Source: Clostridium sp. CAG:524
Lineage (GTDB): Bacteria > Bacillota_I > Bacilli_A > RF39 > UBA660
DNA length: 64,000 nucleotides
Assembly: GCA_000434555.1 (NCBI GenBank)
Contig: FR880110.1
Location: 95,284 to 159,283 of the forward strand
Direction: 5' to 3'
The position numbers were made by a program, and so were the translations under genes. Every line of letters starts with the position of its first letter. Within the stretch, counting starts at the first letter, position 1. Shown piece after piece: positions 1 to 64,000 of the stretch. The notes beneath the pieces were generated by a model, which made no database searches, was not told the origin of the DNA, and saw only the letters and a list, made by a program, of their open reading frames with translations.

Positions 1-1
1 A

Positions 2-1030
2 CTAGCATACTTAAGACCAAGAACAAACTTATTTAATGCAGTTTTTAGAGTAAGAAGTGTAGCTGCTCATGCTATACATGAATATTTTCAAAGTAATAAC
101 TATGTATATTTTCATAGTCCAATTATAACAGGAGCAGATTGTGAAGGATCAGGACAAATGTTCAAAGTAACAACTCTTGATATGAATAATCTTCCTTTAG
201 GGGAAGATAAGAAAGTTGATTTTAAGAAAGATTTGTTTGGTAAACAAACATATATAACAGGCTCTGGTCAACTTCATGGAGAAACTTTTGCTCTTGCATA
301 TAAAAAAATATATACATTTGGTCCAACAATGAGAACTGAAAACTCAAATACAAAAACACATGCTAATGAATTTTGGATGATTGAACCTGAAATAGCATTT
401 TGTGATATGAATGGAATAATGGATATAGAAGAAGAAATGTTGAAATTTATTATCAAGTATGTAATGGAAAGATGTCCACTTGAAATAGATTTCTTTGATA
501 AATTTGTAGAGAAAGGACTTAAAGATAAATTAAATAAAGTATTAAATAGTAAATTCGTAAGAATTACTCATCATGATGCTATAACTTTATTAAAAGAAGC
601 AAAAGTTGACTTTGAATTTAAACCAGAATATGGCGAAGATATTGCCAAAGAACATGAAAAATATATTACAGAACACTTTAATGGTCCAGTATTTATAACA
701 GACTGGCCAAAAGATATTAAAGCGTTTTATATGAAATTAAATGATGATAATAAAACAGTAGCTGCAGTAGATTTAGAAGTACCAGGTTCTGGAGAATTAA
801 TTGGTGGAAGTCAAAGAGAAGATGATTATGATAAACTAATTAATAGAATGAAAGAAATGAATATACCACTAGAAAACTTAGATTGGTATACAAATCTTAG
901 AAGATTTGGAGGCTGCTATCACGCAGGATTTGGTCTTGGATTTGAAAGATTAATAATGTATCTAACAGGTATTGAAAACATAAGAGATGTAATACCTTAT
1001 CCAAGAACACCTAATAACTGTGACTACTAA
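2..1030 (+). CDS. asnS: Asparagine--tRNA ligase, C-terminal ~343 aa (5' end upstream of window)
   Basis: This frame is open from nt 2 (LAYLRPRTNLFNAVFRVRSVAAHAIHEYF...), well before the Met at 158 used in the ORF track. Class IIb aaRS motifs are present: FGPTMRTENSNTKTHANEFWMIEPE, GSGELIGGSQRE, GFGLGFERL. Confidence 0.9.
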   Translation, partial: LAYLRPRTNLFNAVFRVRSVAAHAIHEYFQSNNYVYFHSPIITGADCEGSGQMFKVTTLDMNNLPLGEDKKVDFKKDLFGKQTYITGSGQLHGETFALAYKKIYTFGPTMRTENSNTKTHANEFWMIEPEIAFCDMNGIMDIEEEMLKFIIKYVMERCPLEIDFFDKFVEKGLKDKLNKVLNSKFVRITHHDAITLLKEAKVDFEFKPEYGEDIAKEHEKYITEHFNGPVFITDWPKDIKAFYMKLNDDNKTVAAVDLEVPGSGELIGGSQREDDYDKLINRMKEMNIPLENLDWYTNLRRFGGCYHAGFGLGFERLIMYLTGIENIRDVIPYPRTPNNCDY

Positions 1031-1041
1031 AAGGAGGAACA

Positions 1042-2793
1042 GTGAAAACAAATAAATATCGTACAATCATGATTAGTGATATAGAAAACGATATGGTAGG
1101 AAAAGAAATAATAGTTAGTGGTTGGGTACAAAATATAAGAGATCATGGTGGAGTTTTATTCCTTGATTTAAGAGATACAAGTGGAGTATTACAAACTGTA
1201 TCAAATGATGACTCTATATTTAAAGGCCTAGCTAAAGAAACAGTTATAAGATTAAAAGGTATACTTCGTAAAAGAGATGAAGATACTATAAATAAAAAAA
1301 TTAAAAGTGGAGAAGTGGAATTATTAATAAGTGAACTTGATGTACTTGGAGAGTCACTTCATGAATTACCATTTGAAATAATGTCTAGTAAGCAAGTAAG
1401 TGAAGATGTTAGACTTAAATATAGATATTTAGATATGAGAAATGATAAAGTAAAAGATAATATATTACTTAGAAGTGAAATACTACATTTCTTAAGAAAT
1501 AAAATGTATGATTTAAGTTTTACTGAAGTGCAAACACCAATACTTACTGCATCTAGTCCAGAAGGAGCAAGAGATTTTGTTGTTCCAAGTAGAAACTTTA
1601 AAGGTAAATTCTATGCTTTACCACAAGCTCCACAAATATATAAAGAATTATTAATGGTAGGCGGAATAGATAAATATTTTCAAGTAGCACCTTGCTTTAG
1701 AGATGAAGATGCTAGAAGTGATAGAACATTAGAGTTTTACCAACTTGATCTTGAAATGAACTTTGTTACTGAAGAAGAAGTACTTCTACTTGGAGAAGAA
1801 ATATTTCATTCAGTATTCACAAAATATAGTGATAAAAAAGTTTCACCTAAACCATTTAGAAGAATAAGTTACAATGATTCAATGGAAATGTATGGAACAG
1901 ATAAGCCAGATTTAAGAAACCCACTTATAATAAAAGATATAAGTAAGATACTTGAAAATACTACATTTGGTCCATTTAAAAGTTCGATTATAAAAGCAAT
2001 AGTTGTAGATGATATAGGAGATAAATCAAACTCATGGTTCAATGAAATAGTGGATTATGCGTCATCTATTGGAATGCCAGGTATAGGGTATTTAACACTT
2101 ACTAAAGATAAAACATTTAAAGGACCTATAGATAAATTCTTAAATGATATAGAAAGAAAAGATTTAATAGAATTTTTATCTATGAAAGAAAATTCAGTAG
2201 TATTCTTTATTGCTAATAAGAATAAAAAAGTAGCTCAAAAGTTCTCAGGTCAAATAAGAACATATCTTGGAAACAAACTTAACTTAATAGATGAAAATAG
2301 AATAGAATTATGTATTATTAATGACTTTCCAATGTTTGAATATGATGAGAAACTTAGAAAATATGAATTTTGTCATAACCCATTTAGTCTTCCACATGAA
2401 AGCAATATAGAGTATAATAAAGATAACATGGATGAAATACTGGCATATCAATATGACTTTGTATGTAATGGTAATGAGATGGCAAGTGGAGCAATAAGAA
2501 ATAGTAATGTTGAATCACTTATAAAAGGGTTTGAAGCAGTAGGCTATAAAAGGGATGAAGTTGAACGTAAATTTCAGTCATTAATAACTGCATTTAAATA
2601 TGGATGTCCACCTCATGGAGGTATGGCTCTTGGAATAGATAGAATTATTATGATATTAAAAGATGAATCAAACTTAAGAGAAGTACAAGCATTTCCGGTA
2701 AGTACTAGTGGTCAAGACCTTATGATGGGAAGTCCTGGTACATTAGAACCAAAGCAATTAGAGGAGCTCGGTATTAAGATAAAGGAGGAATAA
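1042..2793 (+). CDS. aspS: Aspartate--tRNA ligase (bacterial type, with GAD-like insertion)
   Basis: GTG start 11 nt after the asnS stop, behind an AAGGAGG RBS. OB-fold N-terminus (GWVQNIRDHGGVLFLDLRD). Class II motifs FRDEDARSDR, QLDLEM, GGMALGIDRI. Confidence 0.9.
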   Translation: MKTNKYRTIMISDIENDMVGKEIIVSGWVQNIRDHGGVLFLDLRDTSGVLQTVSNDDSIFKGLAKETVIRLKGILRKRDEDTINKKIKSGEVELLISELDVLGESLHELPFEIMSSKQVSEDVRLKYRYLDMRNDKVKDNILLRSEILHFLRNKMYDLSFTEVQTPILTASSPEGARDFVVPSRNFKGKFYALPQAPQIYKELLMVGGIDKYFQVAPCFRDEDARSDRTLEFYQLDLEMNFVTEEEVLLLGEEIFHSVFTKYSDKKVSPKPFRRISYNDSMEMYGTDKPDLRNPLIIKDISKILENTTFGPFKSSIIKAIVVDDIGDKSNSWFNEIVDYASSIGMPGIGYLTLTKDKTFKGPIDKFLNDIERKDLIEFLSMKENSVVFFIANKNKKVAQKFSGQIRTYLGNKLNLIDENRIELCIINDFPMFEYDEKLRKYEFCHNPFSLPHESNIEYNKDNMDEILAYQYDFVCNGNEMASGAIRNSNVESLIKGFEAVGYKRDEVERKFQSLITAFKYGCPPHGGMALGIDRIIMILKDESNLREVQAFPVSTSGQDLMMGSPGTLEPKQLEELGIKIKEE

Positions 2794-2795
2794 TA

Positions 2796-3095
2796 ATGAG
2801 TAATTTCACAAAAGAAATGATAGATGATTATGCTGATAAATTACTTATAGGATTAACAGAAGAAGAAAGAACTAATATACAAGAAGAATTTGATGAAATA
2901 GAAAAAAATATGGATTTAATAAATGAAATACCAAATATTAAAGACACTGAACCACTTAGTTATCCATATGATTCTTATATAGAAGAATTAAGAAGTGATG
3001 ATGAGGTACTGGAAGAAATACCTATTGAAGATTTACTTAAGAATTGTGACCAATATGAAGGTAGAGAAGTAGAAGTACCAAAGGTGGTGGGATAA
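2796..3095 (+). CDS. gatC: Asp/Glu-tRNA amidotransferase subunit C
   Basis: 99-aa acidic protein starting 2 nt after aspS and overlapping the gatA start. Size and position are typical of gatC in a gatCAB operon. Confidence 0.8.
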   Translation: MSNFTKEMIDDYADKLLIGLTEEERTNIQEEFDEIEKNMDLINEIPNIKDTEPLSYPYDSYIEELRSDDEVLEEIPIEDLLKNCDQYEGREVEVPKVVG

Positions 3096-4546
3096 TGATA
3101 ACTAAAAATATTAAAGAATTACATGAAGATTTATTAAATAAGAAAATTACTTCAAAAGAACTAGTAGATGAATCATTAAAAAAATGTCATAGTATACAGG
3201 AAGCAACTAATTCATTTGTAACTATAATTGATGATGCGAAAGAAAGAGAAGTAACAGAAGAACTTGTAAGTGGTATACCTTTTGGAGTTAAAGATAACTT
3301 TTCTACTAAAGATATTTTATCAACAGGAAGTTCTAATACATTAAAAGATTATGTTCCATTCTTTGATGCAACTGCTGTACTTAATCTTAAAAATAAAGGC
3401 GCAGTTCCAGTTTCAAAAACTGTTCTTGATGAACTTGGAATGGGCGGAACAGGTACTACAGGACATACAGGCATTGTACATAATCCCTGGGATACTAGTA
3501 GAATGACAGCAGGAAGTTCAGCAGGAAGTGCAGCATCTGTCGCATGTGGATGCTATCCATTTGCTCTTGGAAGTGATACAGGTGACTCAATACGTAAGCC
3601 AGCTGCATACTGTGGAATAGTTGGATATAAACCTACATATGGAATGATTTCAAGATATGGACTTTTTCCATTTGCTTGCTCTCTTGATACAGTTGGTGTA
3701 TTATCAAGAAGTGTAGAAGATGCTGCTATCGCAGTAGATGCTATGAAAGGAAAAGATCCTAAAGATATGACATCTTGGGATTCAAGTGATATTGAATTAT
3801 ATAAAAGTTTAAATAAAGATGTTAAAGGTAAAAAATTATTCTATATTAAAGAAATAACTGATATAGATAATTATAAAAATCCTAGTGAAGAATTAAAAAA
3901 TCATTTAGAAAATTTTAATAAAACAATAGAACTTTGTAAAAAACTTGGTATGGAAGTATATGAAGAAAGTGTTGATAAAAAGTTATTAGATGCAGTTCCA
4001 TCAGTTTATGTAGTGTTATCTTGTGCAGAAGCAACAAGTAATATGTCTAACTTAACTGGAATTAGTTTTGGTCCAAGAGGTGAAGGTGAAACTCCATTTG
4101 AAATAATGAAAGATCACAGAACTAAAGGATTTAGTCCACTTATTAAAAGAAGATTTGTAATTGGTTCTTATGTACTTCAAAAAGAAAACCAAGAAAAATA
4201 TTTCATAAATGCTAAAAGAGTAAGAAGACTTATTGTTAACAAAATGAACGAATTATTTAGTAAATATGATGGACTTATTTTACCTGTAGGTAGTGGTCCT
4301 GCTAAACCTATAGAAGACTCCAAAAATAAATTATCTAGTTCAAATAATATTTTAGAAGACCACTTACAAATAGGTAACTTTGGTGGATATCCATCAATAA
4401 CAATACCAAATGGATTTGTAAATAATCTTCCAGTTGGAGTAAATATAACAGGTAAAGTTAAGGATGATATAAATGTTTTAAATATTGCATACGCTCTTGA
4501 AAGTAATATGGAATATAAAAATCAAATTGCAAAGGAGGTGTTATAA
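3095..4546 (+). CDS. gatA: Asp/Glu-tRNA amidotransferase subunit A
   Basis: Amidase signature is present: GGTGTTGHTG..., AGSSAGSAASVA, GSDTGDSIRKPA. It is translationally coupled to gatC and gatB. Confidence 0.9.
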   Translation: MITKNIKELHEDLLNKKITSKELVDESLKKCHSIQEATNSFVTIIDDAKEREVTEELVSGIPFGVKDNFSTKDILSTGSSNTLKDYVPFFDATAVLNLKNKGAVPVSKTVLDELGMGGTGTTGHTGIVHNPWDTSRMTAGSSAGSAASVACGCYPFALGSDTGDSIRKPAAYCGIVGYKPTYGMISRYGLFPFACSLDTVGVLSRSVEDAAIAVDAMKGKDPKDMTSWDSSDIELYKSLNKDVKGKKLFYIKEITDIDNYKNPSEELKNHLENFNKTIELCKKLGMEVYEESVDKKLLDAVPSVYVVLSCAEATSNMSNLTGISFGPRGEGETPFEIMKDHRTKGFSPLIKRRFVIGSYVLQKENQEKYFINAKRVRRLIVNKMNELFSKYDGLILPVGSGPAKPIEDSKNKLSSSNNILEDHLQIGNFGGYPSITIPNGFVNNLPVGVNITGKVKDDINVLNIAYALESNMEYKNQIAKEVL

Positions 4547-5976
4547 TGTCATATAAGGCAGTAATAGGACTAGAATTTCACTGTGAAATGAAGTCAAATA
4601 CAAAAGTATTTTCACCATCAAGCAATAGTTTTAGTAAAAGAGCTAACTCAAATGTAGCACCACTTGATATGGCATTTCCAGGTACACTTCCAGTTGTTAA
4701 TAAAACATGTGTCAAAAAAGCAATAATGATGGCTTCAATATTGAATTGTAAAATACCTGAATATATGGAATTTGATAGAAAAAACTATTATTATCCAGAT
4801 CTTCCAAAGGGATATCAACTAACACAATTCTTTAATCCAGTTGGAGTAAATGGTAAAATAACTATAGATGTAAAAGGCACTAAAAAAGAAGTATTAATTC
4901 ATGATATACATTTAGAAGAAGATGCTGCTTCACTTGATCACTATTATAATACTTCAACAATAGATTATAATAGAGCAGGTGTACCTCTTTTAGAACTTGT
5001 AACAGAGCCATGTTTACATAGTGCAGATGAAGCACTAGCATTCTTAGAACATGTTAAAAGTATTTATGAATATACTGATATATCAGAATGTGATACTAAA
5101 AAAGGACAAATAAGAGCCGATGTAAACGTATCAATAATGAATGAAAATGATACTTGCTTTGGTACAAAGGTTGAAGTTAAAAACGTAAATAGTTTTGATG
5201 CGATTAGAAAAACAATAGAATATGAAATTAAAAGACAATCAGAACTAAAAGATGCAGGACGTTATGATGAAGTAGTACAAGAAACAAGAAGATGGGATGA
5301 CGAAAGTGGTACTACTATCCATATGAGAAGTAAAGCTGATGCGATAGATTATAAATACTTCACAGAACCAAATATTCCAAGATATAAAATATCAAAAGAA
5401 TTAATAGAAGAAATTAAATCACAAATACCAATGCTTGCAAGTGAAAGAAAAGAAAAATATATGAATGAGTATGGACTTTCAGAATATGATGCAAACGTAC
5501 TTACTAAAAATAAAAAAGTATCAGATTACTTTGAAGAATGCATTAAAGATAAATGTGATCCTAAAATGGCATGTAACTGGATAACAACAAGATTACTTGG
5601 TGAAATAAATAAGAGTGAAGACATAACAATAGACAATATATTTATAAGACCAAACATGATAGTAGAATTAATAACACTTGTAAATGATAAAAAAATATCA
5701 TCAGATCAAGCTAAAAAAGTGTTTACTAAAATGCTAGAAGAAAAACTAACTCCAAAAGAAATAGTTAAAAAATATGATATGGAAGTAATAGAAGATTCAT
5801 CATTTATAGATTCACTTGTAGATGAAGTAATAAGTGAAAATGAAAAAGCAATCACAGATTATCATAACGGAAGAACTAATATGTTAGATTACCTAGTTGG
5901 TCAAGTAATGAAAAAATCAAAAGGAAAAGCAAATCCAGTTGAAGCAAAATCTAAAATGTTAGAAAAAATTAAATAA
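4546..5976 (+). CDS. gatB: Asp/Glu-tRNA amidotransferase subunit B
   Basis: GLEFHCEM, PGTLPVVNK and YYYPDLPKGYQLTQ motifs, with a YqeY-like C-terminal tail. The start overlaps the gatA stop (TAATG). Confidence 0.9.
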   Translation: MSYKAVIGLEFHCEMKSNTKVFSPSSNSFSKRANSNVAPLDMAFPGTLPVVNKTCVKKAIMMASILNCKIPEYMEFDRKNYYYPDLPKGYQLTQFFNPVGVNGKITIDVKGTKKEVLIHDIHLEEDAASLDHYYNTSTIDYNRAGVPLLELVTEPCLHSADEALAFLEHVKSIYEYTDISECDTKKGQIRADVNVSIMNENDTCFGTKVEVKNVNSFDAIRKTIEYEIKRQSELKDAGRYDEVVQETRRWDDESGTTIHMRSKADAIDYKYFTEPNIPRYKISKELIEEIKSQIPMLASERKEKYMNEYGLSEYDANVLTKNKKVSDYFEECIKDKCDPKMACNWITTRLLGEINKSEDITIDNIFIRPNMIVELITLVNDKKISSDQAKKVFTKMLEEKLTPKEIVKKYDMEVIEDSSFIDSLVDEVISENEKAITDYHNGRTNMLDYLVGQVMKKSKGKANPVEAKSKMLEKIK

Positions 5977-5980
5977 TGTA

Positions 5981-6009
5981 ATACCTAGTCATATGATTAG
6001 GTATTTTTA
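5981..6009 (+). terminator. Rho-independent terminator after gatB
   Basis: Stem ATACCTA (5981-5987) pairs with TAGGTAT (5998-6004), followed by TTTT. Confidence 0.6.
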
Positions 6010-6080
6010 ATGTAAAATTTACATATAATTACTATAAATAATATTCAATATAAAACAATATGATATAATTTAGATGGAGA

Positions 6081-7136
6081 ATGTATATGAAAAAGAAAAA
6101 AAGTAAAATGTTAAGAAATTTATTATTTTTTGTGATATTTGCTGGTATTTCAGTAATAGCATTTAATTATTTTAATGTGTATGATAAGATACTAGAATAT
6201 ACTATGGAAAACGGAATCAATATTGGTAATGTTTATGTGGTTAAACCTAAGGTTAAGATAATTGATGAAGATTCTAAAACTAGACATATTGCAGTATCAA
6301 TTAATAACAATCATGATGCTTATCCACATGCTGGACTACAGGATGCATATCTTGCATACGAACTTATCGCAGAAGGTGGAATCACAAGAATAATCGCACT
6401 TTTTAAAGACCAAGCAACTAAAAAGATAGGTTCTGTTAGAAGTGCAAGACATTATTTTTTAGATTATGTTCTTGAAAATGATGCTATATTTGTTCATTAT
6501 GGGCATTCACCACAAGCATTAAGTGATATAAAAAGTTTAAAGATTAACAATATAAATGGTATGTATGATGCTAAAGGATTTTTTAGAGATACTTCACTTC
6601 ATAGAGCATATGAACATACTGCATTTACATCAATGGATAGAATTAATAAGTTAATAAAATCAAAAAAATATAGAAATACCACTGAAGAACAGTTACTCAA
6701 ATATAGTCCTATTAAAATGGAATATAAAACTGAAAATAAAAAAGAAGCAAAAATAGTTGAAATAGTATATTCATCATATCAAACAACAAAATATGTTTAT
6801 GATCCTGAGAATATGAATTATAAAATGTTTATGGGAGGAAAAGAACATACTGACCTTATCACTAAAAAACAATATACTGTTAAAAATATAATAACTTATC
6901 AAGTGCAAAATTCTAGTATACAGAGTGATAGAAAAGGTAGACAAGATTTATATAATGTTGGTAATGGAGAAGGATATTATATTTCAAATGGTGAAGCAAT
7001 AAAGATAAAATGGAGTAAAAAAGATAGAGCAAGTAAAACTATTTATACTTTAGAAGATGGAAGTGAACTTAAAGTAAATGATGGAAATACTTGGATTCAT
7101 ATACAACCAAAAGGTAAAAAATTAAATATTTCTTAA
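6081..7136 (+). CDS. DUF3048 (YerB-like) membrane-anchored/secreted protein
   Basis: N-terminal TM/signal segment. The core HIAVSINNNHDAYPHAGLQDAYLAYELIAEGGITRIIALF...GSVRSARHYFLDYV matches my recollection of the YerB/DUF3048 family. Confidence 0.75.
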   Translation: MYMKKKKSKMLRNLLFFVIFAGISVIAFNYFNVYDKILEYTMENGINIGNVYVVKPKVKIIDEDSKTRHIAVSINNNHDAYPHAGLQDAYLAYELIAEGGITRIIALFKDQATKKIGSVRSARHYFLDYVLENDAIFVHYGHSPQALSDIKSLKINNINGMYDAKGFFRDTSLHRAYEHTAFTSMDRINKLIKSKKYRNTTEEQLLKYSPIKMEYKTENKKEAKIVEIVYSSYQTTKYVYDPENMNYKMFMGGKEHTDLITKKQYTVKNIITYQVQNSSIQSDRKGRQDLYNVGNGEGYYISNGEAIKIKWSKKDRASKTIYTLEDGSELKVNDGNTWIHIQPKGKKLNIS

Positions 7137-7214
7137 TATCAAAATTTTATATTGAAATATTAAATATTAAATGTTAAAATAGTACTATGAGAATAAGGAG
7201 GATATGATACTCAT

Positions 7215-7952
7215 ATGAAAGATAATATATTAAATTTTTTAGCAGATAATTATTTGATTTTTATGATTGTTGCTGTAATATTACTATTTGCATTAATTGG
7301 CTTTATTGTTGATGGTAAAAAGAAAAAACAAAAAGGAGGAGAAGTTGTTCCTGGAGCGTCTGTTCCACCACAACCAGCGCCAGCCATGGTAAATCCTGGA
7401 ATGGCACCACAAGCTGATACTGTTACACCAGCTCCTGCTGTAGCTCCTGCACCAGCACCAGTTGAACCTAGTTTAAGTGGTCTTGAAGCAACTGCTAACG
7501 ATGTTACTTTAAATACAAGTACACCAGTTACACCTCAAGTAGCTCCTGCGACTGAAGCACCAGTTGAAAGTATTTTTAATACTCCAGCTGTGGAGTCACC
7601 AGTGTCAGCTACAACTGAGAAACCAACTTTAGTGATTGAAGAACCAGCACCAATGGTACAACCAGAGGCATCAGTTCAAAGCCCTGAAGTTATGGCTCCA
7701 CCAATTGGTGAAACTCCATCAATAGGAGAAACACCAAGTATTGGCGAAACTCCAAGTATAGGTGAAACTCCAAGCATTGGTACAACACCAGTAGCACCTC
7801 AAGTTGAAACTTCAACTGTTACTCCTGAAGTAGCGCCTGTTGCTTCAAGTGTTCCTGAAACTCCAGTACCACCAGTTATAGGAGAAACACCTAGTATACC
7901 TGCTGCACCTGTTTCTGAAGCACCACAAACACCAGGTACACCACTTCAATAA
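7215..7952 (+). CDS. Membrane-anchored Pro/Thr/Ala/Val-rich low-complexity protein
   Basis: GGAGG RBS and one N-terminal TM helix (LIFMIVAVILLFALIGFIV). The remaining ~200 aa are P/A/T/V-rich and include a 5x IGETPS repeat. Confidence 0.7.
   Translation: MKDNILNFLADNYLIFMIVAVILLFALIGFIVDGKKKKQKGGEVVPGASVPPQPAPAMVNPGMAPQADTVTPAPAVAPAPAPVEPSLSGLEATANDVTLNTSTPVTPQVAPATEAPVESIFNTPAVESPVSATTEKPTLVIEEPAPMVQPEASVQSPEVMAPPIGETPSIGETPSIGETPSIGETPSIGTTPVAPQVETSTVTPEVAPVASSVPETPVPPVIGETPSIPAAPVSEAPQTPGTPLQ
7704..7793 (+). repeat. Five tandem 18-bp units encoding IGETPS (last unit IGTTPV)
   Basis: attggtgaaactccatca / ataggagaaacaccaagt / attggcgaaactccaagt / ataggtgaaactccaagc / attggtacaacaccagta. 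The peptide repeat is conserved while synonymous codons differ between units. Confidence 0.9.
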
Positions 7953-7977
7953 AAAAATCAAAGATAGATATAATAAT

Positions 7978-8001
7978 AGCACTAGAAATAGTGCTTTTTT
8001 G
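7978..8001 (+). terminator. Rho-independent terminator
   Basis: AGCACT (7978-7983) pairs with AGTGCT (7990-7995), followed by T6. Confidence 0.7.
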
Positions 8002-8139
8002 TTTAGTATAAAAGTGATTATTTAAATAGTTAATTTTTATTCCCCACTAGATTATCTAGAACTATTATTTATTTGCAAGTATAAGTTTTGAATAAAAATC
8101 AAATCTTTTAAATTTAATTCATTTACTAATTATTATTAT

Positions 8140-10608
8140 ATGTGCTATAATAATGTCATGAATAGAATAGTTAATTTCTTACAAAAATATTTTGCTGTTA
8201 TTTCAGTACTTATAGGAATAAGTATTCTTTTAAGTGTTACTTTTTCTAGTTATATCGTTACATCAAACAATCATAAAGCAGCAGAAATGTATATTGGAGA
8301 ACTTAAATATTCAATAGAATTAAATGGAAGTAGTACTAACACTTTAACAGTACCAACAGGAGAAACAATTGTAGATGTTAAGGTAAATAATTTAAATCCA
8401 GTAGATACATATTATAAGTTACTTTATTTAAAGAATACAAACATTACTGTTAAATATTATGAATCAACTAAAGATACAAATGACGTGGTAACCACATATA
8501 ATAAGCCAAATGATTCAATAACAAGTAGTAATTCAAATATAGTAAAATTATTAATTACAAACAATAGTGCTTCTTCTCAAAATATAGCTTTTACTATGAA
8601 AGGTGGATATATAACAAACACTATTCAAGATATAATAACACCATCCACTTATAGTGAGATAACATTAGTAGAAACACCTAGTACTAATACATATTTTTGT
8701 ACAACAACAAATACTTTAACACAAGGTTTAAAATATGTGAATGGACAATATACATATGCTTATAAACAAGAAGGAAAAAATAGTTCATCTTTATCTTGGA
8801 GAAATATAACTACTGATGGTTGGGGAGTACAGCTTACTGATAGAACAAGTACTGATGCAGTAACAAGTAGTTTATGTACGTATATTAACAATAAACCAAT
8901 ATCCTCAATGTCAAATATGTTTGTTTACAGTCAAGCTACTTCAATAAATTTAAGCAATTTTAATACAAGCAAAGTAACAAATATGAGTGCTATGTTTTAT
9001 AAAAGCCAAGCCACAACATTAGATTTAAGTAGTTTTGACACAAGTAATGTAACTCTTATGGATTTTATGTTTGCTTATAGTCAAGCTACAACTTTAGATG
9101 CGAGCAAACTTAATACATCAATCGTAAAAAATATGTCATATATGTTTATAGATAGTCAAGCCACAACATTAGATTTAAGTAATTTTGATACATCAAACGT
9201 AACCAATATGTATAGTATGTTTGAAGGAAGTCAAGCTACAACTTTAGATGTAAGTAACTTTGATACATCAAAAGTAACGGATATGGGTTGGATGTTTAAA
9301 GGTAATAAATCCACAACCGTAGATGTAAGTAAATTTGATACAAGCAATGTAACAAATATGAGTAATATGTTTTCTAATAGTCAAGCCACAACGCTAGATG
9401 TAAGTAATTTTAATACGAGCAAAGTAACAAATATGAGCTATATGTTTTGGAATAGTAAATCCACAATGCTAGATGTAAGTAATTTTAATACAAGCAATGT
9501 AACAAATATGAGTTATATGTTTTGGAATAGTAAATCCACAATGCTAGATGTAAGTAATTTTAATACAAGCAATGTAACAAATATGAGTTATATGTTTTCT
9601 GGTAGCAAAGCAACTACATTAGATTTAAACAATTTTGATACATCAAAAGTAACGAATATGAGTTATATGTTTTCTAGTTCTACAAATCTTAAAACAATAT
9701 ATGTAAGTAATAAGTTTAATACTGATAAAGTTACATCCAGCACTTATATGTTTTATGGTTGTACTAAACTAATAGGCGGAGCAGGAACTAAATATAATTC
9801 AAGCTATATTGATAAAACATATGCTCATATAGATGGTGGAACAAGTAACCCAGGATACTTTACTGATATTGCTGAAAAAGATATTCCAGCACCTAATTCA
9901 TTTGCGGCTGATTCATGGAAAACAATAATTAAAGCAGTTGGAAATAATAACATAAGCAAATACAATGTTGGTGATACTAGAACAATAGATATGGGAACAT
10001 ATGGAACACATACTTTACGTATTGCAAATAAATCTAAGCCTAGTTCTTGTTCTAAGTCTGGTTATTCTCAAACAGCATGCGGATTTGTTCTTGAATTTGC
10101 AGATATAATAACAACATATAATATGAATCCAGCCGGAACATATAAGAATGTAGAATATGAATATGGCTGGAATAAAGATGGTTGGCCAGCATCAGCAATG
10201 AGAACATTTGTAAATAATGATATATATAATTCATTACCATCTGATTTAAGAAGTGGAATAGTAGAAACAACAGTTGTATCAGGATATGGTAGTTCAGATA
10301 GTGCTAATTTCACGTCTACTGATAAATTGTATTTATTATCGCCAATGGAAGTTTGGGGAGATTGGACTGGAATGTATGGTTCTGAAGTAGATAGAGCTAA
10401 AAATCAGACTAGACAGTTAGATTATTATAGTAATTTAGGTGTAACCTATAATAATTATAATAGTGCTATAAAAAAACATGGAAAAACTCAATATTTTTGG
10501 TGGCATCGTTCAGCTAAATATGATAATAATATTGGATTTTATGGTATGCGAGGTAATGGATATGCCTATCGTGATGGTGGTGTTTCTCCTGCATTCAGGA
10601 TAGGCTAA
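8140..10608 (+). CDS. BspA-family / DUF285-type leucine-rich-repeat surface protein with a C-terminal globular domain
   Basis: N-terminal TM/signal anchor. Twelve 25-aa repeats of the form LDxSNFxTSxVTNMSYMFxxSxAT (DUF285 / mycoplasma-type LRR). The C-terminal ~270 aa ends ...WWHRSAKY...GVSPAFRIG. The true start may be the Met at 8158. Confidence 0.8.
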   Translation: MCYNNVMNRIVNFLQKYFAVISVLIGISILLSVTFSSYIVTSNNHKAAEMYIGELKYSIELNGSSTNTLTVPTGETIVDVKVNNLNPVDTYYKLLYLKNTNITVKYYESTKDTNDVVTTYNKPNDSITSSNSNIVKLLITNNSASSQNIAFTMKGGYITNTIQDIITPSTYSEITLVETPSTNTYFCTTTNTLTQGLKYVNGQYTYAYKQEGKNSSSLSWRNITTDGWGVQLTDRTSTDAVTSSLCTYINNKPISSMSNMFVYSQATSINLSNFNTSKVTNMSAMFYKSQATTLDLSSFDTSNVTLMDFMFAYSQATTLDASKLNTSIVKNMSYMFIDSQATTLDLSNFDTSNVTNMYSMFEGSQATTLDVSNFDTSKVTDMGWMFKGNKSTTVDVSKFDTSNVTNMSNMFSNSQATTLDVSNFNTSKVTNMSYMFWNSKSTMLDVSNFNTSNVTNMSYMFWNSKSTMLDVSNFNTSNVTNMSYMFSGSKATTLDLNNFDTSKVTNMSYMFSSSTNLKTIYVSNKFNTDKVTSSTYMFYGCTKLIGGAGTKYNSSYIDKTYAHIDGGTSNPGYFTDIAEKDIPAPNSFAADSWKTIIKAVGNNNISKYNVGDTRTIDMGTYGTHTLRIANKSKPSSCSKSGYSQTACGFVLEFADIITTYNMNPAGTYKNVEYEYGWNKDGWPASAMRTFVNNDIYNSLPSDLRSGIVETTVVSGYGSSDSANFTSTDKLYLLSPMEVWGDWTGMYGSEVDRAKNQTRQLDYYSNLGVTYNNYNSAIKKHGKTQYFWWHRSAKYDNNIGFYGMRGNGYAYRDGGVSPAFRIG
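8905..9775 (+). repeat. Array of ~12 tandem 75-bp coding repeats (25-aa LRR units)
   Basis: 75-nt periodicity is visible. Units 9424-9498 and 9499-9573 are nearly identical at the nucleotide level, and the identity continues into the next unit. Confidence 0.9.
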
Positions 10609-10635
10609 TAGCCTTACCATATTCTTTACAAATTG

Positions 10636-10678
10636 AACCTTTTATGTTATGATACCTTTCATAAATAAAAGGTTTTTG
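10636..10678 (+). terminator. Rho-independent terminator
   Basis: AACCTTTTAT (10636-10645) pairs with ATAAAAGGTT (10665-10674), followed by TTT. Confidence 0.6.
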
Positions 10679-10696
10679 ATTGTGTGGGGATAATAT

Positions 10697-11839
10697 ATGA
10701 AAAAAGTAATAAAAAGTTATGCTGAAAAAATATGTAGTAGATCATTAATAAGTGATATTAAAATTGAAGAAGTAAAGTCAAAAGAGCCAGAATTATTTTT
10801 AAATGATAATATAGTTCAAGCGATTCGTTTTTATGATATTGAATATATTATTGATAAAGATAAAACTTATTCTAGTGAAAAAGAGAATGTTACTAATTGG
10901 ATTTATTATGGGAGAAGAATGAGTGTTGCTGAACTAAAGAGAATTTATGGTAATGATCCTAAATATAGTACTGTTATTTCTACTGCTGAAGTGTCTGGAT
11001 GTGAATATGTATGTATTACTAAAGGTGGTGTAGTTTTATTAATGAATGATACTGATATAACATTTGAAGAATATATTTCTAAAAAACAAAAATCTAAAGA
11101 AAAAATTGCAATAGAGATGTTCAATAATTTAAAAAGTCATATTGGTGAAGAAGTGTCATGTACATATTATGATAATGAAAAGCAATATCTTGTTCAAGGT
11201 ACGTTAAGAGGAGTATCTCCATTTTCTAGAGTTTTTATTGGATCAGGTGATATGCCTTTTCTTAATTGGAATGGTGGAATATTATATATAAAATTGATGG
11301 ATGGAACAGAATTATATTCAAATTTAAATATACCTTTAACACATAAATGTCATAATGCTTTAGAATTTTTTGAAATTGAAAGACAGGTATTTGGAGATAG
11401 AATTGTTGATAAGAAAGAAAGTGAATATAAAAGAAATAGAGAATTAGCTGATAAAAGAGAAAGAGAAGAAGAACTCGAAGTTCAAAAGAAAAAATATTTA
11501 CTCATGAAAAATGGATTAGAAGTAGTGAAGAAAGAGAAGATAGAAGAATGGTTAGAATATGCTGATAATTGTACTGAACCTGGTTATAAAGCTACGATTG
11601 TTGAAACAGCTATCGATATGATAAAAGAAGTTAATAAAGGCACTTCATTTAGGAAAATTGATCTTGAAATCGAAAGAAGAGGATTAACAGGTGAACCAGC
11701 AAGTTTAGTAGCACTTGGAATAGAAAAGTTTTCAAATAGAGGTGAAGAATTTAAAAAGTATTGGGATAGATTGTATAAAATTGATTTTGGATGTCAAGAT
11801 ATAAATGTACCATCATCATTAATATTAAAGCAAAAATAG
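10697..11839 (+). CDS. Hypothetical cytoplasmic protein (380 aa) with a central charged coiled-coil segment
   Basis: Long ORF with coding-like composition and a charged KRNRELADKREREEELEVQKKK stretch. I recognise no family motif. Confidence 0.6.
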   Translation: MKKVIKSYAEKICSRSLISDIKIEEVKSKEPELFLNDNIVQAIRFYDIEYIIDKDKTYSSEKENVTNWIYYGRRMSVAELKRIYGNDPKYSTVISTAEVSGCEYVCITKGGVVLLMNDTDITFEEYISKKQKSKEKIAIEMFNNLKSHIGEEVSCTYYDNEKQYLVQGTLRGVSPFSRVFIGSGDMPFLNWNGGILYIKLMDGTELYSNLNIPLTHKCHNALEFFEIERQVFGDRIVDKKESEYKRNRELADKREREEELEVQKKKYLLMKNGLEVVKKEKIEEWLEYADNCTEPGYKATIVETAIDMIKEVNKGTSFRKIDLEIERRGLTGEPASLVALGIEKFSNRGEEFKKYWDRLYKIDFGCQDINVPSSLILKQK

Positions 11840-11851
11840 TTTGAAAACTTA

Positions 11852-11880
11852 TTGATTTCTTAAAAAATATTTGTTAAAAT
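11852..11880 (+). promoter_or_regulatory. Sigma-A type promoter of the alaS leader
   Basis: TTGATT (11852-11857), 17-nt spacer, TAAAAT (11875-11880). Confidence 0.55.
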
Positions 11881-11886
11881 ATGTTC

Positions 11887-12077
11887 ATTGAAAGACGAGT
11901 AGAGTAAACTAATATTCTATAGAGAGTTAGTGGTTGGTGAAAACTAATGATATTGTTATTTGAAGCTACTTTCATTTATGAGTTAATCACTCACGTGGAA
12001 ATACGTTACATTAATTAAGTTAAATAAAAGGATGGTACCGTCATAATGACTCCTTATGTACTATTCTTTTTTATTTT
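11887..12077 (+). promoter_or_regulatory. T-box riboswitch leader, Ala (GCU) specifier
   Basis: AGAGAG bulge motif and a GGUGAAA distal-loop motif (11921-11941). GAA-GCU-A specifier context with GCT at 11965-11967. T-box core AAAGGATGGTACCG (12027-12040). Terminator AAAGGAUGGUAC / GUACUAUUCUUU (12058-12069) plus a U-run. Confidence 0.8.
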
Positions 12078-12096
12078 AGAAAAGGAGAAGGAAAAA

Positions 12097-13842
12097 ATGA
12101 AAATTAAAGATTTGTTTATTGATTTTTTTGTAAGTAAAGGACACAAACAAATACCTAGTGCGCCAGTTGTACCTGAAAATGATCCAAGTGTATTATTTAA
12201 TACTGCAGGTATGCAACCATTAATACCATATTTAATGGGAGAACCACATCCATACGGAACAAGACTATGTGATTATCAAAAATGTATTAGAACAAATGAT
12301 CTAGATGTAATTGGAGACACTTATCATCATACATTCTTTGAAATGTTAGGAAATTGGTCTCTTGGAGATTATTTTAAAGATGAAGCAATTGAATGGAGTT
12401 TTGAATTTCTAACAAAAGTACTTAATATACCAGTAGAAAAACTAGCAGTAACGGTATATGCTGGTAAAGATAATATTCCATTTGATAATACTGCTCATGA
12501 TAAATGGTTAAGTCTTGGCATAAAAGAAGAAAGAATCGCAAGAACTGTTGATGATAATTTTTGGATTGCTGGAGAAACTGGACCTTGTGGACCTGATACT
12601 GAAATGTTTTATTGGAGAAGTAATGAACCTGTTCCTGAGAAGTTTGATCCGGAAGATGTAAGATGGGTAGAAATATGGAATGATGTATTCATGCAATACA
12701 AAAAGAATAGTGATGGAAGTATTGAAGAACTACCTAAAAAGAATGTCGACACAGGTATGGGAGTGGAAAGAGTAACAGCAGTACTTGAAGGAGTAAACGA
12801 TAACTATATGTCTAGTATATGGAGCGATGTTATTGAACTAATTTCTAAAATATCTAATCTTCCATATGAAGGCAACGAAGTAAGTATGAGAATAATTGCT
12901 GATCACTTAAGAACAGCTGTATTTATAAGTGCTGACCCTGCTGGTATTAAGCCTAGTAATGTAGGACAAGGCTATATTTTAAGAAGATTAATTAGAAGAG
13001 CAATTAGACATGCTAAAAAATTAAATATTGATGTTAATAGTGACTGGGAAAGTCAAATCGCATCACTTATAATGAATAAATATGAAATATATTATAGTGA
13101 ACTTAAGGATAATAGAAATATTGTATTAGAAGTACTTAAGAATGAAAAAGAAAAATTTAATAGAACTCTCGAAAAAGGACTTCGTGAATTTGAAAAAGTA
13201 ACTAGAGATAATAAAGATTTAGATGCTTCTACTTCATTTAGATTATATGATACTTATGGCTTTCCAATTGAACTTACAATAGAACTTGCTCATGAAAAAG
13301 GTCTAAATGTCGATGAAGAAGGATTCAAAGAAAAGTTTAAAGCACATCAAGAATTATCAAGAACTGCTTCTGCTGGTCAATTTAAGGGCGGGCTTTCTGG
13401 TAACAATGAAATAGAAACTAAATATCATACTGCAACTCATTTACTTAATGCTGCTTTAAAACAAGTGGTAAGTAAAGATGTTCATCAAAAAGGAAGTAAT
13501 ATTACTGATGAAAGAATGAGATTTGATTTTAGCTGTGATCATAAACTTACTGATGAAGAAAAGAAACAAACTGAAGATTTAGTTAATAAATGGATAAATG
13601 AAGGTCTTCCTGTAAAAGTAGAAGAAATGAAAAAAGAAGACGCTATTGCATCTGGTGCTGAATGTATGTTCATTGAAAAATATCCTGATATTGTAACTGT
13701 TTATACAATAGGTGATAATGTTTCAAAAGAACTTTGTGGTGGTCCTCATGTTAAAAATACTAGTGAACTAGGACATTTTAAAATAGTAAAAGAAGAAGCA
13801 TCAAGTGCTGGCGTAAGAAGAATTAAAGCAATATTAGAATAA
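12097..13842 (+). CDS. alaS: Alanine--tRNA ligase, short form (581 aa) lacking the C-Ala domain
   Basis: The start is placed at the Met behind AAAGGAG (12097), because the track start 12046 lies inside the T-box terminator. Motifs: NDPSVLFNTAGMQP, FFEMLGNWSLGDYFK, DTGMGVERV. Editing-site zinc motifs HTATHLL and CGGPHV are present. The ORF ends directly after GVRRIKAILE. Confidence 0.85.
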   Translation: MKIKDLFIDFFVSKGHKQIPSAPVVPENDPSVLFNTAGMQPLIPYLMGEPHPYGTRLCDYQKCIRTNDLDVIGDTYHHTFFEMLGNWSLGDYFKDEAIEWSFEFLTKVLNIPVEKLAVTVYAGKDNIPFDNTAHDKWLSLGIKEERIARTVDDNFWIAGETGPCGPDTEMFYWRSNEPVPEKFDPEDVRWVEIWNDVFMQYKKNSDGSIEELPKKNVDTGMGVERVTAVLEGVNDNYMSSIWSDVIELISKISNLPYEGNEVSMRIIADHLRTAVFISADPAGIKPSNVGQGYILRRLIRRAIRHAKKLNIDVNSDWESQIASLIMNKYEIYYSELKDNRNIVLEVLKNEKEKFNRTLEKGLREFEKVTRDNKDLDASTSFRLYDTYGFPIELTIELAHEKGLNVDEEGFKEKFKAHQELSRTASAGQFKGGLSGNNEIETKYHTATHLLNAALKQVVSKDVHQKGSNITDERMRFDFSCDHKLTDEEKKQTEDLVNKWINEGLPVKVEEMKKEDAIASGAECMFIEKYPDIVTVYTIGDNVSKELCGGPHVKNTSELGHFKIVKEEASSAGVRRIKAILE

Positions 13843-13931
13843 GAAGTACTAAAAAAGTACTTTTTATTTTCTTTGTTATTGAAAAATAAAAGTAAAAATG
13901 ATATATTTGTTAAGTAAGGTAGGAGATAGAT

Positions 13932-14411
13932 ATGAATAAAAAATTATCATTAGCTATACTTGGAGTATTAATGTTATTTACATTTTCAGCGTGTAAAAAA
14001 GAAGAAGAGGTAAGAAAGCCCATTTCATCTGATTCTTTTAAATTAGTTGGAGAAAGTGATGACTATGAAATTACTGATGTAACTGAAAGTTTAAATAATA
14101 ATAAAGGTATCATGAAGGCTTTAGTTGCTAGAGTTAAAAATAAATATCAAGTAGAATATTATACTTTAGATGATAGTGAAGTTGCTCAAAAGATGTATGA
14201 TAGAAATAAAAAGAGATTTGAATCACAAAAAAATGATAACGATAAAGCTGAAATAGTTGAAACTGATAATTATTCTGAATATAAATTATTAACAAAAGGT
14301 AAATATAAATTATTATGTAAAATAGATAACACTTTAGTATATGCAGATGTTGATGAGCAATATAAAGATAGTGTTGTTGAATTTGCTAAACAGCTTGGAT
14401 ATCTTAAATAA
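13932..14411 (+). CDS. Small lipoprotein, unknown function
   Basis: Signal peptide with lipobox (LMLFTFSAC) and a GGAG RBS. Confidence 0.65.
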   Translation: MNKKLSLAILGVLMLFTFSACKKEEEVRKPISSDSFKLVGESDDYEITDVTESLNNNKGIMKALVARVKNKYQVEYYTLDDSEVAQKMYDRNKKRFESQKNDNDKAEIVETDNYSEYKLLTKGKYKLLCKIDNTLVYADVDEQYKDSVVEFAKQLGYLK

Positions 14412-14474
14412 CTATACGTTCTATGTATAGTTTTTATTTTACAAGTGACTTATATTAATGATATAATTTAATGG

Positions 14475-15509
14475 GTGTTTAATATGAGTATATATGATTT
14501 TACATTAGATGAACTTGAGAATTATTTAGTAGATAATGGATTTAAAAAATATAATGCTACTCAAATATTTGAAGGTATATATAAAAAAAGGGTTTCTTCT
14601 TTTGATGAAATAACTAACATTAGTAAGGAATTAAAAGCATTTTTAAATAATAATTTTGAAATAAAATATTTAAAAGTTTTAGATGAATTAAAGAGTGAAG
14701 ACACAAATAAATATTTACTTGAAGTGAAGGATTCTAGTATTGAAGTAGTACTTATGAAACATGATTATGGAAATAGTATATGTATAAGTACTCAAATTGG
14801 TTGTAATATGGCTTGTGCTTTTTGTGAAAGTGGAAAGTTAAAAAGAGTTAGAAATTTAACTACTGCTGAAATTATATTAGAAGTTTTAACCATAGAAAAG
14901 TTAGAAAATATTAAAGTGGATAATATAGTTGTAATGGGAATAGGAGAGCCATTTGATAATTTTACAAATTTAGTAAAGGCTATTAAGATATTAAATTGTC
15001 CTAAAGGAATTGATTTAGGTTCAAGGAGAATTACAGTAAGTACTTGTGGAATAGTACCAAGAATCAAAGAATTTGCTGATTTAGATACTCAAGTAAATTT
15101 AGCAATAAGTTTGCATGCTCCAAATCAAAGAATTAGAGAAACTTTAATGCCTATTAGTAAAGCGTATAAAATGAATGAATTAATGGATGCGGTTGATTAT
15201 TATATTTCTAAAACTAATAGAAAAGTGACAATGGAATATATTTTATTAGAAGGAATTAATGATAGTATAGAAGACGCTAAGGAACTTGCTAGTCTTTTAA
15301 AAGGAAAACTAGTTTATGTGAACTTAATACCATATAATAGTACTAGTAGTAATTTTAAAAGAAGTTCTAAGGAAAGAATAAATGCTTTTTATGATGAACT
15401 AGTAAAAAATAAAATAAATGTTCAAATGAGAAGAGAGATGGGCAAAGGTATTAAAGGTGCCTGTGGACAATTAAAAGCGAGTCATGAAAGCAATAACATT
15501 AATTTATAA
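14475..15509 (+). CDS. rlmN: 23S rRNA/tRNA (adenine-C2)-methyltransferase, radical SAM
   Basis: CNMACAFCESG radical-SAM cluster motif, MGIGEP, a C-terminal GACGQL cysteine, and the conserved position upstream of stp-prkC. The start could be ATG 14484. Confidence 0.9.
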   Translation: MFNMSIYDFTLDELENYLVDNGFKKYNATQIFEGIYKKRVSSFDEITNISKELKAFLNNNFEIKYLKVLDELKSEDTNKYLLEVKDSSIEVVLMKHDYGNSICISTQIGCNMACAFCESGKLKRVRNLTTAEIILEVLTIEKLENIKVDNIVVMGIGEPFDNFTNLVKAIKILNCPKGIDLGSRRITVSTCGIVPRIKEFADLDTQVNLAISLHAPNQRIRETLMPISKAYKMNELMDAVDYYISKTNRKVTMEYILLEGINDSIEDAKELASLLKGKLVYVNLIPYNSTSSNFKRSSKERINAFYDELVKNKINVQMRREMGKGIKGACGQLKASHESNNINL

Positions 15510-15697
15510 AAAATATTAATTTAAGTATAATTTTCTTTTAATGTAACATCTAATTTACAATGAAGAAAAGTAATGACTTTAAAATCAAAAGTTTTTATGA
15601 TATACTTAAATCAAATAAAATAAATATAATAATAAGAAAGAGATAGGTAGTAATTAGATACTACCTCTTAGTAATCAATACAAAAAGAAGGTGAAAA

Positions 15698-16435
15698 ATG
15701 AAAACTTGTTATCAAACTGATCCAGGAAAAGTAAGAAGTCATAATGAAGATTCAGTTACAATCGTAAAAAATCTTAAAGGTGAATATTTACTTGTAGTTG
15801 CTGATGGTATGGGAGGACATAAAGCTGGTGAAATAGCTAGTTCTCTTGTAGTAACAGAACTTGGAAAACGTTTTAGTGAACTATCTAGTATAGGAACTAA
15901 AGAAGATGCAGTTATATGGTTAAAAGAAATAATAGATGAAATAAATGTAAAGATACTTAAATATGCAGAAGAACACATTGACGCAAATGGTCTAGGGACA
16001 ACTTGTGTGTGTTCAATCCTAACAGATGATTTCTTACTATTTGGTAACGTTGGCGATTCAAGTGGCTTCGTAGAGAAAAAAGGAAAGCTTTATAAAGTAA
16101 CAAAAGATCATACACTTGTAAATATATTACTTGAAAACGGAGAACTTACTGAAGAAGAAGCAAAAAATCATCCTCAAAAAAATGTTCTTATGAAAGCACT
16201 TGGTGCTGCTGAAATAATAGATATGGACATTTTTGATGTTGAAAGAACTGTTGATGGAATATTCCTATGTAGTGATGGACTTACTAACATGTTAACAGTT
16301 GAACAAATAGAAAAAGTTCTAAATGATAATGAACTTGAAATAGAAGAAAAAGTGGATAAATTAATAATGAAAGCGAATACTCGTGGGGGCAATGATAATA
16401 TTACAATAGCTTATATGAGAATGAGTGGTGAATAG
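15698..16435 (+). CDS. stp: PP2C-family Ser/Thr phosphatase
   Basis: RSHNEDS, VADGMGGHKAGE, CSDGL and GGNDNIT motifs. Paired with the kinase gene. Confidence 0.9.
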   Translation: MKTCYQTDPGKVRSHNEDSVTIVKNLKGEYLLVVADGMGGHKAGEIASSLVVTELGKRFSELSSIGTKEDAVIWLKEIIDEINVKILKYAEEHIDANGLGTTCVCSILTDDFLLFGNVGDSSGFVEKKGKLYKVTKDHTLVNILLENGELTEEEAKNHPQKNVLMKALGAAEIIDMDIFDVERTVDGIFLCSDGLTNMLTVEQIEKVLNDNELEIEEKVDKLIMKANTRGGNDNITIAYMRMSGE

Positions 16436-18200
16436 TGTGATAGTTAAAGGTACTAAAATAAATGATAGATACCAAATTATAAAGACCCTTGGTGAGGGTG
16501 GTATGGCTAATGTTTATTTAGCTCATGATACTTATTTGGATAGAAATGTTGCAGTTAAAGTACTTCGTGGAGATCTTGCTAATGATGAAAAGTTTGTAAG
16601 AAGATTTCAAAGAGAAGCATTATCTGCTACAAGTCTTTCACATCCAAATATAGTTGAAATATATGATGTTGGTGAAGACGATGGTCAATATTATATAGTA
16701 ATGGAATATGTTGATGGTAAAACATTAAAACAAGTGTTAAAACAAAGAGGACATTTATCAGTAACAGAAGTAATTGATATAATGCTACAAGTTACAGATG
16801 GTATGGCACATGCACATGATGCTTATATTATTCATAGGGATATAAAGCCTCAAAATATAATGATTTTATCAAATGGGATGATTAAGATAACTGATTTTGG
16901 AGTAGCAATAGCGTTAAATTCTACTCAACTTACACAAACAAATTCAGTTATGGGAACAGTTCACTACATACCTCCAGAACAAGCAAATGGTAAAGGATCA
17001 ACTATTAGAAGTGATATCTACTCAATGGGAATAATGATGTATGAGTTATTAACAGGTCTTCTTCCATATAAAGGAGATAATGCTGTTGAAATAGCACTTA
17101 AACATTTGAGAGAACCACTTCCAAGTGTAAGAAAATTTGACTCATCAATTCCACAATCTATTGAAAATGTAATAATAAAAGCAACAGCTAAGAATCCTAA
17201 AAATAGATATAAAGATGCAAGAGAGATGCATGATGATTTAAAAACTGCACTTGATGCTAGCAGAGTTGATGAAAAAAGATATGTTTATCCATATCCAGAA
17301 AACGACTTAGAAGAAACAAAAGCACTTGATAAAGAAGTAGAAGCAATCAAAGATGCAACAAAAACTAAAAAAGTAGAAAAAGTCAAAGATGACACCGATG
17401 AAGATGAAATTGAAGATAAAAAACAAAATAGAACTTTAATAATAATATTAAGTATATTTGTTGGGCTTGTATTATTATTAACTGTTGGACTTACAATACT
17501 TCTTCATGATGATAATAAAGAAGCAATTATACCTGATGTTGCGAATAGGAGCGTTCAAGTTGCTACTAAGATGTTAAATGATGCTGGATTTGATATAGCA
17601 AAAGATTATAAATATATTGCAAGTGATGTTGTAAAAGAGGGAGATGTAGTTAAAACTAGTCCTGAAATTGGTAGTAATAATAAGTTACCAAAAGAAGTAA
17701 TTCTATATATATCTAGTGGTGAAGCTGCATATGTAATGGAAGATTTCACTGGTGAAAATTATTTAATTGCTCAAGGTAAAATTGAAGCAAAATGTCAGTG
17801 TAATGTCGAAATAGTTGCTGAGGCTGTTGATGAATCTAAGAAGCCAAAAGAAGATACAGTACTTAAGACTGAACCTGCTGCTGGTGATAAAAGTAAACTT
17901 GGTAGTCCTGTTAAGATATATATTCCAAAAGTAGAATATAAATATCCAGACTTTACAAAAGGATATACTATTGCTAAAATAGAAGAATTCGCAGAAAAAC
18001 ATGAATTAAAACTTGAGATAAAATATCAAGAAACAACTTCAGCAGCAGAAGGTACAATATTAAAGCAAAGTAGAGCGGCTTCTTCACTTGTAACACCTGG
18101 AGCTAGTCTTGTAATAACAGTTGCAAGAGCACCAGAAGTAGAAGAACCAACTACAGAGCCAACAAAAGTTCCAACTGAAGGAGACAATACAGGGGAGTAA
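16425..18200 (+). CDS. prkC: Ser/Thr protein kinase with three PASTA domains
   Basis: GEGGMANVY, VAVK, HRDIKPQN, DFG and a PPE-type activation loop. One TM helix is followed by three PASTA-like repeats. The start is ambiguous (GTG 16425 or GTG 16437). Confidence 0.9.
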   Translation: MVNSVIVKGTKINDRYQIIKTLGEGGMANVYLAHDTYLDRNVAVKVLRGDLANDEKFVRRFQREALSATSLSHPNIVEIYDVGEDDGQYYIVMEYVDGKTLKQVLKQRGHLSVTEVIDIMLQVTDGMAHAHDAYIIHRDIKPQNIMILSNGMIKITDFGVAIALNSTQLTQTNSVMGTVHYIPPEQANGKGSTIRSDIYSMGIMMYELLTGLLPYKGDNAVEIALKHLREPLPSVRKFDSSIPQSIENVIIKATAKNPKNRYKDAREMHDDLKTALDASRVDEKRYVYPYPENDLEETKALDKEVEAIKDATKTKKVEKVKDDTDEDEIEDKKQNRTLIIILSIFVGLVLLLTVGLTILLHDDNKEAIIPDVANRSVQVATKMLNDAGFDIAKDYKYIASDVVKEGDVVKTSPEIGSNNKLPKEVILYISSGEAAYVMEDFTGENYLIAQGKIEAKCQCNVEIVAEAVDESKKPKEDTVLKTEPAAGDKSKLGSPVKIYIPKVEYKYPDFTKGYTIAKIEEFAEKHELKLEIKYQETTSAAEGTILKQSRAASSLVTPGASLVITVARAPEVEEPTTEPTKVPTEGDNTGE

Positions 18201-18201
18201 T

Positions 18202-19032
18202 ATGAAAGGTAAAATTATATGTATTAACAAATTTATACATAGAGTATTATTAGAAAATAATACGATAATTGATACACGAACTAGAGGAAAATTAAGAAAT
18301 ATGAAAGTAGTTCCAGTAGTTGGTGATAATGTTATAGTTGATGTTAATACAAAGACAATAGAAAAAGTAGAACTAAGAAAAAACTACCTGGAAAGACCAC
18401 TCATTGCTAATATAGATAAACTCTTAATAGTAATGAGTACATCAATTCCAGCTTTTTCTTCTTATTTAATTGATAAATTTTTACTTATTGCTTATAAAAA
18501 TGAAATAGAGCCTATTATAGTTATTACAAAAACTGATATGATAACTATGAAAGAAAAAAGTGAAATAAAAAAATATATCAATTATTATAGAAAATTGAAA
18601 ATTAAAATATATGTTAATACTAGTGTTTCTAAAATAAAAAAAGAGTTTGCTAATTCTGTAGTAGCACTTTGTGGTCAAACAGGAGCAGGAAAAAGTACAC
18701 TATTAAATAAAATTGACGCATCTTTATCACTTAAAACAGGTGAAGTATCAACTTCTCTTGGTAGGGGTAAACATACAACTAGACTAGTTGAACTTTTAGA
18801 AGTAAATGATGGATTAATTGCTGATACTCCTGGATTTAGTTCACTCGAATTAACAATCCCTAAAAAAGAAATAAAAAAATATTATTATGATTTTAATAAA
18901 CCATGTAAATATAGAAGTTGTCTTCATATAAAAGAAGACGGATGTTCTATAATTGAAGAAGTTAATAAAGGCAAAATACCAGAGTGGCGTTATCAAAATT
19001 ATTTAAAATTTATGGAGGAAACAAAGGAATGA
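18202..19032 (+). CDS. rsgA: Ribosome small-subunit-dependent GTPase A
   Basis: VITKTD (NKxD-like), GQTGAGKSTLLN, DTPGF, and the C-terminal zinc motif CxH...GC (CLHIKEDGC). Confidence 0.9.
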   Translation: MKGKIICINKFIHRVLLENNTIIDTRTRGKLRNMKVVPVVGDNVIVDVNTKTIEKVELRKNYLERPLIANIDKLLIVMSTSIPAFSSYLIDKFLLIAYKNEIEPIIVITKTDMITMKEKSEIKKYINYYRKLKIKIYVNTSVSKIKKEFANSVVALCGQTGAGKSTLLNKIDASLSLKTGEVSTSLGRGKHTTRLVELLEVNDGLIADTPGFSSLELTIPKKEIKKYYYDFNKPCKYRSCLHIKEDGCSIIEEVNKGKIPEWRYQNYLKFMEETKE

Positions 19033-19664
19033 AAATAAATGTATCAATATTATCTAGTACAATAAAGCCTCAAGATATAGTAAAAGAATTAGATAATACA
19101 AATGCTGATGCTATACATATTGATATAATGGATGGCAAATTCGTAGAAAATAAAACTTGGACAATAGGTGAGATAACTAAAATAACAAAATATTCAAGTT
19201 TTCCTCTTGATGTACATTTGATGGTTAATAACCCTTCTAAATATATAGAAGACTATGCAATGCTTAATACGAATAACATAACATTTCATTATGAAGCAGT
19301 AGAAAATATAGATAAAATGATTAATGAAATAAAAGATTATGGATTAAAAGTAGGTATTGCTGTAAATCCTGATACTGATATTAAAAATATATTTCCTTAT
19401 TTAGATAGAATAGATTTAGTACTTGTAATGAGTGTATATCCTGGTAAGAGTGGTCAAACATTTATAGAAACAACACCAAGTAAAATAAAAGAATTAAAAG
19501 AATATATTACTGAAAATGATTTAAAAACACAAATATCTGTAGATGGCGGAATAAATAATGAAACAGGTAAGTTGTGTAAAGATGCTGGTGCTGATATATT
19601 AGTATCTGCTTCGTATATACATAATGACATAAAACATAATATAGATATACTTAAAAATATATGA
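19029..19664 (+). CDS. rpe: Ribulose-phosphate 3-epimerase
   Basis: The start is placed at the ATGA overlap with the rsgA stop, behind GGAGG. Motifs HIDIMDGKFV, DVHLMV, VDGGIN. Confidence 0.85.
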   Translation: MKINVSILSSTIKPQDIVKELDNTNADAIHIDIMDGKFVENKTWTIGEITKITKYSSFPLDVHLMVNNPSKYIEDYAMLNTNNITFHYEAVENIDKMINEIKDYGLKVGIAVNPDTDIKNIFPYLDRIDLVLVMSVYPGKSGQTFIETTPSKIKELKEYITENDLKTQISVDGGINNETGKLCKDAGADILVSASYIHNDIKHNIDILKNI

Positions 19665-19774
19665 TTTATTATTAAAGATTAGTTTTACTAATCTTTTTTA
19701 TTTTTTTGAAAAAAGTTTTAAAAAAAAGAAGTGTTTTATAAAGTTTTCGCTAATAATAATAGTAGGGGGATAAG

Positions 19775-21820
19775 ATGAAACAATATATTGTAAGACAAAA
19801 TGGCTATAAAGATTGTGGTCCTTCATGTTTATTATCTGTAATGAAATATTATGGATTAGAAGCTTCGCATGAAGAAGTAACTATGAATCTAAAAACTACT
19901 AGAGAGGGTACAAATGCTTTTAATATCATTAATGGTTCTAGGTTATATGGATTTGATGGCTTTGCATCTCATTATAATTATGATGACATTATAAATAGTA
20001 AAGTGACATTACCAATAATATGTCATTGTAAGAAAGATAATTTTTTACATTTTATAGTGATATATAAAATTAATAAGAAGTCAATAATTGTGATGGATCC
20101 ATCAAGCAGTATAACTAAAATCACTAAAGAACAATTTAGAGATATGTACTTGAATACTTCAATTGTTATTTATCCTGTTAAACAGGTATGTAATAGTTTC
20201 TCTAAAAATGAAAATATAATTAAGACTTATATTTGGTTGAACAGAAAAGAACTCTTTAAAATATTAATTATAAATATATTTATTATTTTGTTTGGAATAT
20301 TACTTAATTATTATTCATATATAGTTATAGATTATATATTACCTAACTATGATTATAAAAAGCTAATCGTCTTTACAATTATCTTTATAATATCTTTAAT
20401 AATTAAAACAATAATCTTATTTATTAATAATAAAATAGTTATTAATTTGAATAATAAATTATCAAAAGAATTAAATAATGATTTTATAAGAAAATTATTT
20501 TATCTCCCTTATCAATTCTTTAAGAATAAATCTTCCAGTGAAATTATATCAAGAATGAATGATTTTAAACTATTTTTAGATGTCCTATTAAATATTATTA
20601 CCACAACTCTATCAAATATACTTTTAGTTTTAATAAGTTTAACATTACTTTTAATAATCAATTATAAATTGTTCTTTATATACTTAATTGAACTTATATT
20701 ATATGCTTTTATTATTTTATTAAATAAAACTAAATTAAGAAATTTAAATGAAGAAGTTATGATTTATGAAGAAAAATATAATAAATCATTAAATGATAAT
20801 ATATGTAGCTATGAAATAAATAAAAATTTAAATTTAACAAACGACATTGTTAATCTCACTGAAATGAATTTTAACATTTATCATTTAAAAAAAACTAATT
20901 CCCTAAACAATCAAAATAAAGAAAACATTTTAAAAGATTTTGTTTCAGATTTTTCATATATATCATTTGTGTTTTTAGGTTGTATATTCATAAATAAAAA
21001 TATTTTTACTTTAGGTAGTTTTGTATTATTTCAAGCTATAGTAATATATTTTATAAATCCTATAAAAACTATACTTGATTTAAGTGAATCAATTGATTAT
21101 CTTAAAAACATTTATAAGAGAATAAATGATTTATTATTGATAAAAGATTCAAAAGATAGAGAAACAAATGAAATAATAGATGGCAATATAAGCATAAGAA
21201 ATCTATCATACTCGCCAAACAATATAGATTTTATATTTAAAAATGTATCTTTTGATATAGTTAATAGAAGTAAATTTTTACTTTATGGAAGTAGTGGTAA
21301 TGGTAAAAGTACTATTATGAAAATATTATTAAAATATTTAAAAGAATATAAAGGTGAAATTTATATAGGTGATTTAAACATTAAAGATATCAATAGTAAT
21401 GTCATATCAAATAGTTTTACTTATGTATCACAAAATAACTATATAATTAATGATACATTAAAGAATAATATTATTTATCATAGAAATATTAGTAATGAAG
21501 AATATGAAAAAATGATTAATATTTGTAATTTAAATATACTTAGGAGTAGAAGTATTTTAAGAGATAATTATGTTATAGAGGATAATGGATTTAATATATC
21601 TGGAGGAGAAAAACAAAAAATATTATTAGCTAGAAGTTTACTTAAAAATAGTAATTATATCATTCTTGATGAAGCATTAAGTGAAGTATCTTTTGATGAA
21701 GAAAAAGAAATACTTGATAAGATATTTGAATCTTATAGTGATAAAACAATAATATATGTTTCACATAAAAAAGAAATAATAGATTTATTCAAAAAGAAAT
21801 ATAAATTAGAAAGGAGTTAG
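19775..21820 (+). CDS. Bacteriocin-processing ABC exporter with N-terminal C39 cysteine peptidase domain
   Basis: C39 motifs QNGYKDCGPSCLLSVMKYYG (Cys) and HFIVIYK...VMDPS (His/Asp). Six-TM region. NBD with GSSGNGKST, ISGGEKQK, IILDEALS. Confidence 0.85.
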   Translation: MKQYIVRQNGYKDCGPSCLLSVMKYYGLEASHEEVTMNLKTTREGTNAFNIINGSRLYGFDGFASHYNYDDIINSKVTLPIICHCKKDNFLHFIVIYKINKKSIIVMDPSSSITKITKEQFRDMYLNTSIVIYPVKQVCNSFSKNENIIKTYIWLNRKELFKILIINIFIILFGILLNYYSYIVIDYILPNYDYKKLIVFTIIFIISLIIKTIILFINNKIVINLNNKLSKELNNDFIRKLFYLPYQFFKNKSSSEIISRMNDFKLFLDVLLNIITTTLSNILLVLISLTLLLIINYKLFFIYLIELILYAFIILLNKTKLRNLNEEVMIYEEKYNKSLNDNICSYEINKNLNLTNDIVNLTEMNFNIYHLKKTNSLNNQNKENILKDFVSDFSYISFVFLGCIFINKNIFTLGSFVLFQAIVIYFINPIKTILDLSESIDYLKNIYKRINDLLLIKDSKDRETNEIIDGNISIRNLSYSPNNIDFIFKNVSFDIVNRSKFLLYGSSGNGKSTIMKILLKYLKEYKGEIYIGDLNIKDINSNVISNSFTYVSQNNYIINDTLKNNIIYHRNISNEEYEKMINICNLNILRSRSILRDNYVIEDNGFNISGGEKQKILLARSLLKNSNYIILDEALSEVSFDEEKEILDKIFESYSDKTIIYVSHKKEIIDLFKKKYKLERS

Positions 21821-21821
21821 C

Positions 21822-21959
21822 ATGATTATTGAATCAGAATTAAAAGAGATAAAGGGGGGAGTAAATTGGGTAATTGTTGGCGTTGGTGGTTCAATCATTT
21901 CATTCATTATTGGCCTCGTGGATGGGTATTTAAGGCCGTTAAAATGTAGAAAAAAATAA
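21822..21959 (+). CDS. Double-glycine-leader peptide A (45 aa), putative bacteriocin subunit
   Basis: Not in the ORF track because it is under 60 aa. AAGGAG RBS and ATG 1 nt after the exporter stop. Sequence is MIIESELKEIKGG / VNWVIVGVGGSIISFIIGLVDGYLRPLKCRKK. Confidence 0.75.
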   Translation: MIIESELKEIKGGVNWVIVGVGGSIISFIIGLVDGYLRPLKCRKK

Positions 21960-21973
21960 TAGTAGGAGGAAAA

Positions 21974-22135
21974 ATGTTAAAAGAAGAAGAACTAATTAAA
22001 ATACAAGGTGGAGCAGTATCAGTTGGTACAATTATAAATGCAGTTGTTAAAGCAATTAGCTTATTAAATGAGTTAGGACAACAACTTGGTTCTGCTATAA
22101 GAAGAAAAAGAGATGGAAGAAAGTGTGCTTATTAA
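21974..22135 (+). CDS. Double-glycine-leader peptide B (53 aa), putative bacteriocin subunit
   Basis: Not in the ORF track. AGGAGG RBS. Sequence is MLKEEELIKIQGG / AVSVGTIINAVVKAISLLNELGQQLGSAIRRKRDGRKCAY. Confidence 0.75.
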   Translation: MLKEEELIKIQGGAVSVGTIINAVVKAISLLNELGQQLGSAIRRKRDGRKCAY

Positions 22136-22146
22136 AGTATATGTGT

Positions 22147-22176
22147 AGAAGAAGGGGATAACTTCTCCTTCTTTTC
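22147..22176 (+). terminator. Terminator closing the bacteriocin locus
   Basis: GAAGGGGA (22151-22158) pairs with TCTCCTTC (22164-22171), with a flanking A/T extension and T-run. Confidence 0.6.
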
Positions 22177-22294
22177 AAAATAAAGGTAAATATGTACGGT
22201 AGCGACTATCGGAATTTACGTTTGTGGAGATGAAAGTCGATGAAGCAAAAAGACGATATAATTGTAAAAGTTCTGTGAAAATAGCCTTTCTTTG

Positions 22295-22346
22295 TTGACA
22301 TTATAAATCTGGATAGTATAATCGTTATAGTTAGTTACCTAACTAA
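22295..22346 (+). promoter_or_regulatory. Sigma-A promoter plus palindromic operator upstream of the MarR-ABC operon
   Basis: TTGACA (22295-22300), 16-nt spacer, TATAAT (22317-22322). A perfect inverted repeat TTAGTTA-cc-TAACTAA (22331-22346) lies just downstream. Confidence 0.6.
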
Positions 22347-22358
22347 AGGAGTATCGCT

Positions 22359-22802
22359 ATGGAAGAACAAAGTATAGGATCAGAAATTAAAAAGATTGAT
22401 AATTTGATCATAAGAAAAATTATGTCTTATAGTAAGAACAATAGTTATATGTTGAGTCCAAGTCAAATGATGATTACACGCTTTTTATACAAAAATTCAG
22501 ATAAAGTAGTTTATCAAAAAGACTTAGAAGGGGCTTTACCATTTAGAAAGTCAACAATATCTGGAATAATACAAACTATGATGAAAAATAATATTATAAG
22601 TACAGAATCTTCTAAAGATGATTTAAGAAGTAAAAGAATAATTCTTACTCCTTATGGTAAAAAAATAAATAAAGAAATAGAGAAAAATATTATTGAATTT
22701 GAAAAAGTTCTAAAAAATAATATTAAAGAAGATGATTTACGAGTATTTTTTAAAGTAACAAAACAAATACAAAATAATTTGAAGGGAGAAAATGATGATT
22801 AA
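22359..22802 (+). CDS. MarR-family transcriptional regulator
   Basis: 147 aa with a winged-HTH pattern (QKDLEGALPFRKSTISGIIQTMMKNNII...DDLRSKRIILTPYGKK). First gene of the operon with two ABC exporter genes. Confidence 0.8.
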   Translation: MEEQSIGSEIKKIDNLIIRKIMSYSKNNSYMLSPSQMMITRFLYKNSDKVVYQKDLEGALPFRKSTISGIIQTMMKNNIISTESSKDDLRSKRIILTPYGKKINKEIEKNIIEFEKVLKNNIKEDDLRVFFKVTKQIQNNLKGENDD

Positions 22803-24549
22803 ATTATTCAAAAATCTTAAAAAGGAAGATTATTTATTAATTATATTATCGAGTCTATTTATTATATTCCAAGTATGGCTTGAACTTAAAATACCTGATT
22901 ACATGAGTGAAATAACAAAACTTGTTCAAACAAGTGGCGCAACTAAAGATATTTTAAAAGAAGGCTTATACATGATATTATGTGCTTTTGCAAGTTTAGC
23001 TTCTTCATGTGTAGTAGGTTATATTATTGCTAATGTTGGAAGTAAGTTTTCTAAAAATATAAGAGAAAAATTATTTATTAAAGTACAAGAATTCGGCATG
23101 GCAGAAATAAAAAAATTCCAAACAAGTAGTCTTATAACTAGAACAACTAATGATGTTACAAATGTTGAAGCTATGTTAACATTGGGCTTACAAATGATGA
23201 TAAAAGCACCTATAACAGCTGTATGGGCTATTGGAAAAATAATTAATAAAAGTTTTGAATGGACAGCTATTACAGGTGGAGCAGTATTAGTTCTATTAAT
23301 AATGGTTATCGTACTTATGTTAATAGTTTTACCAAGATTCAAAATAGTTCAAAAACTAATTGATAATGTCAATGGACTTACTCGTGAAAATTTAAAAGGT
23401 ATAAGAGTTATTAGAGCATTTAATGCAGATGAGATGGAAGAAAGTAAGTTTGAAAAAGTAAATAAAAAGCTTACGAACACTCAATTATTTAATCAAAAAG
23501 TAATGAGTATTATGTCTCCTATGATGTATTTAATTATGAATGGTGTTTCACTTGCTATATATTTCATGGGCAGTATACTTATAAGCAAAGCATTACTCGC
23601 AGATAAAATTACATTATTTAGTAATATGGTAGTTTTTAGTTCGTATGCTATGCAAGTAATTATGTCATTCTTGATGTTAGCGATGATATTTATAATGTAT
23701 CCTAGAGCTTCTATTTCTGCTGATAGAATTAATGAAGTACTTAGTACAAAAACAAAAATCAAAAATGGCAAAGTTAAAAAATCAGAAGAAACAGGCACAC
23801 TAGAATTTAAAAATGTTAGTTTTAAATATCCAGATTCAGATGAATCAGTTTTAGAAAATATATCATTTAAAGCAAATAAAGGTGAAACTATTGCTATTAT
23901 AGGTTCAACTGGAAGTGGAAAAAGTACACTTGTTAACTTAATTCCAAGATTTTATGATGTTACAAGTGGTTCAATCTTAATTGATGGAATAGATGTAAAA
24001 GATTATGATTTAAATTCATTATATGATAGACTTGGCTATGTTCCACAAAAAGCAGTTATGTTTAATGGAACTATCAAATATAATGTTAGTTATGGTAAAA
24101 AATCTAATTATGAATTTACCGAAGACAAAATCAAAGAAGCAATAGATGTTGCACAAGCAAAAGAGTTTGTAGAAAAAATGCAAAAAAAATATGACTCAAA
24201 TATTTCACAAGGAGGTACAAATGTATCTGGTGGTCAAAAGCAAAGATTATCAATCGCAAGAGCAATCGCAAGAGATCCGGAAATATATATATTTGATGAT
24301 ACATTTAGTGCTCTTGATTATAAAACAGATTATGTGCTTAGAAAAAAATTAAAAGAGTATACAAAAGATGCTACAAGTATAATTGTTGCTCAAAGAATAG
24401 GGACAATTAAAAATGCTGATAAGATAATTGTTTTAGATAAAGGTAAAACAGTTGGAATTGGAACACATAAAGAATTATTAAATAAATGCAAAGTATATAA
24501 AGAAATAGCATATTCACAACTATCAAAGGAGGAACTAGAAAATGAATAA
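22792..24549 (+). CDS. ABC exporter permease/ATPase fusion (heterodimer subunit 1)
   Basis: Type I exporter TMD plus NBD with GSTGSGKST, VSGGQKQRLSIARA, IFDDTFSALD. Confidence 0.85.
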   Translation: MMIKLFKNLKKEDYLLIILSSLFIIFQVWLELKIPDYMSEITKLVQTSGATKDILKEGLYMILCAFASLASSCVVGYIIANVGSKFSKNIREKLFIKVQEFGMAEIKKFQTSSLITRTTNDVTNVEAMLTLGLQMMIKAPITAVWAIGKIINKSFEWTAITGGAVLVLLIMVIVLMLIVLPRFKIVQKLIDNVNGLTRENLKGIRVIRAFNADEMEESKFEKVNKKLTNTQLFNQKVMSIMSPMMYLIMNGVSLAIYFMGSILISKALLADKITLFSNMVVFSSYAMQVIMSFLMLAMIFIMYPRASISADRINEVLSTKTKIKNGKVKKSEETGTLEFKNVSFKYPDSDESVLENISFKANKGETIAIIGSTGSGKSTLVNLIPRFYDVTSGSILIDGIDVKDYDLNSLYDRLGYVPQKAVMFNGTIKYNVSYGKKSNYEFTEDKIKEAIDVAQAKEFVEKMQKKYDSNISQGGTNVSGGQKQRLSIARAIARDPEIYIFDDTFSALDYKTDYVLRKKLKEYTKDATSIIVAQRIGTIKNADKIIVLDKGKTVGIGTHKELLNKCKVYKEIAYSQLSKEELENE

Positions 24550-26713
24550 TGAAAACGAAGAAACTCCTAGAACAAGAATTCCAAGAGGACATGGACCAGG
24601 TGCATCATTTGAAAAACCAAAGAATTTTAAAGAAGCATTACTAAAGTTAAAAAAATATTTAAGTAAATTAATGCCGCTTATTATAGTAGCTGTACTACTA
24701 TCAATGATAAGCAGTGTCTTATCAATTATTGGTCCAAATAAAATAAAAGATTTAACAAATGAAATTCAAGGTGGAATAGTAATTAATAAAGATAATTTAG
24801 AATTACTTACAAAGGATATATCAAGAGATATACAAGAGAATCTAATATTATCACAAGATTCATTAAAAGAGATAAGCATAGATGATCAAACAAAATATTA
24901 TGAAATATTAAATACAATAACAAAAGAAAATACAATGGAAAAGGTAATAGAAATACCAGATTCAATAAAGTTATTGATATTTAAGAATACTACTATTGAA
25001 GGTATAAATATTACATCAAAAGATAAAGTAGAGTTGTTAAATATTATGAAAAATGTGGATATAAACGATCCTACAAAAATCTATAGTAAATTAGATACAC
25101 TTTCAAGTAATATAAATGAATTAATTAAACCTAATATGAATAGAAATAAGATAAAAAATATAACAATCTTCTTAGTATGTTTATATTTACTTAGTGCATT
25201 ATTTAGTTATATAGAAAATTATCTAATGGTAGTTGCATCAAACAATTTTGCTAAATCTTTAAGAACAAAAATATCACAAAAGATAAATAAATTACCATTA
25301 AGATATTTTGATAGCCATAGTTATGGTGATATTTTATCAAGAGTTACGAATGATGTAGATACTATAAATATGTCTCTTCAAAATAGTTTAGGTACATTTA
25401 TTGGTGCAGTAGCTTTATTTATTGGTTGTGCAATAATGATGTTTACTACAAATGTAATAATGGCTATTGCATGTATCTTATCTTCAATATTTGGTTTTGC
25501 TTTTATGAGCTTTATATTAAAAAAATCTCAAAAATATTTTGTAAGAAGACAAACTGAACTTGGTAAGTTAAATGGTCATATTGAAGAAATATATAGTTCA
25601 CACAATGTTGTTAAAGTATATAATGGAGAAACTGAATCACTAGAAAAATTCAATGAACTTAACAATAAAGTTTATGACTGCAATAGAAAGAGTCAATTTT
25701 TATCTGGTCTTATGCCACCAATGATGGGATTTATAGGCAATTTTAGTTATGTTGCAGTTTGTATAGTTGGATCTTTGCTTGTTTTAAAAGGTAATATTAC
25801 ATTTGGTGTAATAATTGCATTTATAATGTATGCTAGATTATTTACTAGTCCACTTTCACAAATTGCACAAAGTATGACTCAACTTCAAACAGCAGCAGCT
25901 GCATCTGAAAGAGTATTTGAATTTTTAGAAGAAGAGGAAATGACAGATGAAAGTACTTTAACAGGACTTCTTGATCCTAAAAAAGTAAAAGGTAATATTG
26001 ATTTTGAACATGTTAAATTTGGATACACAAAAGATAGAAAAATTATAAAAGACTTTAATTGTCATGTAAAGCCTGGTGAAAAGATAGCTATAGTTGGACC
26101 TACTGGTGCTGGTAAAACAACAATAGTTAACTTACTTATGAAATTCTATGAAGTAAATAGTGGTGAAATAAAGATAGATAATATGCCTATAAGTAATCTT
26201 ACAAGAGAAAATATTCATGATTTATTCATAATGGTTCTTCAGGATACATGGTTATTTGAAGGTACTATAAGGGACAATATTAAATTTAATAAAGATAATG
26301 TTACTGATGAAGAAATATGGAACGCTCTTAAAGTGGTAGGTGTAGATCATTTTGTAAAATCACTTCCTAAAACATTAGATTATAAACTTGGTGATAATGA
26401 ATCAATATCTGCAGGACAAAAACAATTACTTACGATTGCAAGAGGTATGATAAAAGATTCACCATTCTTGATACTCGATGAGGCAACATCTTCTGTAGAT
26501 ACAAGAACAGAAGAATTAGTTCAAGAAGCAATGGATAAATTAACTGAAGGAAGAACTTCGTTTATAATCGCACATAGATTATCAACAATCAAAAATGCTG
26601 ATTTAATTCTAGTAATGAAAGATGGAAATATAATTGAAACTGGAAATCATGATGAATTGATAAAGCAAAATGGATTTTATGCAGAACTTTATAATTCACA
26701 ATTTCAAAACTAA
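24542..26713 (+). CDS. ABC exporter permease/ATPase fusion (heterodimer subunit 2) with enlarged first extracellular loop
   Basis: NBD with GPTGAGKTT, ISAGQKQLLTIARG, LILDEATSSVD. About 130-150 extra residues (GGIVINKDNLE...IKPNMNRNK) lie between TM1 and TM2. Confidence 0.85.
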   Translation: MNNENEETPRTRIPRGHGPGASFEKPKNFKEALLKLKKYLSKLMPLIIVAVLLSMISSVLSIIGPNKIKDLTNEIQGGIVINKDNLELLTKDISRDIQENLILSQDSLKEISIDDQTKYYEILNTITKENTMEKVIEIPDSIKLLIFKNTTIEGINITSKDKVELLNIMKNVDINDPTKIYSKLDTLSSNINELIKPNMNRNKIKNITIFLVCLYLLSALFSYIENYLMVVASNNFAKSLRTKISQKINKLPLRYFDSHSYGDILSRVTNDVDTINMSLQNSLGTFIGAVALFIGCAIMMFTTNVIMAIACILSSIFGFAFMSFILKKSQKYFVRRQTELGKLNGHIEEIYSSHNVVKVYNGETESLEKFNELNNKVYDCNRKSQFLSGLMPPMMGFIGNFSYVAVCIVGSLLVLKGNITFGVIIAFIMYARLFTSPLSQIAQSMTQLQTAAAASERVFEFLEEEEMTDESTLTGLLDPKKVKGNIDFEHVKFGYTKDRKIIKDFNCHVKPGEKIAIVGPTGAGKTTIVNLLMKFYEVNSGEIKIDNMPISNLTRENIHDLFIMVLQDTWLFEGTIRDNIKFNKDNVTDEEIWNALKVVGVDHFVKSLPKTLDYKLGDNESISAGQKQLLTIARGMIKDSPFLILDEATSSVDTRTEELVQEAMDKLTEGRTSFIIAHRLSTIKNADLILVMKDGNIIETGNHDELIKQNGFYAELYNSQFQN

Positions 26714-26721
26714 TAAATATT

Positions 26722-26755
26722 AAGCATTCAAGTTTAACAGCTTGAGTGCTTTTTA
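26722..26755 (+). terminator. Rho-independent terminator
   Basis: AAGCATTCAAG (26722-26732) pairs with CTTGAGTGCTT (26741-26751), followed by TTT. Confidence 0.65.
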
Positions 26756-26824
26756 AATAAAAATCTATTGTTAAAAAAATCATTATATGTTACAATATTT
26801 AATAGGATAGAGGGGAAGTAAAAT

Positions 26825-28588
26825 ATGTTAGGAAAGATACTTACAATTAACAAAAATAGTGCGATTGTAGCTATTAATAAAGCAAATGGTGCCCAAATAA
26901 CAGATTTAATAAATTTGCATGTAGTATTTGAAGATCAAAATAAAAAAATATTAGGTGAAATAGATTCAATTGAACAAGATACTATTAAAATAACTTTCTT
27001 AGGAGAATTAACTTCTAATGATTTTATTGGTGGCCTAATTAAAAAGCCCAGTTTAGATGCCAAAATAAGAATTATTAATCCAGAAGAATTAAAGATACTT
27101 ACTGGAGTTGAAAATAGAAGCATAAGACTTGGAGTATCTCCTCTTTATAATGACTTTCCATTAAATGTAAGTATAGATGAGTTATTTAGTAATCATACTG
27201 CTATATTTGGTAATACAGGTAGTGGTAAAACATATGGTATATGTAGAATCATTCAAAATATATTTCCTAAAGGTCAAATAATTCCTTACAAAGCAAATCT
27301 TTTTATATTTGATTCATATGGTGAATATATAAATGCTTTTTCAAGGTTACAAGAGAATAATCCATTTTATTCATTTAAAGTAATTACAACTAATTTAAAA
27401 AAGAATTATGAAAAATTGAATATTCCTGTATGCCTATTAGAACTTGAAGATGTATTGAATTTACTTGAAGCAACAAATTTTTCACAAATTGCTATGGTAG
27501 ATACTGCACTTACTTATGTAAAAATGTTTGCTAGAAATGATAAAGAAGCAATGGATTTCAAAAATCATATCTTGGCAAAAGCTATAACTTCAATAATGTA
27601 TACTAATCAAACATCTTCAAAGATAAGAGATCAAATTTTTGAAATATTAAGTGAAACTAATACAGCTGAACTTTCTCTTGAAACAGAAGTTCCAGGAATT
27701 GGATTTACAAGACAATTTAGAAATTGTTTCGATATAGATAGTGAAGGAAGATTTGCTGAAAGAAAAATAATTAGTGATTATATAAAAGGATTTATTGATG
27801 AAGATAGAAAATGGAATTATGATAGTACTGGAGTAAGCTATTCATTACATGATCTTGAAGTAGCATTAAACTTTACATTATACAGTGAAAGATATTTACT
27901 TAATGAAGCAATGTATGATTCGGCAATGAGTTTAAAGGTTAAATTACATGATTTAGCAACAAGAAGTAATAGTTCATTCTTTACTAATGAAGGATATATT
28001 ACATTAGATGAATATATAAAAAGAATTCAAATTAATGGAAATAAAAAGAGTCAAATCGTAAATTTTAATTTAGAAGATGTAGATGATAGATTTGCTCGTT
28101 CTATAGTTAAGATATTTGGAAGAATGTTTATGAAATATACAAAGGGACTTGCAGAAAGAGCATCTTTTCCAATACATATGATTTTAGAAGAAGCTCACCG
28201 TTATGTTTTAGAGGGTGATGATAAAAAATTATTTGGTTATAACATATTTGAAAGAATTGCTAAAGAAGGAAGAAAATATGGACTTTTACTTGATTTAATT
28301 ACTCAAAGGCCAACTGATTTAAATGAAAATGTAATAAGTCAGTGTGCTAACTTCTTAATATTTAAAATAAATCATCCAGCTGATCTTGAATATATAGCTA
28401 AAAGTGTACCTAATATGAGTGAAGATGTAGTAGAAAAGCAAAAGACACTTCAATCTGGTACTTGTGTAGCATTTGGTAGAATATTCAAAATACCAATGAT
28501 TGTGAAAATGGAAAAAGCAGACCCACCTCCAACTAGTGCTAACTGTGAGATATATAATAACTGGATGGTAAAATTAAAAGAACAATAG
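26825..28588 (+). CDS. HerA/DUF87-like P-loop ATPase (HAS-barrel N-terminus)
   Basis: Walker A FGNTGSGKTY and Walker B/DE HMILEEAHRY, then EGRKYGLLLDLITQRPTDL and CANFLIFKI. These are typical of HerA/FtsK-like DUF87 ATPases. Confidence 0.65.
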   Translation: MLGKILTINKNSAIVAINKANGAQITDLINLHVVFEDQNKKILGEIDSIEQDTIKITFLGELTSNDFIGGLIKKPSLDAKIRIINPEELKILTGVENRSIRLGVSPLYNDFPLNVSIDELFSNHTAIFGNTGSGKTYGICRIIQNIFPKGQIIPYKANLFIFDSYGEYINAFSRLQENNPFYSFKVITTNLKKNYEKLNIPVCLLELEDVLNLLEATNFSQIAMVDTALTYVKMFARNDKEAMDFKNHILAKAITSIMYTNQTSSKIRDQIFEILSETNTAELSLETEVPGIGFTRQFRNCFDIDSEGRFAERKIISDYIKGFIDEDRKWNYDSTGVSYSLHDLEVALNFTLYSERYLLNEAMYDSAMSLKVKLHDLATRSNSSFFTNEGYITLDEYIKRIQINGNKKSQIVNFNLEDVDDRFARSIVKIFGRMFMKYTKGLAERASFPIHMILEEAHRYVLEGDDKKLFGYNIFERIAKEGRKYGLLLDLITQRPTDLNENVISQCANFLIFKINHPADLEYIAKSVPNMSEDVVEKQKTLQSGTCVAFGRIFKIPMIVKMEKADPPPTSANCEIYNNWMVKLKEQ

Positions 28589-28620
28589 AATTATAAAATA
28601 TATAGAAAGGAAGGATAATT

Positions 28621-31026
28621 ATGTATGATTTTGGTACTCACTTTGAAGTTGATTTAACTAAAAGCAAAACACCATCATCAAATGTATTTAGAGGTAAAAC
28701 ATATAGAATAAGTATATTATCTGATGTTTTAATAAGATTTGAATACAGTGAAACAGGATCATTTAATGATTATCCTACTTTTTTTGCTAGTAATAGATCT
28801 TTTGGTAAACCAAAGATAACAGTAGAAGAAGATAACAATGTATTAATAATCAAAAATGATATATTTATTTTAGAGTATAATAAAGAGAAACCATTTATAG
28901 GCAGTAAGTTAATGCCTGATCAAAATTTAAAAGTAACTATTGCTGGTACTGAAAAAATATGGTATTTTAATCATCCAGAAGTTAAAAACTTTAAAGGAAC
29001 AGCTTATAGTCTTGATGATACTAAAGGTAATATAGATTTTGAAAAAGGATTATTTAGTTTAGATGGATTTACAACATTTGATGACTCTAGAACTCCAATA
29101 CTTGATGCTCATGGAAATGTTTTATCTCCAAACTATAAAAATATAGATACATATTTATTTATATATAATAATGATTTTGGTATAGGACTTCGTGATTATT
29201 TTAATCTTACGTCTTTACCACCATTAATACCAAGATATGCTTTAGGAGTATGGTGGAATAAAAATGAAGCATATGGTGAAAAAGATATACAAAATTTAGT
29301 TTATAATTTTAAGAAATATGATTTACCAATGTCAGTTCTTTTATTAAATGAATGCAATAGAACTAAAAATAATTATTCACCAATAAGTTTTTCTTTTGAT
29401 AAAACTAAATTGCCAAATCCAAGAGGACTAAGTGAGTTCTTACATAAAAATAAAATATATCTAGGAAGCAATATTAAAACAGAAGGATTAATAAGTGTAG
29501 AAGAGGAAAGTTACTTAGAATTTCAAAAATATTACAATAAAGATTTAAATAAAAACATTCCACTTAATGTATATGATCCTAAATTAGTTGATTCATATTT
29601 AAAAGGAATAATTAATCCATTCTTAGATAAAGGTGTAGATTTCTTATGGATAGATGATAATAATAAAGAAAATACTCTTCGTAGTTTTACAATGAATTAT
29701 TTTCTATATAAGAACTTTAATCTAAATAAAGCAAAAAGAAATTTTATAATATCAAGAAATTTTGGAATATGCCCTCATAAATATTCTGCTCTTTATTCAG
29801 GCGAAACTTTAATTAGTTGGAAAACATTAAAACTTCTTCCATTCTTTAATTCAACAGCCGCTAATATAGGTGTTTCTTGGTGGAGTCATGATATTGGTGG
29901 ATACAAGGGTGGAACTGAAGATGCTGAATTATTCATGAGATATGTTCAACTTGGAGTATATAGTCCAATATTAAGACTTTCAAGTGATACAGGTAAATAC
30001 TATAAAAGAGAGCCATGGAAATGGGATGCTAAAACCTATAAAATTGTTCATGATTATTTAAAAATAAGACATAGACTTATACCATATATATATAGTGAAG
30101 CTAAAAAGTATTCATCATTTGGTTCACCATTGATACAACCACTTTACTACAAATATCCAGAAACATATGATGAACCACTTTATAAAAATGAATTCTATTA
30201 TGGTAGTGAATTATTCGTGTGTCCAATTACAACACCTAAAGATGAAATAATGAATAGAGTTGTACATAGAATATTCTTACCTAATGGAGTATGGTATGAC
30301 TTTAAAACTGGTAAGAAATTTACTGGTGGTAATAGATATGTGACATTCTATAAAGATGAAGATTATCCAGTTTATGCTAAAACAGGAGCAATAATTCCAC
30401 TTGCCAAATTAGATCCACAAAATATAAATGATACAAGTGCTCCTAAAACACTTGAAATACAAATATTTCCAGGAAGAAGTAACACATATAAAATGTATGA
30501 AGACGATGGAACTTCTTCAATGTATAAAGAAGGATATAGCTTTACAACTGAAATAAATTATTACTATAAAGAAGATGATTTTTCAGTATCAATTGAACCA
30601 ATTGAAGGAAAACTTGGTATCATCCCTGAAAAACGAAACTACATTATAAGATTTAGAAATACAAAATTTACTGATGGAGTACAAGTGTTCCAAGATGAAG
30701 TAAATGTTAAATGTAAAAGATATACAGATGAAAATGACTTTGTTATTGAATTTAATGATATAAGCACTACAAGTAAAGTATTCGTATATTGTAAGGGTAA
30801 AGATATAGAAATTGACGCGAATAGAGTTATTAATGAAGACTTAGAAGGTATCATAACAGATTTAAAAATAAAAACATCACTAAAAGAAGAAATAGATAAA
30901 ATAATATTTAGTGATTCAAATATCAAAGCAAAAAGAATTGCTATTAGGAAGTTAAGAAGAAAAGGATTACCATCAATTTTCATAAGAATGTTTATGAAGT
31001 TACTTGAATATATTGAAGAAGTATAG
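28621..31026 (+). CDS. Glycoside hydrolase family 31 (alpha-glucosidase/xylosidase-like)
   Basis: PRYALGVWW, FLWIDDNN (nucleophile region), WWSHDIGGY (acid/base region), LRLSS...REPW. The 801-aa length is typical of GH31. Confidence 0.75.
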   Translation: MYDFGTHFEVDLTKSKTPSSNVFRGKTYRISILSDVLIRFEYSETGSFNDYPTFFASNRSFGKPKITVEEDNNVLIIKNDIFILEYNKEKPFIGSKLMPDQNLKVTIAGTEKIWYFNHPEVKNFKGTAYSLDDTKGNIDFEKGLFSLDGFTTFDDSRTPILDAHGNVLSPNYKNIDTYLFIYNNDFGIGLRDYFNLTSLPPLIPRYALGVWWNKNEAYGEKDIQNLVYNFKKYDLPMSVLLLNECNRTKNNYSPISFSFDKTKLPNPRGLSEFLHKNKIYLGSNIKTEGLISVEEESYLEFQKYYNKDLNKNIPLNVYDPKLVDSYLKGIINPFLDKGVDFLWIDDNNKENTLRSFTMNYFLYKNFNLNKAKRNFIISRNFGICPHKYSALYSGETLISWKTLKLLPFFNSTAANIGVSWWSHDIGGYKGGTEDAELFMRYVQLGVYSPILRLSSDTGKYYKREPWKWDAKTYKIVHDYLKIRHRLIPYIYSEAKKYSSFGSPLIQPLYYKYPETYDEPLYKNEFYYGSELFVCPITTPKDEIMNRVVHRIFLPNGVWYDFKTGKKFTGGNRYVTFYKDEDYPVYAKTGAIIPLAKLDPQNINDTSAPKTLEIQIFPGRSNTYKMYEDDGTSSMYKEGYSFTTEINYYYKEDDFSVSIEPIEGKLGIIPEKRNYIIRFRNTKFTDGVQVFQDEVNVKCKRYTDENDFVIEFNDISTTSKVFVYCKGKDIEIDANRVINEDLEGIITDLKIKTSLKEEIDKIIFSDSNIKAKRIAIRKLRRKGLPSIFIRMFMKLLEYIEEV

Positions 31027-31032
31027 TATAAT
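31004..31032 (+). promoter_or_regulatory. Sigma-A promoter of the leuS leader
   Basis: TTGAAT (31004-31009), 17-nt spacer, TATAAT (31027-31032). Confidence 0.6.
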
Positions 31033-31038
31033 GAACCT

Positions 31039-31236
31039 ATATTTCAGTGATGAAAAGAGTAGTAAATATATATTTATTTATAGAAAGTTAGTGGTTGATG
31101 TAAACTAATAATAAAATATATTGAACTTGCTTTTTTAGAAATAACGTTTATGCGCGTTAAGCAAATGAGAAATAGTTTAACTATAAAATAAGGTGGTACC
31201 ACGGCAATAGTCGTCCTTTGATACCATCTTTTTTGT
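31039..31236 (+). promoter_or_regulatory. T-box riboswitch leader, Leu (CUU) specifier
   Basis: AGAAAG bulge motif and a GAUGUAA distal loop. GAA-CUU-G specifier context with CTT at 31126-31128. T-box core AAGGTGGTACCACGG (31190-31204). Terminator AAGGUGGUA / UACCAUCUU (31222-31230) plus a U-run. Confidence 0.8.
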
Positions 31237-31267
31237 TTAGAAAATTATAGATATAAGGAGGAAAAAA

Positions 31268-31630
31268 ATGGAAATATTAAAATTTATTGGTGATTTCTTG
31301 CTGATTTTTGCATTAGTATATATTGTATATAGTGTGTTTTTCAATAAGAAAAGAAAAGATTATAAAGATTTAAAAAAGAATGATGAAATAAAATTCTTCA
31401 TAAGAAAATATGATTTAGATATGAGAAAGACTAAATATAAAAGTTTACTTAGAACACTTACATTTATTAATTCTTTCATTATATCATTAGAAACTACAAT
31501 TGTACTTTATATTGAAAATTATATTGTGAAGATAATAGTGTGTTTTATATCATCAATAATTTTACTATATGTTTTATATACAATAACAGGTAATTATTAT
31601 AAGAAGAAGGAGAATGAAGAAGATGTATGA
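31268..31630 (+). CDS. Small membrane protein (120 aa, ~3 TM) located between the T-box and leuS
   Basis: AAGGAGG RBS. Hydrophobic segments [34 protein letters not shown] and [16 protein letters not shown]. Its 3' end overlaps the leuS start. Confidence 0.6.
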
Positions 31631-34445
31631 TTTTAAGAAAATAGAAGATAAATGGAAAAAATATTGGGAAAGTCATGATTGTTTTAAAACTGATACTAGT
31701 GATTTTAGTAAACCAAAGTATTATGCTTTAGATATGTTTCCTTATCCTAGTGGAGTAGGACTTCATGCAGGACATCCTGAAGGGTATACTGCTACTGACA
31801 TTATTTCAAGAATGAAAAGAATGCAAGGATATAATGTACTTCATCCAATGGGATGGGATGCTTTTGGGCTACCAGCAGAACAATATGCTATACAAACAGG
31901 AAATCATCCGGGAAATTTTACTGAAAAGAATATTGAAACATTTAAAGGTCAACTTAAAAATATAGGTCTTTCATATGATTGGTCTAAAGAAATATCTACA
32001 TGTGATCCTAAATTCTATAAATGGACACAATGGATATTTAAAAGATTATTTGAAGATGGACTTGCTAAAAAAGTTGATATGCCAGTAAATTGGTGTGAAG
32101 AACTTGGTACTGTTCTTGCTAATGATGAGGTAATTGATGGTAAAAGTGAAAGAGGTGGATATCCTGTTGTTCGTAAAAATATGAGTCAATGGGTTATTAA
32201 TATTACAAAATATGCTGATAGATTACTAGAAGGACTTGATGAAATAGATTGGCCAGAGGGTACAAAAGAAATACAAAGATATTGGATAGGTAAAAGTATT
32301 GGTGCTGAAGTTAATTTCAAAGTAAAAAATACTGATTATGATTTTACTGTATTTACTACAAGATGTGATACATTATTTGGTGCAACATATACAGTATTAT
32401 CACCAGAACATCCACTTGTTAAAGAAATAACAACAGAGTCACAAAAGGAAGAAGTAGAAAAATATATAAATGAATGTAAAAGTAAAAGTGAACTTGAAAG
32501 AACAGGTTCTAATGCTGGAAAAACAGGTGTATTCACAGGTGCTTATGCTATAAATCCAGTTAATAATAAAGAAATACCAATATGGATAAGTGATTATGTG
32601 TTAATGTCTTATGGAACTGGTGCTATTATGGCTGTACCTGCTCATGATACAAGAGATTTTGAGTTTGCTACTAAGTTTAATATTCCAATAATACAAGTAT
32701 TAGAAGAAGTAACAGGTAAAGAACAAGAAAATGAAAAACAAAAGAAATCAATAGTTGCAATACTTTATGATAAGATTGAAGACAAATATTTAACTATTAA
32801 CTGGCATTCAAAAGGTGGAAGATTATTTGTAGGTGGAACTATAAAAAATAATGAAACAGATGTTGAATGTGCGATAAGAGAAATAAAAGAAGAAACTGGT
32901 TATACTGATTTTACTCTTAAAGAGGTTGGATTTAAAATAAACCATCATTATTATGCTTACAACAAAGATACTTACTTTGAGATAGAAGCAACACCATTAT
33001 TATTTGAATTAAATTCAAGTAAGCAAGATAAACAAAATTTGGATGAAGATGAAGTTTTTGATATAGAGTGGGTAACTAAAGATATTATAGAAAAAGAGAT
33101 AAAAGATGAATTACATAAAAAAACGTATGAATATGTAACTTGTCCTGATGCTATGACTAATGATGGAATCCATATTAATTCAGGATTTTTAGATGGCCTT
33201 AATAAAGAAGATGCAATTAATACAATGATTAATTGGCTTCATGAACATAATTGTGGTAAAAAGAAAGTTAATTATAGATTAAGAGATTGGATATTCGCAA
33301 GACAAAGATATTGGGGAGAACCTATACCTGTTGTTGAACTAGAAGATGGAGAATACATTGCTCTTAAGGATAGCGAGCTTCCACTTATACTACCTGAACT
33401 TGAAGATTATGCTCCAGGTAAAGATGGAACAGCTCCACTTAATAAAAAAACTGATTGGGTAAACATAGAAATAGATGGTAAAAAAGGTAAAAGAGAAACA
33501 TCAACTATGCCAGGAAGTGCTGGATCTAGTTGGTACTTCTTAAGATATATTGATCCAAATAATGATGAATGTTTAGCAGATTATAAATTATTAGAGCATT
33601 GGATGCCAGTAGATCTATATATTGGTGGTCCAGAACACGCCACAGGACACTTATTATATTCAAGAATGTGGAATAATTATTTATATGATAAAAAAGTAGT
33701 ACCAGTAAAAGAACCATTCAAAAAACTTGTTCATCAGGGAATGATACTTGGTGCTAATGGAATAAAGATGGGTAAAAGGTATCCAGAGTTTGTAGTAAAT
33801 CCTAATGATGTGGTAAATGAATATGGTGCAGATACTTTAAGATTATACGAAATGTTCATGGGACCACTTGAAGCAGATAAGCCATGGAATAATGAAGGTG
33901 TAGTTGGAAGCAAAAGATTTTTAGAAAGAGTTTATAGACAACTTATTGAAAGTGATAAAGTAAAAGATAAAGAAAATAAAAATTTAGAACAACTATATCA
34001 CATCACAGTTAAAAAAGTAACAGAGGACTATGAAAATTTAAAATTCAATACAGCAATAAGTAGTCTTATGATATTTATGAATGCAGTAAGTAAAGAAGAA
34101 TACATAAGTAAAGAATATGCAGTTGGATTTATAAAACTTCTTTATCCAATCGCGCCATTTATATGCGAAGAAATGTATTTAATAATAGATGGCTCACTTG
34201 ATACATTAACATATGCACCATGGCCAACATATAATGAAGAATTAACTAAGTTAGATACAGTTACTATTGCGGTAAGTGTTAATGGTAAATTAAGAGCGAC
34301 ATTTGAAGCTGAAAAAGATTTAGAAAAGGATGAAATACTAAAACTTGCTCATCAAGAAGAAAATGTCATTAGACATTTAGAAGGACACGAAATCATAAAA
34401 GAAATTGTTGTTCCAAATAAAATAGTTAACATAGTTATAAAATAA
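31623..34445 (+). CDS. leuS: Leucine--tRNA ligase carrying an inserted Nudix-hydrolase-like module
   Basis: Start chosen at ATG 31623, 10 nt after AAGGAG (31607-31612); ATG 31614 is only 1 nt from the RBS. Motifs [16 protein letters not shown] (HIGH), CP1 [31 protein letters not shown], and a degenerate KMSKS (GIKMGKRY). A Nudix box is encoded at 32835-32903. Confidence 0.9.
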
Positions 34446-34469
34446 GCAGCATAAAAAGTGCTGCTTTTA
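34444..34469 (+). terminator. Rho-independent terminator after leuS
   Basis: AAGCAGCA (34444-34451) pairs with TGCTGCTT (34459-34466), followed by TT. Confidence 0.7.
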
Positions 34470-34526
34470 TCATTTGAAAACATATTTAATATATGTTATC
34501 ATAAGTAATGAAATAGTGGTGAAAAT

Positions 34527-35144
34527 ATGAATGATAGTTTAGATAAATATTGGGATAATATTCATAAAGAATACATTTCTACTTATGATGGATGGTTCAA
34601 TAAATATATAAATTTATTACATAAAGATGATAATATTGTTGAACTTGGTTGTGGAAGGGCATATACAAGTAAATACCTAATTGATAATGGATTTAAAAAT
34701 ATAATTGCTTGTGATTTTTCAAAAGAAGTATTGAATATTGTGAACAATGAAAATCCAAATATAAAAACAATGCTTTTTGATATGAGTGATGGACTACCTT
34801 TTAATGATAATTCAAAAAATATAATAGTTGCTGATCTTTGTTTACATTACTTTGATTTATCAAAAACAAAATATATTTTTAGTGAAATATATAGAGTATT
34901 AAAAGAAAACGGATATTTAATCGCAAGAGTTAATTCATTTAATGATATACAAATACCACTTAAATCAAAAAAAATAGAAAAGCATTATTATTATGATGGT
35001 AAATTTTATAAGAGATTCTTCGATAAAAATGATTTAGAAGAACTATTTAAAGATTTTAAAATATACAATTTAGAAGAAAAGAAAATGGATAGATATGAAC
35101 ATCCTAAAATATTATGGGAATTTTGTGTAGAAAAAAAGAAATAA
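34527..35144 (+). CDS. Class I SAM-dependent methyltransferase
   Basis: Motif I VELGCGRAY and post-I/II elements IIACDFS, IIVADLCLHY, LKENGYL. Confidence 0.75.
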   Translation: MNDSLDKYWDNIHKEYISTYDGWFNKYINLLHKDDNIVELGCGRAYTSKYLIDNGFKNIIACDFSKEVLNIVNNENPNIKTMLFDMSDGLPFNDNSKNIIVADLCLHYFDLSKTKYIFSEIYRVLKENGYLIARVNSFNDIQIPLKSKKIEKHYYYDGKFYKRFFDKNDLEELFKDFKIYNLEEKKMDRYEHPKILWEFCVEKKK

Positions 35145-35168
35145 TGGTGTTAAGAAAAGATAGATTGT

Positions 35169-35197
35169 TTGCATTTTATGTAAAAAATATGTATAAT
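35169..35197 (+). promoter_or_regulatory. Sigma-A promoter of pssA-psd
   Basis: TTGCAT (35169-35174), 17-nt spacer, TATAAT (35192-35197). Confidence 0.6.
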
Positions 35198-35215
35198 TAA
35201 ATAGAGGTGTATAAT

Positions 35216-35854
35216 ATGATAGGATTTTATGATTATACAGTATTACTAACGTATATGGGATTTATATTTGGTATGTCTGGTATAATTTTAGCAATAAATG
35301 GACAAATATTTCCAGCAATAATATGTTTAATGTTTAGTGGACTTTGTGATATGTTTGATGGAAGAGTAGCAAGAACTAAAAAGAAAAGAACAACTGAAGA
35401 AAGACAATTTGGAATACAACTTGATAGTTTATCTGATTTAGTTTGTTTTGGTGTATTACCTTCAATAATTGGATATAATTTAGCATTAAATGATGCTTGG
35501 TTAACTTTTGACTATAAGTATTTACTTCCAATAATGATATTATTTCCACTTGCAGCACTTATAAGACTTGCTTATTTTAATGTACTTGAAATAACAAGAA
35601 ATAGTAGTAAACCAGTAAAAGAATATACAGGCTTACCAGTAACGTCATCAGCATTAATATTTCCATTTTTATATATATTTAGAAAAATGATAGGCAAATA
35701 TTTTCCACTTGCATATGCTGGGGTAATGTTACTAGTTGGTATACTTTTTATATCAAAGATTAAAATTAAAAAACCAAGTCTAAAAGTTATGATATTATTT
35801 ATATTAATAGGGGTAATTGAGATATTATTTATTATCGCGACTAGGTTATTATGA
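35216..35854 (+). CDS. pssA: CDP-diacylglycerol--serine O-phosphatidyltransferase
   Basis: CDP-alcohol phosphatidyltransferase motif DMFDGRVAR-x8-...GIQLDSLSDLV in a multi-TM protein, coupled to psd. ATG 35216 behind GAGGTG is preferred over GTG 35207. Confidence 0.8.
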   Translation: MIGFYDYTVLLTYMGFIFGMSGIILAINGQIFPAIICLMFSGLCDMFDGRVARTKKKRTTEERQFGIQLDSLSDLVCFGVLPSIIGYNLALNDAWLTFDYKYLLPIMILFPLAALIRLAYFNVLEITRNSSKPVKEYTGLPVTSSALIFPFLYIFRKMIGKYFPLAYAGVMLLVGILFISKIKIKKPSLKVMILFILIGVIEILFIIATRLL

Positions 35855-36717
35855 TATACAAAGTAAAATCAAGAGAAACGAATAAAATAGATGAACTTAG
35901 TTCAGGTATAGCATTATCATTTTTATATAATACCTTACTTGGAAGATTAATTCTAAAAATACTTACTATGAAATTTATTACTGATTTAGGTGGACTTTAT
36001 ATGAATAGTAAGCTATCTAAGCATAAAATAAAAAGATTTATAAAAAAAAATAATATCAAAATAACTGACTATGAAAAAACAAATTATAATTCATTTAATG
36101 ATTTCTTTAAAAGAAAAATTATATCAGTAAAAAGACCAATAGATATGAATAAAGATGTATTTATTTCACCATGTGATAGTAAATTATCAGTATATAAAAT
36201 TATTAATGATTTAACACTTAATATAAAAGATTCATACTATACAATTAACACATTAGTTGATAAAAATATAATGAAACAATATAAAAATGGATATGCTTTA
36301 GTATTTAGATTATCACCAAATGATTACCATAGATATTGTTATATAGATTCTGGATATCAAGAAACTAATACTAAAATAAAGGGTATATTTCATACAGTAC
36401 AACCAATATCATTAAAGCATTACAATTTCTTTAAAACTAATAGTAGGGAGTGGACTATATTACATACTAAAAACTTTGGTGATGTAATACAAGTTGAAGT
36501 AGGAGCTTTAATGATAGGAAAAATAACTAATGAACATGAGAATAATAATTTCAAGAAAGGGGAAGAAAAGGGTTATTTTGAATTTGGTGGTTCAACAATA
36601 GTATTACTTGTTAAAGAAAATGTAGTAAATATTGATAAAGATATATTAGATAATACAAGTAATAATATTGAAACATATGTTAAATATGGAGAAAAAATAG
36701 GTAAAAAAAATACTTAG
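35851..36717 (+). CDS. psd: Phosphatidylserine decarboxylase proenzyme
   Basis: Overlaps the pssA stop. YHRYCYIDSG and the self-cleavage motif FEFGGSTIV (G-S) are present. Confidence 0.8.
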   Translation: MIYKVKSRETNKIDELSSGIALSFLYNTLLGRLILKILTMKFITDLGGLYMNSKLSKHKIKRFIKKNNIKITDYEKTNYNSFNDFFKRKIISVKRPIDMNKDVFISPCDSKLSVYKIINDLTLNIKDSYYTINTLVDKNIMKQYKNGYALVFRLSPNDYHRYCYIDSGYQETNTKIKGIFHTVQPISLKHYNFFKTNSREWTILHTKNFGDVIQVEVGALMIGKITNEHENNNFKKGEEKGYFEFGGSTIVLLVKENVVNIDKDILDNTSNNIETYVKYGEKIGKKNT

Positions 36718-37442
36718 TTTAAAAAGTTTTCTAAGTATTTTTTATATGCCTTTTTAGCACTAGATTCTTCTTTCTTATATTTAAGATTATGTTCCTTACA
36801 TATTTTATTAAGTAAATAATCAGTAAAATATGGATTACGTATAAGTAATGGACCAATTATATGAGTAGCATAAACATTCTTATAGTGATATCCATCACCA
36901 TCGCTTTCATAATCATTTGAGTATTCTTTATTTACTTTAAATAGTGGACTCTTTATGTCATAAACTAAATCACATCTATTTTGAAATCCAATTATCTTTT
37001 CTTTTATATATTCAGAAGTTCCAACAACCTCACCAACAATTCTATATCCAGAAGCATTACTAAATATCTTTTCGTTTATAAGTTTAGTATGATAAGCAAA
37101 TATATCAAGAGCATCCATCTTTTCATCATTATTAATAATATATTTACCAAATAAATCCATAGAGTTACCAGTAAGTATTAAATAACCATTATTTTCAATA
37201 TATTTCTTTATATCATTTTTTCTTTTCATGATATCACTAAGTGCAAGAAATAAATTATCTTCACTGCCAGATCCAATATAAACAATATCATATTTATCAA
37301 AATTAATTTGTTCATTAATACTTCTAAAGTCAATATTTACTTTAATTCCATTACGTTTAAGTTCATTATGTAAACATCTAGTATTAGCATTCTCTCCATA
37401 TAAATTAAGAAGATCATAATATAAATGTAAAATATTAATCAT
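36714..37442 (-). CDS. gatD: GatD-like subunit of lipid II isoglutaminyl synthase (class I GATase-like); nucleophile Cys apparently absent
   Basis: Overlaps the murT 3' end by 8 nt. GYHYKNVYATHIIGPLLIRNPYFTDYLL resembles the S. aureus GatD C-terminal region. The expected G-x-C-G-G position reads LILTGNSMDLFGK. Confidence 0.7.
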   Translation of the reverse strand: MINILHLYYDLLNLYGENANTRCLHNELKRNGIKVNIDFRSINEQINFDKYDIVYIGSGSEDNLFLALSDIMKRKNDIKKYIENNGYLILTGNSMDLFGKYIINNDEKMDALDIFAYHTKLINEKIFSNASGYRIVGEVVGTSEYIKEKIIGFQNRCDLVYDIKSPLFKVNKEYSNDYESDGDGYHYKNVYATHIIGPLLIRNPYFTDYLLNKICKEHNLKYKKEESSAKKAYKKYLENFLN

Positions 37443-38781
37443 TATTATTTTCCTCCTTTATAATCTTTTTAAGTTCAATTTCTTTATCAAAACAAACCAT
37501 AGAGAATATCTTACCAGTTGTCTTATTCTTAAGTATTTCACTTAATTTACTAATGTCATCTACAAGTATAATTTTATCTTTATTAATACCTGCATATTCC
37601 ATTCTAACATTCATGTCATAACAGAATTTACCAATTAGAACAATATTTTTAATTGAAGCATCATTTAAACTTTCAAAATCAATATCCCATATCCATGATA
37701 TATCATTTTCTTTATATCTACGACTTGAAGAATCAAATCCAAGTATAATAGTTTTATCACCATCTTGATGTAATATATAATCAAGTGATTGTTTATAACT
37801 TAAATTATTTTCATTTTTACTTACTAGCATTTGCCATTTTCTATTATCAAAGTCATATATTTCAAGTCTTTTAGTTTTAATATTTTCATCATTAATAACC
37901 TTTAAAATATCTTCATCTTTAAGACCGATTGATTTAGATAACGCATAACATCCAGTAACAAAATAAACTGTATATAGAAAGTTAGATGGTAAATTTACTT
38001 CGTTATCATTAATCTTTATCTTTTTATTGTCTACATCAATATCAGTAGCAAAATAATCTGGCTTACCACGATTAAAATGATATTTAGGACAATTATATGA
38101 ACCAATATGTCCATATTGATAATAATCATATTCAAGTTTAGAATGACATATAGGGCAGTAAGCAGCATCTAAATTATTAAGATTACTTTTACGAGAATAA
38201 TTATTTTTATCAATTCCATAAGTAATAATTTCTCCTTTATGATTAATTCTAATTCTATTTACAAAAGGATCATCAACATTTATTACAAGATTAGTTCCGT
38301 TTGGTATTGCCTCTTTAATCGCATTATATATATTTTCAGGATGAGCATTTCTAGGTGGTTGATCTCTAGTTATATTAGTTATCATTAAATGAGTAGGGGT
38401 AATATATTCAAAAACATATTTCATAAATTTCTCATCTAATTCCATAAGTAATACATCTGATTTAAGTTTACCAGTTAGTCTAGAATTATTAAGTACAAGA
38501 GAAGCAATTCCATCAATAGTGTTACTTCCTTCTTTATTATAAACTACTTTATAATTATTTTTAGTAAGTATGTTATACATAAGTTCAGTAGAAGAACTTT
38601 TACCACTAGAACCAGTTATACCAATTACATATTTAGGTAGTTTAATTTTCTTTAGAATATTTTTATCAAGCTTTCTAGCAACTCGTCCTCCTATAACACT
38701 ACCAGCATGACCAGTTAGTTTACTTAGTTTATTTGTTAATTTACATGAAAGTATTACAATAAATTTCCACATTTTAATCAC
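37435..38781 (-). CDS. murT: MurT, Mur-ligase-like subunit of lipid II isoglutaminyl synthase
   Basis: P-loop GITGSSGKSSSTE. Cys-rich ribbon CPICHSKLEY...YNCPKYHF. DUF1727-like C-terminus with NDISWIWDIDFE. Confidence 0.85.
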   Translation of the reverse strand: MIKMWKFIVILSCKLTNKLSKLTGHAGSVIGGRVARKLDKNILKKIKLPKYVIGITGSSGKSSSTELMYNILTKNNYKVVYNKEGSNTIDGIASLVLNNSRLTGKLKSDVLLMELDEKFMKYVFEYITPTHLMITNITRDQPPRNAHPENIYNAIKEAIPNGTNLVINVDDPFVNRIRINHKGEIITYGIDKNNYSRKSNLNNLDAAYCPICHSKLEYDYYQYGHIGSYNCPKYHFNRGKPDYFATDIDVDNKKIKINDNEVNLPSNFLYTVYFVTGCYALSKSIGLKDEDILKVINDENIKTKRLEIYDFDNRKWQMLVSKNENNLSYKQSLDYILHQDGDKTIILGFDSSSRRYKENDISWIWDIDFESLNDASIKNIVLIGKFCYDMNVRMEYAGINKDKIILVDDISKLSEILKNKTTGKIFSMVCFDKEIELKKIIKEENNND

Positions 38782-38825
38782 CTAAATATATTATATAACA
38801 TTTTTATGAATTTATAAATATCTAC

Positions 38826-38854
38826 TTGAAAAACATGAACCCTTGTGTTACAAT
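38826..38854 (+). promoter_or_regulatory. Sigma-A promoter (extended -10) for tRNA-Glu
   Basis: TTGAAA (38826-38831), 17-nt spacer ending in TGt, TACAAT (38849-38854). The tRNA begins 16 nt downstream. Confidence 0.6.
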
Positions 38855-38869
38855 CAATGTATTGTTGAT

Positions 38870-38945
38870 GGCTCATTGGTGAAATGGTTAACACATCGCC
38901 CTCTCAAGGCGACATTCAAGGGTTCAAATCCCTTATGAGTCACCA
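38870..38945 (+). tRNA. tRNA-Glu, anticodon CUC
   Basis: Hand-folded cloverleaf of 76 nt. Acceptor GGCTCAT/ATGAGTC (one G-U), D arm GTG/CAC, anticodon stem TCGCC/GGCGA with loop CT-CTC-AA, T arm AAGGG-TTCAAAT-CCCTT, and an encoded CCA. Overall similar to Bacillus tRNA-Glu. Confidence 0.8.
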
Positions 38946-39113
38946 ATTTTTTTATTTGAACTATTATTTTATGGGAAATTTTAAGATAGTTTTATTATAA
39001 TTAGAGTGTAAAATAATGAATAATTATTTACATAATATCAATTGATATGATAATATATAAATAGTGAAGTACCTAACCCCTGTGATTGGGCGTCACAATG
39101 TTTTTTTTGTTAA

Positions 39114-39147
39114 GCCTAACTACAAAAGTAAGTTAGGCATTTTTATT
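39114..39147 (+). terminator. Hairpin with T-run on the plus strand (possible antisense-RNA terminator)
   Basis: GCCTAACT (39114-39121) pairs with AGTTAGGC (39131-39138), followed by ATTTTTATT. The hairpin lies in the 3' UTR of the minus-strand tiny ORF. Confidence 0.5.
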
Positions 39148-39214
39148 AACCAAAAATGATTAATAAAATTATTATAATAAGCAAAACGGCTATTAATAAG
39201 TCTTTCTTACTCAT
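39146..39214 (-). CDS. 22-aa hydrophobic peptide (type I toxin-like or tiny TM protein)
   Basis: GGAGGTGG RBS (39221-39228) 6 nt upstream of the ATG. Sequence is MSKKDLLIAVLLIIIILLIIFG. Not in the ORF track. Confidence 0.55.
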   Translation of the reverse strand: MSKKDLLIAVLLIIIILLIIFG

Positions 39215-39525
39215 ATAATACCACCTCCATTAGATTCCCCTGAAAAGAGAGAACAATAATGATTGTGGCGCCCAACCTAGGTACTTCGGTAATAGGTTAA
39301 CATATATGAAAATATAATGCAAAAAGGTAAAATTCAATTTTTAATTTTGAAAATTCAATTTTTCTATATAGATTTATTAAATATTGATAGAGTATTTTAT
39401 GAATAATTAAATTTTTCTTATTTACAACGTGTAAAAATTAAAATTCACTAAAAATAAAAAAATTTAAATAATACTGAAATATGTATTATTTTTTTTATGT
39501 TGTTAACAATAATATTAGGTGGATT

Positions 39526-39960
39526 ATGAATAAAAAAGAATATAAAAAGATAGTGGAAAAAAATATTGAAAAAGAAAGTCCTACTAAAAATGTTTTAATA
39601 GCATTTATAAGTGGTGGATTTGCTGGATTATTTGCTGAACTTATAACTAACTATTATATAGGATGGTTGAATCTTTATATAAGTGATGCTTATTTAATGA
39701 CATTTATAACATTTGTAACAATTGGTTCTATTTTAACAGGATTTGGAATATTTGATAAAGTATTATCAGTAGTTAAATGTGGACTTATAGTGCCAGCTAG
39801 TGGATTTGCGAATACTATGACAAGTTCTGCGATGGATACAAGAAGTGAAGGATTCATAAAAGGAATAGGTGCGAGTATATTTAAACTTGCTGGAAGTATA
39901 ATTCTTTATGGCGTTATATTTGGAATAATATTTGGGTATATAAGGAGTGTAGTATTATGA
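39526..39960 (+). CDS. spoVAC: Stage V sporulation protein AC
   Basis: Start at the Met behind AGGTGG (39526). TGFGIFDK...PASGFANTM...RSEGFIKGIGASIFKLAGSIILYG matches SpoVAC. Confidence 0.85.
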   Translation: MNKKEYKKIVEKNIEKESPTKNVLIAFISGGFAGLFAELITNYYIGWLNLYISDAYLMTFITFVTIGSILTGFGIFDKVLSVVKCGLIVPASGFANTMTSSAMDTRSEGFIKGIGASIFKLAGSIILYGVIFGIIFGYIRSVVL

Positions 39961-40922
39961 CAAAATATTATGATAACGTTTATATTAATAATAAATATTC
40001 ACTTTTAGGATCAACAAGATATGATCCAATTGTTAAAAGTAATGTTGATAATTGTATTAATGATTATTATATAGGTCAAAAGACAATTGAACTTGCTGAA
40101 AGTAAATATCAAGAAATAACAATAGAAGGTTTACTTAAAAAAAGTAAACTAAAAGAAAAAAATATAGAATTATTAATATCAAGTGATCTTCAAAATCAAA
40201 ATCTATGTTCTACATTGGGAGCATCTAAATTTAAAATACCTTATCTTGGTATATATAGTGCTTGTGCTGGATTTACTGAAGGACTTATTGTTGCTTCTTC
40301 TTTATCTAAGAATGCGATTGTTACAGTTTCTTCTCATAATCTTGTAAGTGAAAAACAATTTAGATTTCCAGTTGAATATGGAGCACTTAGAAAAATGGTT
40401 AATACATGCACATCTACTGGAAGCATAAGTGTTCTTGTGTCAAATAATGAATCTAATATAAGAATAGAGTCATCAACAATAGGTAGGGTAATTACTATGG
40501 GTCATACTGATTCTAATGATATGGGAAGTGCGATGGCACCTTCATGTGCTGAAACTTTACATGATCATTTGAAAGATACAGGTAGAAATCCAAATTATTA
40601 TGATTTAGTTCTTACTGGTGATCTTGGAATTTATGGATTAAAAATTATGAAAGAATATTACAAAAAGAAATATAAAGTGGATTTATCAAATGTTAATATA
40701 ATTGATTCAGGTAGTATGTATTTTACAAAAGAAAATATATATGCTGGAGCTAGTGGTCCATTATGTTTACCTCTTATATTCTTTGATTATATCTTACCAA
40801 TGAAAAAGTATAATAAAATATTATTAATCGCAACAGGTTCGCTTCATTCAGTATTAAGTTCTAATTTAAAACTTGAAATGCCGGGAGTAAGTCACATAGT
40901 TAGTGTGGAGGTGAAATATTGA
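39957..40922 (+). CDS. spoVAD: Stage V sporulation protein AD
   Basis: Thiolase/FabH-like fold protein (GIYSACAGFTEG) overlapping spoVAC and spoVAEB. Canonical operon order. Confidence 0.85.
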   Translation: MTKYYDNVYINNKYSLLGSTRYDPIVKSNVDNCINDYYIGQKTIELAESKYQEITIEGLLKKSKLKEKNIELLISSDLQNQNLCSTLGASKFKIPYLGIYSACAGFTEGLIVASSLSKNAIVTVSSHNLVSEKQFRFPVEYGALRKMVNTCTSTGSISVLVSNNESNIRIESSTIGRVITMGHTDSNDMGSAMAPSCAETLHDHLKDTGRNPNYYDLVLTGDLGIYGLKIMKEYYKKKYKVDLSNVNIIDSGSMYFTKENIYAGASGPLCLPLIFFDYILPMKKYNKILLIATGSLHSVLSSNLKLEMPGVSHIVSVEVKY

Positions 40923-41269
40923 CATATATATTATCATTCTTATTTTGTGGAATAGTTTGTGCTATTTCTCAATATGTACTAGAAAAAACTAAATGGACAC
41001 CAGGACATATGAATACTTTACTTGTTATAGTTGGATGCATTTTATCAGGATTTGGACTTTATGATATTTTGCTAAAAGTTTTTCATGCAGGAGCAAGTAT
41101 ACCAATCATTAATTTTGGACATTTACTTGTTACTGGCGCAAGTGAAGGATATTTGGTGGATGGCTTTATAGGACTTTTTAAGGGCGTACTTGTTAATGCT
41201 AGTGCTGGAATAAGTTATACGATATTAATATCTTTTATAGTAAGTTTATTATTTAAGGTTAAAAACTAA
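40919..41269 (+). CDS. spoVAEB: Stage V sporulation protein AE (AEB)
   Basis: 116-aa multi-TM protein with a TTG start overlapping the spoVAD stop. SGFGLYD...GASIPIINFGH resembles the SpoVAC/AEB family. Confidence 0.8.
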   Translation: MTYILSFLFCGIVCAISQYVLEKTKWTPGHMNTLLVIVGCILSGFGLYDILLKVFHAGASIPIINFGHLLVTGASEGYLVDGFIGLFKGVLVNASAGISYTILISFIVSLLFKVKN

Positions 41270-41271
41270 AA

Positions 41272-41297
41272 AAGGAATGACATTTCCTTCTTTTTTT
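41272..41297 (+). terminator. Rho-independent terminator after the spoVA genes
   Basis: AAGGAA (41272-41277) pairs with TTCCTT (41284-41289), followed by CTTTTTTT. Confidence 0.65.
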
Positions 41298-41336
41298 GTT
41301 ATAATTTTTTTAGGAATAAAAAGGATAGTGGTTAAT

Positions 41337-42467
41337 ATGGATAATACAAATAATGTAAATAATGGTGTGGGTAGTGAAAATAATGCACCTGTAAATAATG
41401 GAGTATCAGTACCAAATACACAACCTGAAGTGATTAATTCAAATACACAACAAGTGGTAGGACAAACATCAGTTCTAGAAGGGGTACAAACAAATACGCC
41501 ACAAACAGCTCAACCAGTACAATCAGTTCAACCACAAACAGTGGCAGCACCAACAGTGCAACCAACACCTGAAACTCCAATGCCTGAAATGCCTGCTATG
41601 CCAGAAGTTGCGCCAATGGAAGCAGCACCAATGGAAGAACAAGTAATCTCAACACATAAAAAGAAAACTAGTAATTTAATTATGTATATACTTGTAATAA
41701 TACTTATATTATTTGTTGTGTTTATTGATCCAATAAAAGAATTTATAACTGATAAAATAATTGATTTTAAACCTAATAATCCTAATACATCTGAAAATTT
41801 GATAAGTGGATTTTTAAAATTAGAAGAGAAGAGTGGATACATAAAAGTTAATAATATTAAATATTATAATGTTAAAAAAAGTAATGAAACAAATATTATA
41901 TTAAATTATGAACCATATAAAAATTCTTCTAATATAGAAAAAGAAGGTATATATATTGAATTATATAATGCTGATAAAGAAATACTTAGTAAGACATTAT
42001 TTAATCCATCAAAGATAGAAAAAGAAGTTGTAAGAACATTCACTTTTGAAGTAACAAATGATGTATATACTGATGCTTTTTATGCTCTTGTTAAAACTTA
42101 TACTGATGAGGAATTAAAGTCTACAAAAACATTAACATGTAAATATACAGTTAATAATGACAATATTACTTTAAATTATGTTAATACATATGAATTTATT
42201 AATAATTCTCTTACTAAATATAATGTAAATAAAACTTTCTCATATAAAGAAGATAATACTGAATCTAATAAATATAAAAATGAACTTAAAAGTGAATACT
42301 TGAATATAAATGATTTTAATATAAAGAGTGAATATAATGATACTTCTCTTAAATATAGTATTGATTTATCAAATGAAATAAAAGATTTTAGACCACTATA
42401 TAAAAAAGATACAATAATAACAATAGTTAAAAATAAAGAAAAATTAAAGAAATGGAAATGTGAATAA
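41337..42467 (+). CDS. Single-pass membrane protein with N/Q/P/V-rich cytoplasmic head and ~240-aa extracytoplasmic domain
   Basis: Start placed after the spoVA terminator, because the track start 41277 lies inside the hairpin. TM helix LIMYILVIILILFVVFI. No family motif recognised. Confidence 0.65.
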   Translation: MDNTNNVNNGVGSENNAPVNNGVSVPNTQPEVINSNTQQVVGQTSVLEGVQTNTPQTAQPVQSVQPQTVAAPTVQPTPETPMPEMPAMPEVAPMEAAPMEEQVISTHKKKTSNLIMYILVIILILFVVFIDPIKEFITDKIIDFKPNNPNTSENLISGFLKLEEKSGYIKVNNIKYYNVKKSNETNIILNYEPYKNSSNIEKEGIYIELYNADKEILSKTLFNPSKIEKEVVRTFTFEVTNDVYTDAFYALVKTYTDEELKSTKTLTCKYTVNNDNITLNYVNTYEFINNSLTKYNVNKTFSYKEDNTESNKYKNELKSEYLNINDFNIKSEYNDTSLKYSIDLSNEIKDFRPLYKKDTIITIVKNKEKLKKWKCE

Positions 42468-43180
42468 TGGATAATTTATTAATAGGGGATTTTGAAGGTC
42501 CACTTGATTTACTACTTCATTTAATAAAGAAATCAAAAATGGAAATATTTGATATAGAAATATCAAAAATAACTGAAGAATATATTAATTATATTAATTC
42601 TATGGCTGAACTTAATCTTGATATAGCAAGTGAATATTTAGTTATGGCAAGTGAACTTGTAGAAATGAAAAGTAAGAAACTTCTTCCTACTCATGAAGAA
42701 AAAGAGGATGAAGAAGATATTAATCCTGAAGAAGAACTTAAGAAAAGACTTATTGAATATAAGAAATATAAAGAAAGTACTGAAGTATTTAGAGCACTTG
42801 AAGAAAAAAGAAGTAATTATTTTACTAAAGCACCTGAAAGTATGAAAAAGTATTCAGTAGAAACATTAGAAAATGATGGTAATGTAAGTTTATTTGATTT
42901 ACTTGATGCATTTCAAAAGATGTTAGAAAGAAGAGAAACAAGTAAGCCAATGAATACTAAGATAGCTAGAAAAGAAATGTCTGTAAAAGAAAGAGTTGTT
43001 AAGATAAGAGAAATATTAAAAACCAAAAAGAAACTAGCTTTCGAAGAATTATTTGATGATTTTAGTAAACCTTATGTTGTTGTTACATTTTTATCTATTC
43101 TTGAAATGGTAAAGGGAAGAGAAATAAATATTAAACAAGATGGTAATTTTGGAGAAATATACTTAGAAAGAGTTGATTAG
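42467..43180 (+). CDS. scpA: Segregation and condensation protein A
   Basis: FEGPLDLLLHLIKKSKMEIFDIEISKITEEY is the canonical ScpA N-terminus. Coupled to scpB. Confidence 0.9.
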   Translation: MDNLLIGDFEGPLDLLLHLIKKSKMEIFDIEISKITEEYINYINSMAELNLDIASEYLVMASELVEMKSKKLLPTHEEKEDEEDINPEEELKKRLIEYKKYKESTEVFRALEEKRSNYFTKAPESMKKYSVETLENDGNVSLFDLLDAFQKMLERRETSKPMNTKIARKEMSVKERVVKIREILKTKKKLAFEELFDDFSKPYVVVTFLSILEMVKGREINIKQDGNFGEIYLERVD

Positions 43181-43181
43181 C

Positions 43182-43745
43182 ATGAATTATAAAGCAATTG
43201 TAGAAGGCCTATTATTTGTAGTAGGTGATGAAGGTATTACAGTTGAAGAATTAAGAAAAATATTAGAACTTGATAATGAAACATTAAAGCAAATATTTTT
43301 AGAATTGAAAAGAGATTATGATAAGCCTGATAGAGGACTTAGAATATCATATTTAGGTAATGCATTTAAGCTAACTACTAAAGAAGAACATAAAGAGTTT
43401 TATGAAAAATTAGTTGTTGATACTAAAAATAAAACGTTATCTAATGCATCTTTAGAAGTACTTGCAGTAATTGCATATAATGAACCAATAACAAGACTTA
43501 AAATAGATGAAATAAGAGGAGTAAATAGTTCACAAATAGTAAGAAGATTACTTGCAAGAGGATTTATAAAAATATGTGGTAAAGATGATTCAATTGGAAA
43601 ACCAAATCTATATAAAACAACAAATGAATTTCTTGATTACTTTGGATTATCTTCAAAAAAAGATTTACCTGAAATAATAAATAAAAATATAGAAAAAGAT
43701 GATAATGAAGATTTATACGATTCAACATATAAAGAAAACAATTAG
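43182..43745 (+). CDS. scpB: Segregation and condensation protein B
   Basis: IVEGLLFVVGDEGIT..., LEVLAVIAYNEPITRLKIDEIRGV, GKPNLYKTTNEFLDYFGL. An alternative TTG start lies at 43173. Confidence 0.9.
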   Translation: MNYKAIVEGLLFVVGDEGITVEELRKILELDNETLKQIFLELKRDYDKPDRGLRISYLGNAFKLTTKEEHKEFYEKLVVDTKNKTLSNASLEVLAVIAYNEPITRLKIDEIRGVNSSQIVRRLLARGFIKICGKDDSIGKPNLYKTTNEFLDYFGLSSKKDLPEIINKNIEKDDNEDLYDSTYKENN

Positions 43746-43762
43746 AACTAACTAATTGCTTT

Positions 43763-44491
43763 TTATTTTAGATAACTTCTTATAAGTATACTATCTTCTT
43801 CAGTGAATCTATCAATTGTATCTATAAAATATTTATCACTTTTTTCATAACCAAAAATATATTTAAAATAGTCTTTCTTATCACCATCAAAGAATTCAAT
43901 AATATCACTTTGTTCAATACTATTAAGTTCAAATGGTAAGATAACTCTCATATTAATTAATATCGTAAAACATAATCTAGCAAGTCTTAAATAAGAAAGT
44001 TCAATATTATGATTAAAATTATCTTTAACACATATTTTATCAAGCATAACACTATCCATATCTATAACTCTGACAATACCATCTTTATATAAAAAGTTAC
44101 CAGTATGAATATCAGGATAACATACACCAATTCTCTCTAAATACATAATTATTTGATATAGTTTTATTGCTATTTGTTTTCTATCACTAAAACTTAATGA
44201 TTCATCCTCTATCAATCTAAATAGAGTAGAAAAATCTTTTAAATATTCCATTCCATATCCAACTATATTGCTACCATAAATAATTGAATATTTAGGAATA
44301 ATGCATTCTTGTCTTTCTATTTCATCTAATGACAATATAGTTCTTTGTCTATCAAAACTTATTCTTTTATTGAATAGTTTGATAATATCACCATTATATA
44401 AATATAGTTCGCTCTCATTATGTATTCCATTAGGTATAATATGATCTTTCTTATATTCTTTTCTAAATTTTACAATGTTCATAATAATCAC
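43763..44491 (-). CDS. Minimal protein-kinase-like fold protein (242 aa)
   Basis: Catalytic-loop-like YPDIHTGNFLY and Mg-binding-like VIDMDS, with a candidate lysine in IIKLFNK. No glycine-rich loop is recognisable. Confidence 0.5.
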   Translation of the reverse strand: MIIMNIVKFRKEYKKDHIIPNGIHNESELYLYNGDIIKLFNKRISFDRQRTILSLDEIERQECIIPKYSIIYGSNIVGYGMEYLKDFSTLFRLIEDESLSFSDRKQIAIKLYQIIMYLERIGVCYPDIHTGNFLYKDGIVRVIDMDSVMLDKICVKDNFNHNIELSYLRLARLCFTILINMRVILPFELNSIEQSDIIEFFDGDKKDYFKYIFGYEKSDKYFIDTIDRFTEEDSILIRSYLK

Positions 44492-44516
44492 TTGAAAGTT
44501 ATTATAGCATGTATAT

Positions 44517-45155
44517 TTAATTTGTACTAGATAATTTTAATTTTGCTTGACTGCATTCTTCTAATATATTAGATAAAGTATCATATGGAATATCATATTC
44601 ACTTTCAAGTCTATCTAATATTTCGCTATTATCCATATTTAAAAGAGTTAGTAATTTTTCAAGTATATCTTTAATATCATTACCTTTATGTGTAGAATTA
44701 AATGAATTAATATGTATTTTTAAATATTCAAATATAGAAACACTAGTTTTATTATCTAGTTCTTTATGAAATACATCTTGTATAGTTCTATTTAAATATA
44801 AAATAAATCTTATTACTTTATCATAATCATTATCAAGTGAAGAAACTTTAATACCATTAATTATCATATCATTACCACATATTATAAATCTTTTAGATAG
44901 ATTCATAATATCTAACAATGAATAATTATCAAATGGATATGGTAGTAATTTAAGTCTCATTAGTTTTGAATAATATAGTATATCACTTTCGGTTATTTTA
45001 TCTTGAACTCCTATAACATTGTAATCTCTATCAAGAAGAATATCTTTTCTTTTTTCTTTATTAGAGAGTATTATATGTTCTTCATGTGTAGTTGTATCTT
45101 TTTGGTCTACTCCATATTCTTTACATTTAAAAATAAAATTAAAATTGTTTGTCAT
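44517..45155 (-). CDS. Hypothetical protein (212 aa)
   Basis: ORF upstream of, and co-oriented with, the kinase-like gene (25-nt gap). RBS GGAGGAA. No motif recognised. Confidence 0.55.
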   Translation of the reverse strand: MTNNFNFIFKCKEYGVDQKDTTTHEEHIILSNKEKRKDILLDRDYNVIGVQDKITESDILYYSKLMRLKLLPYPFDNYSLLDIMNLSKRFIICGNDMIINGIKVSSLDNDYDKVIRFILYLNRTIQDVFHKELDNKTSVSIFEYLKIHINSFNSTHKGNDIKDILEKLLTLLNMDNSEILDRLESEYDIPYDTLSNILEECSQAKLKLSSTN

Positions 45156-45255
45156 AAATTCCTCCGTATATTTACTATATTATTCTAATATAATATTTAT
45201 GTCAATAATAGACAAATGAATTTAATGTGATATAATTTAGGTATAAGGAGAAGAT

Positions 45256-45987
45256 ATGGTTAAAAAAGAATATTCAACGAAAGAGATTTTGTTAGGACTA
45301 AGGGAAGAGAGTAAAAGGGTAAAGAGTGAACTTGATAAGGCAACATCTATGCTTATTTATGATAAAAGCACATATAAAATTGAATCTTTAATTGATAGAG
45401 AAAACAGATTATATTTTAATGCTGTGTTAAATAGTAAAGATATTTCATATTTAAAAGCATTAAGACAAATTCTTAAAGGAAAATGTTCTGTTTCAACTGA
45501 AGTGGGTAAGTATAAAGGTGAGTATGAACTACTATGGCCAGATGGATTTCCAGTACGTATTGATGAACGTAAGAAAGAAGAATTTACAAAAGTATTAGAT
45601 ACTTTACTTAGAAGTACAAGTGAAAGAATGTTTGAAGATACTAGTCAGTATAGACTAAATAGAATATCATACTTACCATTAACTATAAGTATAGATAGTG
45701 CAGTTAATAATGTATTTCCATATAAATGTGTTTATGATGGTAATAGAGATATAATATTATTTAGTTCTCTTTATGAAGATATAAATTCAAGATTAATAAA
45801 AAGAATATTAGATGCAAATTATAAAAGTGAAATATTAAGTGATAAAGCAAGAAAAATAATTGAAGAAAGTGATATTGCAAAGAAAGATGTATCAATAGTT
45901 GATTTTAGTGAAAGTAGAAAAGATAGTGAATTTATAATAACTGAATATCCAAATAGTGTATCACTTACATTTAAAAAGAAAAAATGA
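45256..45987 (+). CDS. Hypothetical protein (243 aa)
   Basis: AAGGAG RBS. Divergent from 44517-45155. No motif recognised. Confidence 0.55.
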   Translation: MVKKEYSTKEILLGLREESKRVKSELDKATSMLIYDKSTYKIESLIDRENRLYFNAVLNSKDISYLKALRQILKGKCSVSTEVGKYKGEYELLWPDGFPVRIDERKKEEFTKVLDTLLRSTSERMFEDTSQYRLNRISYLPLTISIDSAVNNVFPYKCVYDGNRDIILFSSLYEDINSRLIKRILDANYKSEILSDKARKIIEESDIAKKDVSIVDFSESRKDSEFIITEYPNSVSLTFKKKK

Positions 45988-45988
45988 T

Positions 45989-46537
45989 ATGAAATATTTA
46001 AAAGTAATATTTGATGATAAATCAAGATATAATTATCAATATAAAATAGATGAAGTTAATATAGCTAATAATTTTAATAAAGATGCTAAAAATCCTAAAG
46101 ATATGGGTGGATTCAATTTTAGTAATGAAGAAAATATATTAAGATGGTTACATAATGGAAACTATATTTATGATGTAATTATACCAAATGATACTACAGT
46201 TATAGGTATAAAAGAGTGTGCTACTCCTGGAGGAGTATTTAGATCAAATAAAATAATTGTTACAAATAAAAGAAAAGTTACCGATGATATGGCTCTTGAA
46301 TATTATAAGAAAGCAAAAATACCAGAAAGTGCTTTTCCAAAAGCACTATGTGCTGTATCACTTATGAACTATAAGAATACTGCTCTTAATATATTAAAAG
46401 ATAAAGTTAATAAAGACAATATAGATTTCTATATAGAAGAATGGAATGACTTCATGAATAAAAAGGATAGAAATAATTCTAATGATACAGTTATCTTAAT
46501 AAATAATGAATTACACAAAATAAAGGAACTAGAATAA
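45989..46537 (+). CDS. Hypothetical protein (182 aa)
   Basis: ATG 45989 lies 1 nt after the stop of the preceding ORF; the track start 45956 overlaps that ORF. No motif recognised. Confidence 0.5.
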   Translation: MKYLKVIFDDKSRYNYQYKIDEVNIANNFNKDAKNPKDMGGFNFSNEENILRWLHNGNYIYDVIIPNDTTVIGIKECATPGGVFRSNKIIVTNKRKVTDDMALEYYKKAKIPESAFPKALCAVSLMNYKNTALNILKDKVNKDNIDFYIEEWNDFMNKKDRNNSNDTVILINNELHKIKELE

Positions 46538-46552
46538 ATAAAACTAGTTCTT

Positions 46553-46999
46553 TTAATATTCTTGGATTAATTTATCAATTTCTTCTTTTGAAATAATACT
46601 ATTATCATAAGATATATTTATTTTAATATTCCATAAATCAATATGATAATTTGTCTTAACTGATATAATTCCATCTTTTTCATATAAGTCTTCAATAAAT
46701 CCCATTAAACAATATTCACAACATGCATCTTTAATAGTTGCTTCATATTTAGTTACATTATCTTTATATTTATTGAATCCAAGTAGAGAAGGTATTTCTT
46801 TATTAATATTATATATATCTAAAAATAAGTATATTTCTTTTAAAATAATTTTATCATCTATAATTTTATCATCGTAATTTATATTTACTTCAAGATAATT
46901 ATCATTATTAATTTTAACATCATTAATACCTTTTAAACTTATTAAATAATCTTTAAGTTCATTATGATATGGTTTATCAATAATAAGTAATAATTTCAT
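46553..46999 (-). CDS. Hypothetical 148-aa protein, translationally coupled to the ThyX-like gene
   Basis: Starts 2 nt after the upstream stop. The second half has a weak ferredoxin/HMA-like pattern with CCEYC. Confidence 0.5.
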   Translation of the reverse strand: MKLLLIIDKPYHNELKDYLISLKGINDVKINNDNYLEVNINYDDKIIDDKIILKEIYLFLDIYNINKEIPSLLGFNKYKDNVTKYEATIKDACCEYCLMGFIEDLYEKDGIISVKTNYHIDLWNIKINISYDNSIISKEEIDKLIQEY

Positions 47000-47001
47000 A
47001 A

Positions 47002-48210
47002 TTATATCTTTCTTGTAAGAGTAATTCCTTCTTTAAATCCACATGGTTTAGAACACTTATAGTTAGGGAATGTACATCTTGCTCCATGAGTATATTTTTC
47101 TATATCATCATATAATGGACTTTCACTTTCTTTTAAGGCATCTCTATATTTAAGTAATGTATCTCTTGTTTGTCTCATTATCTCAAGTTGAGCAGCAGTA
47201 CATAATCTTTCTTGACACTTTAATATGAAATTTTCATAGTTACCATTTTCATTTACAAGTACAAGTTCACCATTAGGAATAACATCTTTAACTGATTCAA
47301 TATCGTGTAGCCATTCATTTACAAGTACAGGATCGTTTTCTAAAATTGGTGGAACAAAATATTCTTTTTCGTCTGTTCTTTCTATTTTATAATCAAGTGT
47401 TCTATGTCTTTGTGCTTGAGCAAGTCCAGCAAATGACATTTTATAATTAGTAGAATATACATCTCCAAAATAATCTTTTTTCTTATCAAGATTACTTCCA
47501 AATAGTGAGAAACTTCTATTTTTATCATTAGTCATAAGACCAGGTATTAATATATTAAGCTTGTCTAGTTCACTTAAGAATCCCTCCATGGAACTAGATA
47601 AATCTGATTTGAATTTGTCTTTAGATTCGCCATTTTCTTTAATATATTTTTCCATCCATGATGCGATATAATTTATTTGTCTAAGTGAAGTAGTGTAGAT
47701 AAGAGTAGTAGGCATAAATACACTTACTAAGCTTCTAGCATTTTCTTGAGCAAGTGTTTGAATTTTAAAATCATTAAACACATTTCCATATTCATTTTTA
47801 ATTTTTATTTTAAATATTTCTACCCATTTATTATAAAGTTCTTCTTCTTTTTCAGTAATAATAGAGCCTTCAGTTCTAATAACTGGTGTATATCTACCTG
47901 ATTTTTCACTTGTTGTATATTCATGTTCATTATTAAGAGTCATTGCTAAAATTTTAGGTACTCCTTGTAAATTAAGGCTTAAATTAACATGACCAAACAC
48001 ACTATGATGACCATCATTAAGAGTCCTATTGGCTCTTTTAATAGTCTTTTTTTCATCTTCGTGCATTAAATGATCAAATCCTTCTTCGTCATAACAAACT
48101 CCAGCAATTTTACCTGATAATTTAATTGCTTCATCCTTATTAAAAGTACCATCTTCATTTAAATATTGACAATTAGGTAAAATGTCAATTTTGATATTTG
48201 TTTTTTTCAT
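47002..48210 (-). CDS. ThyX (Thy1-domain)-like protein, atypical 402-aa tandem form
   Basis: N-terminal module HHSVFGHVNLSL...NNEHEYTTSEKSGRYT (ThyX-like, but RHR is replaced by NEH). Second module FAGLAQAQRHRTLDYKIER...EYFVPP. C-terminal AAQLEIMRQ resembles the AQWEIR motif. GGAGG RBS. Confidence 0.55.
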   Translation of the reverse strand: MKKTNIKIDILPNCQYLNEDGTFNKDEAIKLSGKIAGVCYDEEGFDHLMHEDEKKTIKRANRTLNDGHHSVFGHVNLSLNLQGVPKILAMTLNNEHEYTTSEKSGRYTPVIRTEGSIITEKEEELYNKWVEIFKIKIKNEYGNVFNDFKIQTLAQENARSLVSVFMPTTLIYTTSLRQINYIASWMEKYIKENGESKDKFKSDLSSSMEGFLSELDKLNILIPGLMTNDKNRSFSLFGSNLDKKKDYFGDVYSTNYKMSFAGLAQAQRHRTLDYKIERTDEKEYFVPPILENDPVLVNEWLHDIESVKDVIPNGELVLVNENGNYENFILKCQERLCTAAQLEIMRQTRDTLLKYRDALKESESPLYDDIEKYTHGARCTFPNYKCSKPCGFKEGITLTRKI

Positions 48211-48321
48211 ATATAATCCTCCTTAAAAAGTTTCCTCATTTTATTCTTTTCTATGAAAATTATAGCAAAAAAATATATATACTTCAATCTAAAAATTATT
48301 TTCAAAAACATTGATTTTATT

Positions 48322-48531
48322 TTAAAAAAACATATTTATATATTCTTCATGAACTATTTTAACAATACCAACATATTCAAAATTATAATTTACTATTAAA
48401 AGTTTTTCATTTAAATTAGAAGTAGAAAAGTAATGTTTAACATGTAATTTATAGTCTTTTTGGCCATCTATTATTGCACTCGTAATTTTATCATTTTTAG
48501 TCCATATTTGATGATAAAATTCTATTTCCAA
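48322..48531 (-). CDS. Hypothetical 69-aa ORF (TTG start), possibly the 3' part of a frameshifted gene
   Basis: Its start overlaps the stop of the 49-codon ORF 48522-48671 by 10 nt. Confidence 0.4.
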   Translation of the reverse strand: MEIEFYHQIWTKNDKITSAIIDGQKDYKLHVKHYFSTSNLNEKLLIVNYNFEYVGIVKIVHEEYINMFF

Positions 48532-48671
48532 TACTTTTTTATTATCTCATTTTCTTTGATAGGTATAATGTAAAAATATGTTTTATGCCTCTTTTTATTA
48601 ATTCTTTCAAAAATATCATCTAATTCTTTTAATTCTTCACTTATTACAAGTTCTTTAGTTTCTATTGTCAT
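48522..48671 (-). CDS. Hypothetical 49-aa ORF, possibly the 5' part of a frameshifted gene
   Basis: MTIETKELVISEELKELDDIFERINKKRHKTYFYIIPIKENEIIKKYWK. Not in the ORF track. It ends just after an A_AAA_AAG heptamer. Confidence 0.4.
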   Translation of the reverse strand: MTIETKELVISEELKELDDIFERINKKRHKTYFYIIPIKENEIIKKYWK

Positions 48672-48768
48672 AACTCATCACTCATCCTTTCTTAAATAAC
48701 AAAAAAACTAACTATTTCTAGTTAGTATTTATTACTTAAACTCGAAAAGTTCGAGTTTCCTGTCAATC

Positions 48769-48855
48769 TGGTGCAAGAAAAGGGAATCGAACCCTCAAGG
48801 TATTACTACCGGCAGATTTTGAGTCTGCTGCGTCTACCAATTCCGCCACTCTTGC
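48769..48855 (-). tRNA. tRNA-Leu, anticodon CAA
   Basis: Reverse complement GCAAGAGTGGCGGAATTGGTAGACGCAGCAGACTCAAAATCTGC CGGTAGTAATACCTTG AGGGTTCGATTCCCTTTTCTTGCACCA. Anticodon stem GCAGA/TCTGC with loop CT-CAA-AA, a long variable arm, and an encoded CCA. Confidence 0.85.
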
Positions 48856-48944
48856 ATTACTCATCAATTATAACATAAAATATATTAAATAGCATAGTAT
48901 TTATTATTAAAATTATGTTATAATCAAATTATGGTAGGAGGAAA

Positions 48945-49754
48945 ATGATGAATAATAACCCAAATAACATAAATCAAATGAATCAAAATAATGGTACAGT
49001 AAATCAAAATGTTAATAATATAAATAATGCAGTACAATCAGGAATGCAAATGGGGGCAGTGAACCAAGTACACACACAAACGGGAACGCAACCTATGCAA
49101 GGACAAAATGTAATGCCTAATCAAAATATAGGTCAAATGCAAAATCCAAGTATGACAGGGGTCCCACCACAAAATGTTTTAAATTCACAATCTCAAAAGG
49201 TAGTTCAAATGCAAAATACGAGTCAGCAAAACCAACAAAATATTCCTCAAGGTCAAACTACTAATAGCCAACAAGGACAACAAAATAATATAGAAATGGT
49301 AGACTTAAGTAAAAAAACTGCTTCAGAAGACTTTAGTGATAAAACAATTAGCTTTATTGAAAAAGTAGTAAATACAAAAGATTTTACAAACACATTTACT
49401 AAAGAAGAGGTAGTACCATTTAGAATACTTGCGACAATGTGTTATGTACCATTTTTATTCTTATTACCATTACTTACTGGTAAATATAAAAAATCAAGAT
49501 TCTTATATTTTCATATAAATCAAGGATTAAATATTACTCTTGCATGGTTCATAGTGTTCTTTTTTAATAAAGTGTTTAGATCATTGTTTACAACAACATA
49601 TAGATACAGTAGTACAACACCTGGATGGGTAGATTTTATAAGTTATGTGCTTTATTGTATAATTATTACTATAACAGTAGTTGGTATGGTAAATACATTT
49701 AATGGTAAAAGTAAAAATACAAGTATAGTAGGTGGATTTAGATTTTTGAAATAG
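48945..49754 (+). CDS. Membrane protein with N/Q-rich N-terminal half and multi-TM C-terminal domain
   Basis: GGAGG RBS. About 110 aa of N/Q/M/G low complexity are followed by 3-4 TM segments (ILATMCYVPFLFLLPLL..., LNITLAWFIVFFF, VLYCIIITITVVGMV). Confidence 0.65.
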   Translation: MMNNNPNNINQMNQNNGTVNQNVNNINNAVQSGMQMGAVNQVHTQTGTQPMQGQNVMPNQNIGQMQNPSMTGVPPQNVLNSQSQKVVQMQNTSQQNQQNIPQGQTTNSQQGQQNNIEMVDLSKKTASEDFSDKTISFIEKVVNTKDFTNTFTKEEVVPFRILATMCYVPFLFLLPLLTGKYKKSRFLYFHINQGLNITLAWFIVFFFNKVFRSLFTTTYRYSSTTPGWVDFISYVLYCIIITITVVGMVNTFNGKSKNTSIVGGFRFLK

Positions 49755-49842
49755 TGTTCTTCACTATTTTTTTTGTAAATAAATTGTCAGTTATGTTTAA
49801 ATTTTATCTATGAAATGCTAAACTATAATAGGAGAGTGATTT

Positions 49843-51036
49843 ATGAGAAATGTAGGAACAATAGTAAGAGGTATTAGAACACCTATCATAAAAGAAGGAT
49901 GTGACCTTGCATCAATAGTTGTAGATTCAGTTATTAAAGCAAGTGAAACTGAAAACTTTGAATTTGAAGATAGAGATGTTATCGCTATCACTGAAGCAGT
50001 AGTTGGAATAAGTGAAGGAAACTTCGCAACACTAGACCAAATATCAAAAGATATTAAAAATAAACTTAATAATAGTGAACATATAGGAGTAGTATTTCCA
50101 ATATTAAGTCGTAATAGGTTTGCAGTTCTTTTATCATCAATAGCGAAAAGTACTAAAAAGATAACATTATTATCAAGTTATCCAAGTGATGAAGTAGGTA
50201 ATGATATTTTATATAAAGAAGATTTAGTAAAATATAATATTAATCCATCAAGAGATTTAATTTCTGAAGAAGAATACAAAGATAAATTTATTAGATTTAA
50301 ACATATGTTTACAGGTGTTAATATGTATGAAGTGTATAGAGATTTAGTACTTAATGAGGGCTGTGAATTTGAAATGGTATTTTCAAATAATCCAGAAGAT
50401 ATTCTTAATTATACTAAAGATGTAATCGTAAGTGATATTCATACTAGATTTGAAACTAAAAAGAGAATTCTTGATAAAGATAGTAATGCTCATGTAATAA
50501 TGTTAAGTGAAATACTAAATGAAAGTGTTGATGGAAGTGGATACTCACCATATGGACTTTTAGGTAGCAATCGTTCAACTGAAGAAAGAGTTAAATTATT
50601 TCCAAGAACAGGTGATAAGCTTGTATTAAGAGTTCAAGAACTTATGAAAGAAAGAACTGGTAAAAATATTGAAGTTATGGTATATGGAGATGGAGCATTT
50701 AAAGATCCAGTTGGTAAAATATGGGAACTTGCTGATCCTGTAGTTAGTCCTGCTTATACTAAAGGATTAGAAGGAAGTCCTAATGAAATAAAACTAAAAT
50801 ACTTTAGTGAAAATAAATTCAAAGACTTACAAGGCGAAGAATTAAATAATGCGATGAAAAAAGCAATAAGGGAAAAAGATAAAGAATTAAAAGGAACTAT
50901 GGCATCTCAAGGTACTACACCAAGACGCTACACTGACCTACTTGGAAGCCTTTGCGATTTAACAAGCGGAAGCGGAGACAAAGGAACACCAGTAGTATTA
51001 ATTCAAAGATACTTTACAAATTATAGTAATGACTAA
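49843..51036 (+). CDS. CofE-like (F420-0:gamma-glutamyl ligase family) protein
   Basis: N-terminal pattern [12 protein letters not shown]...[17 protein letters not shown] and C-terminal [14 protein letters not shown] resemble the CofE/PF01996 family. Recalled from memory, not searched. Confidence 0.5.
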
Positions 51037-51093
51037 AAAGCACTTAAAAAAGTGTTTTTTCTTTGATATAATACTTTAGAAGGGAAATATATC

Positions 51094-51843
51094 ATGAAAA
51101 TAAATAAATTCAAAAAAGTAGGTAAGAATAAATATAAGATAATATTTGATAATACAGATTTAACATTATATGAAGATGTAATACTTAAATATGATTTATT
51201 AATTAAAAAAGAAGTAGATTTAGATCTAATAGATAAAATTATTGAAGAAAATAAGTATGAAGATGCATTTGAAACATCAGTAAGCTATATAGAAATAAAA
51301 ATGAGAAATAGAAAAGAAATAATAGATTACTTACATAAGAAAGAATTTAATGAAAAACATATCAATTATGCATTAGATAAACTTGATAAACTAAATCTTC
51401 TTAATGATAAAAAATATATTGAAGCATTTATTAATGATAAAGTTAATCTTACACTAGATGGACCATTTAAAATAAAGAAAGCATTATTAGATTTTGATCT
51501 TAATGAAAATGATATAGATAATTATTTAAATACTTTTGATAGTGATATATGGCAAGAAAAACTAAATAAAATTATAAATAAAAAGAAATCTCTTATGAAA
51601 AATAAGAGTTATACAATGTTTATTAATAAATTGAAACTAGATTTATATAATATGGGATATGATAAATATATGATAGATAATAGTCTCATGAATATTGAAT
51701 ATAATTCTAATGCTATTTATAAAGACATAGAAAAATCTATAAAGAAATTTAAAAATGATAGAAATAAAATAATATCTTCATTAATGAGAAAAGGTTATAG
51801 TTATGAAGATATTAATTCTAAACTAAAAGAATATGATAATTAG
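51094..51843 (+). CDS. recX: RecX-like regulatory protein
   Basis: Repeated three-helix modules such as RKEIIDYLHKKEFNEKHINYALDKLDKLNLLNDKKYIEAFINDK and a C-terminal LMRKGYSYEDI. Confidence 0.6.
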   Translation: MKINKFKKVGKNKYKIIFDNTDLTLYEDVILKYDLLIKKEVDLDLIDKIIEENKYEDAFETSVSYIEIKMRNRKEIIDYLHKKEFNEKHINYALDKLDKLNLLNDKKYIEAFINDKVNLTLDGPFKIKKALLDFDLNENDIDNYLNTFDSDIWQEKLNKIINKKKSLMKNKSYTMFINKLKLDLYNMGYDKYMIDNSLMNIEYNSNAIYKDIEKSIKKFKNDRNKIISSLMRKGYSYEDINSKLKEYDN

Positions 51844-51880
51844 ATAATTAAATATAAAAGGAACTACGTAATGTAATTCC

Positions 51881-53326
51881 TTATTTTATACTATTAGCAA
51901 ATTGATTTAATGTAGTGCCTCTACTTACTCTTACACGTGGTAATTTATATTTATTAGCACCTTTTTTAACTCTACCTGAATTAATAGTGAATGCCATTTT
52001 AAATCCTGAATCCTTAAGTGCTTTTATAAAGTCATCACTATAATGACCAAATGGATAAGCAAATATAGTAGGGTTATCTTTAAGTTTATCTTTTGTAGTC
52101 ATTAAATCATTATATATATTTTTATATGATTCACACATGGCTTTACCATCCCATTTACCTTTAGTACAACTTCTTACATGCATACTATCAGTATGAGATT
52201 GCATATCTAAGTAATCTTTATTTAAGTAATTCTTCCATACTACTTTATTAGTAATAACAAATGAAGTAATAGGTACATTATACTTAAGAGTAATAGGGTA
52301 TGCAATTTCATAAAATGATTTAACACCATCATCATCAGTAAGAATAATACTTTTTTCAGGTAAATCTATCTTTTTATCAATATAATCATTTAACTCATCC
52401 CAGGTTACAAAATAATAATTATTATCAACTAGATATTTAATTTGTTTTTCAAAATTAGTTTTAGAAATATAATTATGATTATTAGGCTTTTTTGTTATAT
52501 CTTCACCTTTAGTATCATCATAGAACCAGTGATACATCATAACAGGTATTCCTTTAGTATTTTTCTTTTGAACGTTAATTGTTGTTTCAAGAATAGTTTC
52601 ATTATTACTACTATCATTTACTTTATATGTCACTTTATAAAGACCAACTTTTTTAGTATTAACACTTCCAATAGTAGTAACTTTATCAGTAATATCTCCA
52701 TCATAGTTATCACTTGCAGTAAAATCTTTTAAATTAATATCTTTATTAAGTATTACATAACTATTTACATTTCTATTAAGTTTAATAACAGGTTTTGTCT
52801 TATCTTTAACACTAACTTTTCTTTTAATAATAGTTTCATTATTACTGCTATCTTTTACTTTATATGTTACTTCATAATCTCCAAGTTTAGTATTATCAAT
52901 ATTGTTTTCAATAATAACTTTATCAGTAATATCACCATCATAATTATCAGTTACAGTATATCCAGGTTCCATGTATTCTTCTTTATAATCAATTACTATA
53001 TCATTATCTTTTAAAGTTATAACGGGCTTTTCATCATCAACAACATATACTTTAACTTTCTTTTTAGTATTAATCGCATATTTCTCATGACTTTCAAGTG
53101 TTACTTCATATTCACCAAGTTTACTATAATCAATATTAGAATCATTAGATAAATCAATATCTTTATTTCTTATTTTACCTTTTAAACTATTAAAGTCATA
53201 TTTACTATTGATTTCTATTTTAATATCATCAATATCAATTCTAGTTATAAATAAATATTTAACTCCAAAAAATAATATAATAATCGTAACAATAGATATA
53301 ATTATATAAATGATTTTCTTTTTCAT
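51881..53326 (-). CDS. Membrane-anchored polysaccharide deacetylase with three Ig-like (DUF5011-type) repeats
   Basis: N-terminal TM helix. Three repeats containing DNYDGDITDKV and GxYxVTYKVxDSSNNE. The C-terminal NodB-like domain has LTDDDG and MQSHTDSMH. Confidence 0.75.
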   Translation of the reverse strand: MKKKIIYIIISIVTIIILFFGVKYLFITRIDIDDIKIEINSKYDFNSLKGKIRNKDIDLSNDSNIDYSKLGEYEVTLESHEKYAINTKKKVKVYVVDDEKPVITLKDNDIVIDYKEEYMEPGYTVTDNYDGDITDKVIIENNIDNTKLGDYEVTYKVKDSSNNETIIKRKVSVKDKTKPVIKLNRNVNSYVILNKDINLKDFTASDNYDGDITDKVTTIGSVNTKKVGLYKVTYKVNDSSNNETILETTINVQKKNTKGIPVMMYHWFYDDTKGEDITKKPNNHNYISKTNFEKQIKYLVDNNYYFVTWDELNDYIDKKIDLPEKSIILTDDDGVKSFYEIAYPITLKYNVPITSFVITNKVVWKNYLNKDYLDMQSHTDSMHVRSCTKGKWDGKAMCESYKNIYNDLMTTKDKLKDNPTIFAYPFGHYSDDFIKALKDSGFKMAFTINSGRVKKGANKYKLPRVRVSRGTTLNQFANSIK

Positions 53327-53399
53327 ATATCTTCACCATGATAATTTTATCACAAAATGTATATAAAAAAACATTGAACTTTAAAATTCAATGTTTACT

Positions 53400-54389
53400 T
53401 TACTTATTACTACTAGAATTTGAAGCACTTTGTGTTTGTCTATTTACTAGTGTTTCAAAGTCCTTATTTAAGTCAGTATCTAATATTTTCATTTCATTTT
53501 TTTCTCTTAATGCTTTAAGTGCTTTAATAGAAAATCCTGATTCTTTAGCAATTTCACTACCAATAGTAGTTTTAATCTTTTCAGTAAGTTCATCATTTAA
53601 TTCTGGTTTTTTATCTTGAGATTTTCTATATAAAATATGATAACCATTACTTGATTTAACTGGTGAAGTAGAGTAACTACCATCTTTTAAATTTAAAAGA
53701 GCACTAAATACTTCACTTGGAACACTATCAGTATTAACTTTTCCTAAACTTCCACCATTAGAACTTGAGTTTTCATCTTTAGAATATTCTTTAGCAAGTT
53801 TAGCAAAATCTTCTCCATCTTTTAATTTAGAAATGATTTCTTTTGCTTTATCGTATGCTTTTTGTTCTGCTTTTTTCTTCTCATCATCAGTTGCATCTTT
53901 CTTAGTATCAACTGTTATTAATATTTGACTTGCTTCAATATCACCATAAGTTTCATTTTCATAATATTCATTTATTTGTTTTTCACTTACAGTTTCTTTA
54001 GCATAATCTTTTACCCATAAATTTCTTTTATAAGTAAGAGAAAGATAATCTCTAAATGCACTTTCATTTGCTAGACCATAATAATAATTTAAATATAAAT
54101 CAAAGTCAGCATTCATATCTTTAGCAGTCTTCTTTGTAGTTTTAACAGTCTGATTTACATAAGCCTTTTCATCGTTATCAGTTTCATATAGTTTTTCAAG
54201 TAAATGCATATCAATAAGATTCATTAATTTTTCAGCACCATATGTTTCTTTTAGTTCTTGATATAATTCATCACTACTGATTCCACCTTCCTTAAAAGTT
54301 ACTAAAGCATTTTCTCCATTTGTAAGTTTTACATTTTTACATCCAGCAAGTAAGAATAAACTTAAAAGTAATAAAAATATTTTTTTCAT
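53400..54389 (-). CDS. prsA: Foldase lipoprotein PrsA (parvulin PPIase)
   Basis: Lipobox LLAGC and a parvulin core (EASQILI...DGGSLG...SSNGYHILY). Confidence 0.8.
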   Translation of the reverse strand: MKKIFLLLLSLFLLAGCKNVKLTNGENALVTFKEGGISSDELYQELKETYGAEKLMNLIDMHLLEKLYETDNDEKAYVNQTVKTTKKTAKDMNADFDLYLNYYYGLANESAFRDYLSLTYKRNLWVKDYAKETVSEKQINEYYENETYGDIEASQILITVDTKKDATDDEKKKAEQKAYDKAKEIISKLKDGEDFAKLAKEYSKDENSSSNGGSLGKVNTDSVPSEVFSALLNLKDGSYSTSPVKSSNGYHILYRKSQDKKPELNDELTEKIKTTIGSEIAKESGFSIKALKALREKNEMKILDTDLNKDFETLVNRQTQSASNSSSNK

Positions 54390-54455
54390 TTACTTAACCT
54401 CCTAACTCTTAATATAATAGCAAAATTACAAGTAAAATACAAGTAATTATCATAC

Positions 54456-54482
54456 ACAAAAAATAGAGAATATCATACTATA
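54456..54482 (+). promoter_or_regulatory. Possible sigma-K-type sporulation promoter
   Basis: AC (54456-54457), 16-nt spacer, CATACTATA (54474-54482). This fits AC-N16/17-CATAnnnTA and lies ~30 nt upstream of the tiny-peptide genes. Confidence 0.3.
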
Positions 54483-54513
54483 AGAGTGTAAAGATAAAAA
54501 GGAGGAATGTTTT

Positions 54514-54624
54514 ATGAATACAGGATGTGGATGTGGATGCGGTAAAGGTAATGGTATTTCAGGAGCAGCATTTGCCTTAGTTCTATTTATATTATTAGTA
54601 ATCATACTAGGTGCTTTTATCTAG
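54514..54624 (+). CDS. YjcZ-like tiny sporulation/TM peptide (36 aa)
   Basis: AAGGAGG RBS. MNTGCGCGCGKGNGISGAAFALVLFILLVIILGAFI has a Gly/Cys-rich head plus an FALxxxLFILLxI tail, typical of the tiny_TM_bacill/YjcZ family. Not in the ORF track. Confidence 0.65.
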   Translation: MNTGCGCGCGKGNGISGAAFALVLFILLVIILGAFI

Positions 54625-54642
54625 TATAAGGAGGTGAATCGT

Positions 54643-54747
54643 ATGTTTTGCGGAAATCCTTGTAATAATGGATGTAATATATTCTTCATAATATTAATTT
54701 TATTCATACTTCTAGCAATAATCTTCGGTACTTGCGGAAGTTGGTAA
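54643..54747 (+). CDS. YjcZ-like tiny sporulation/TM peptide (34 aa)
   Basis: AAGGAGGTG RBS. MFCGNPCNNGCNIFFIILILFILLAIIFGTCGSW. Not in the ORF track. Confidence 0.6.
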   Translation: MFCGNPCNNGCNIFFIILILFILLAIIFGTCGSW

Positions 54748-54808
54748 AAATAATAAAGAGTATTGATTAATTCAATGCTTTTTATATATAATAAAATAGG
54801 TATAAAAC

Positions 54809-55324
54809 ATGATAAAATATATAATAAATGAAAATATAAAATTAAAAAAATCTACGATAAATGATATAAAAAACATAATAAAATTTCAAGAAGAAATAAT
54901 AAATGATATGGAAAATAAAGAGCTTTTTAAACCACTTATAGAAGAAGAATTTACCTATCCAATTATGAATAATGGCCTTGTATACTTATTATATTTTGAA
55001 AATAAAATAATAGGTCTTTTTGTATTAACTATAAATCCAAAAGACGATATAATTAATGAATATCAATTAGAAGATACTAGTAACATTGCAATATTAGATA
55101 GTGTAATGATTAAAAGAGAATTTAGAGGAAGTAAGTTACAACTACAATGTATGAAAATTATAGATATTGATTGTAAAAAACTAAATATAGATAAAATAGT
55201 CGCAACAGTTCATCCAGATAACAAATATAGTTTAAATAACTTATTAGAAGGTAATTATAAAATTATTAATACAATAAATATTCATGGTGGAATAAGAAAT
55301 ATATTAATTAAAGAAGTAAAATAA
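54809..55324 (+). CDS. GNAT-family N-acetyltransferase
   Basis: 171 aa with a motif A-like segment MIKREFRGSKLQLQCMK. Confidence 0.6.
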   Translation: MIKYIINENIKLKKSTINDIKNIIKFQEEIINDMENKELFKPLIEEEFTYPIMNNGLVYLLYFENKIIGLFVLTINPKDDIINEYQLEDTSNIAILDSVMIKREFRGSKLQLQCMKIIDIDCKKLNIDKIVATVHPDNKYSLNNLLEGNYKIINTINIHGGIRNILIKEVK

Positions 55325-55387
55325 TCAAAAAAACTTCTTTTTTAATTAATAAAATGATATTATATTATTTAAGAAGAAGGGATTTAT

Positions 55388-56662
55388 ATGATAGATATTA
55401 AACTTATAAGAGAAAATAAAGATTTAGTAAAAGAAAATATTAAAAAGAAATTTCAAGATGAAAAGTTACCTCTAGTAGATGAAGTATATAACTTAGATAC
55501 TGAATATAGAAATGCTAGAGTTAAAGCAGATACATTAAGAGGTAATAAAAATAAAATGAGTTCTAAAATTGGTGAACTTATGAGAGATAAGAAAATAGAT
55601 GAAGCAAATAAAATAAAGAGTGAAGTATCATCTATGCAAAGTGAAATAGAAAGTCTTGAAGCAAAAGAAGTAGAACTTGAAGAAAAGATTAATAAAATAA
55701 TGATGGTTATTCCAAATATTATTGATGAGTCTGTTCCAATAGGAAAAGATGATAAAGAAAATGTTGAAATAGAGAAGTTTGGTGAACCATTTGTCCCTGA
55801 ATATGAAATACCATATCATGCTGATATATTAGAGTCTAAAAATGGACTTGATAAAGAAGCATCAGGTAGAACAAGTGGAAATGGATTCTATTATTTAATG
55901 GGAGACGCTGCTAGACTTAGTTCAGCAATGCTATCTTATGCTAGGGATTTCATGATTGATAAGGGATTTACTTATTGTATACCACCATTTATGATTAGAA
56001 GTAGTGTAGTAAATGGAGTTATGTCTTTTGCTGAAATGGATGCTATGATGTATAAAATTGAAGGAGAAGATTTATATCTAATAGGTACAAGTGAACACTC
56101 AATGATAGGTAAATTTAAAGGTGAATTAATTAAAGAAAATACTTTACCAATAACAATGACATCTTATAGTCCATGTTTTAGAAAAGAAGTAGGTGCTCAT
56201 GGTATTGAAGAAAGAGGTATTTATAGAGTTCATCAATTTGAAAAACAAGAAATGATAGTTCTATGTCGTCCAGAAGAATCAATGGATTGGTATAATAAAA
56301 TGTGGAAGTTTACAGTTGAATTATTTAGAAGTTTAGATATACCTGTTAGAACACTTGAATGTTGTAGTGGAGATCTTGCTGATTTAAAAGTTAAATCATG
56401 TGATATAGAAGCATGGAGTCCAAGACAACAAAAATATTTTGAAGTAGGTAGTTGTTCAACACTAGGTGATGCTCAAGCAAGAAGACTCGGAATAAGAGTA
56501 AAAGGTGAAAATGGAAATTATTATCCACATACACTTAATAATACAGTACTTGCTTCAACAAGAGCATTAATCGCATTACTTGAAAACAATTACAATGAAG
56601 ATGGAACTGTAACAATACCAAAAGTTTTAAGACCATATATGGGAAATAAAGAAAGAATATAA
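55388..56662 (+). CDS. serS: Serine--tRNA ligase
   Basis: N-terminal coiled-coil arm. Class II motifs GNGFYYL, CFRKEVGAHG...RGIYRVHQFEKQE, EVGSCS. No T-box fits in the 63-nt upstream gap. Confidence 0.9.
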   Translation: MIDIKLIRENKDLVKENIKKKFQDEKLPLVDEVYNLDTEYRNARVKADTLRGNKNKMSSKIGELMRDKKIDEANKIKSEVSSMQSEIESLEAKEVELEEKINKIMMVIPNIIDESVPIGKDDKENVEIEKFGEPFVPEYEIPYHADILESKNGLDKEASGRTSGNGFYYLMGDAARLSSAMLSYARDFMIDKGFTYCIPPFMIRSSVVNGVMSFAEMDAMMYKIEGEDLYLIGTSEHSMIGKFKGELIKENTLPITMTSYSPCFRKEVGAHGIEERGIYRVHQFEKQEMIVLCRPEESMDWYNKMWKFTVELFRSLDIPVRTLECCSGDLADLKVKSCDIEAWSPRQQKYFEVGSCSTLGDAQARRLGIRVKGENGNYYPHTLNNTVLASTRALIALLENNYNEDGTVTIPKVLRPYMGNKERI

Positions 56663-56689
56663 ATAAAAAACAGTTCAGGGGAGTAAAAA

Positions 56690-57799
56690 ATGAAAACATA
56701 CCAAGAAAGGCTAATAAGCGATCTAAAAAGATTAAGAGATTATTATAAAACTCATCAAAAGAAATCTAATTTAACTTTTGATTTTTCTAGTTTTTATAGT
56801 TTAGATTCTATAGCAACTCCAATTCTTGGTTTTTCTTTTGAACCAACATCTACAATAATAGATGAAGAGTCAGCCATAGTAATTGCACAAGACTCATATA
56901 GAGAAATACTTGGATTTAATAAGAAAGTATATGATAATTATGATGAATTATATTCTATGTTTGATGGATTAGATGATTTTATGAGTGAAATTGATTATCC
57001 AACACTACCATATTATAGCTTGTTACGTAAATTTAATGAGAAAGATTTTACAGATATACTTTTATCATTTTTAAGTGAATTTGGTGATGATATGGTAAAC
57101 ATAGCTAAAAAATATATGGATGAAGATAGAATAATAATGAATTATAGAATGAATCCACATGATCAATTTAAAGCTATGCATATAGGAAGTAAACTACTTA
57201 AAAGTGGATATATTATATTAAGATATGATGAATATACTACATATTCTTTAAGTTCACTTATTCATGAATTAGGTCATGCTTATGATAGAGAAAGATTTAT
57301 ATATTCACAACAAAAAAGAATAAGAAATTTTGAAGATTTACTAATAGAAGTACCATCAATATATTTTGAAATGGAATTTTATGATTATTTAATAAGAAAT
57401 AAAATAAATAAAGATGGAGCAATGATACTTAAAAATGAGAAATTAACAAGGATGTCTGATACATTTGCTTCATTTTATATGACACCTAAAGAATATTTTG
57501 AGATAGTAGATCCAATTATATTACAAAGTGAAAGTGATTATAATAAAAGAAGTGCATTTAGAAATGATTTAATATATGGACTAGGTATATATATAGTAGT
57601 ACATTTATCACATTTAAGAAGAAATATGAGTTCTAAAGAGTTTATGAAAGAACTTTATAACTTTATATCATCAAGAAAAGAAAGAACATTAAAAGAGTCA
57701 GTTGAAGGACTAGGTATAGACTATGATGACTTCTTAACAGGTACATTTGTTTATCCAGAAGTAGAGAAGTCATCTCTAAAACTTAAAAGAAGATTTTAA
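56690..57799 (+). CDS. Putative zinc metallopeptidase (HExxH)
   Basis: SLIHELGHAYD is an HExxH motif in a mostly helical 369-aa protein. This is a weak resemblance to the M3/oligoendopeptidase-like fold. Confidence 0.45.
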   Translation: MKTYQERLISDLKRLRDYYKTHQKKSNLTFDFSSFYSLDSIATPILGFSFEPTSTIIDEESAIVIAQDSYREILGFNKKVYDNYDELYSMFDGLDDFMSEIDYPTLPYYSLLRKFNEKDFTDILLSFLSEFGDDMVNIAKKYMDEDRIIMNYRMNPHDQFKAMHIGSKLLKSGYIILRYDEYTTYSLSSLIHELGHAYDRERFIYSQQKRIRNFEDLLIEVPSIYFEMEFYDYLIRNKINKDGAMILKNEKLTRMSDTFASFYMTPKEYFEIVDPIILQSESDYNKRSAFRNDLIYGLGIYIVVHLSHLRRNMSSKEFMKELYNFISSRKERTLKESVEGLGIDYDDFLTGTFVYPEVEKSSLKLKRRF

Positions 57800-57839
57800 A
57801 ATCATGAATAAATAATTAATAACCATTATATATTTTAAT

Positions 57840-58637
57840 ATGAAACAATATTTAAAAAATATAATAGTTATTTTTTTTGTACTATTTAGTTTTTATTATA
57901 CAGATAAAGTAATAGAAATATCTAAGTATAATGATACAATTTTAGTATCTATAAATGAATATGCTTCTTCTAAAGACTATGAATGTAGAGAAGGAAGCAT
58001 AAATGAATATGGTATAGTTTTAGGACTTTCTGGATTAAAAGTAGATAAAAATAAAAGCTATTCTAACATGAAAGGCATAGGATTTAAAGAAGAATTAATA
58101 GAATATAAAGAAAATAAATGTATATTAAATAAAGAAGATAATGTTGATAAATATATCATAAAAGGTAATGACTATAATAAAAATATATCACTTGTAATAA
58201 ATATCACAAATACAAAATATTATAAAAATATGATAAATGTTTCAAATAATAAAGATGTAGAATTAAATCTATTGTTTAATTATAATGATTTATCAAATGA
58301 AATAGATAATATAACTAATCATAGTAATATTCTGTTTAAAGGTAAGAATATGGATGAATTAAATAACTTTATAAAAATATTACATAATGAAATATATTGT
58401 GTTAAGATAGATGACTTTGATATAAAGAAAATATGTTCTAGAAAGAAACTTAATAGTATTAATAAAGTACTTGAAATACAAGATAACTTACTTAATAATG
58501 TAAAAAATAATATTAAAAATGGAACAATATTCTTTATAAGTGAGAATAGTAAGAACTTAAAAGAACTAAGTACTACAATAAACTATATACAAAGTAGAGG
58601 ATATAAAATAGTAACAATAAATGAACTATTAAAGTAA
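57840..58637 (+). CDS. Membrane-anchored hypothetical protein (265 aa)
   Basis: N-terminal TM helix. The C-terminus (IFFISENSKNLKELSTTINYIQSRGYKIVTINELL) resembles the C-terminal strand/helix of NodB-type deacetylases, but no catalytic motifs are seen. Confidence 0.45.
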   Translation: MKQYLKNIIVIFFVLFSFYYTDKVIEISKYNDTILVSINEYASSKDYECREGSINEYGIVLGLSGLKVDKNKSYSNMKGIGFKEELIEYKENKCILNKEDNVDKYIIKGNDYNKNISLVINITNTKYYKNMINVSNNKDVELNLLFNYNDLSNEIDNITNHSNILFKGKNMDELNNFIKILHNEIYCVKIDDFDIKKICSRKKLNSINKVLEIQDNLLNNVKNNIKNGTIFFISENSKNLKELSTTINYIQSRGYKIVTINELLK

Positions 58638-58693
58638 TTGTTGATATTTACTATAAAAAACTATATAATAGTGCTAATAAAGGACGAAGTAGT

Positions 58694-59689
58694 ATGAAAA
58701 AAGAGATAAAAAAGTTTTATAACAATTTAAAAAAAGAATTAAAAGATCTTAATAAAAACATAAAAGAAATAACAAATAGGAGTAATAAATCATATATAAA
58801 AATATTACTTGATATATATATTTGTTATTTAAAATATAGTATTACATATGAAGAATATAAAATATTTGGATTTGAAAATGTCTCTAAAAATAAAAGAGAT
58901 ACTTATGTAGGTAAAGTTAGAAAAGAATATATAAATAAACATTTAACAAATAAACATGCATTAAGTTTACTTAATAATAAAACTAAATTTAATATTAAAT
59001 TTGATAAATATTTAAATAGAGAAATAATAAATATAAAAGATATAAGTTATAAAGAATATGAAGATTTCGTAAAAGATAAAAAAGAAATAACATGTAGATG
59101 CGAAGCACCTGATGAGAGAAGAACTATTAAATTTAATTTAAAAGATTATAGAAGTCCTGCTTTCATATTAGAAAAAATAAATAAGAATAAATTATATTAT
59201 ATGGAAGCAACACATAAGCCTAATAAATTACTTGAAAAACTAAATAAGAATAATTTAACAACTATAAGTATAGTAACAGTACATAGAAAGAATACAATTG
59301 ATATATTATATGCTGAAATAAATATGTATTTAAAAGATAAAACATTAAGTAGTAAGATAGATTTAAAAAGTAAAAAAACTATATATGACTTTATAGATGA
59401 AAAATATAATGTTTATAAAACACATCCTGAAACAAATGAAAACTTAAATGATATAGAACTTCCACTTATAGATGAAATGATAAATATATCAAAAACATGT
59501 GCTTTAGCAATAGATGAAATAAAAGAAATAAAATGGAATTTTACATTATCAAATACAAAAGCATATTTAGTAAGTGCTTCATTATGGAATGATTATATTG
59601 AAGCACAAATACCTAATTATTTAAAAGACAGTATAAGTTTTATGCCTTATTATAGAAAAGTTATAAATGAAAAGAGAAAGATTAAATAG
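58694..59689 (+). CDS. Possible sugar-transfer-associated ATP-grasp family protein
   Basis: The N-terminal pattern (ILLDIYICYLKYSITYEEYKIFGFENVSKNKRDTY...NNKTKFNIKFDKY) resembles my recollection of the ATPgrasp_ST family. Confidence 0.4.
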   Translation: MKKEIKKFYNNLKKELKDLNKNIKEITNRSNKSYIKILLDIYICYLKYSITYEEYKIFGFENVSKNKRDTYVGKVRKEYINKHLTNKHALSLLNNKTKFNIKFDKYLNREIINIKDISYKEYEDFVKDKKEITCRCEAPDERRTIKFNLKDYRSPAFILEKINKNKLYYMEATHKPNKLLEKLNKNNLTTISIVTVHRKNTIDILYAEINMYLKDKTLSSKIDLKSKKTIYDFIDEKYNVYKTHPETNENLNDIELPLIDEMINISKTCALAIDEIKEIKWNFTLSNTKAYLVSASLWNDYIEAQIPNYLKDSISFMPYYRKVINEKRKIK

Positions 59690-60929
59690 TATTTTTATAT
59701 CTTTCTCTATTTTTAATTGTAGATGATTTTAGTAAGGATGATGCACGAAGTATAGAAGTATTACCATATTTAGAAGTAATTTTATCTATTATTTTGTTAT
59801 ATTCATCAGTTGGAACTTCATTCTTATCAAATAATGATAATTGAGTAGCACCTTTATCTGAAAGCTTAGAATATGCTATACCAACTTTTCTAATAGGTAA
59901 GTCTTCTATATTTTTGTAATACATATATTTTAATGTTTCAAATATCTTTTCACCATTATCTTCTTCTGTATTAAGTAGAGTAGTATCATTAAATGATTTA
60001 TATAAATCTCTTGAATATGAAATACTTAAATGAATAAGTCTAGTTGTAAGTTTCTTTTCTTTAAGTTGAACATTTAACATATCATTCATTTCTTTAATAA
60101 TAAGTATTGCTTCTTCTATACTATAATCTCTATATAATATTTGACTCATACTCATAGATTTTTCATGTACTCTTGAATTAAGTTCTTTTATAGTTGGAAA
60201 GTATATTCCGTTAGCCTTATCAAATATATCATTTCCCATCACATTACCAAATCTTTTGATATAGAAACTTCTTGGATAATTATTTATATCACCAACTTTG
60301 TATATTCCAAGATTATTAAGCTTACGTTCAGTATTTTTACCAATTCCCCAGATTTTAGTAAGAGGAGTTACATTCCATAATTTAGTTTCAATATCTTTAT
60401 AAGTCCATTTAGATAAACAATTTTTATTGTGCTTTGCTTCAATATCCATCGCAACTTTTGCAAGTAAAACATTAGGTCCAATTCCAGCAGTAGTGGTAAG
60501 TCCAGTTTTCTCAAGAACAGTTTTCATAATTAATAAAGCAAGTTCTGTGTCAGTTTTATTATAGTATTTTAAATAATCAGTAACATCCATAAATACTTCA
60601 TCAATAGAGTAGAAATGTATATCTTCTTCACTAATAAAACTTTTGTATATATCAAATACTTTCTTACTATATTCTTGATATAGTTTGATTCTAGGCTTAA
60701 CAAACATTATATTTAGATTTTTAGGTATTTCAAAAACTCTACATCTTGATTTAATTCCACGATTTCTAAGGTAAGGGGATACTGCAAGAGACATAGCTTT
60801 ATCACCTCTATCAGTATCAGCTACTACTAATGGAGTTTTATAAGGATCAAGTCCTCTTTCAACACATTCACAGGATGCAAAAAAACTCTTTAAATCAATA
60901 CTTATAATATTTCTCTCTTTCATATACAT
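59682..60929 (-). CDS. Y-family DNA polymerase (DinB/UvrX/ImpB-like)
   Basis: IISIDLKSFFASCE, YSIDEVFMDVT, GIGPNVLLAKVA and IWGIGKNTERKLN motifs. Translation may begin at the second ATG (60923). Confidence 0.85.
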   Translation of the reverse strand: MYMKERNIISIDLKSFFASCECVERGLDPYKTPLVVADTDRGDKAMSLAVSPYLRNRGIKSRCRVFEIPKNLNIMFVKPRIKLYQEYSKKVFDIYKSFISEEDIHFYSIDEVFMDVTDYLKYYNKTDTELALLIMKTVLEKTGLTTTAGIGPNVLLAKVAMDIEAKHNKNCLSKWTYKDIETKLWNVTPLTKIWGIGKNTERKLNNLGIYKVGDINNYPRSFYIKRFGNVMGNDIFDKANGIYFPTIKELNSRVHEKSMSMSQILYRDYSIEEAILIIKEMNDMLNVQLKEKKLTTRLIHLSISYSRDLYKSFNDTTLLNTEEDNGEKIFETLKYMYYKNIEDLPIRKVGIAYSKLSDKGATQLSLFDKNEVPTDEYNKIIDKITSKYGNTSILRASSLLKSSTIKNRERYKNTI

Positions 60930-60931
60930 AT

Positions 60932-60960
60932 ATAATAAATAACAAACGTAAGTTTGTCAA
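60932..60960 (-). promoter_or_regulatory. Sigma-A promoter with embedded SOS-box-like palindrome
   Basis: On the minus strand: TTGACA (60960-60955), 17-nt spacer, TATTAT (60937-60932). The spacer contains ACAAAC-GTAA-GTTTGT (60942-60957). Confidence 0.5.
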
Positions 60961-61055
60961 TATAAATGAGTAGGAAATATATGTAAAAATTAGAGTAAAG
61001 TAGGTTCAAATAATATAAAGAAAAATGTATAATGAAAACATCAAGGGGTAATGGC

Positions 61056-61730
61056 ATGAAAAGATTAAGTATTTTTATAGACGAAACAGGAGAATTTGGA
61101 TTTGGAAAAGGTTCATCAAGATTATATGGTGTATCTTTTGTTTTTCATGATCAGAGTTATAGTATTAAAAAAGAAATAAATGACTTAAATCAGAGATTGT
61201 TAAATATTGGATATATAAACATGATACATATGGCTGATTTAATAATGAAAAGAGGTGATTATTCAAATATGAATATCACCAAAAGAAAAAATATATTTAA
61301 TGCTATATATTACTTTCTAAGAAAAATTCCAGTAAAATATCAAACTATTATAATTGATAAAAAATATACTGATAATAGTAAAGTATTAAGAAGAAAAATA
61401 AGAAATGAAATAATAAAAATGTTAGAGAAAAATAAAGAATTTTTTAAGAAATATGATTCAATTATTTTATATTATGATAATGGTCAAGAAACATTAGGTA
61501 ATATATTAGAAGATATATTCTCTAAATTTAAAAATTTTAAACATGTAATAGACTTTAATCATAAAGTAAAAAGATTATTTCAAGTAGCAGATATGCTTAC
61601 ATATTTAGATAAGTATAATTATAAATATAAAAATAAAATACCTATTGCGAATGGAGAAAAGTATTTCTTTACAGGTGAAGAAATAAGAAAAGCAATGAAA
61701 AAGTTAGATAAGAAGAAATTACAGCATTAA
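61056..61730 (+). CDS. DUF3800-family protein
   Basis: Start chosen at MKRLSIFIDETGEFG behind AAGGGG. The IFIDETG N-terminus is typical of DUF3800. Confidence 0.55.
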   Translation: MKRLSIFIDETGEFGFGKGSSRLYGVSFVFHDQSYSIKKEINDLNQRLLNIGYINMIHMADLIMKRGDYSNMNITKRKNIFNAIYYFLRKIPVKYQTIIIDKKYTDNSKVLRRKIRNEIIKMLEKNKEFFKKYDSIILYYDNGQETLGNILEDIFSKFKNFKHVIDFNHKVKRLFQVADMLTYLDKYNYKYKNKIPIANGEKYFFTGEEIRKAMKKLDKKKLQH

Positions 61731-61755
61731 AAAAACAACCTTATGGTTGTTTTTT
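61731..61755 (+). terminator. Rho-independent terminator
   Basis: ACAACC (61734-61739) pairs with GGTTGT (61744-61749), followed by T6. Confidence 0.7.
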
Positions 61756-61911
61756 TAAGCAGCTACACGCTAACACGGGTTTGATCCTGTTACAGACCAA
61801 TAGTAGAAAATAATTTCTACTTTAATAGTATATCAACTTCAAAACGAAATTATTCGTTTCAGTTGATAAAAGAATTTTAACATTAATATTATTTAAAATC
61901 AAGTACTTTTA

Positions 61912-63792
61912 TTATTTTTTAGGTCTAAATTCAAGAATTTTACCTTTGTCTTTTTGTTCTTCACTTTTTACAATTGAACTATATTTTTCACGAGCGGATT
62001 TATAAAGTCTTTCTTCATCCATAACAGCAAGTTTAATATCATCCATAGTTACTACGTCTCTATCGTTAATAGCCGCTATTGCATATGCTTCTTTTAATAT
62101 ATCAATTACAAGTCTTGGATTGTTAGATGGATCTTTATAATCTCTATATGATTTTTTAGTAACAGCAATTAATGAATTAATAATATTACTTCTATTAGTT
62201 CCAAGAGCATCAAGAGTACATCCACTAATTTCATTATAAGTATTAATTAAATCATCAAGTATAGTATAAATTGTATCATTAGTAGATTCTTTTATATCAA
62301 TTCTTTTAAATCTTGTTTTAAAAGCAGGATTACTACTAATATGTTCCATATATTCTTCAGTAGTAGTCGCACCAATAACTCTAACTTTGCCACTATCTAA
62401 ATATGGTTTTAATATTTCAGCAACACTATTAGAATCATTTTCACTCTTACCACCACCAATAGTTTGATGTATTTCGTCAATAAACAATATAATAGTTTTA
62501 TCTTTAGATGCTTCATCAAGTATTTTCTTAAGTTTTTCTTCTAGTGAACCAACATATTTAGTACCAGCAACCATAGTCGCAGTATCAATACTAATTATTT
62601 TTAAATACTTAAGTAGGTATGGAACATTACCATTTTTAATTCTATAAGCAAGTCCTTTTACTAAAGCTGTTTTACCAATACCACTTTCACCAGTTATAAT
62701 AACACTCTTATCTCTTTCAGGATATAAAAGTATTTGTTCTATCTTTCTAATATCTTCATCTCTACCAATACTAGGATCTTTAATATAACTAAGTTTAGTT
62801 AAGTCTTCACCATACTTATCTAATATAGAACTCTTTTTATTATTATCGTTATTATTTTGTGTTTCTGTTTGAGGTTTCATAAATAATTCTCCCTTTCTTG
62901 TTTTGAATATTCTTTCGATACCATCAACATCTACAATAGTTAATTCAAGAAAAGAACTATCACTTAATGATAATATTTCTTTAAATGATTCATATGTTAA
63001 ATCTTTACCATTGATTCTTAATATTTCAGCACTCTTAATATCAATAGAATCATTTTCTTCATCAAATACTTTTACTTTAACATTATTATTGTCTTTAGGT
63101 ATTAAATAACTACATCCGTCATCATTAATAAGTTTAAATCTATCAAAATCAAATTCCCATATAGTATCTTTATGTTTACTATTAAATATATCAACATTAT
63201 ATCTATCTTTAGCCATTTCACCATATACTTCTTCACGCTTAGATTGATATTCCATAAATAAATCACTATGACCAAAATCTTCTACATCAAACATTTCAGC
63301 CATAATATCTTCTAGAACTTCATTATAATACACCATTGAATAATCAAATATTTGATATGGTTCTAAATCGTTAATAGAGAAATCTTTATCACGTAAATAA
63401 TAATCTTCTTTTATTTGATATGCTATATTTCCTAAATAACTTTCTAAATCAATAAGACCAAATACTTCACTATCAAATAAATCTTCTTTTAATAATTTAA
63501 ATTTAACTGTATCATTACTTTTTTTAATATATTTAAGACTTGCTTCAAATGTAATATCTTTACTTGCAAATAAATCTTTAGTAAATCCATCTATATAAAG
63601 TCCTGCTAAAAAGAATGATAATCCAATTATGTAATGTCCATCATCTAATTTAAAATATAATGTTTCATTATCACCATTAGTAACTCTATAATACATATCG
63701 TTATAACTAAAGTAGTTAATTAATGAATAAACAATTCTTAAATAGTCTTGAGTCTTCTTATCTAAACTCATAAAAATAGTTTTATTTTTCAT
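61912..63792 (-). CDS. Orphan single-domain ClpA/ClpC-D1-like AAA+ ATPase with novel N-terminal region including a PDZ-like segment
   Basis: LDKYGEDLT...DPSIGRDEDIRKIEQIL, Walker A GESGIGKTALVKGLAYRI, AGTKYVGSLEEKLKKI, Walker B ILFIDEIHQTIGGG, RVIGATTTEEY. There is no second AAA module. N-terminal residues ~1-300 match no known motif except a PDZ-like AEILRINGKDLTYESFKEIL...LTIVD. Confidence 0.7.
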   Translation of the reverse strand: MKNKTIFMSLDKKTQDYLRIVYSLINYFSYNDMYYRVTNGDNETLYFKLDDGHYIIGLSFFLAGLYIDGFTKDLFASKDITFEASLKYIKKSNDTVKFKLLKEDLFDSEVFGLIDLESYLGNIAYQIKEDYYLRDKDFSINDLEPYQIFDYSMVYYNEVLEDIMAEMFDVEDFGHSDLFMEYQSKREEVYGEMAKDRYNVDIFNSKHKDTIWEFDFDRFKLINDDGCSYLIPKDNNNVKVKVFDEENDSIDIKSAEILRINGKDLTYESFKEILSLSDSSFLELTIVDVDGIERIFKTRKGELFMKPQTETQNNNDNNKKSSILDKYGEDLTKLSYIKDPSIGRDEDIRKIEQILLYPERDKSVIITGESGIGKTALVKGLAYRIKNGNVPYLLKYLKIISIDTATMVAGTKYVGSLEEKLKKILDEASKDKTIILFIDEIHQTIGGGKSENDSNSVAEILKPYLDSGKVRVIGATTTEEYMEHISSNPAFKTRFKRIDIKESTNDTIYTILDDLINTYNEISGCTLDALGTNRSNIINSLIAVTKKSYRDYKDPSNNPRLVIDILKEAYAIAAINDRDVVTMDDIKLAVMDEERLYKSAREKYSSIVKSEEQKDKGKILEFRPKK

Positions 63793-63947
63793 ACCAATAC
63801 CTCTTAATTCAATATACTAACAAATTAGAAATAATATTTCAATTAAATCTTGTATTTTATAATAATTTTATTAAAAAAATATATATGTTTTAACTTGTTA
63901 GTAATATTTTAGTGTGCTATACTTTTATTATAAGGAAGGTAAGATAA

Positions 63948-64000
63948 ATGAAAGATAAGAAAATATTATTTGGTACATTTATAGCATTACTTTTATTATT
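63948..64000 (+). CDS. 5' end of an ORF with signal/TM-like N-terminus (truncated by window end)
   Basis: GGAAGG RBS and MKDKKILFGTFIALLLL... running to the window edge. Confidence 0.4.
   Translation, partial: MKDKKILFGTFIALLLL

Follow-up and report, generated by a model that had tools for sequence, protein, structure and literature searches.

Two small open reading frames lying directly behind the gene for a C39-peptidase ABC exporter raise the question of what such a locus makes and what its products do. The original prediction read the pair as a two-peptide, double-glycine bacteriocin. All the elements of that reading that are open to in silico testing were found in the window (the whole 64-kb stretch of DNA that was analysed), and an antimicrobial activity is what these elements suggest. 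The best explanation, to which we give a probability of roughly 0.6, is a self-contained three-gene operon that makes and exports a class IIb-like two-peptide bacteriocin. Its peptides, A and B (precursor genes pepA and pepB), probably act as a GxxxG-packed heterodimer, which is possibly also disulfide-linked. The locus is laid out as follows:

19674-19707, forward strand: intrinsic terminator of rpe, 5' of the operon (10-bp AT-rich stem at 19674-19696, then a T-run)
19721-19769, forward strand: upstream box (A-run, GAAGTGTTTT at 19728-19737, N12, CTAATAATAATAG, Shine-Dalgarno sequence AGGGGG at 19764-19769)
19775-21820, forward strand: C39-peptidase ABC exporter gene, 681 aa
21808-21814, forward strand: pepA ribosome-binding site, AAAGGAG
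21822-21959, forward strand: pepA precursor, 45 aa, MIIESELKEIKGG followed by VNWV...KCRKK
21964-21969, forward strand: pepB ribosome-binding site, AGGAGG
21974-22135, forward strand: pepB precursor, 53 aa, MLKEEELIKIQGG followed by AVSV...RKCAY
22144-22181, forward strand: operon terminator, 3' of pepB (stem-loop at 22144-22177, U-rich 3' side)

The exporter gene, pepA and pepB were confirmed as a compact three-gene unit bracketed by hairpin terminators. The gaps between them are 1 nt (exporter to pepA) and 14 nt (pepA to pepB), and these, the coordinates and the strong ribosome-binding sites are as first described. The rpe terminator, which shields the operon from upstream transcription, folds at -8.8 kcal/mol (z -3.48), with an equally good fold in 0 of 200 shuffles; a consensus scan overlooked it because its stem holds no G-C pairs. 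The operon terminator folds at -16.1 kcal/mol (z -3.65), and an equivalent hairpin is present in two related loci (L005 and L007), where substitutions keep the pairing. No further open reading frames were found within the terminator-bounded unit in the window, and a search for Rfam families and structured RNAs within or 3' of the operon gave nothing near any gathering score.

The upstream box is probably the promoter or operator of this operon. It is kept in 15 diverged lineages of the rpe clade, GAAGTGTTTT occurs only once in the 64-kb window, and L005 carries two copies of the box, flanking an inserted 168-aa open reading frame. A sigma-70 promoter scan at the box found no good match.

The exporter protein is divided as follows:

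residues 3-134: C39 peptidase domain, with Q8, C14, H92 and D108
residues 161-429: transmembrane domain, with six transmembrane segments
residues 505-513 (Walker A), 608-614 (signature), 629-634 (Walker B) and H664 (H-loop 662-665): nucleotide-binding domain

Its Pfam matches are Peptidase_C39 (PF03412; 5e-27, 94.7 bits), ABC_membrane (PF00664; 1e-20) and ABC_tran (PF00005; 8e-21). It aligns end to end with ComA of Streptococcus pneumoniae (8hf4; E 2e-69) and PCAT1 of Clostridium thermocellum (4ry2; E 6e-68), sharing with both the three-domain architecture, the catalytic Gln/Cys/His/Asp and the Walker A, Walker B, signature and H-loop motifs. Judged on these alignments, it is a peptidase-containing ABC transporter of the PCAT/AMS type. 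The alignment pairs Q8, C14, H92 and D108 with ComA Q11, C17, H96 and D112, which we take from the ComA literature to be the catalytic set; the C39 site, described earlier as keeping its Cys and His/Asp, is thus intact.

Compared with ComA and PCAT1, however, the exporter is divergent, with an unusual D-loop region (SEVS) and a gene GC content of 14-19%. TIGR01193 is still its best-scoring family, at 308.6 bits and under the cutoff of 523.85. The Mycoplasma-type model NF045998 ('Mbov_0121 family') scores nearly the same (281.7 bits, cutoff 500), and TIGR03796 gives 249 bits (cutoff 853). By these scores the exporter belongs to the superfamily as a divergent member, outside the curated TIGR01193 subfamily. 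A scan of a genome collection with the exporter returned distant ABC proteins only, because the back-translated patterns were too strain-specific. With two leader-bearing open reading frames directly 3' of such an exporter in all 24 A/B pairs surveyed, it would be expected to cleave double-glycine leaders in a step coupled to export.

The two precursors resolve into leaders and mature peptides:

21822-21860, forward strand: pepA leader, 13 aa, GG end
21861-21956, forward strand: pepA mature peptide, 32 aa, net charge +4, hydrophobic helix
21945-21947, forward strand: pepA Cys codon
21974-22012, forward strand: pepB leader, 13 aa, GG end
22013-22132, forward strand: pepB mature peptide, 40 aa, net charge +5, amphipathic helix, muH up to 0.58
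22124-22126, forward strand: pepB Cys codon

Both leaders carry a hydrophobic residue at -12, E at -8, L at -7, I at -4 and the terminal GG, in keeping with the 13-aa E-L-x-x-I-x-G-G type proposed for them. A regular expression for such leaders matched 2 of 729 small open reading frames in the 64-kb window, pepA and pepB only, and none in 30 shuffles. Mature A contains S14xxxG18xxxG22 and then YLRPLKC, its GxxxG being GLVDG, while mature B contains G22xxxG26-S and then IRR...C, with GQQLG as its GxxxG. AF2 models place helices at residues 16-43 of pepA and 17-47 of pepB, each with a mean pLDDT of 81. These helices, the charges and the hydrophobic moment bear out the earlier description of a cationic pair, one hydrophobic and one amphipathic, with GxxxG motifs. 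The predicted masses are 3501.24 Da (average) for mature A, VNWVIVGVGGSIISFIIGLVDGYLRPLKCRKK, 4269.97 Da for mature B, AVSVGTIINAVVKAISLLNELGQQLGSAIRRKRDGRKCAY, and 7769.19 Da for an A-S-S-B heterodimer.

Both pepA and pepB are real genes under purifying selection, with dN/dS of 0.08-0.23 and 0.14-0.56, respectively. Chance open reading frames are ruled out by these values below 1, by hundreds of homologues and by the restriction of the leader pattern to this pair. Origin of A and B as paralogues was also rejected, their alignment being confined to the leaders. In public assemblies both peptides have been gene-called, in identical as well as near-identical copies, among them a 98%-identical pepA that NCBI labels 'hypothetical protein [Clostridium sp.]'. 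The genes were therefore unannotated, as had been claimed, in the sense of lacking a functional annotation, but not in the sense of having escaped gene calling.

By profile similarity, pepA and pepB are each members of a large uncharacterised family. A profile search for family A returned 370 proteins at E<=10, the best 120 of the 370 reaching E<=1.5e-9. Its C-terminal motif is GxxDGYLRPLKC, and D34, G35, Y36, R38, P39 and C42 do not vary across 42 aligned members. Family B, with 164 cluster representatives at E<=1e-3 in an exhaustive profile search, has the motif GxxxG(S/T)xIRR...C, and its alignment leaves only G13, G39 and C51 invariant. The family is abundant, the exact window pepA occurring on 769 assembled contigs and the exact window pepB on 1,000 or more. 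Human, wolf and other metagenomes supplied relatives, as did metagenome-assembled genomes labelled Clostridium sp., Mollicutes or Bacilli.

Pairing was surveyed in the window, in 22 loci reached via peptide homologues and in 15 reached via Rpe, taking A-family loci with downstream sequence. This yielded 24 distinct A/B pairs in three genomic contexts, each with A directly ahead of B and a C39-ABC exporter of one type in front of both; co-occurrence of A, B and exporter is obligatory among them. The gap from A to B lies between -13 and +26 nt, except for 220 nt where a third peptide separates the two, and leaders are 12-15 aa long in most relatives. Overlaps of 1-13 nt between the two genes are frequent in relatives and therefore imply coupled, roughly equimolar synthesis. 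Strict co-occurrence and frequent overlap hint indirectly at an antimicrobial activity that would need both peptides in about equal amounts.

All mature peptides of both partners in the 24 pairs contain exactly one Cys. Family-wide, the same is true of 114/122 A and 114/132 B sequences; the five A sequences without Cys are all C-terminally divergent and look frameshifted. The register is likewise fixed, with Cys at +7 from the GxxDG motif in A (113/124) and at +12 from GxxxG[ST] in B (124/133). One Cys per mature peptide had been correctly predicted, but its position had not: counted from the C-terminus, it is residue 4 in pepA and residue 3 in pepB, rather than lying 4-5 residues away. The suggestion of an intermolecular disulfide gains strength from this single Cys at fixed spacing, in both families and in 24 of 24 pairs, and an A-B interchain disulfide is most likely the role that such conservation reflects. 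That these peptides form the first disulfide-stapled two-peptide bacteriocin family is proposed tentatively, at somewhat less than even odds, and is rated likelier than a clade-wide physiological heterodimer. The producers are gut anaerobes, so disulfide formation is less assured, which counts against a class IIb-like disulfide reading.

A single Cys is also found in lactococcin B, a one-peptide class II bacteriocin, where it is required for activity and must be reduced. The likeness serves as a lead only; unlike lactococcin B, the present system has two partner peptides with one Cys each at fixed register, which points towards pairing. A literature search for disulfide-linked or intermolecular-disulfide two-peptide bacteriocins found no such case, and a search with the family motif strings and Mbov_0121 gave nothing relevant. 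The main text of the IIBacFinder paper (PMC12648112) does not mention a family of this kind.

The comparison with class IIb systems such as lactococcin G and plantaricins EF and JK is close in several respects. Here, as there, two adjacent precursor genes with double-glycine leaders share one operon. The mature peptides are cationic and helical, each with GxxxG, and at 30-40 aa fall within the 25-60 aa expected of the class. A dedicated C39-ABC exporter would likewise serve processing and export. The GxxxG motifs of class IIb peptides are thought to mediate helix-helix pairing. Mature A and B are presumed to be unmodified because no modifying enzymes are encoded nearby. However, unlike class IIb operons, this one includes neither a cognate immunity gene nor an accessory protein, and its peptide families keep a single Cys at fixed spacing, suggesting a covalent heterodimer. 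The unit is also chromosomal and apparently vertical, rather than strain-variable or plasmid-borne.

Curated models place the window peptides at a distance from known bacteriocins, as both fall under the cutoff of every one. For TIGR03949 (class IIb, lactobin A/cerein 7B family; cutoff 21.5 bits), pepA goes unmatched at E<=1, while pepB reaches 13.6 bits. Three family A relatives (P0061, P0094 and P0083) exceed that cutoff at 23-25.5 bits, and NCBI names some pepA relatives 'class IIb bacteriocin, lactobin A/cerein 7B family'. The match in these three covers the leader and the Gly-rich N-terminal half, ending at residues 32-37 of the 44-aa relatives and leaving GxxDGYLRPLKC largely outside, while family B is captured over the leader only. 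Scores against NF038034 (lactococcin G-beta/enterocin 1071B; cutoff 37 bits) are 17.3 bits for pepA and 14.7 for pepB, with 31.9 bits for the best individually scanned family member and 7.5e-08 as the best E-value among 42 members. Mature A and B showed no similarity to solved class IIb peptides at E<=10. Such low scores, and this lack of likeness to solved sequences, argue against the bacteriocin reading.

If that reading is nevertheless right, one mRNA would give rise to both precursors through coupled and roughly equimolar translation. The N-terminal C39 domain of the exporter would recognise the 13-aa double-glycine leaders and cut after GG via Cys14, His92 and Asp108, and the transporter would then export the 32-aa hydrophobic A and the 40-aa amphipathic, cationic B. 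Outside the cell, the one conserved GxxxG motif of each peptide may hold A and B together as parallel helices, and the pair may then insert into the membrane of a target, leading to permeabilisation and, presumably, killing. The conserved Cys in the cationic C-terminal tail of each peptide could then form the interchain disulfide.

Producer protection is where the locus fits this model least well. An immunity gene is a hallmark of class IIb operons, and its absence from the window and the three genomic contexts counts against a bacteriocin. As originally predicted, no immunity, HlyD-like or two-component genes lie within ~10 kb on either side of the unit, and no conserved neighbour across the three contexts stands out as an immunity candidate. 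Variable neighbouring open reading frames in relatives (168, 477, 108, 154 and 192 aa) were rejected for this role, having no Pfam match, no conservation and no membrane-like character. The downstream MarR-ABC-ABC genes, once suggested as a source of protection, gain no support in this role either: they have their own perfect sigma-70 promoter and are absent from the system's two other contexts.

Inheritance is similarly atypical. Bacteriocins are usually strain-variable, so a chromosomal, apparently vertical unit found off plasmids and viral contigs (none among 72,556 plasmids and 2.9 million viral contigs) counts against one. The dS of the locus equals that of flanking core genes and its position is syntenic across many species; on this comparison, the unit appears to have been inherited with its flanks over deep divergence. 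The cluster is indeed more AT-rich than its surroundings, as first described (GC 14-19% over 20000-21749 versus 23-33% in the flanks), the low GC being centred on the part that encodes the transmembrane domain, with its many Ile, Asn, Lys and Phe residues. The recent horizontal island that this composition had implied is ruled out by the flank-like dS, the synteny and the lack of plasmid or viral relatives.

These same features lend themselves to another, less probable explanation, namely a lineage-conserved secreted heterodimer directed at the producer or its kin, as a developmental, sporulation-associated, membrane-remodelling or cannibalism-type factor. If the target were the producer population, a dedicated immunity gene would be unneeded, which fits the failure to find one near the unit. 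Vertical inheritance with core-like dS, stable synteny in three contexts and absence from plasmids and phages also suit such a factor, as does the conserved, operon-specific upstream box that is unlike a sigma-70 promoter. The mature-peptide motifs are under strong purifying rather than diversifying selection, although true bacteriocins also have conserved motifs, such as YGNGV in class IIa. Sporulation genes adjoin the unit in all three contexts (spoIIIAH, gerE, gerM, coatF, ylbD, spoIIP, yabP and yqfD), but they are common in such small genomes and their proximity is weak evidence. Against a self-directed role, cationic, hydrophobic or amphipathic GxxxG helices have the physico-chemistry of pore-forming bacteriocins, in some relatives the unit is missing from this site, and polymorphic-toxin-like PT-HINT genes adjoin it in relatives, suggesting a context of antagonism. 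A more specific version, in which a disulfide-linked A/B heterodimer is a vertical, immunity-free, physiological membrane-active factor across a clade of uncultured low-GC gut Bacillota, under control of the GAAGTGTTTT box, is more doubtful still.

Double-glycine pheromones of the ComC, BlpC or PlnA type, exported in a ComA-like manner and sensed by a kinase encoded elsewhere, are highly improbable. ComA is the exporter's best solved relative and there are weak ComC matches (13.4 bits, cutoff 50), but these span the leader only. The mature peptides here, at 32 and 40 aa, are helical with GxxxG and always paired, whereas the pheromones known from this group are unpaired and about 17-27 aa long. 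Moreover, no histidine kinase, response regulator or LytTR regulator adjoins the unit in the three contexts or lies within ~10 kb in the window. Finally, RiPP precursors whose invariant, fixed-position Cys is a modification site (for example, for a thioether) for enzymes encoded elsewhere have very little probability: lanthipeptide and NHLP systems do also use C39-ABC exporters, but no modification enzyme was found in the three contexts, the one Cys per peptide comes without a conserved Ser/Thr-Cys pattern, and the minimal leaders, 12-15 aa in most relatives, leave too little room for the elements that typical RiPP enzymes recognise.

Two-peptide bacteriocins serve as models of GxxxG pairing between small helices and of the selection of membrane-protein targets. 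To our knowledge, every characterised pair is non-covalent and comes with a linked immunity gene. What sets the class IIb-like peptides described here apart is one conserved Cys per partner at fixed register, the absence of an immunity gene and apparently vertical inheritance. The peptides are short and presumed unmodified, so the hypothesis is directly testable by chemical synthesis. If the cysteines form an interchain disulfide, the pair would represent a new structural subclass, a stapled heterodimer, and would offer peptide engineering a simple scaffold. Such a pair would also raise the questions of what spares producers from their own peptides and which conserved target lies behind the near-invariance of DGYLRPLKC and GSAIRR.

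By its layout, the exporter gene together with the two small ORFs behind it forms an isolated three-gene unit, since hairpins bracket it and the next operon has its own promoter. The elements concerned are as follows.

19674-19707: AT-rich hairpin and T-run 3' of rpe (-8.8 kcal/mol, z -3.5)
19728-19737: GAAGTGTTTT of the upstream box, with N12, CTAATAATAATAG and a Shine-Dalgarno sequence after it, 5' of the exporter
19775..21820 (+): exporter ORF, 681 aa, from the ORF list and sequence
21822..21959 (+): pepA ORF, 45 aa, leader MIIESELKEIKGG, mature peptide VNWVIVGVGGSIISFIIGLVDGYLRPLKCRKK
21974..22135 (+): pepB ORF, 53 aa, leader MLKEEELIKIQGG, mature peptide AVSVGTIINAVVKAISLLNELGQQLGSAIRRKRDGRKCAY
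22144-22177: strong hairpin 3' of pepB (-16.1 kcal/mol, z -3.65)
22295-22322: perfect TTGACA-16-TATAAT promoter of the operon encoding MarR and two ABC half-transporters

The spacing of 1 nt (exporter to pepA) and 14 nt (pepA to pepB) and the ribosome-binding sites (AAAGGAG for pepA, AGGAGG for pepB) bear out the original prediction. The upstream box is kept in 15 diverged lineages, occurs once within the 64-kb window and bears no resemblance to a sigma-70 -35 element. The interval that separates rpe from the exporter measures 110 bp in the window (19665-19774) and is a variable hot-spot in related metagenomic loci (L005 5383-5889; L023 2442-3875; L010-L014; L044 3529-6690). There it is occupied by unknown ORFs of 168-477 aa and by secreted proteins of prepilin type (N_methyl) that carry LRR_5, DUF285 or PT-HINT domains, the last being a polymorphic-toxin pre-toxin domain. 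In L005, directly repeated copies of the upstream box border the inserted sequence.

Downstream, the pepB terminator is separated from the marR promoter by roughly 57 nt (22192-22250, +) that are ~96% identical to L005, L007 and L009, whereas coding DNA identity to these loci is just 81-88%. This stretch matches no Rfam family, lacks a stable fold and holds a 13-codon micro-ORF, MYGSDYRNLRLWR (22192..22233), with a single synonymous difference. Between the promoter -10 element and the marR start codon lies an inverted repeat, GTTAG-TTAC-CTAAC (22330-22343, +). Every aligned relative, even the distant L012 and L014, has this repeat unchanged, and it is probably a MarR autoregulatory operator. 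One lineage (L010-L012, 8387-9239) carries an inserted PDDEXK_2 gene (Rpn-like nuclease or transposase-like) in the space from pepB to marR; in L014 this gene is reduced to a 50-aa N-terminal remnant (4490-4642).

A leader pattern (M, 1-12 residues, E/D, L/M/I, xx, I/V/L, x, GG, then at least 20 residues) matches two of the 729 small start-to-stop ORFs in the window, and these are pepA and pepB, the very ORFs for which double-glycine leaders had been proposed; it matches nothing across 30 shuffles. Orthologues in related metagenomic species share 84% and 68% identity with pepA, and 85% and 55% with pepB. Both peptides are under purifying selection, with pairwise dN/dS values of 0.08-0.23 (pepA) and 0.14-0.56 (pepB). 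The locus had been called unannotated. Both peptides are in fact gene-called in public assemblies, although a 98%-identical pepA copy is labelled only 'hypothetical protein [Clostridium sp.]'.

The exporter carries Peptidase_C39, ABC_membrane and ABC_tran domains (Pfam), and its alignment with the solved structures extends over the full length of ComA (8hf4, 2e-69) and PCAT1 (4ry2, 6e-68). Its Q8, C14, H92 and D108 align to their catalytic Gln, Cys, His and Asp, the last three as predicted, and the Walker A, signature, Walker B and H-loop motifs are all found. The cluster was rightly described as more AT-rich than its flanks, with GC down to 14-19% within the exporter against 23-33% around it. 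Recent acquisition was considered as the cause and rejected: dS of the unit (0.6-1.3) falls in the range of the flanking rpe and marR (0.7-1.9), so the unit diverged together with its flanks. A search of 72,556 plasmids and 2.9 million viral contigs turned up no pepA relatives.

A profile of pepA orthologues found 370 proteins at E<=10, the best 120 of which reach E<=1.5e-9. Among 42 diverse members of this family (A), D34, G35, Y36, R38, P39 and C42 are invariant, as is the cleavage-site Gly13 (consensus ...[S/T]FxxGxxDGYLRPLKC[N/R]). A few members, from MAGs labelled Mollicutes or Bacilli, are named 'class IIb bacteriocin, lactobin A/cerein 7B family' by their sources and pass TIGR03949 marginally (23-25.5 bits), while pepA of the window falls below its cutoff of 21.5. 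An exhaustive pepB search yielded 164 cluster representatives at E<=1e-3 (family B); in an alignment of 60 of these, only the cleavage-site Gly, G39 and C51 are invariant (consensus ...ELGRxxGSAIRRxxxGxxC). Similarity between A and B is confined to the leader, beyond which B is matched by no curated Pfam or NCBIfam model. Neither profile has a meaningful match among PDB chains, and both window peptides score under the cutoff of every curated bacteriocin model. AlphaFold2, given the alignment of each family, models either mature peptide as a single long helix (residues 16-43 in A, 17-47 in B; mean pLDDT 81 each). Peptide A is hydrophobic with a net charge of +4; peptide B is amphipathic (muH up to 0.58) with a net charge of +5.

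The survey of gene neighbourhoods covered diverse members of A or B, along with 79 metagenomic loci reached via the neighbouring Rpe protein. By family HMMs, each A-bearing locus with downstream sequence has one A followed directly by one B, behind a C39-ABC exporter. Across 24 distinct pairs the A-B gap is -13 to +26 nt, with frequent overlaps that suggest translational coupling; by this arrangement, A and B are evidently obligate partners. The L005-L009 lineage has an extra Cys-less double-glycine peptide between pepA and pepB (8168-8335, 55 aa), weakly B-like (25-28 bits) and without counterpart in the window. Three chromosomal settings harbour the unit: rpe / unit / marR-ABC-ABC in the window's clade, spoIIIAH-gerE / unit / cca, and rsmD or coatF / unit / rpsU-yqeY. 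Its variable neighbours have no Pfam match. The unit is common but not universal at the rpe site, as in L039 and L051 the 6 kb around rpe contain no exporter.

Relatives are found in MAGs labelled Clostridium sp., Mollicutes and Bacilli. Despite the 'Mollicutes' labels, gene content marks the host as a walled, spore-forming member of the Bacillota, because the window encodes GatD/MurT-type peptidoglycan amidation genes and spoVAC/spoVAD (36714-38781, -; 39481-40922, +) and a PASTA-domain PrkC (16425-18200). Elsewhere, leucyl-tRNA synthetase (31614-34445, +, 943 aa; T-box leader at 31046-31221) has a NUDIX match directly after its editing domain (PF00293, E 1e-10, residues 404-505), an unusual inserted domain for LeuRS.

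Each mature peptide has exactly one Cys in 24/24 pairs, as originally noted, although its placement 4-5 residues from the C-terminus needs correcting: it is fourth in pepA and third in pepB. Family-wide, exactly one Cys is found in 114/122 A and 114/132 B sequences. Five A sequences have none, all C-terminally divergent and frameshifted in appearance; none of the B sequences examined lacks Cys. Each peptide has a single conserved GxxxG with the Cys in fixed register to it, at +7 from the second Gly of GxxDG in A (113/124) and +12 from that of GxxxG[S/T] in B (124/133). This invariant, register-fixed Cys in each partner can be regarded as the hallmark of the family. If the helices packed in parallel via these motifs, their cationic C-terminal tails could be joined by an interchain disulfide, because the motif-to-Cys spans would be similar: 12 helical residues in B (~18 Å), and three helical plus four extended residues after a conserved Pro in A (~17-18 Å). 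No two-peptide bacteriocin with an interchain disulfide was found described in the literature, nor were the A/B motif strings found in any paper. Alternatively, the Cys may be a required free thiol, as in lactococcin B, may form homodimers or may be modified by an unlinked enzyme.

In its mode of action the unit would resemble a class IIb bacteriocin with a PCAT as its exporter. The three genes would be co-transcribed and the two precursors translated together in roughly equal amounts; the C39 domain would recognise the leaders and cut after GG, and the ABC transporter would export the mature peptides. A and B would then form a heterodimer, possibly disulfide-stapled, that inserts into membranes. 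Strict membership of these families is less clear, because the peptides and exporter score below curated cutoffs (exporter 308.6 against 523.85 for the PCAT model TIGR01193, nearly equal to its 281.7 against 500 for the Mycoplasma-type NF045998) and the unit lacks the immunity gene expected of class IIb. As predicted, no immunity-like, HlyD-like, kinase or regulator gene accompanies it in the three contexts; unlinked immunity or regulatory genes may lie in the producer genome outside the 64-kb window.

Most likely the unit serves to kill competitors, since physico-chemistry and gene architecture match class IIb bacteriocins. The missing immunity gene, vertical inheritance and strongly conserved motifs keep alive a physiological or developmental role aimed at the producer's own population. 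Pheromones or RiPP precursors are unlikely, because every context lacks a kinase, a regulator and a modification enzyme.

In summary, the pair belongs to a large, uncharacterised A/B family that is chromosomally fixed in uncultured low-GC gut Bacillota. This type of locus is already familiar to genome miners; what is unusual is the hypothesis of a covalent heterodimer and the conservation across the clade without an immunity gene.

Follow-up and report, generated by a model that had tools for sequence, protein, structure and literature searches.

Leucine T-box control of leuS is typical of Firmicutes, the CP1 domain of leucyl-tRNA synthetase (LeuRS) is a drug target of the benzoxaboroles, and in the mammalian LysRS-Ap4A-NUDT2 axis Ap4A is made by a synthetase and removed by a Nudix hydrolase. 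Few enzymes have been studied as thoroughly as the aminoacyl-tRNA synthetases (aaRSs). To our knowledge, new catalytic domains in them are rare, and those of bacteria are mostly editing modules. The aaRSs are a main source of Ap4A, which is degraded by Nudix enzymes, RppH among them, that also remove Np4A caps (PMC10148737). No description of any aaRS-Nudix fusion was found in our literature search, in agreement with the first-pass annotation of this DNA, which knew of none.

The window, which is the whole stretch of 64,000 nucleotides analyzed here, encodes a Nudix-bearing LeuRS that is a real, undescribed LeuRS variant. A short surface loop of the CP1 editing domain accommodates the Nudix domain, and alignment places this loop at the equivalent of residues 364-378 of Thermus thermophilus LeuRS. 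The features of the locus are given below, with LeuRS residues counted from ATG 31614.

31004..31032, + strand: promoter-like site TTGAAT-17-TATAAT upstream of the leader, matching the consensus at 10/12 positions
31046..31221, + strand: T-box leader, a full-length match to Rfam RF00230 at 95.8 bits (gathering score 93)
31126-31128, + strand: T-box specifier codon CUU (Leu) in a UGAA-CUU-G specifier loop, read from alignment and sequence
31268..31630, + strand: small hydrophobic ORF of 120 aa between the T-box and leuS, overlapping the leuS start
31614..34445, + strand: leuS, leucyl-tRNA synthetase, 943 aa from ATG 31614, a single unbroken ORF
32277..32708, + strand: CP1 editing domain N-terminal to the insert, residues ~222-365 (PF13603 on residues 222-376, profile 1-153 of 185)
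32709..33152, + strand: nested Nudix hydrolase domain within the CP1 loop, spanning residues 366-513 with a folded core at ~375-509
32835..32903, + strand: Nudix box, G408 to Y430, read straight from the sequence
32943..32966, + strand: X-loop signature HHYYAYNK, residues 444-451, +14 to +21 past the Nudix box
33153..33269, + strand: CP1 editing domain C-terminal to the insert, leading back to the catalytic core
34444..34466, + strand: terminator-like hairpin (9-bp stem with 4 G-C pairs) and then T-rich sequence, directly after the leuS stop

The protein was found to exceed the equivalog cut-off of the NCBIfam model TIGR00396 (leuS_bact; 1016 bits, cut-off 548.4), in a match that is broken up by the insert into three stretches, and it contains the Pfam domains tRNA-synt_1, tRNA-synt_1_2 and Anticodon_1. 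The editing-domain model PF13603 reaches 224.6 bits, with an alignment that is likewise split by the insert, so the flanks are ordinary LeuRS, as had been claimed. The part of CP1 before the insert aligns to T. thermophilus LeuRS 216-364 and Streptococcus pneumoniae CP1 3-138, while the part after it matches S. pneumoniae CP1 at 145-184 and T. thermophilus LeuRS at 378-440. In the clade alignment, the HIGH motif (H51-A-G-H54), both lysines of the KMSKS loop (K718-M-G-K721-R, a consensus variant), the T-rich CP1 editing motif (T248-T249-R250-x-D252-T253) and A343-H344-D345 with its conserved Asp are invariant; judged from these residues, the catalytic and editing motifs of the host LeuRS are intact. 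The likelier start of leuS is ATG 31623 (940 aa), on the basis of the Shine-Dalgarno spacing and of an identical database protein, P0014, of 940 aa.

The segment 32709-33152 translates as the first-pass annotation had quoted it and gives a significant match to Pfam PF00293 (NUDIX), with 46.9 bits and an E-value of 3.5e-12 for the insert alone and 42.2 bits within the full-length LeuRS, against a gathering cut-off of 21.1. The Nudix box lies at nt 32835-32903, where it had been located, and reads G408-TIKNN-E414-TDVECAI-R422E423-I-K-E426E427-T-G429-Y430, which fits GX5EX7REUXEEXGU, including the metal-binding Glu residues. Among 43 homologues, no variation is seen at G407/G408, E414, E426, E427, G429 and Y430 of the box, and at least 90% retain R422 and E423; the catalytic residues are also invariant in a smaller set of 26 homologues. 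The claim of intact catalytic glutamates in a continuous frame is thus borne out by E414, E426 and E427 and by the one ORF 31614..34445. The X-loop is similarly conserved among the 43 homologues, with H444, H445, Y446 and N450 invariant and Y447, A448 and K451 at least 90% conserved, and a related motif, [FY][FY]-A-x-[HN]-K-x-x-NR, is present in distant LeuRS-embedded and free-standing relatives. An AF2 model of the insert predicts an alpha/beta/alpha Nudix fold with confidence (pLDDT 91, pTM 0.86). In the full-length model, the insert block has a pLDDT of 81-94, and with a pTM of 0.62 this model does not fix the position of the Nudix site relative to the LeuRS sites. A Foldseek search of the PDB with the insert model returned 460 matches at E <= 0.001, of which those listed are Nudix enzymes. 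Between the alignment anchors, 157 residues are found in the window LeuRS and 16 in insert-less orthologues, i.e., ~141 extra residues, and the whole protein has 141-144 aa more than the relatives of 799 aa; the excess that had been noticed is therefore real, and the figure of ~135 aa given for it was slightly low.

Of 81 related loci, taken from independent assemblies, 78 have the N-terminal LeuRS part, the Nudix domain and the C-terminal LeuRS part contiguous in one frame and at the same site, which excludes chance as well as assembly error; nearly all of these loci come from MAGs of uncultured gut Bacilli. The Nudix insert in LeuRS is not a peculiarity of the window genome. At least 490 candidate stretches were detected in GTDB species representatives, and P0014, identical to the window LeuRS, heads a cluster of 585 members. 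When 1.84 billion representatives were searched, 84 of the 148 best relatives of the insert proved to be LeuRS-linked, and at least one strict Nudix box was observed in 69 of these 84. Between one and three homologous Nudix domains are carried by distant LeuRS, including at least one Patescibacteria protein, and the Nudix insertions in LeuRS occupy two CP1-proximal sites, one before CP1 and one inside it. Other hydrolases were detected at the same LeuRS hotspot, namely HAD_2 in P0197 and Ser_hydrolase in P0186. The same Nudix subfamily was also found nested in an IleRS-like protein that contains His_Phos_1 as well, nested in RNase PH/PNPase-like proteins, and as free-standing members. Small-genome lineages occur among the hosts, such as L008 with a chromosome of 1.53 Mb and one Patescibacteria protein. 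In the plasmid collection searched, no relative was found except a free-standing Nudix hydrolase, which is 29% identical. Overall, Nudix-in-LeuRS is widespread in uncultured gut Bacilli and more elaborate in distant LeuRS. There is also an annotation gap, as insert-bearing proteins carry only the plain source names 'leucine--tRNA ligase', 'leucyl-tRNA synthetase' and 'class I tRNA ligase family protein' where they are named. As regards taxonomy, the relevant taxon is Ca. Alloscybalousia (Bacilli), and the name 'Ca. Scybalousia' in the NCBI taxonomy is also a Bacteroidales homonym.

Over 2775 pairs, the insert had a median dN of 0.294, compared with 0.377 in the LeuRS body and 0.286 in CP1, and dN/dS was about 0.06 in the eight closest pairs. 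Selection was judged from these dN comparisons and the eight closest pairs, and the distant-pair dN/dS values were set aside, since saturation of dS in this AT-rich lineage makes them uninformative. The identity of the insert stays at 62-68% where that of the LeuRS body is down to 45-53%. Purifying selection on the insert is as strong as that on LeuRS, and together with the Pfam score, the confident fold prediction and the invariant catalytic residues, this supports the earlier view of the insert as an intact, functional-looking Nudix module rather than debris.

The nearest relatives of the window were observed to lack the insert at a syntenic leuS locus, in which GH31, a small ORF, leuS, a methyltransferase, PssA and Psd are shared with the window, so the insert-less 799-aa proteins were rejected as paralogues. 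The insert-less orthologues are nested in the tree, and their alleles have GGDITKEAYTK / GGNIEVEAYTK, the canonical loop of Bacilli, which excising the insert cannot yield; a simple deletion was therefore rejected as their source. The near-conspecific contig L086 is a mosaic with a short-patch replacement at the insert site. The insert has been lost in close relatives with no other visible change in LeuRS, and since the closest relatives do without it at the same locus, it is dispensable for LeuRS activity. The closest known insert is 24% different from that of the window. The insert lies at distances of 0.33-0.40 from its nearest insert-bearing relatives, as expected under vertical descent (0.353 +/- 0.057), which leaves a recent lateral gain in the window lineage unsupported, and an older lateral gain is possible.

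From upstream, leuS is controlled by the Leu-specific T-box leader. Promoter-like sites in the region are no commoner than in shuffled sequence, and the one at 31004..31032 is plausible because it lies just 5' of the T-box. Counterparts of the small ORF, 116-120 aa in length, occupy the same place in L083, L085 and L086, and no Pfam match was obtained for it or for these counterparts. Three terminator-like sites were found in the region, compared with 0.7 expected.

Assignment of the insert to a curated Nudix subfamily was rejected, as all NCBIfam models fall far below their cut-offs and the Foldseek neighbours are generic. The top NCBIfam match is YtkD (TIGR02705; 30.5 bits, below the equivalog cut-off of 154.4), while NudB (26 bits, cut-off 103) and the RppH/NudH models (PRK00714; 13-14 bits, cut-offs 116-139) are also sub-threshold; for most of the free-standing relatives RppH scores best, at 20-38 bits and below cut-offs of 116-259. 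The best sequence matches among solved structures are Dcp2 Nudix domains (profile E-value 1.7e-7 over ~120 residues) and Bacillus subtilis RppH (BsRppH; E-value 3e-3), and g5R is also among the closest solved sequence relatives, all of which are RNA 5'-end enzymes. The Foldseek neighbours are generic Nudix enzymes with TM values of 0.5-0.7 that single out no substrate class; among the matches listed, the Aquifex Ap4A hydrolase 3i7u has the highest TM-score (0.71 query / 0.81 target) and Escherichia coli RppH recurs many times. The Nudix X-loop, ~17 aa downstream of the box, is a known specificity determinant (PMC5389931), and a conserved tyrosine in it has been linked to ApnA hydrolases (Dunn et al. 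1999, summarised in PMC5389931). In the insert, the tyrosines at +16/+17 past the box are the invariant Y446 and Y447, the latter at least 90% conserved; they are a suggestive, ApnA-correlated feature that is not diagnostic, at a putative equivalent of NUDT2 Y87. The repeated similarity to RppH/NudH, Dcp2 and Ap4A hydrolases is a weak hint at an ApnA or RNA-end substrate, and on the sequence, Ap4A hydrolysis by the insert is plausible. Against an Ap4A role counts the HD-domain enzyme YqeK, by which Ap4A is normally degraded in Firmicutes, as does the consideration that tethering would gain little kinetically on a freely diffusing product. The HAD and serine-hydrolase domains at the same spot would fit a generic hosting of hydrolases equally as well as an Ap4A-specific logic.

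The reading that we favor, and to which we give somewhat better than an even chance, is that this T-box(Leu) LeuRS may be bifunctional, since a complete Nudix domain is nested in its CP1 loop, with an autonomous hydrolase for which substrates of the Ap4A/Np4-RNA type would be likeliest and which would be old yet dispensable. The host would be the housekeeping leucyl-tRNA synthetase of a small-genome, uncultured gut bacterium of the class Bacilli, and its LeuRS part would carry out ordinary aminoacylation and editing. The Nudix part would be an autonomous, putatively Mg-dependent hydrolase of a subfamily marked by the X-loop [FY][FY]AxxK, whose likeliest substrates may be dinucleoside polyphosphates of the Ap4A type, themselves made by synthetases, and/or RNA 5' ends that bear Np4 or a pyrophosphate, a pair of activities for which RppH/NudH is known. 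The position of the Nudix part within leuS, downstream of a Leu T-box, would tie its production one-to-one to that of LeuRS, with induction whenever tRNA-Leu is uncharged. This module is probably old in the lineage and held under purifying selection, and in close relatives, homologous recombination over a short patch would have put the canonical loop of 16 residues in its place. The analysis shows what the domain is, where it is nested, that the motifs are intact, how the domain is conserved, selected and distributed, the T-box control and a polymorphism of presence and absence, whereas catalytic activity, the class of substrate and any coupling to LeuRS chemistry are inferred.

Any such coupling is dispensed with if the domain is instead a piggy-back house-cleaning hydrolase, acting for example on damaged or non-canonical NTPs or on a cofactor precursor, with a chemistry unrelated to LeuRS and a fusion that only secures expression; the CP1 loop would then be a permissive site within a gene that is essential and expressed constitutively, in a streamlined genome. 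Much of the distribution fits such a hydrolase: the presence of other, unrelated hydrolases and as many as three Nudix copies at this hotspot, the subfamily in IleRS-like and RNase PH/PNPase-like hosts and also free-standing, the small-genome lineages among the hosts, the loss of the insert from a LeuRS otherwise visibly unchanged, and the weak NudB-like match. We nevertheless regard this explanation as rather unlikely, for the linkage to LeuRS is strikingly specific and the other hosts are also RNA/tRNA enzymes, which is not what random piggy-backing predicts; moreover, the insert is conserved at least as well as LeuRS, and its weak similarity favors RNA-end and ApnA enzymes over MutT-type sanitisers. 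The same host range has been turned to another use, since every host found binds RNA or tRNA ends. CP1 binds the tRNA acceptor end, whose 5' end adjoins the CCA end, both insertion sites are CP1-proximal and keep the domain near the acceptor arm, and the closest solved sequence relatives are RNA 5'-end enzymes, all of which would suit a third, tRNA-coupled site that strips a 5'-triphosphate, NAD or Np4 cap from tRNA-Leu or acts on a LeuRS-bound intermediate, thereby extending proofreading. RNase P, however, leaves 5'-monophosphate ends on tRNAs, so there is no obvious tRNA substrate; nothing supports the aminoacyl-adenylates proposed in the first-pass annotation, which are not NDP-X compounds and which no Nudix enzyme known to us cleaves; the insert is dispensable in close relatives, and the full-length model gives no geometry. 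We hold this tRNA-coupled site to be distinctly improbable. Its broader form appears unlikely as well, though less so: the Nudix domain would be a third LeuRS active site carried on the mobile CP1 by the acceptor end, coupled to tRNA handling and hydrolysing pyrophosphate-linked groups of tRNA/RNA 5' ends (ppp-, NAD- or Np4-caps), or Ap4A/Np4N at source, and the wider family would be an unrecognised, synthetase-embedded quality control of nucleotides and RNA ends in small-genome bacteria. The family so understood takes in LeuRS with one to three Nudix domains and HAD, Ser-hydrolase or His-phosphatase modules, and the IleRS-like and RNase PH/PNPase-like hosts.

Two further explanations set catalysis or the insert itself in doubt. 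Non-enzymatic Nudix homologues are on record (PMC5389931), and the clade member P0133 has KK where the box has RE, so the module might be a ligand sensor or interaction surface of the NrtR type that modulates LeuRS; since such domains typically degenerate at catalytic positions, whereas at least 90% of the 43 homologues retain both RE and EE, and 69 of the 84 LeuRS-linked relatives have at least one strict box, we consider this very improbable. An artefact or selfish element (assembly chimera, frameshifted pseudogene, intein or mobile insertion) is given a negligible probability. The short 'free-standing' first matches P0001-P0013 are either long-read assemblies with frameshifts (L001, L002) or short contigs that are chimeric, with a chimeric sequence switch at the conserved Nudix box in P0003, P0011 and P0013, and leuS is split in the error-prone long-read assemblies L001, L002 and L008. 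These matches are outweighed by the continuous window ORF, the 78 in-frame loci and the purifying selection, on which a chimera or pseudogene was rejected. An intein or mobile element was rejected on the Nudix fold, the unremarkable GC and the absence of terminal repeats: the Pfam scan of LeuRS gave no intein family, and the insert ends have no direct or inverted repeats beyond AT-rich chance matches.

If the Nudix part acts on Ap4A or Np4-capped RNA, the 'maker' and the 'breaker' of an alarmone or cap would stand on one polypeptide under T-box control by tRNA charging, a case of which we know no earlier example. The long-debated role of synthetase-derived Ap4A would then become directly testable, and a natural control is at hand, because insert-plus and insert-minus alleles occur in near-identical backgrounds (window and L086). 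A large domain by the editing pocket may also alter the access of inhibitors in these gut commensals.

Compared with the known systems, E. coli RppH/NudH (4S2X, 7SP3), an Ap4A/Ap5A hydrolase, RNA 5' pyrophosphohydrolase and Np4A-decapping enzyme, shares the Nudix fold, the box and the X-loop aromatic with the insert and has a functional link to aaRS-made Ap4A, but it is free-standing, whereas the insert is nested in a synthetase, and the identity in structural alignments is 13-15%. Dcp2 (yeast 2JVB/4KG4) and B. subtilis RppH/YtkD (4JZU) are the best sequence matches among solved structures; only the Nudix domain of Dcp2 aligns (22-23% identity for S. pombe Dcp2 in Foldseek alignments), and in place of its N-terminal regulatory domain, which is absent from the insert, the flanks are LeuRS. 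The Ap4A hydrolase aq_158 of Aquifex aeolicus (3I7U/3I7V) is similar in size to the insert and 19-20% identical, with an E-value no better than that of many other Nudix enzymes. IleRS with GNAT (NCBIfam NF040702, 'ileS_w_GNAT'), a weak match in the NCBIfam scan, is likewise a class Ia synthetase with an extra small-molecule enzyme domain, although of a different enzyme class from Nudix, and no curated LeuRS-Nudix model or name was present among the NCBIfam matches. LysRS and NUDT2 are separate proteins of eukaryotic signalling, whereas LeuRS-Nudix is one bacterial polypeptide, for which Ap4A activity is only proposed. Canonical bacterial LeuRS (T. thermophilus 1H3N/2BYT, S. pneumoniae CP1 4K47 and E. 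coli 4AQ7) is colinear with the window protein throughout and shares its motifs, but differs in the KMSKS loop, which is KMGKR in the window clade, and in a loop of 6-15 residues (T. thermophilus 364-378; S. pneumoniae CP1 138-145), where the window LeuRS holds its ~141 extra residues.

Translation of nt 32709-33152, read in the first-pass annotation as a Nudix hydrolase module lodged inside leucyl-tRNA synthetase (LeuRS), matched the claimed sequence exactly, and the Nudix box was found complete at the position assigned to it. The features of the locus are listed below.

Features of the leuS locus, in window coordinates
31004-31032, promoter-like site upstream of leuS
31046-31221, + strand, T-box leader, full-length match (95.8 bits against a gathering score of 93)
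31126-31128, + strand, T-box specifier CUU (Leu codon), specifier loop UGAA-CUU-G
31268-31630, + strand, 120-aa hydrophobic ORF between the T-box and leuS, overlapping the leuS start
31614-34445, + strand, leuS, leucyl-tRNA synthetase of 943 aa, single uninterrupted ORF
32835-32903, Nudix box G408-x5-E414-x7-RE-I-x-EE-x-G-Y430
34444-34466, terminator-like hairpin after the leuS stop

The insert alone scored 46.9 bits against Pfam NUDIX (E 3.5e-12; gathering cut-off 21.1), while the full protein scored 1016 bits against TIGR00396 leuS_bact (cut-off 548), and every sequence-testable defining feature of both the Nudix superfamily and bacterial LeuRS was present. Within the complete LeuRS, the editing-domain model PF13603 is interrupted by the NUDIX match at profile position ~153 of 185. 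When aligned to solved LeuRS structures, the insert was bounded by T. thermophilus LeuRS residues 364/378 and S. pneumoniae CP1 residues 138/145, which places it in a short variable loop within the CP1 editing domain, C-terminal to the AVPAHD motif and N-terminal to DGxHxNSxFLxGL, a strand-helix segment through which the chain returns to the catalytic core. The isolated insert was modelled as a canonical alpha/beta/alpha Nudix fold with a mean pLDDT of 91 and a pTM of 0.86 (26-sequence alignment). In the full-length model, the block of insert residues 361-510 reached a pLDDT of 81-94, on par with CP1; the overall pTM is only 0.62, too low to fix how the domains are oriented to one another. Profile score, insertion point and predicted fold all bear out the original identification, and the LeuRS is indeed longer than usual, with an excess of 141-144 aa that is slightly above the ~135 aa first estimated. 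GC content was unremarkable along the insert, and no repeats were found at its ends. The catalytic residues and the X-loop motif HHYYAYNK (residues 444-451) were invariant or nearly so in the 26- and 43-sequence alignments.

The surrounding synthetase machinery is also intact, as judged from residue conservation in the 43-sequence clade alignment, in which HAGH, the T-rich editing motif TTRxDT and the AHD aspartate are invariant. The KMSKS signature occurs as the variant K718-M-G-K721-R (residues 718-722; nt 33765-33779), with both lysines invariant. The form KMGKR(YPEF) is shared by the window and most of the clade, and at least one clade member, the database protein P0112, carries the canonical KMSKSRGN.

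Two in-frame ATGs, at 31614 and 31623, lie in the region 31607-31625, where the Shine-Dalgarno sequence AAGGAG (31607-31612) is spaced 1 nt from the former and 10 nt from the latter. Because of this spacing and the 940-aa length of P0014, the database entry with the same sequence as the window LeuRS, the true start is probably ATG 31623. The small hydrophobic ORF gave no match in a Pfam scan, and equivalents of 116-120 aa occupy the same position in three relatives (L083, L085 and L086). Since this ORF sits between the leader and leuS, the T-box riboswitch would govern both genes. Encoded within leuS behind a Leu T-box leader, the Nudix domain is produced 1:1 with LeuRS and would be induced by uncharged tRNA-Leu. 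Genes for tRNA-Glu(CTC) and tRNA-Leu(CAA) also lie in the window, at 38870-38945 (+) and 48769-48855 (-), respectively, the encoded tRNA-Leu being a cognate substrate of the window LeuRS.

When the insert was used as a query in a word-indexed search, only short proteins were recovered, which come from LeuRS genes that long-read frameshifts have split (L001, L002) or from chimeric short contigs. In the short metagenomic 'proteins' P0003, P0011, P0013 and P0009, the insert switches to unrelated sequence at or next to the conserved REIKEETGY of the Nudix box; these are apparently chimeric assemblies that arose at the conserved motif, and fragment matches of this kind call for caution. The full-protein search returned three groups, namely P0014, which heads a 585-member cluster; 73 proteins of 936-954 aa with ~70% identity, all containing PF00293; and 46 proteins of 798-799 aa lacking PF00293, which are 83-98% identical where they align best, a local match spanning 46% of the query. 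At least 490 stretches encoding a relative of the insert were detected in GTDB species-representative genomes. The best 80 of these loci came almost entirely from uncultured gut MAGs labelled Bacilli, Tenericutes, Mycoplasmatota or Erysipelotrichaceae, sampled from human, rabbit, ruminant, chicken and mouse; Ca. Alloscybalousia is placed in Bacilli.

An ortholog survey, proposed in the first-pass annotation, covered the 81 loci in which N-LeuRS, Nudix and C-LeuRS parts were all matched, and the three parts were contiguous in one frame in 78 of them. The other three change frame between parts, two (L001 and L002) being error-prone assemblies with fragmented neighbouring genes. Insert length is near-constant: in 53 of 58 sequences, the anchors AVPAHD and DGxH are separated by 171 residues. 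Over 2775 pairs, the LeuRS body had a median dN of 0.377, compared with 0.294 in the insert and 0.286 in CP1; dN/dS was ~0.06 in the 8 closest pairs, and the insert was still 62-68% identical where the LeuRS body had fallen to 45-53%. Purifying selection on the Nudix domain is at least as strong as that on the essential synthetase. The view that the domain is functional-looking and not debris is upheld by its Pfam score, its predicted fold, its retained catalytic residues and this selection. A 100% match to the insert was also located in L008 (CP091739.1, 'MAG: Clostridium sp. nC27_bin.11'), a closed MAG with a 1.53-Mb chromosome that may belong to the same species as the window. Its leuS changes frame within the gene, probably through long-read errors, and its NCBI genus label does not agree with those of related MAGs, nearly all of which are labelled Bacilli.

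The nearest relatives of the window lack the insert. Their proteins are orthologues rather than paralogues, as the loci are syntenic with the window: L085 (P0015) has the same gene order (DUF87, GH31, small ORF, leuS, methyltransferase, CDP-alcohol phosphatidyltransferase, PS decarboxylase), and L083 and L084 (P0045) match its upstream part (DUF87, GH31, small ORF, leuS). In the neighbour-joining tree of the LeuRS body, the only clade partners of the window are insert-less (clade bootstrap 100%), monophyly of the insert-less sequences without the window received 0% bootstrap, and the whole clade sits deep within the insert-bearing radiation. In the insert-less alleles, the loop is the canonical one of Bacilli, VLK-GGDITKEAYTK-DG or its GGNIEVEAYTK variant, comparable to the VLEG...AYTEDG loop of S. 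pneumoniae LeuRS; simple excision cannot generate such a sequence. The window insert differs from those of its nearest insert-bearing relatives by p = 0.33-0.40, in agreement with the vertical-descent expectation of 0.353 +/- 0.057 at the same body divergence, and the closest insert found anywhere is 24% different.

The near-conspecific contig L086 (P0016) was recovered from two samples at a coverage of 3x. Starting at window position 32334, its nucleotides are 92-99% identical to the window on either side of the loop, yet it carries the short-loop allele KGGDITKEAYTK in place of the insert. Identity dips at the junction, to 92% over the 90 nt preceding it and 88% over the 90 nt following it. 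The initial 720 nt of L086 leuS share only 72-80% identity with the window and stem from a divergent lineage, which makes the gene a mosaic. L086 (3658-3697, compared with window 34448-35174) also has no methyltransferase gene (window 34527-35144) between leuS and CDP-alcohol phosphatidyltransferase. On the simplest account, the insert is ancestral and a short-loop patch replaced it in the genus by homologous recombination, at least once and possibly repeatedly, while the window lineage kept it; a re-gain is conceivable, though less probable. Whichever history holds, LeuRS works without the Nudix module, and the natural insert-plus and insert-minus alleles make the question of function directly testable.

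Run exhaustively with the insert against 1.84 billion representatives, phmmer found 279 matches at E <= 0.001, and 84 of the best 148 were LeuRS or LeuRS fragments. Among these 84, the Nudix box lies between xPxHD and RQRYWG, the site used in the window, in 31, and ahead of the T-rich motif and hence of CP1 in eight. Pfam scans of LeuRS members of 1100-1180 aa placed extra domains before and/or inside CP1. Two or three Nudix domains occur in one LeuRS in P0138, P0150, P0151, P0158, P0166 and P0181, whereas P0186, from a Patescibacteria MAG, combines Nudix with Ser_hydrolase (PF06821) and P0197 combines it with HAD_2 (PF13419). The CP1 region looks like a hotspot hosting hydrolase domains. Distant LeuRS copies have a related X-loop, [FY][FY]-A-x-[HN]-K-x-x-NR, which is also seen in free-standing Nudix proteins of 150-200 aa. 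A Nudix domain of the same subfamily (residues 270-396) was found together with His_Phos_1 (residues 665-809) in P0249, a 1345-aa IleRS-like protein (tRNA-synt_1, Anticodon_1, DUF5915). In RNase PH/PNPase-like proteins of ~360-570 aa (P0233, P0285-P0290, P0297 and P0302), the domain is nested between RNase_PH and RNase_PH_C. This architecture recurs in some nine clusters, with identities as low as 34% and contigs as long as 284 kb, and has Patescibacteria PNPases among its nearest relatives. The Nudix subfamily is strongly and specifically associated with LeuRS and other RNA-/tRNA-end enzymes.

The insert is, by its residues, a catalytically complete Nudix domain, predicted to fold autonomously and co-expressed with LeuRS under the Leu T-box. 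Hints about its substrate are weak yet convergent in direction. Among solved structures, its sequence comes closest to the Nudix domains of Dcp2 (profile E 1.7e-7) and to B. subtilis RppH, and its top NCBIfam match is YtkD/RppH (30.5 bits, cut-off 154). Among the Foldseek matches listed, Aquifex Ap4A hydrolase has the highest TM-score and E. coli RppH recurs, including its Ap4A complex 7SP3. The X-loop contains an invariant tyrosine, at or near the position where tyrosine correlates with ApnA hydrolysis in Nudix enzymes (PMC5389931). Synthetases are a main source of Ap4A, and Nudix enzymes including RppH degrade it and strip Np4A caps from RNA (PMC10148737). Given the Dcp2/RppH/Ap4A-hydrolase similarity, the tyrosine and synthetase-made Ap4A, we lean towards an RppH/NudH-like hydrolase tethered to LeuRS, which would act on dinucleoside polyphosphates and/or pyrophosphate-linked RNA 5' ends, and we hold the substrate by itself with less confidence.

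The main rival, a house-cleaning enzyme that has simply settled in a tolerant CP1 loop because the gene is essential and the genome streamlined, is fitted equally by the HAD and Ser-hydrolase variants of LeuRS, and we regard it as unlikely but serious. A third active site coupled to tRNA seems doubtful. The catalytic residues are conserved, and a non-catalytic module is judged quite improbable; with the insert in frame across so many loci, an artefact is considered next to negligible. Nothing supports hydrolysis of aminoacyl-adenylates by the insert.

The curated NCBIfam Nudix subfamilies tested (RppH, YtkD, NudB, MutT and NudE) all scored far under their cut-offs, so that the insert falls outside them by score. 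Free-standing relatives are likewise all below NCBIfam cut-offs, RppH models being the weak best match for most. Full-text literature searches turned up no described synthetase-Nudix fusion, in line with the initial impression that none was known, and the main text of a large Nudix-clan survey (PMC5389931) contains neither 'tRNA synthetase' nor 'tRNA ligase'. Where the fusion proteins are named in databases, they are called 'leucine--tRNA ligase', 'leucyl-tRNA synthetase' or 'class I tRNA ligase family protein'. Because the sequences are already public and numerous, LeuRS-Nudix, a conserved, widespread and specific arrangement, is an unrecognised architecture rather than a new kind of system.
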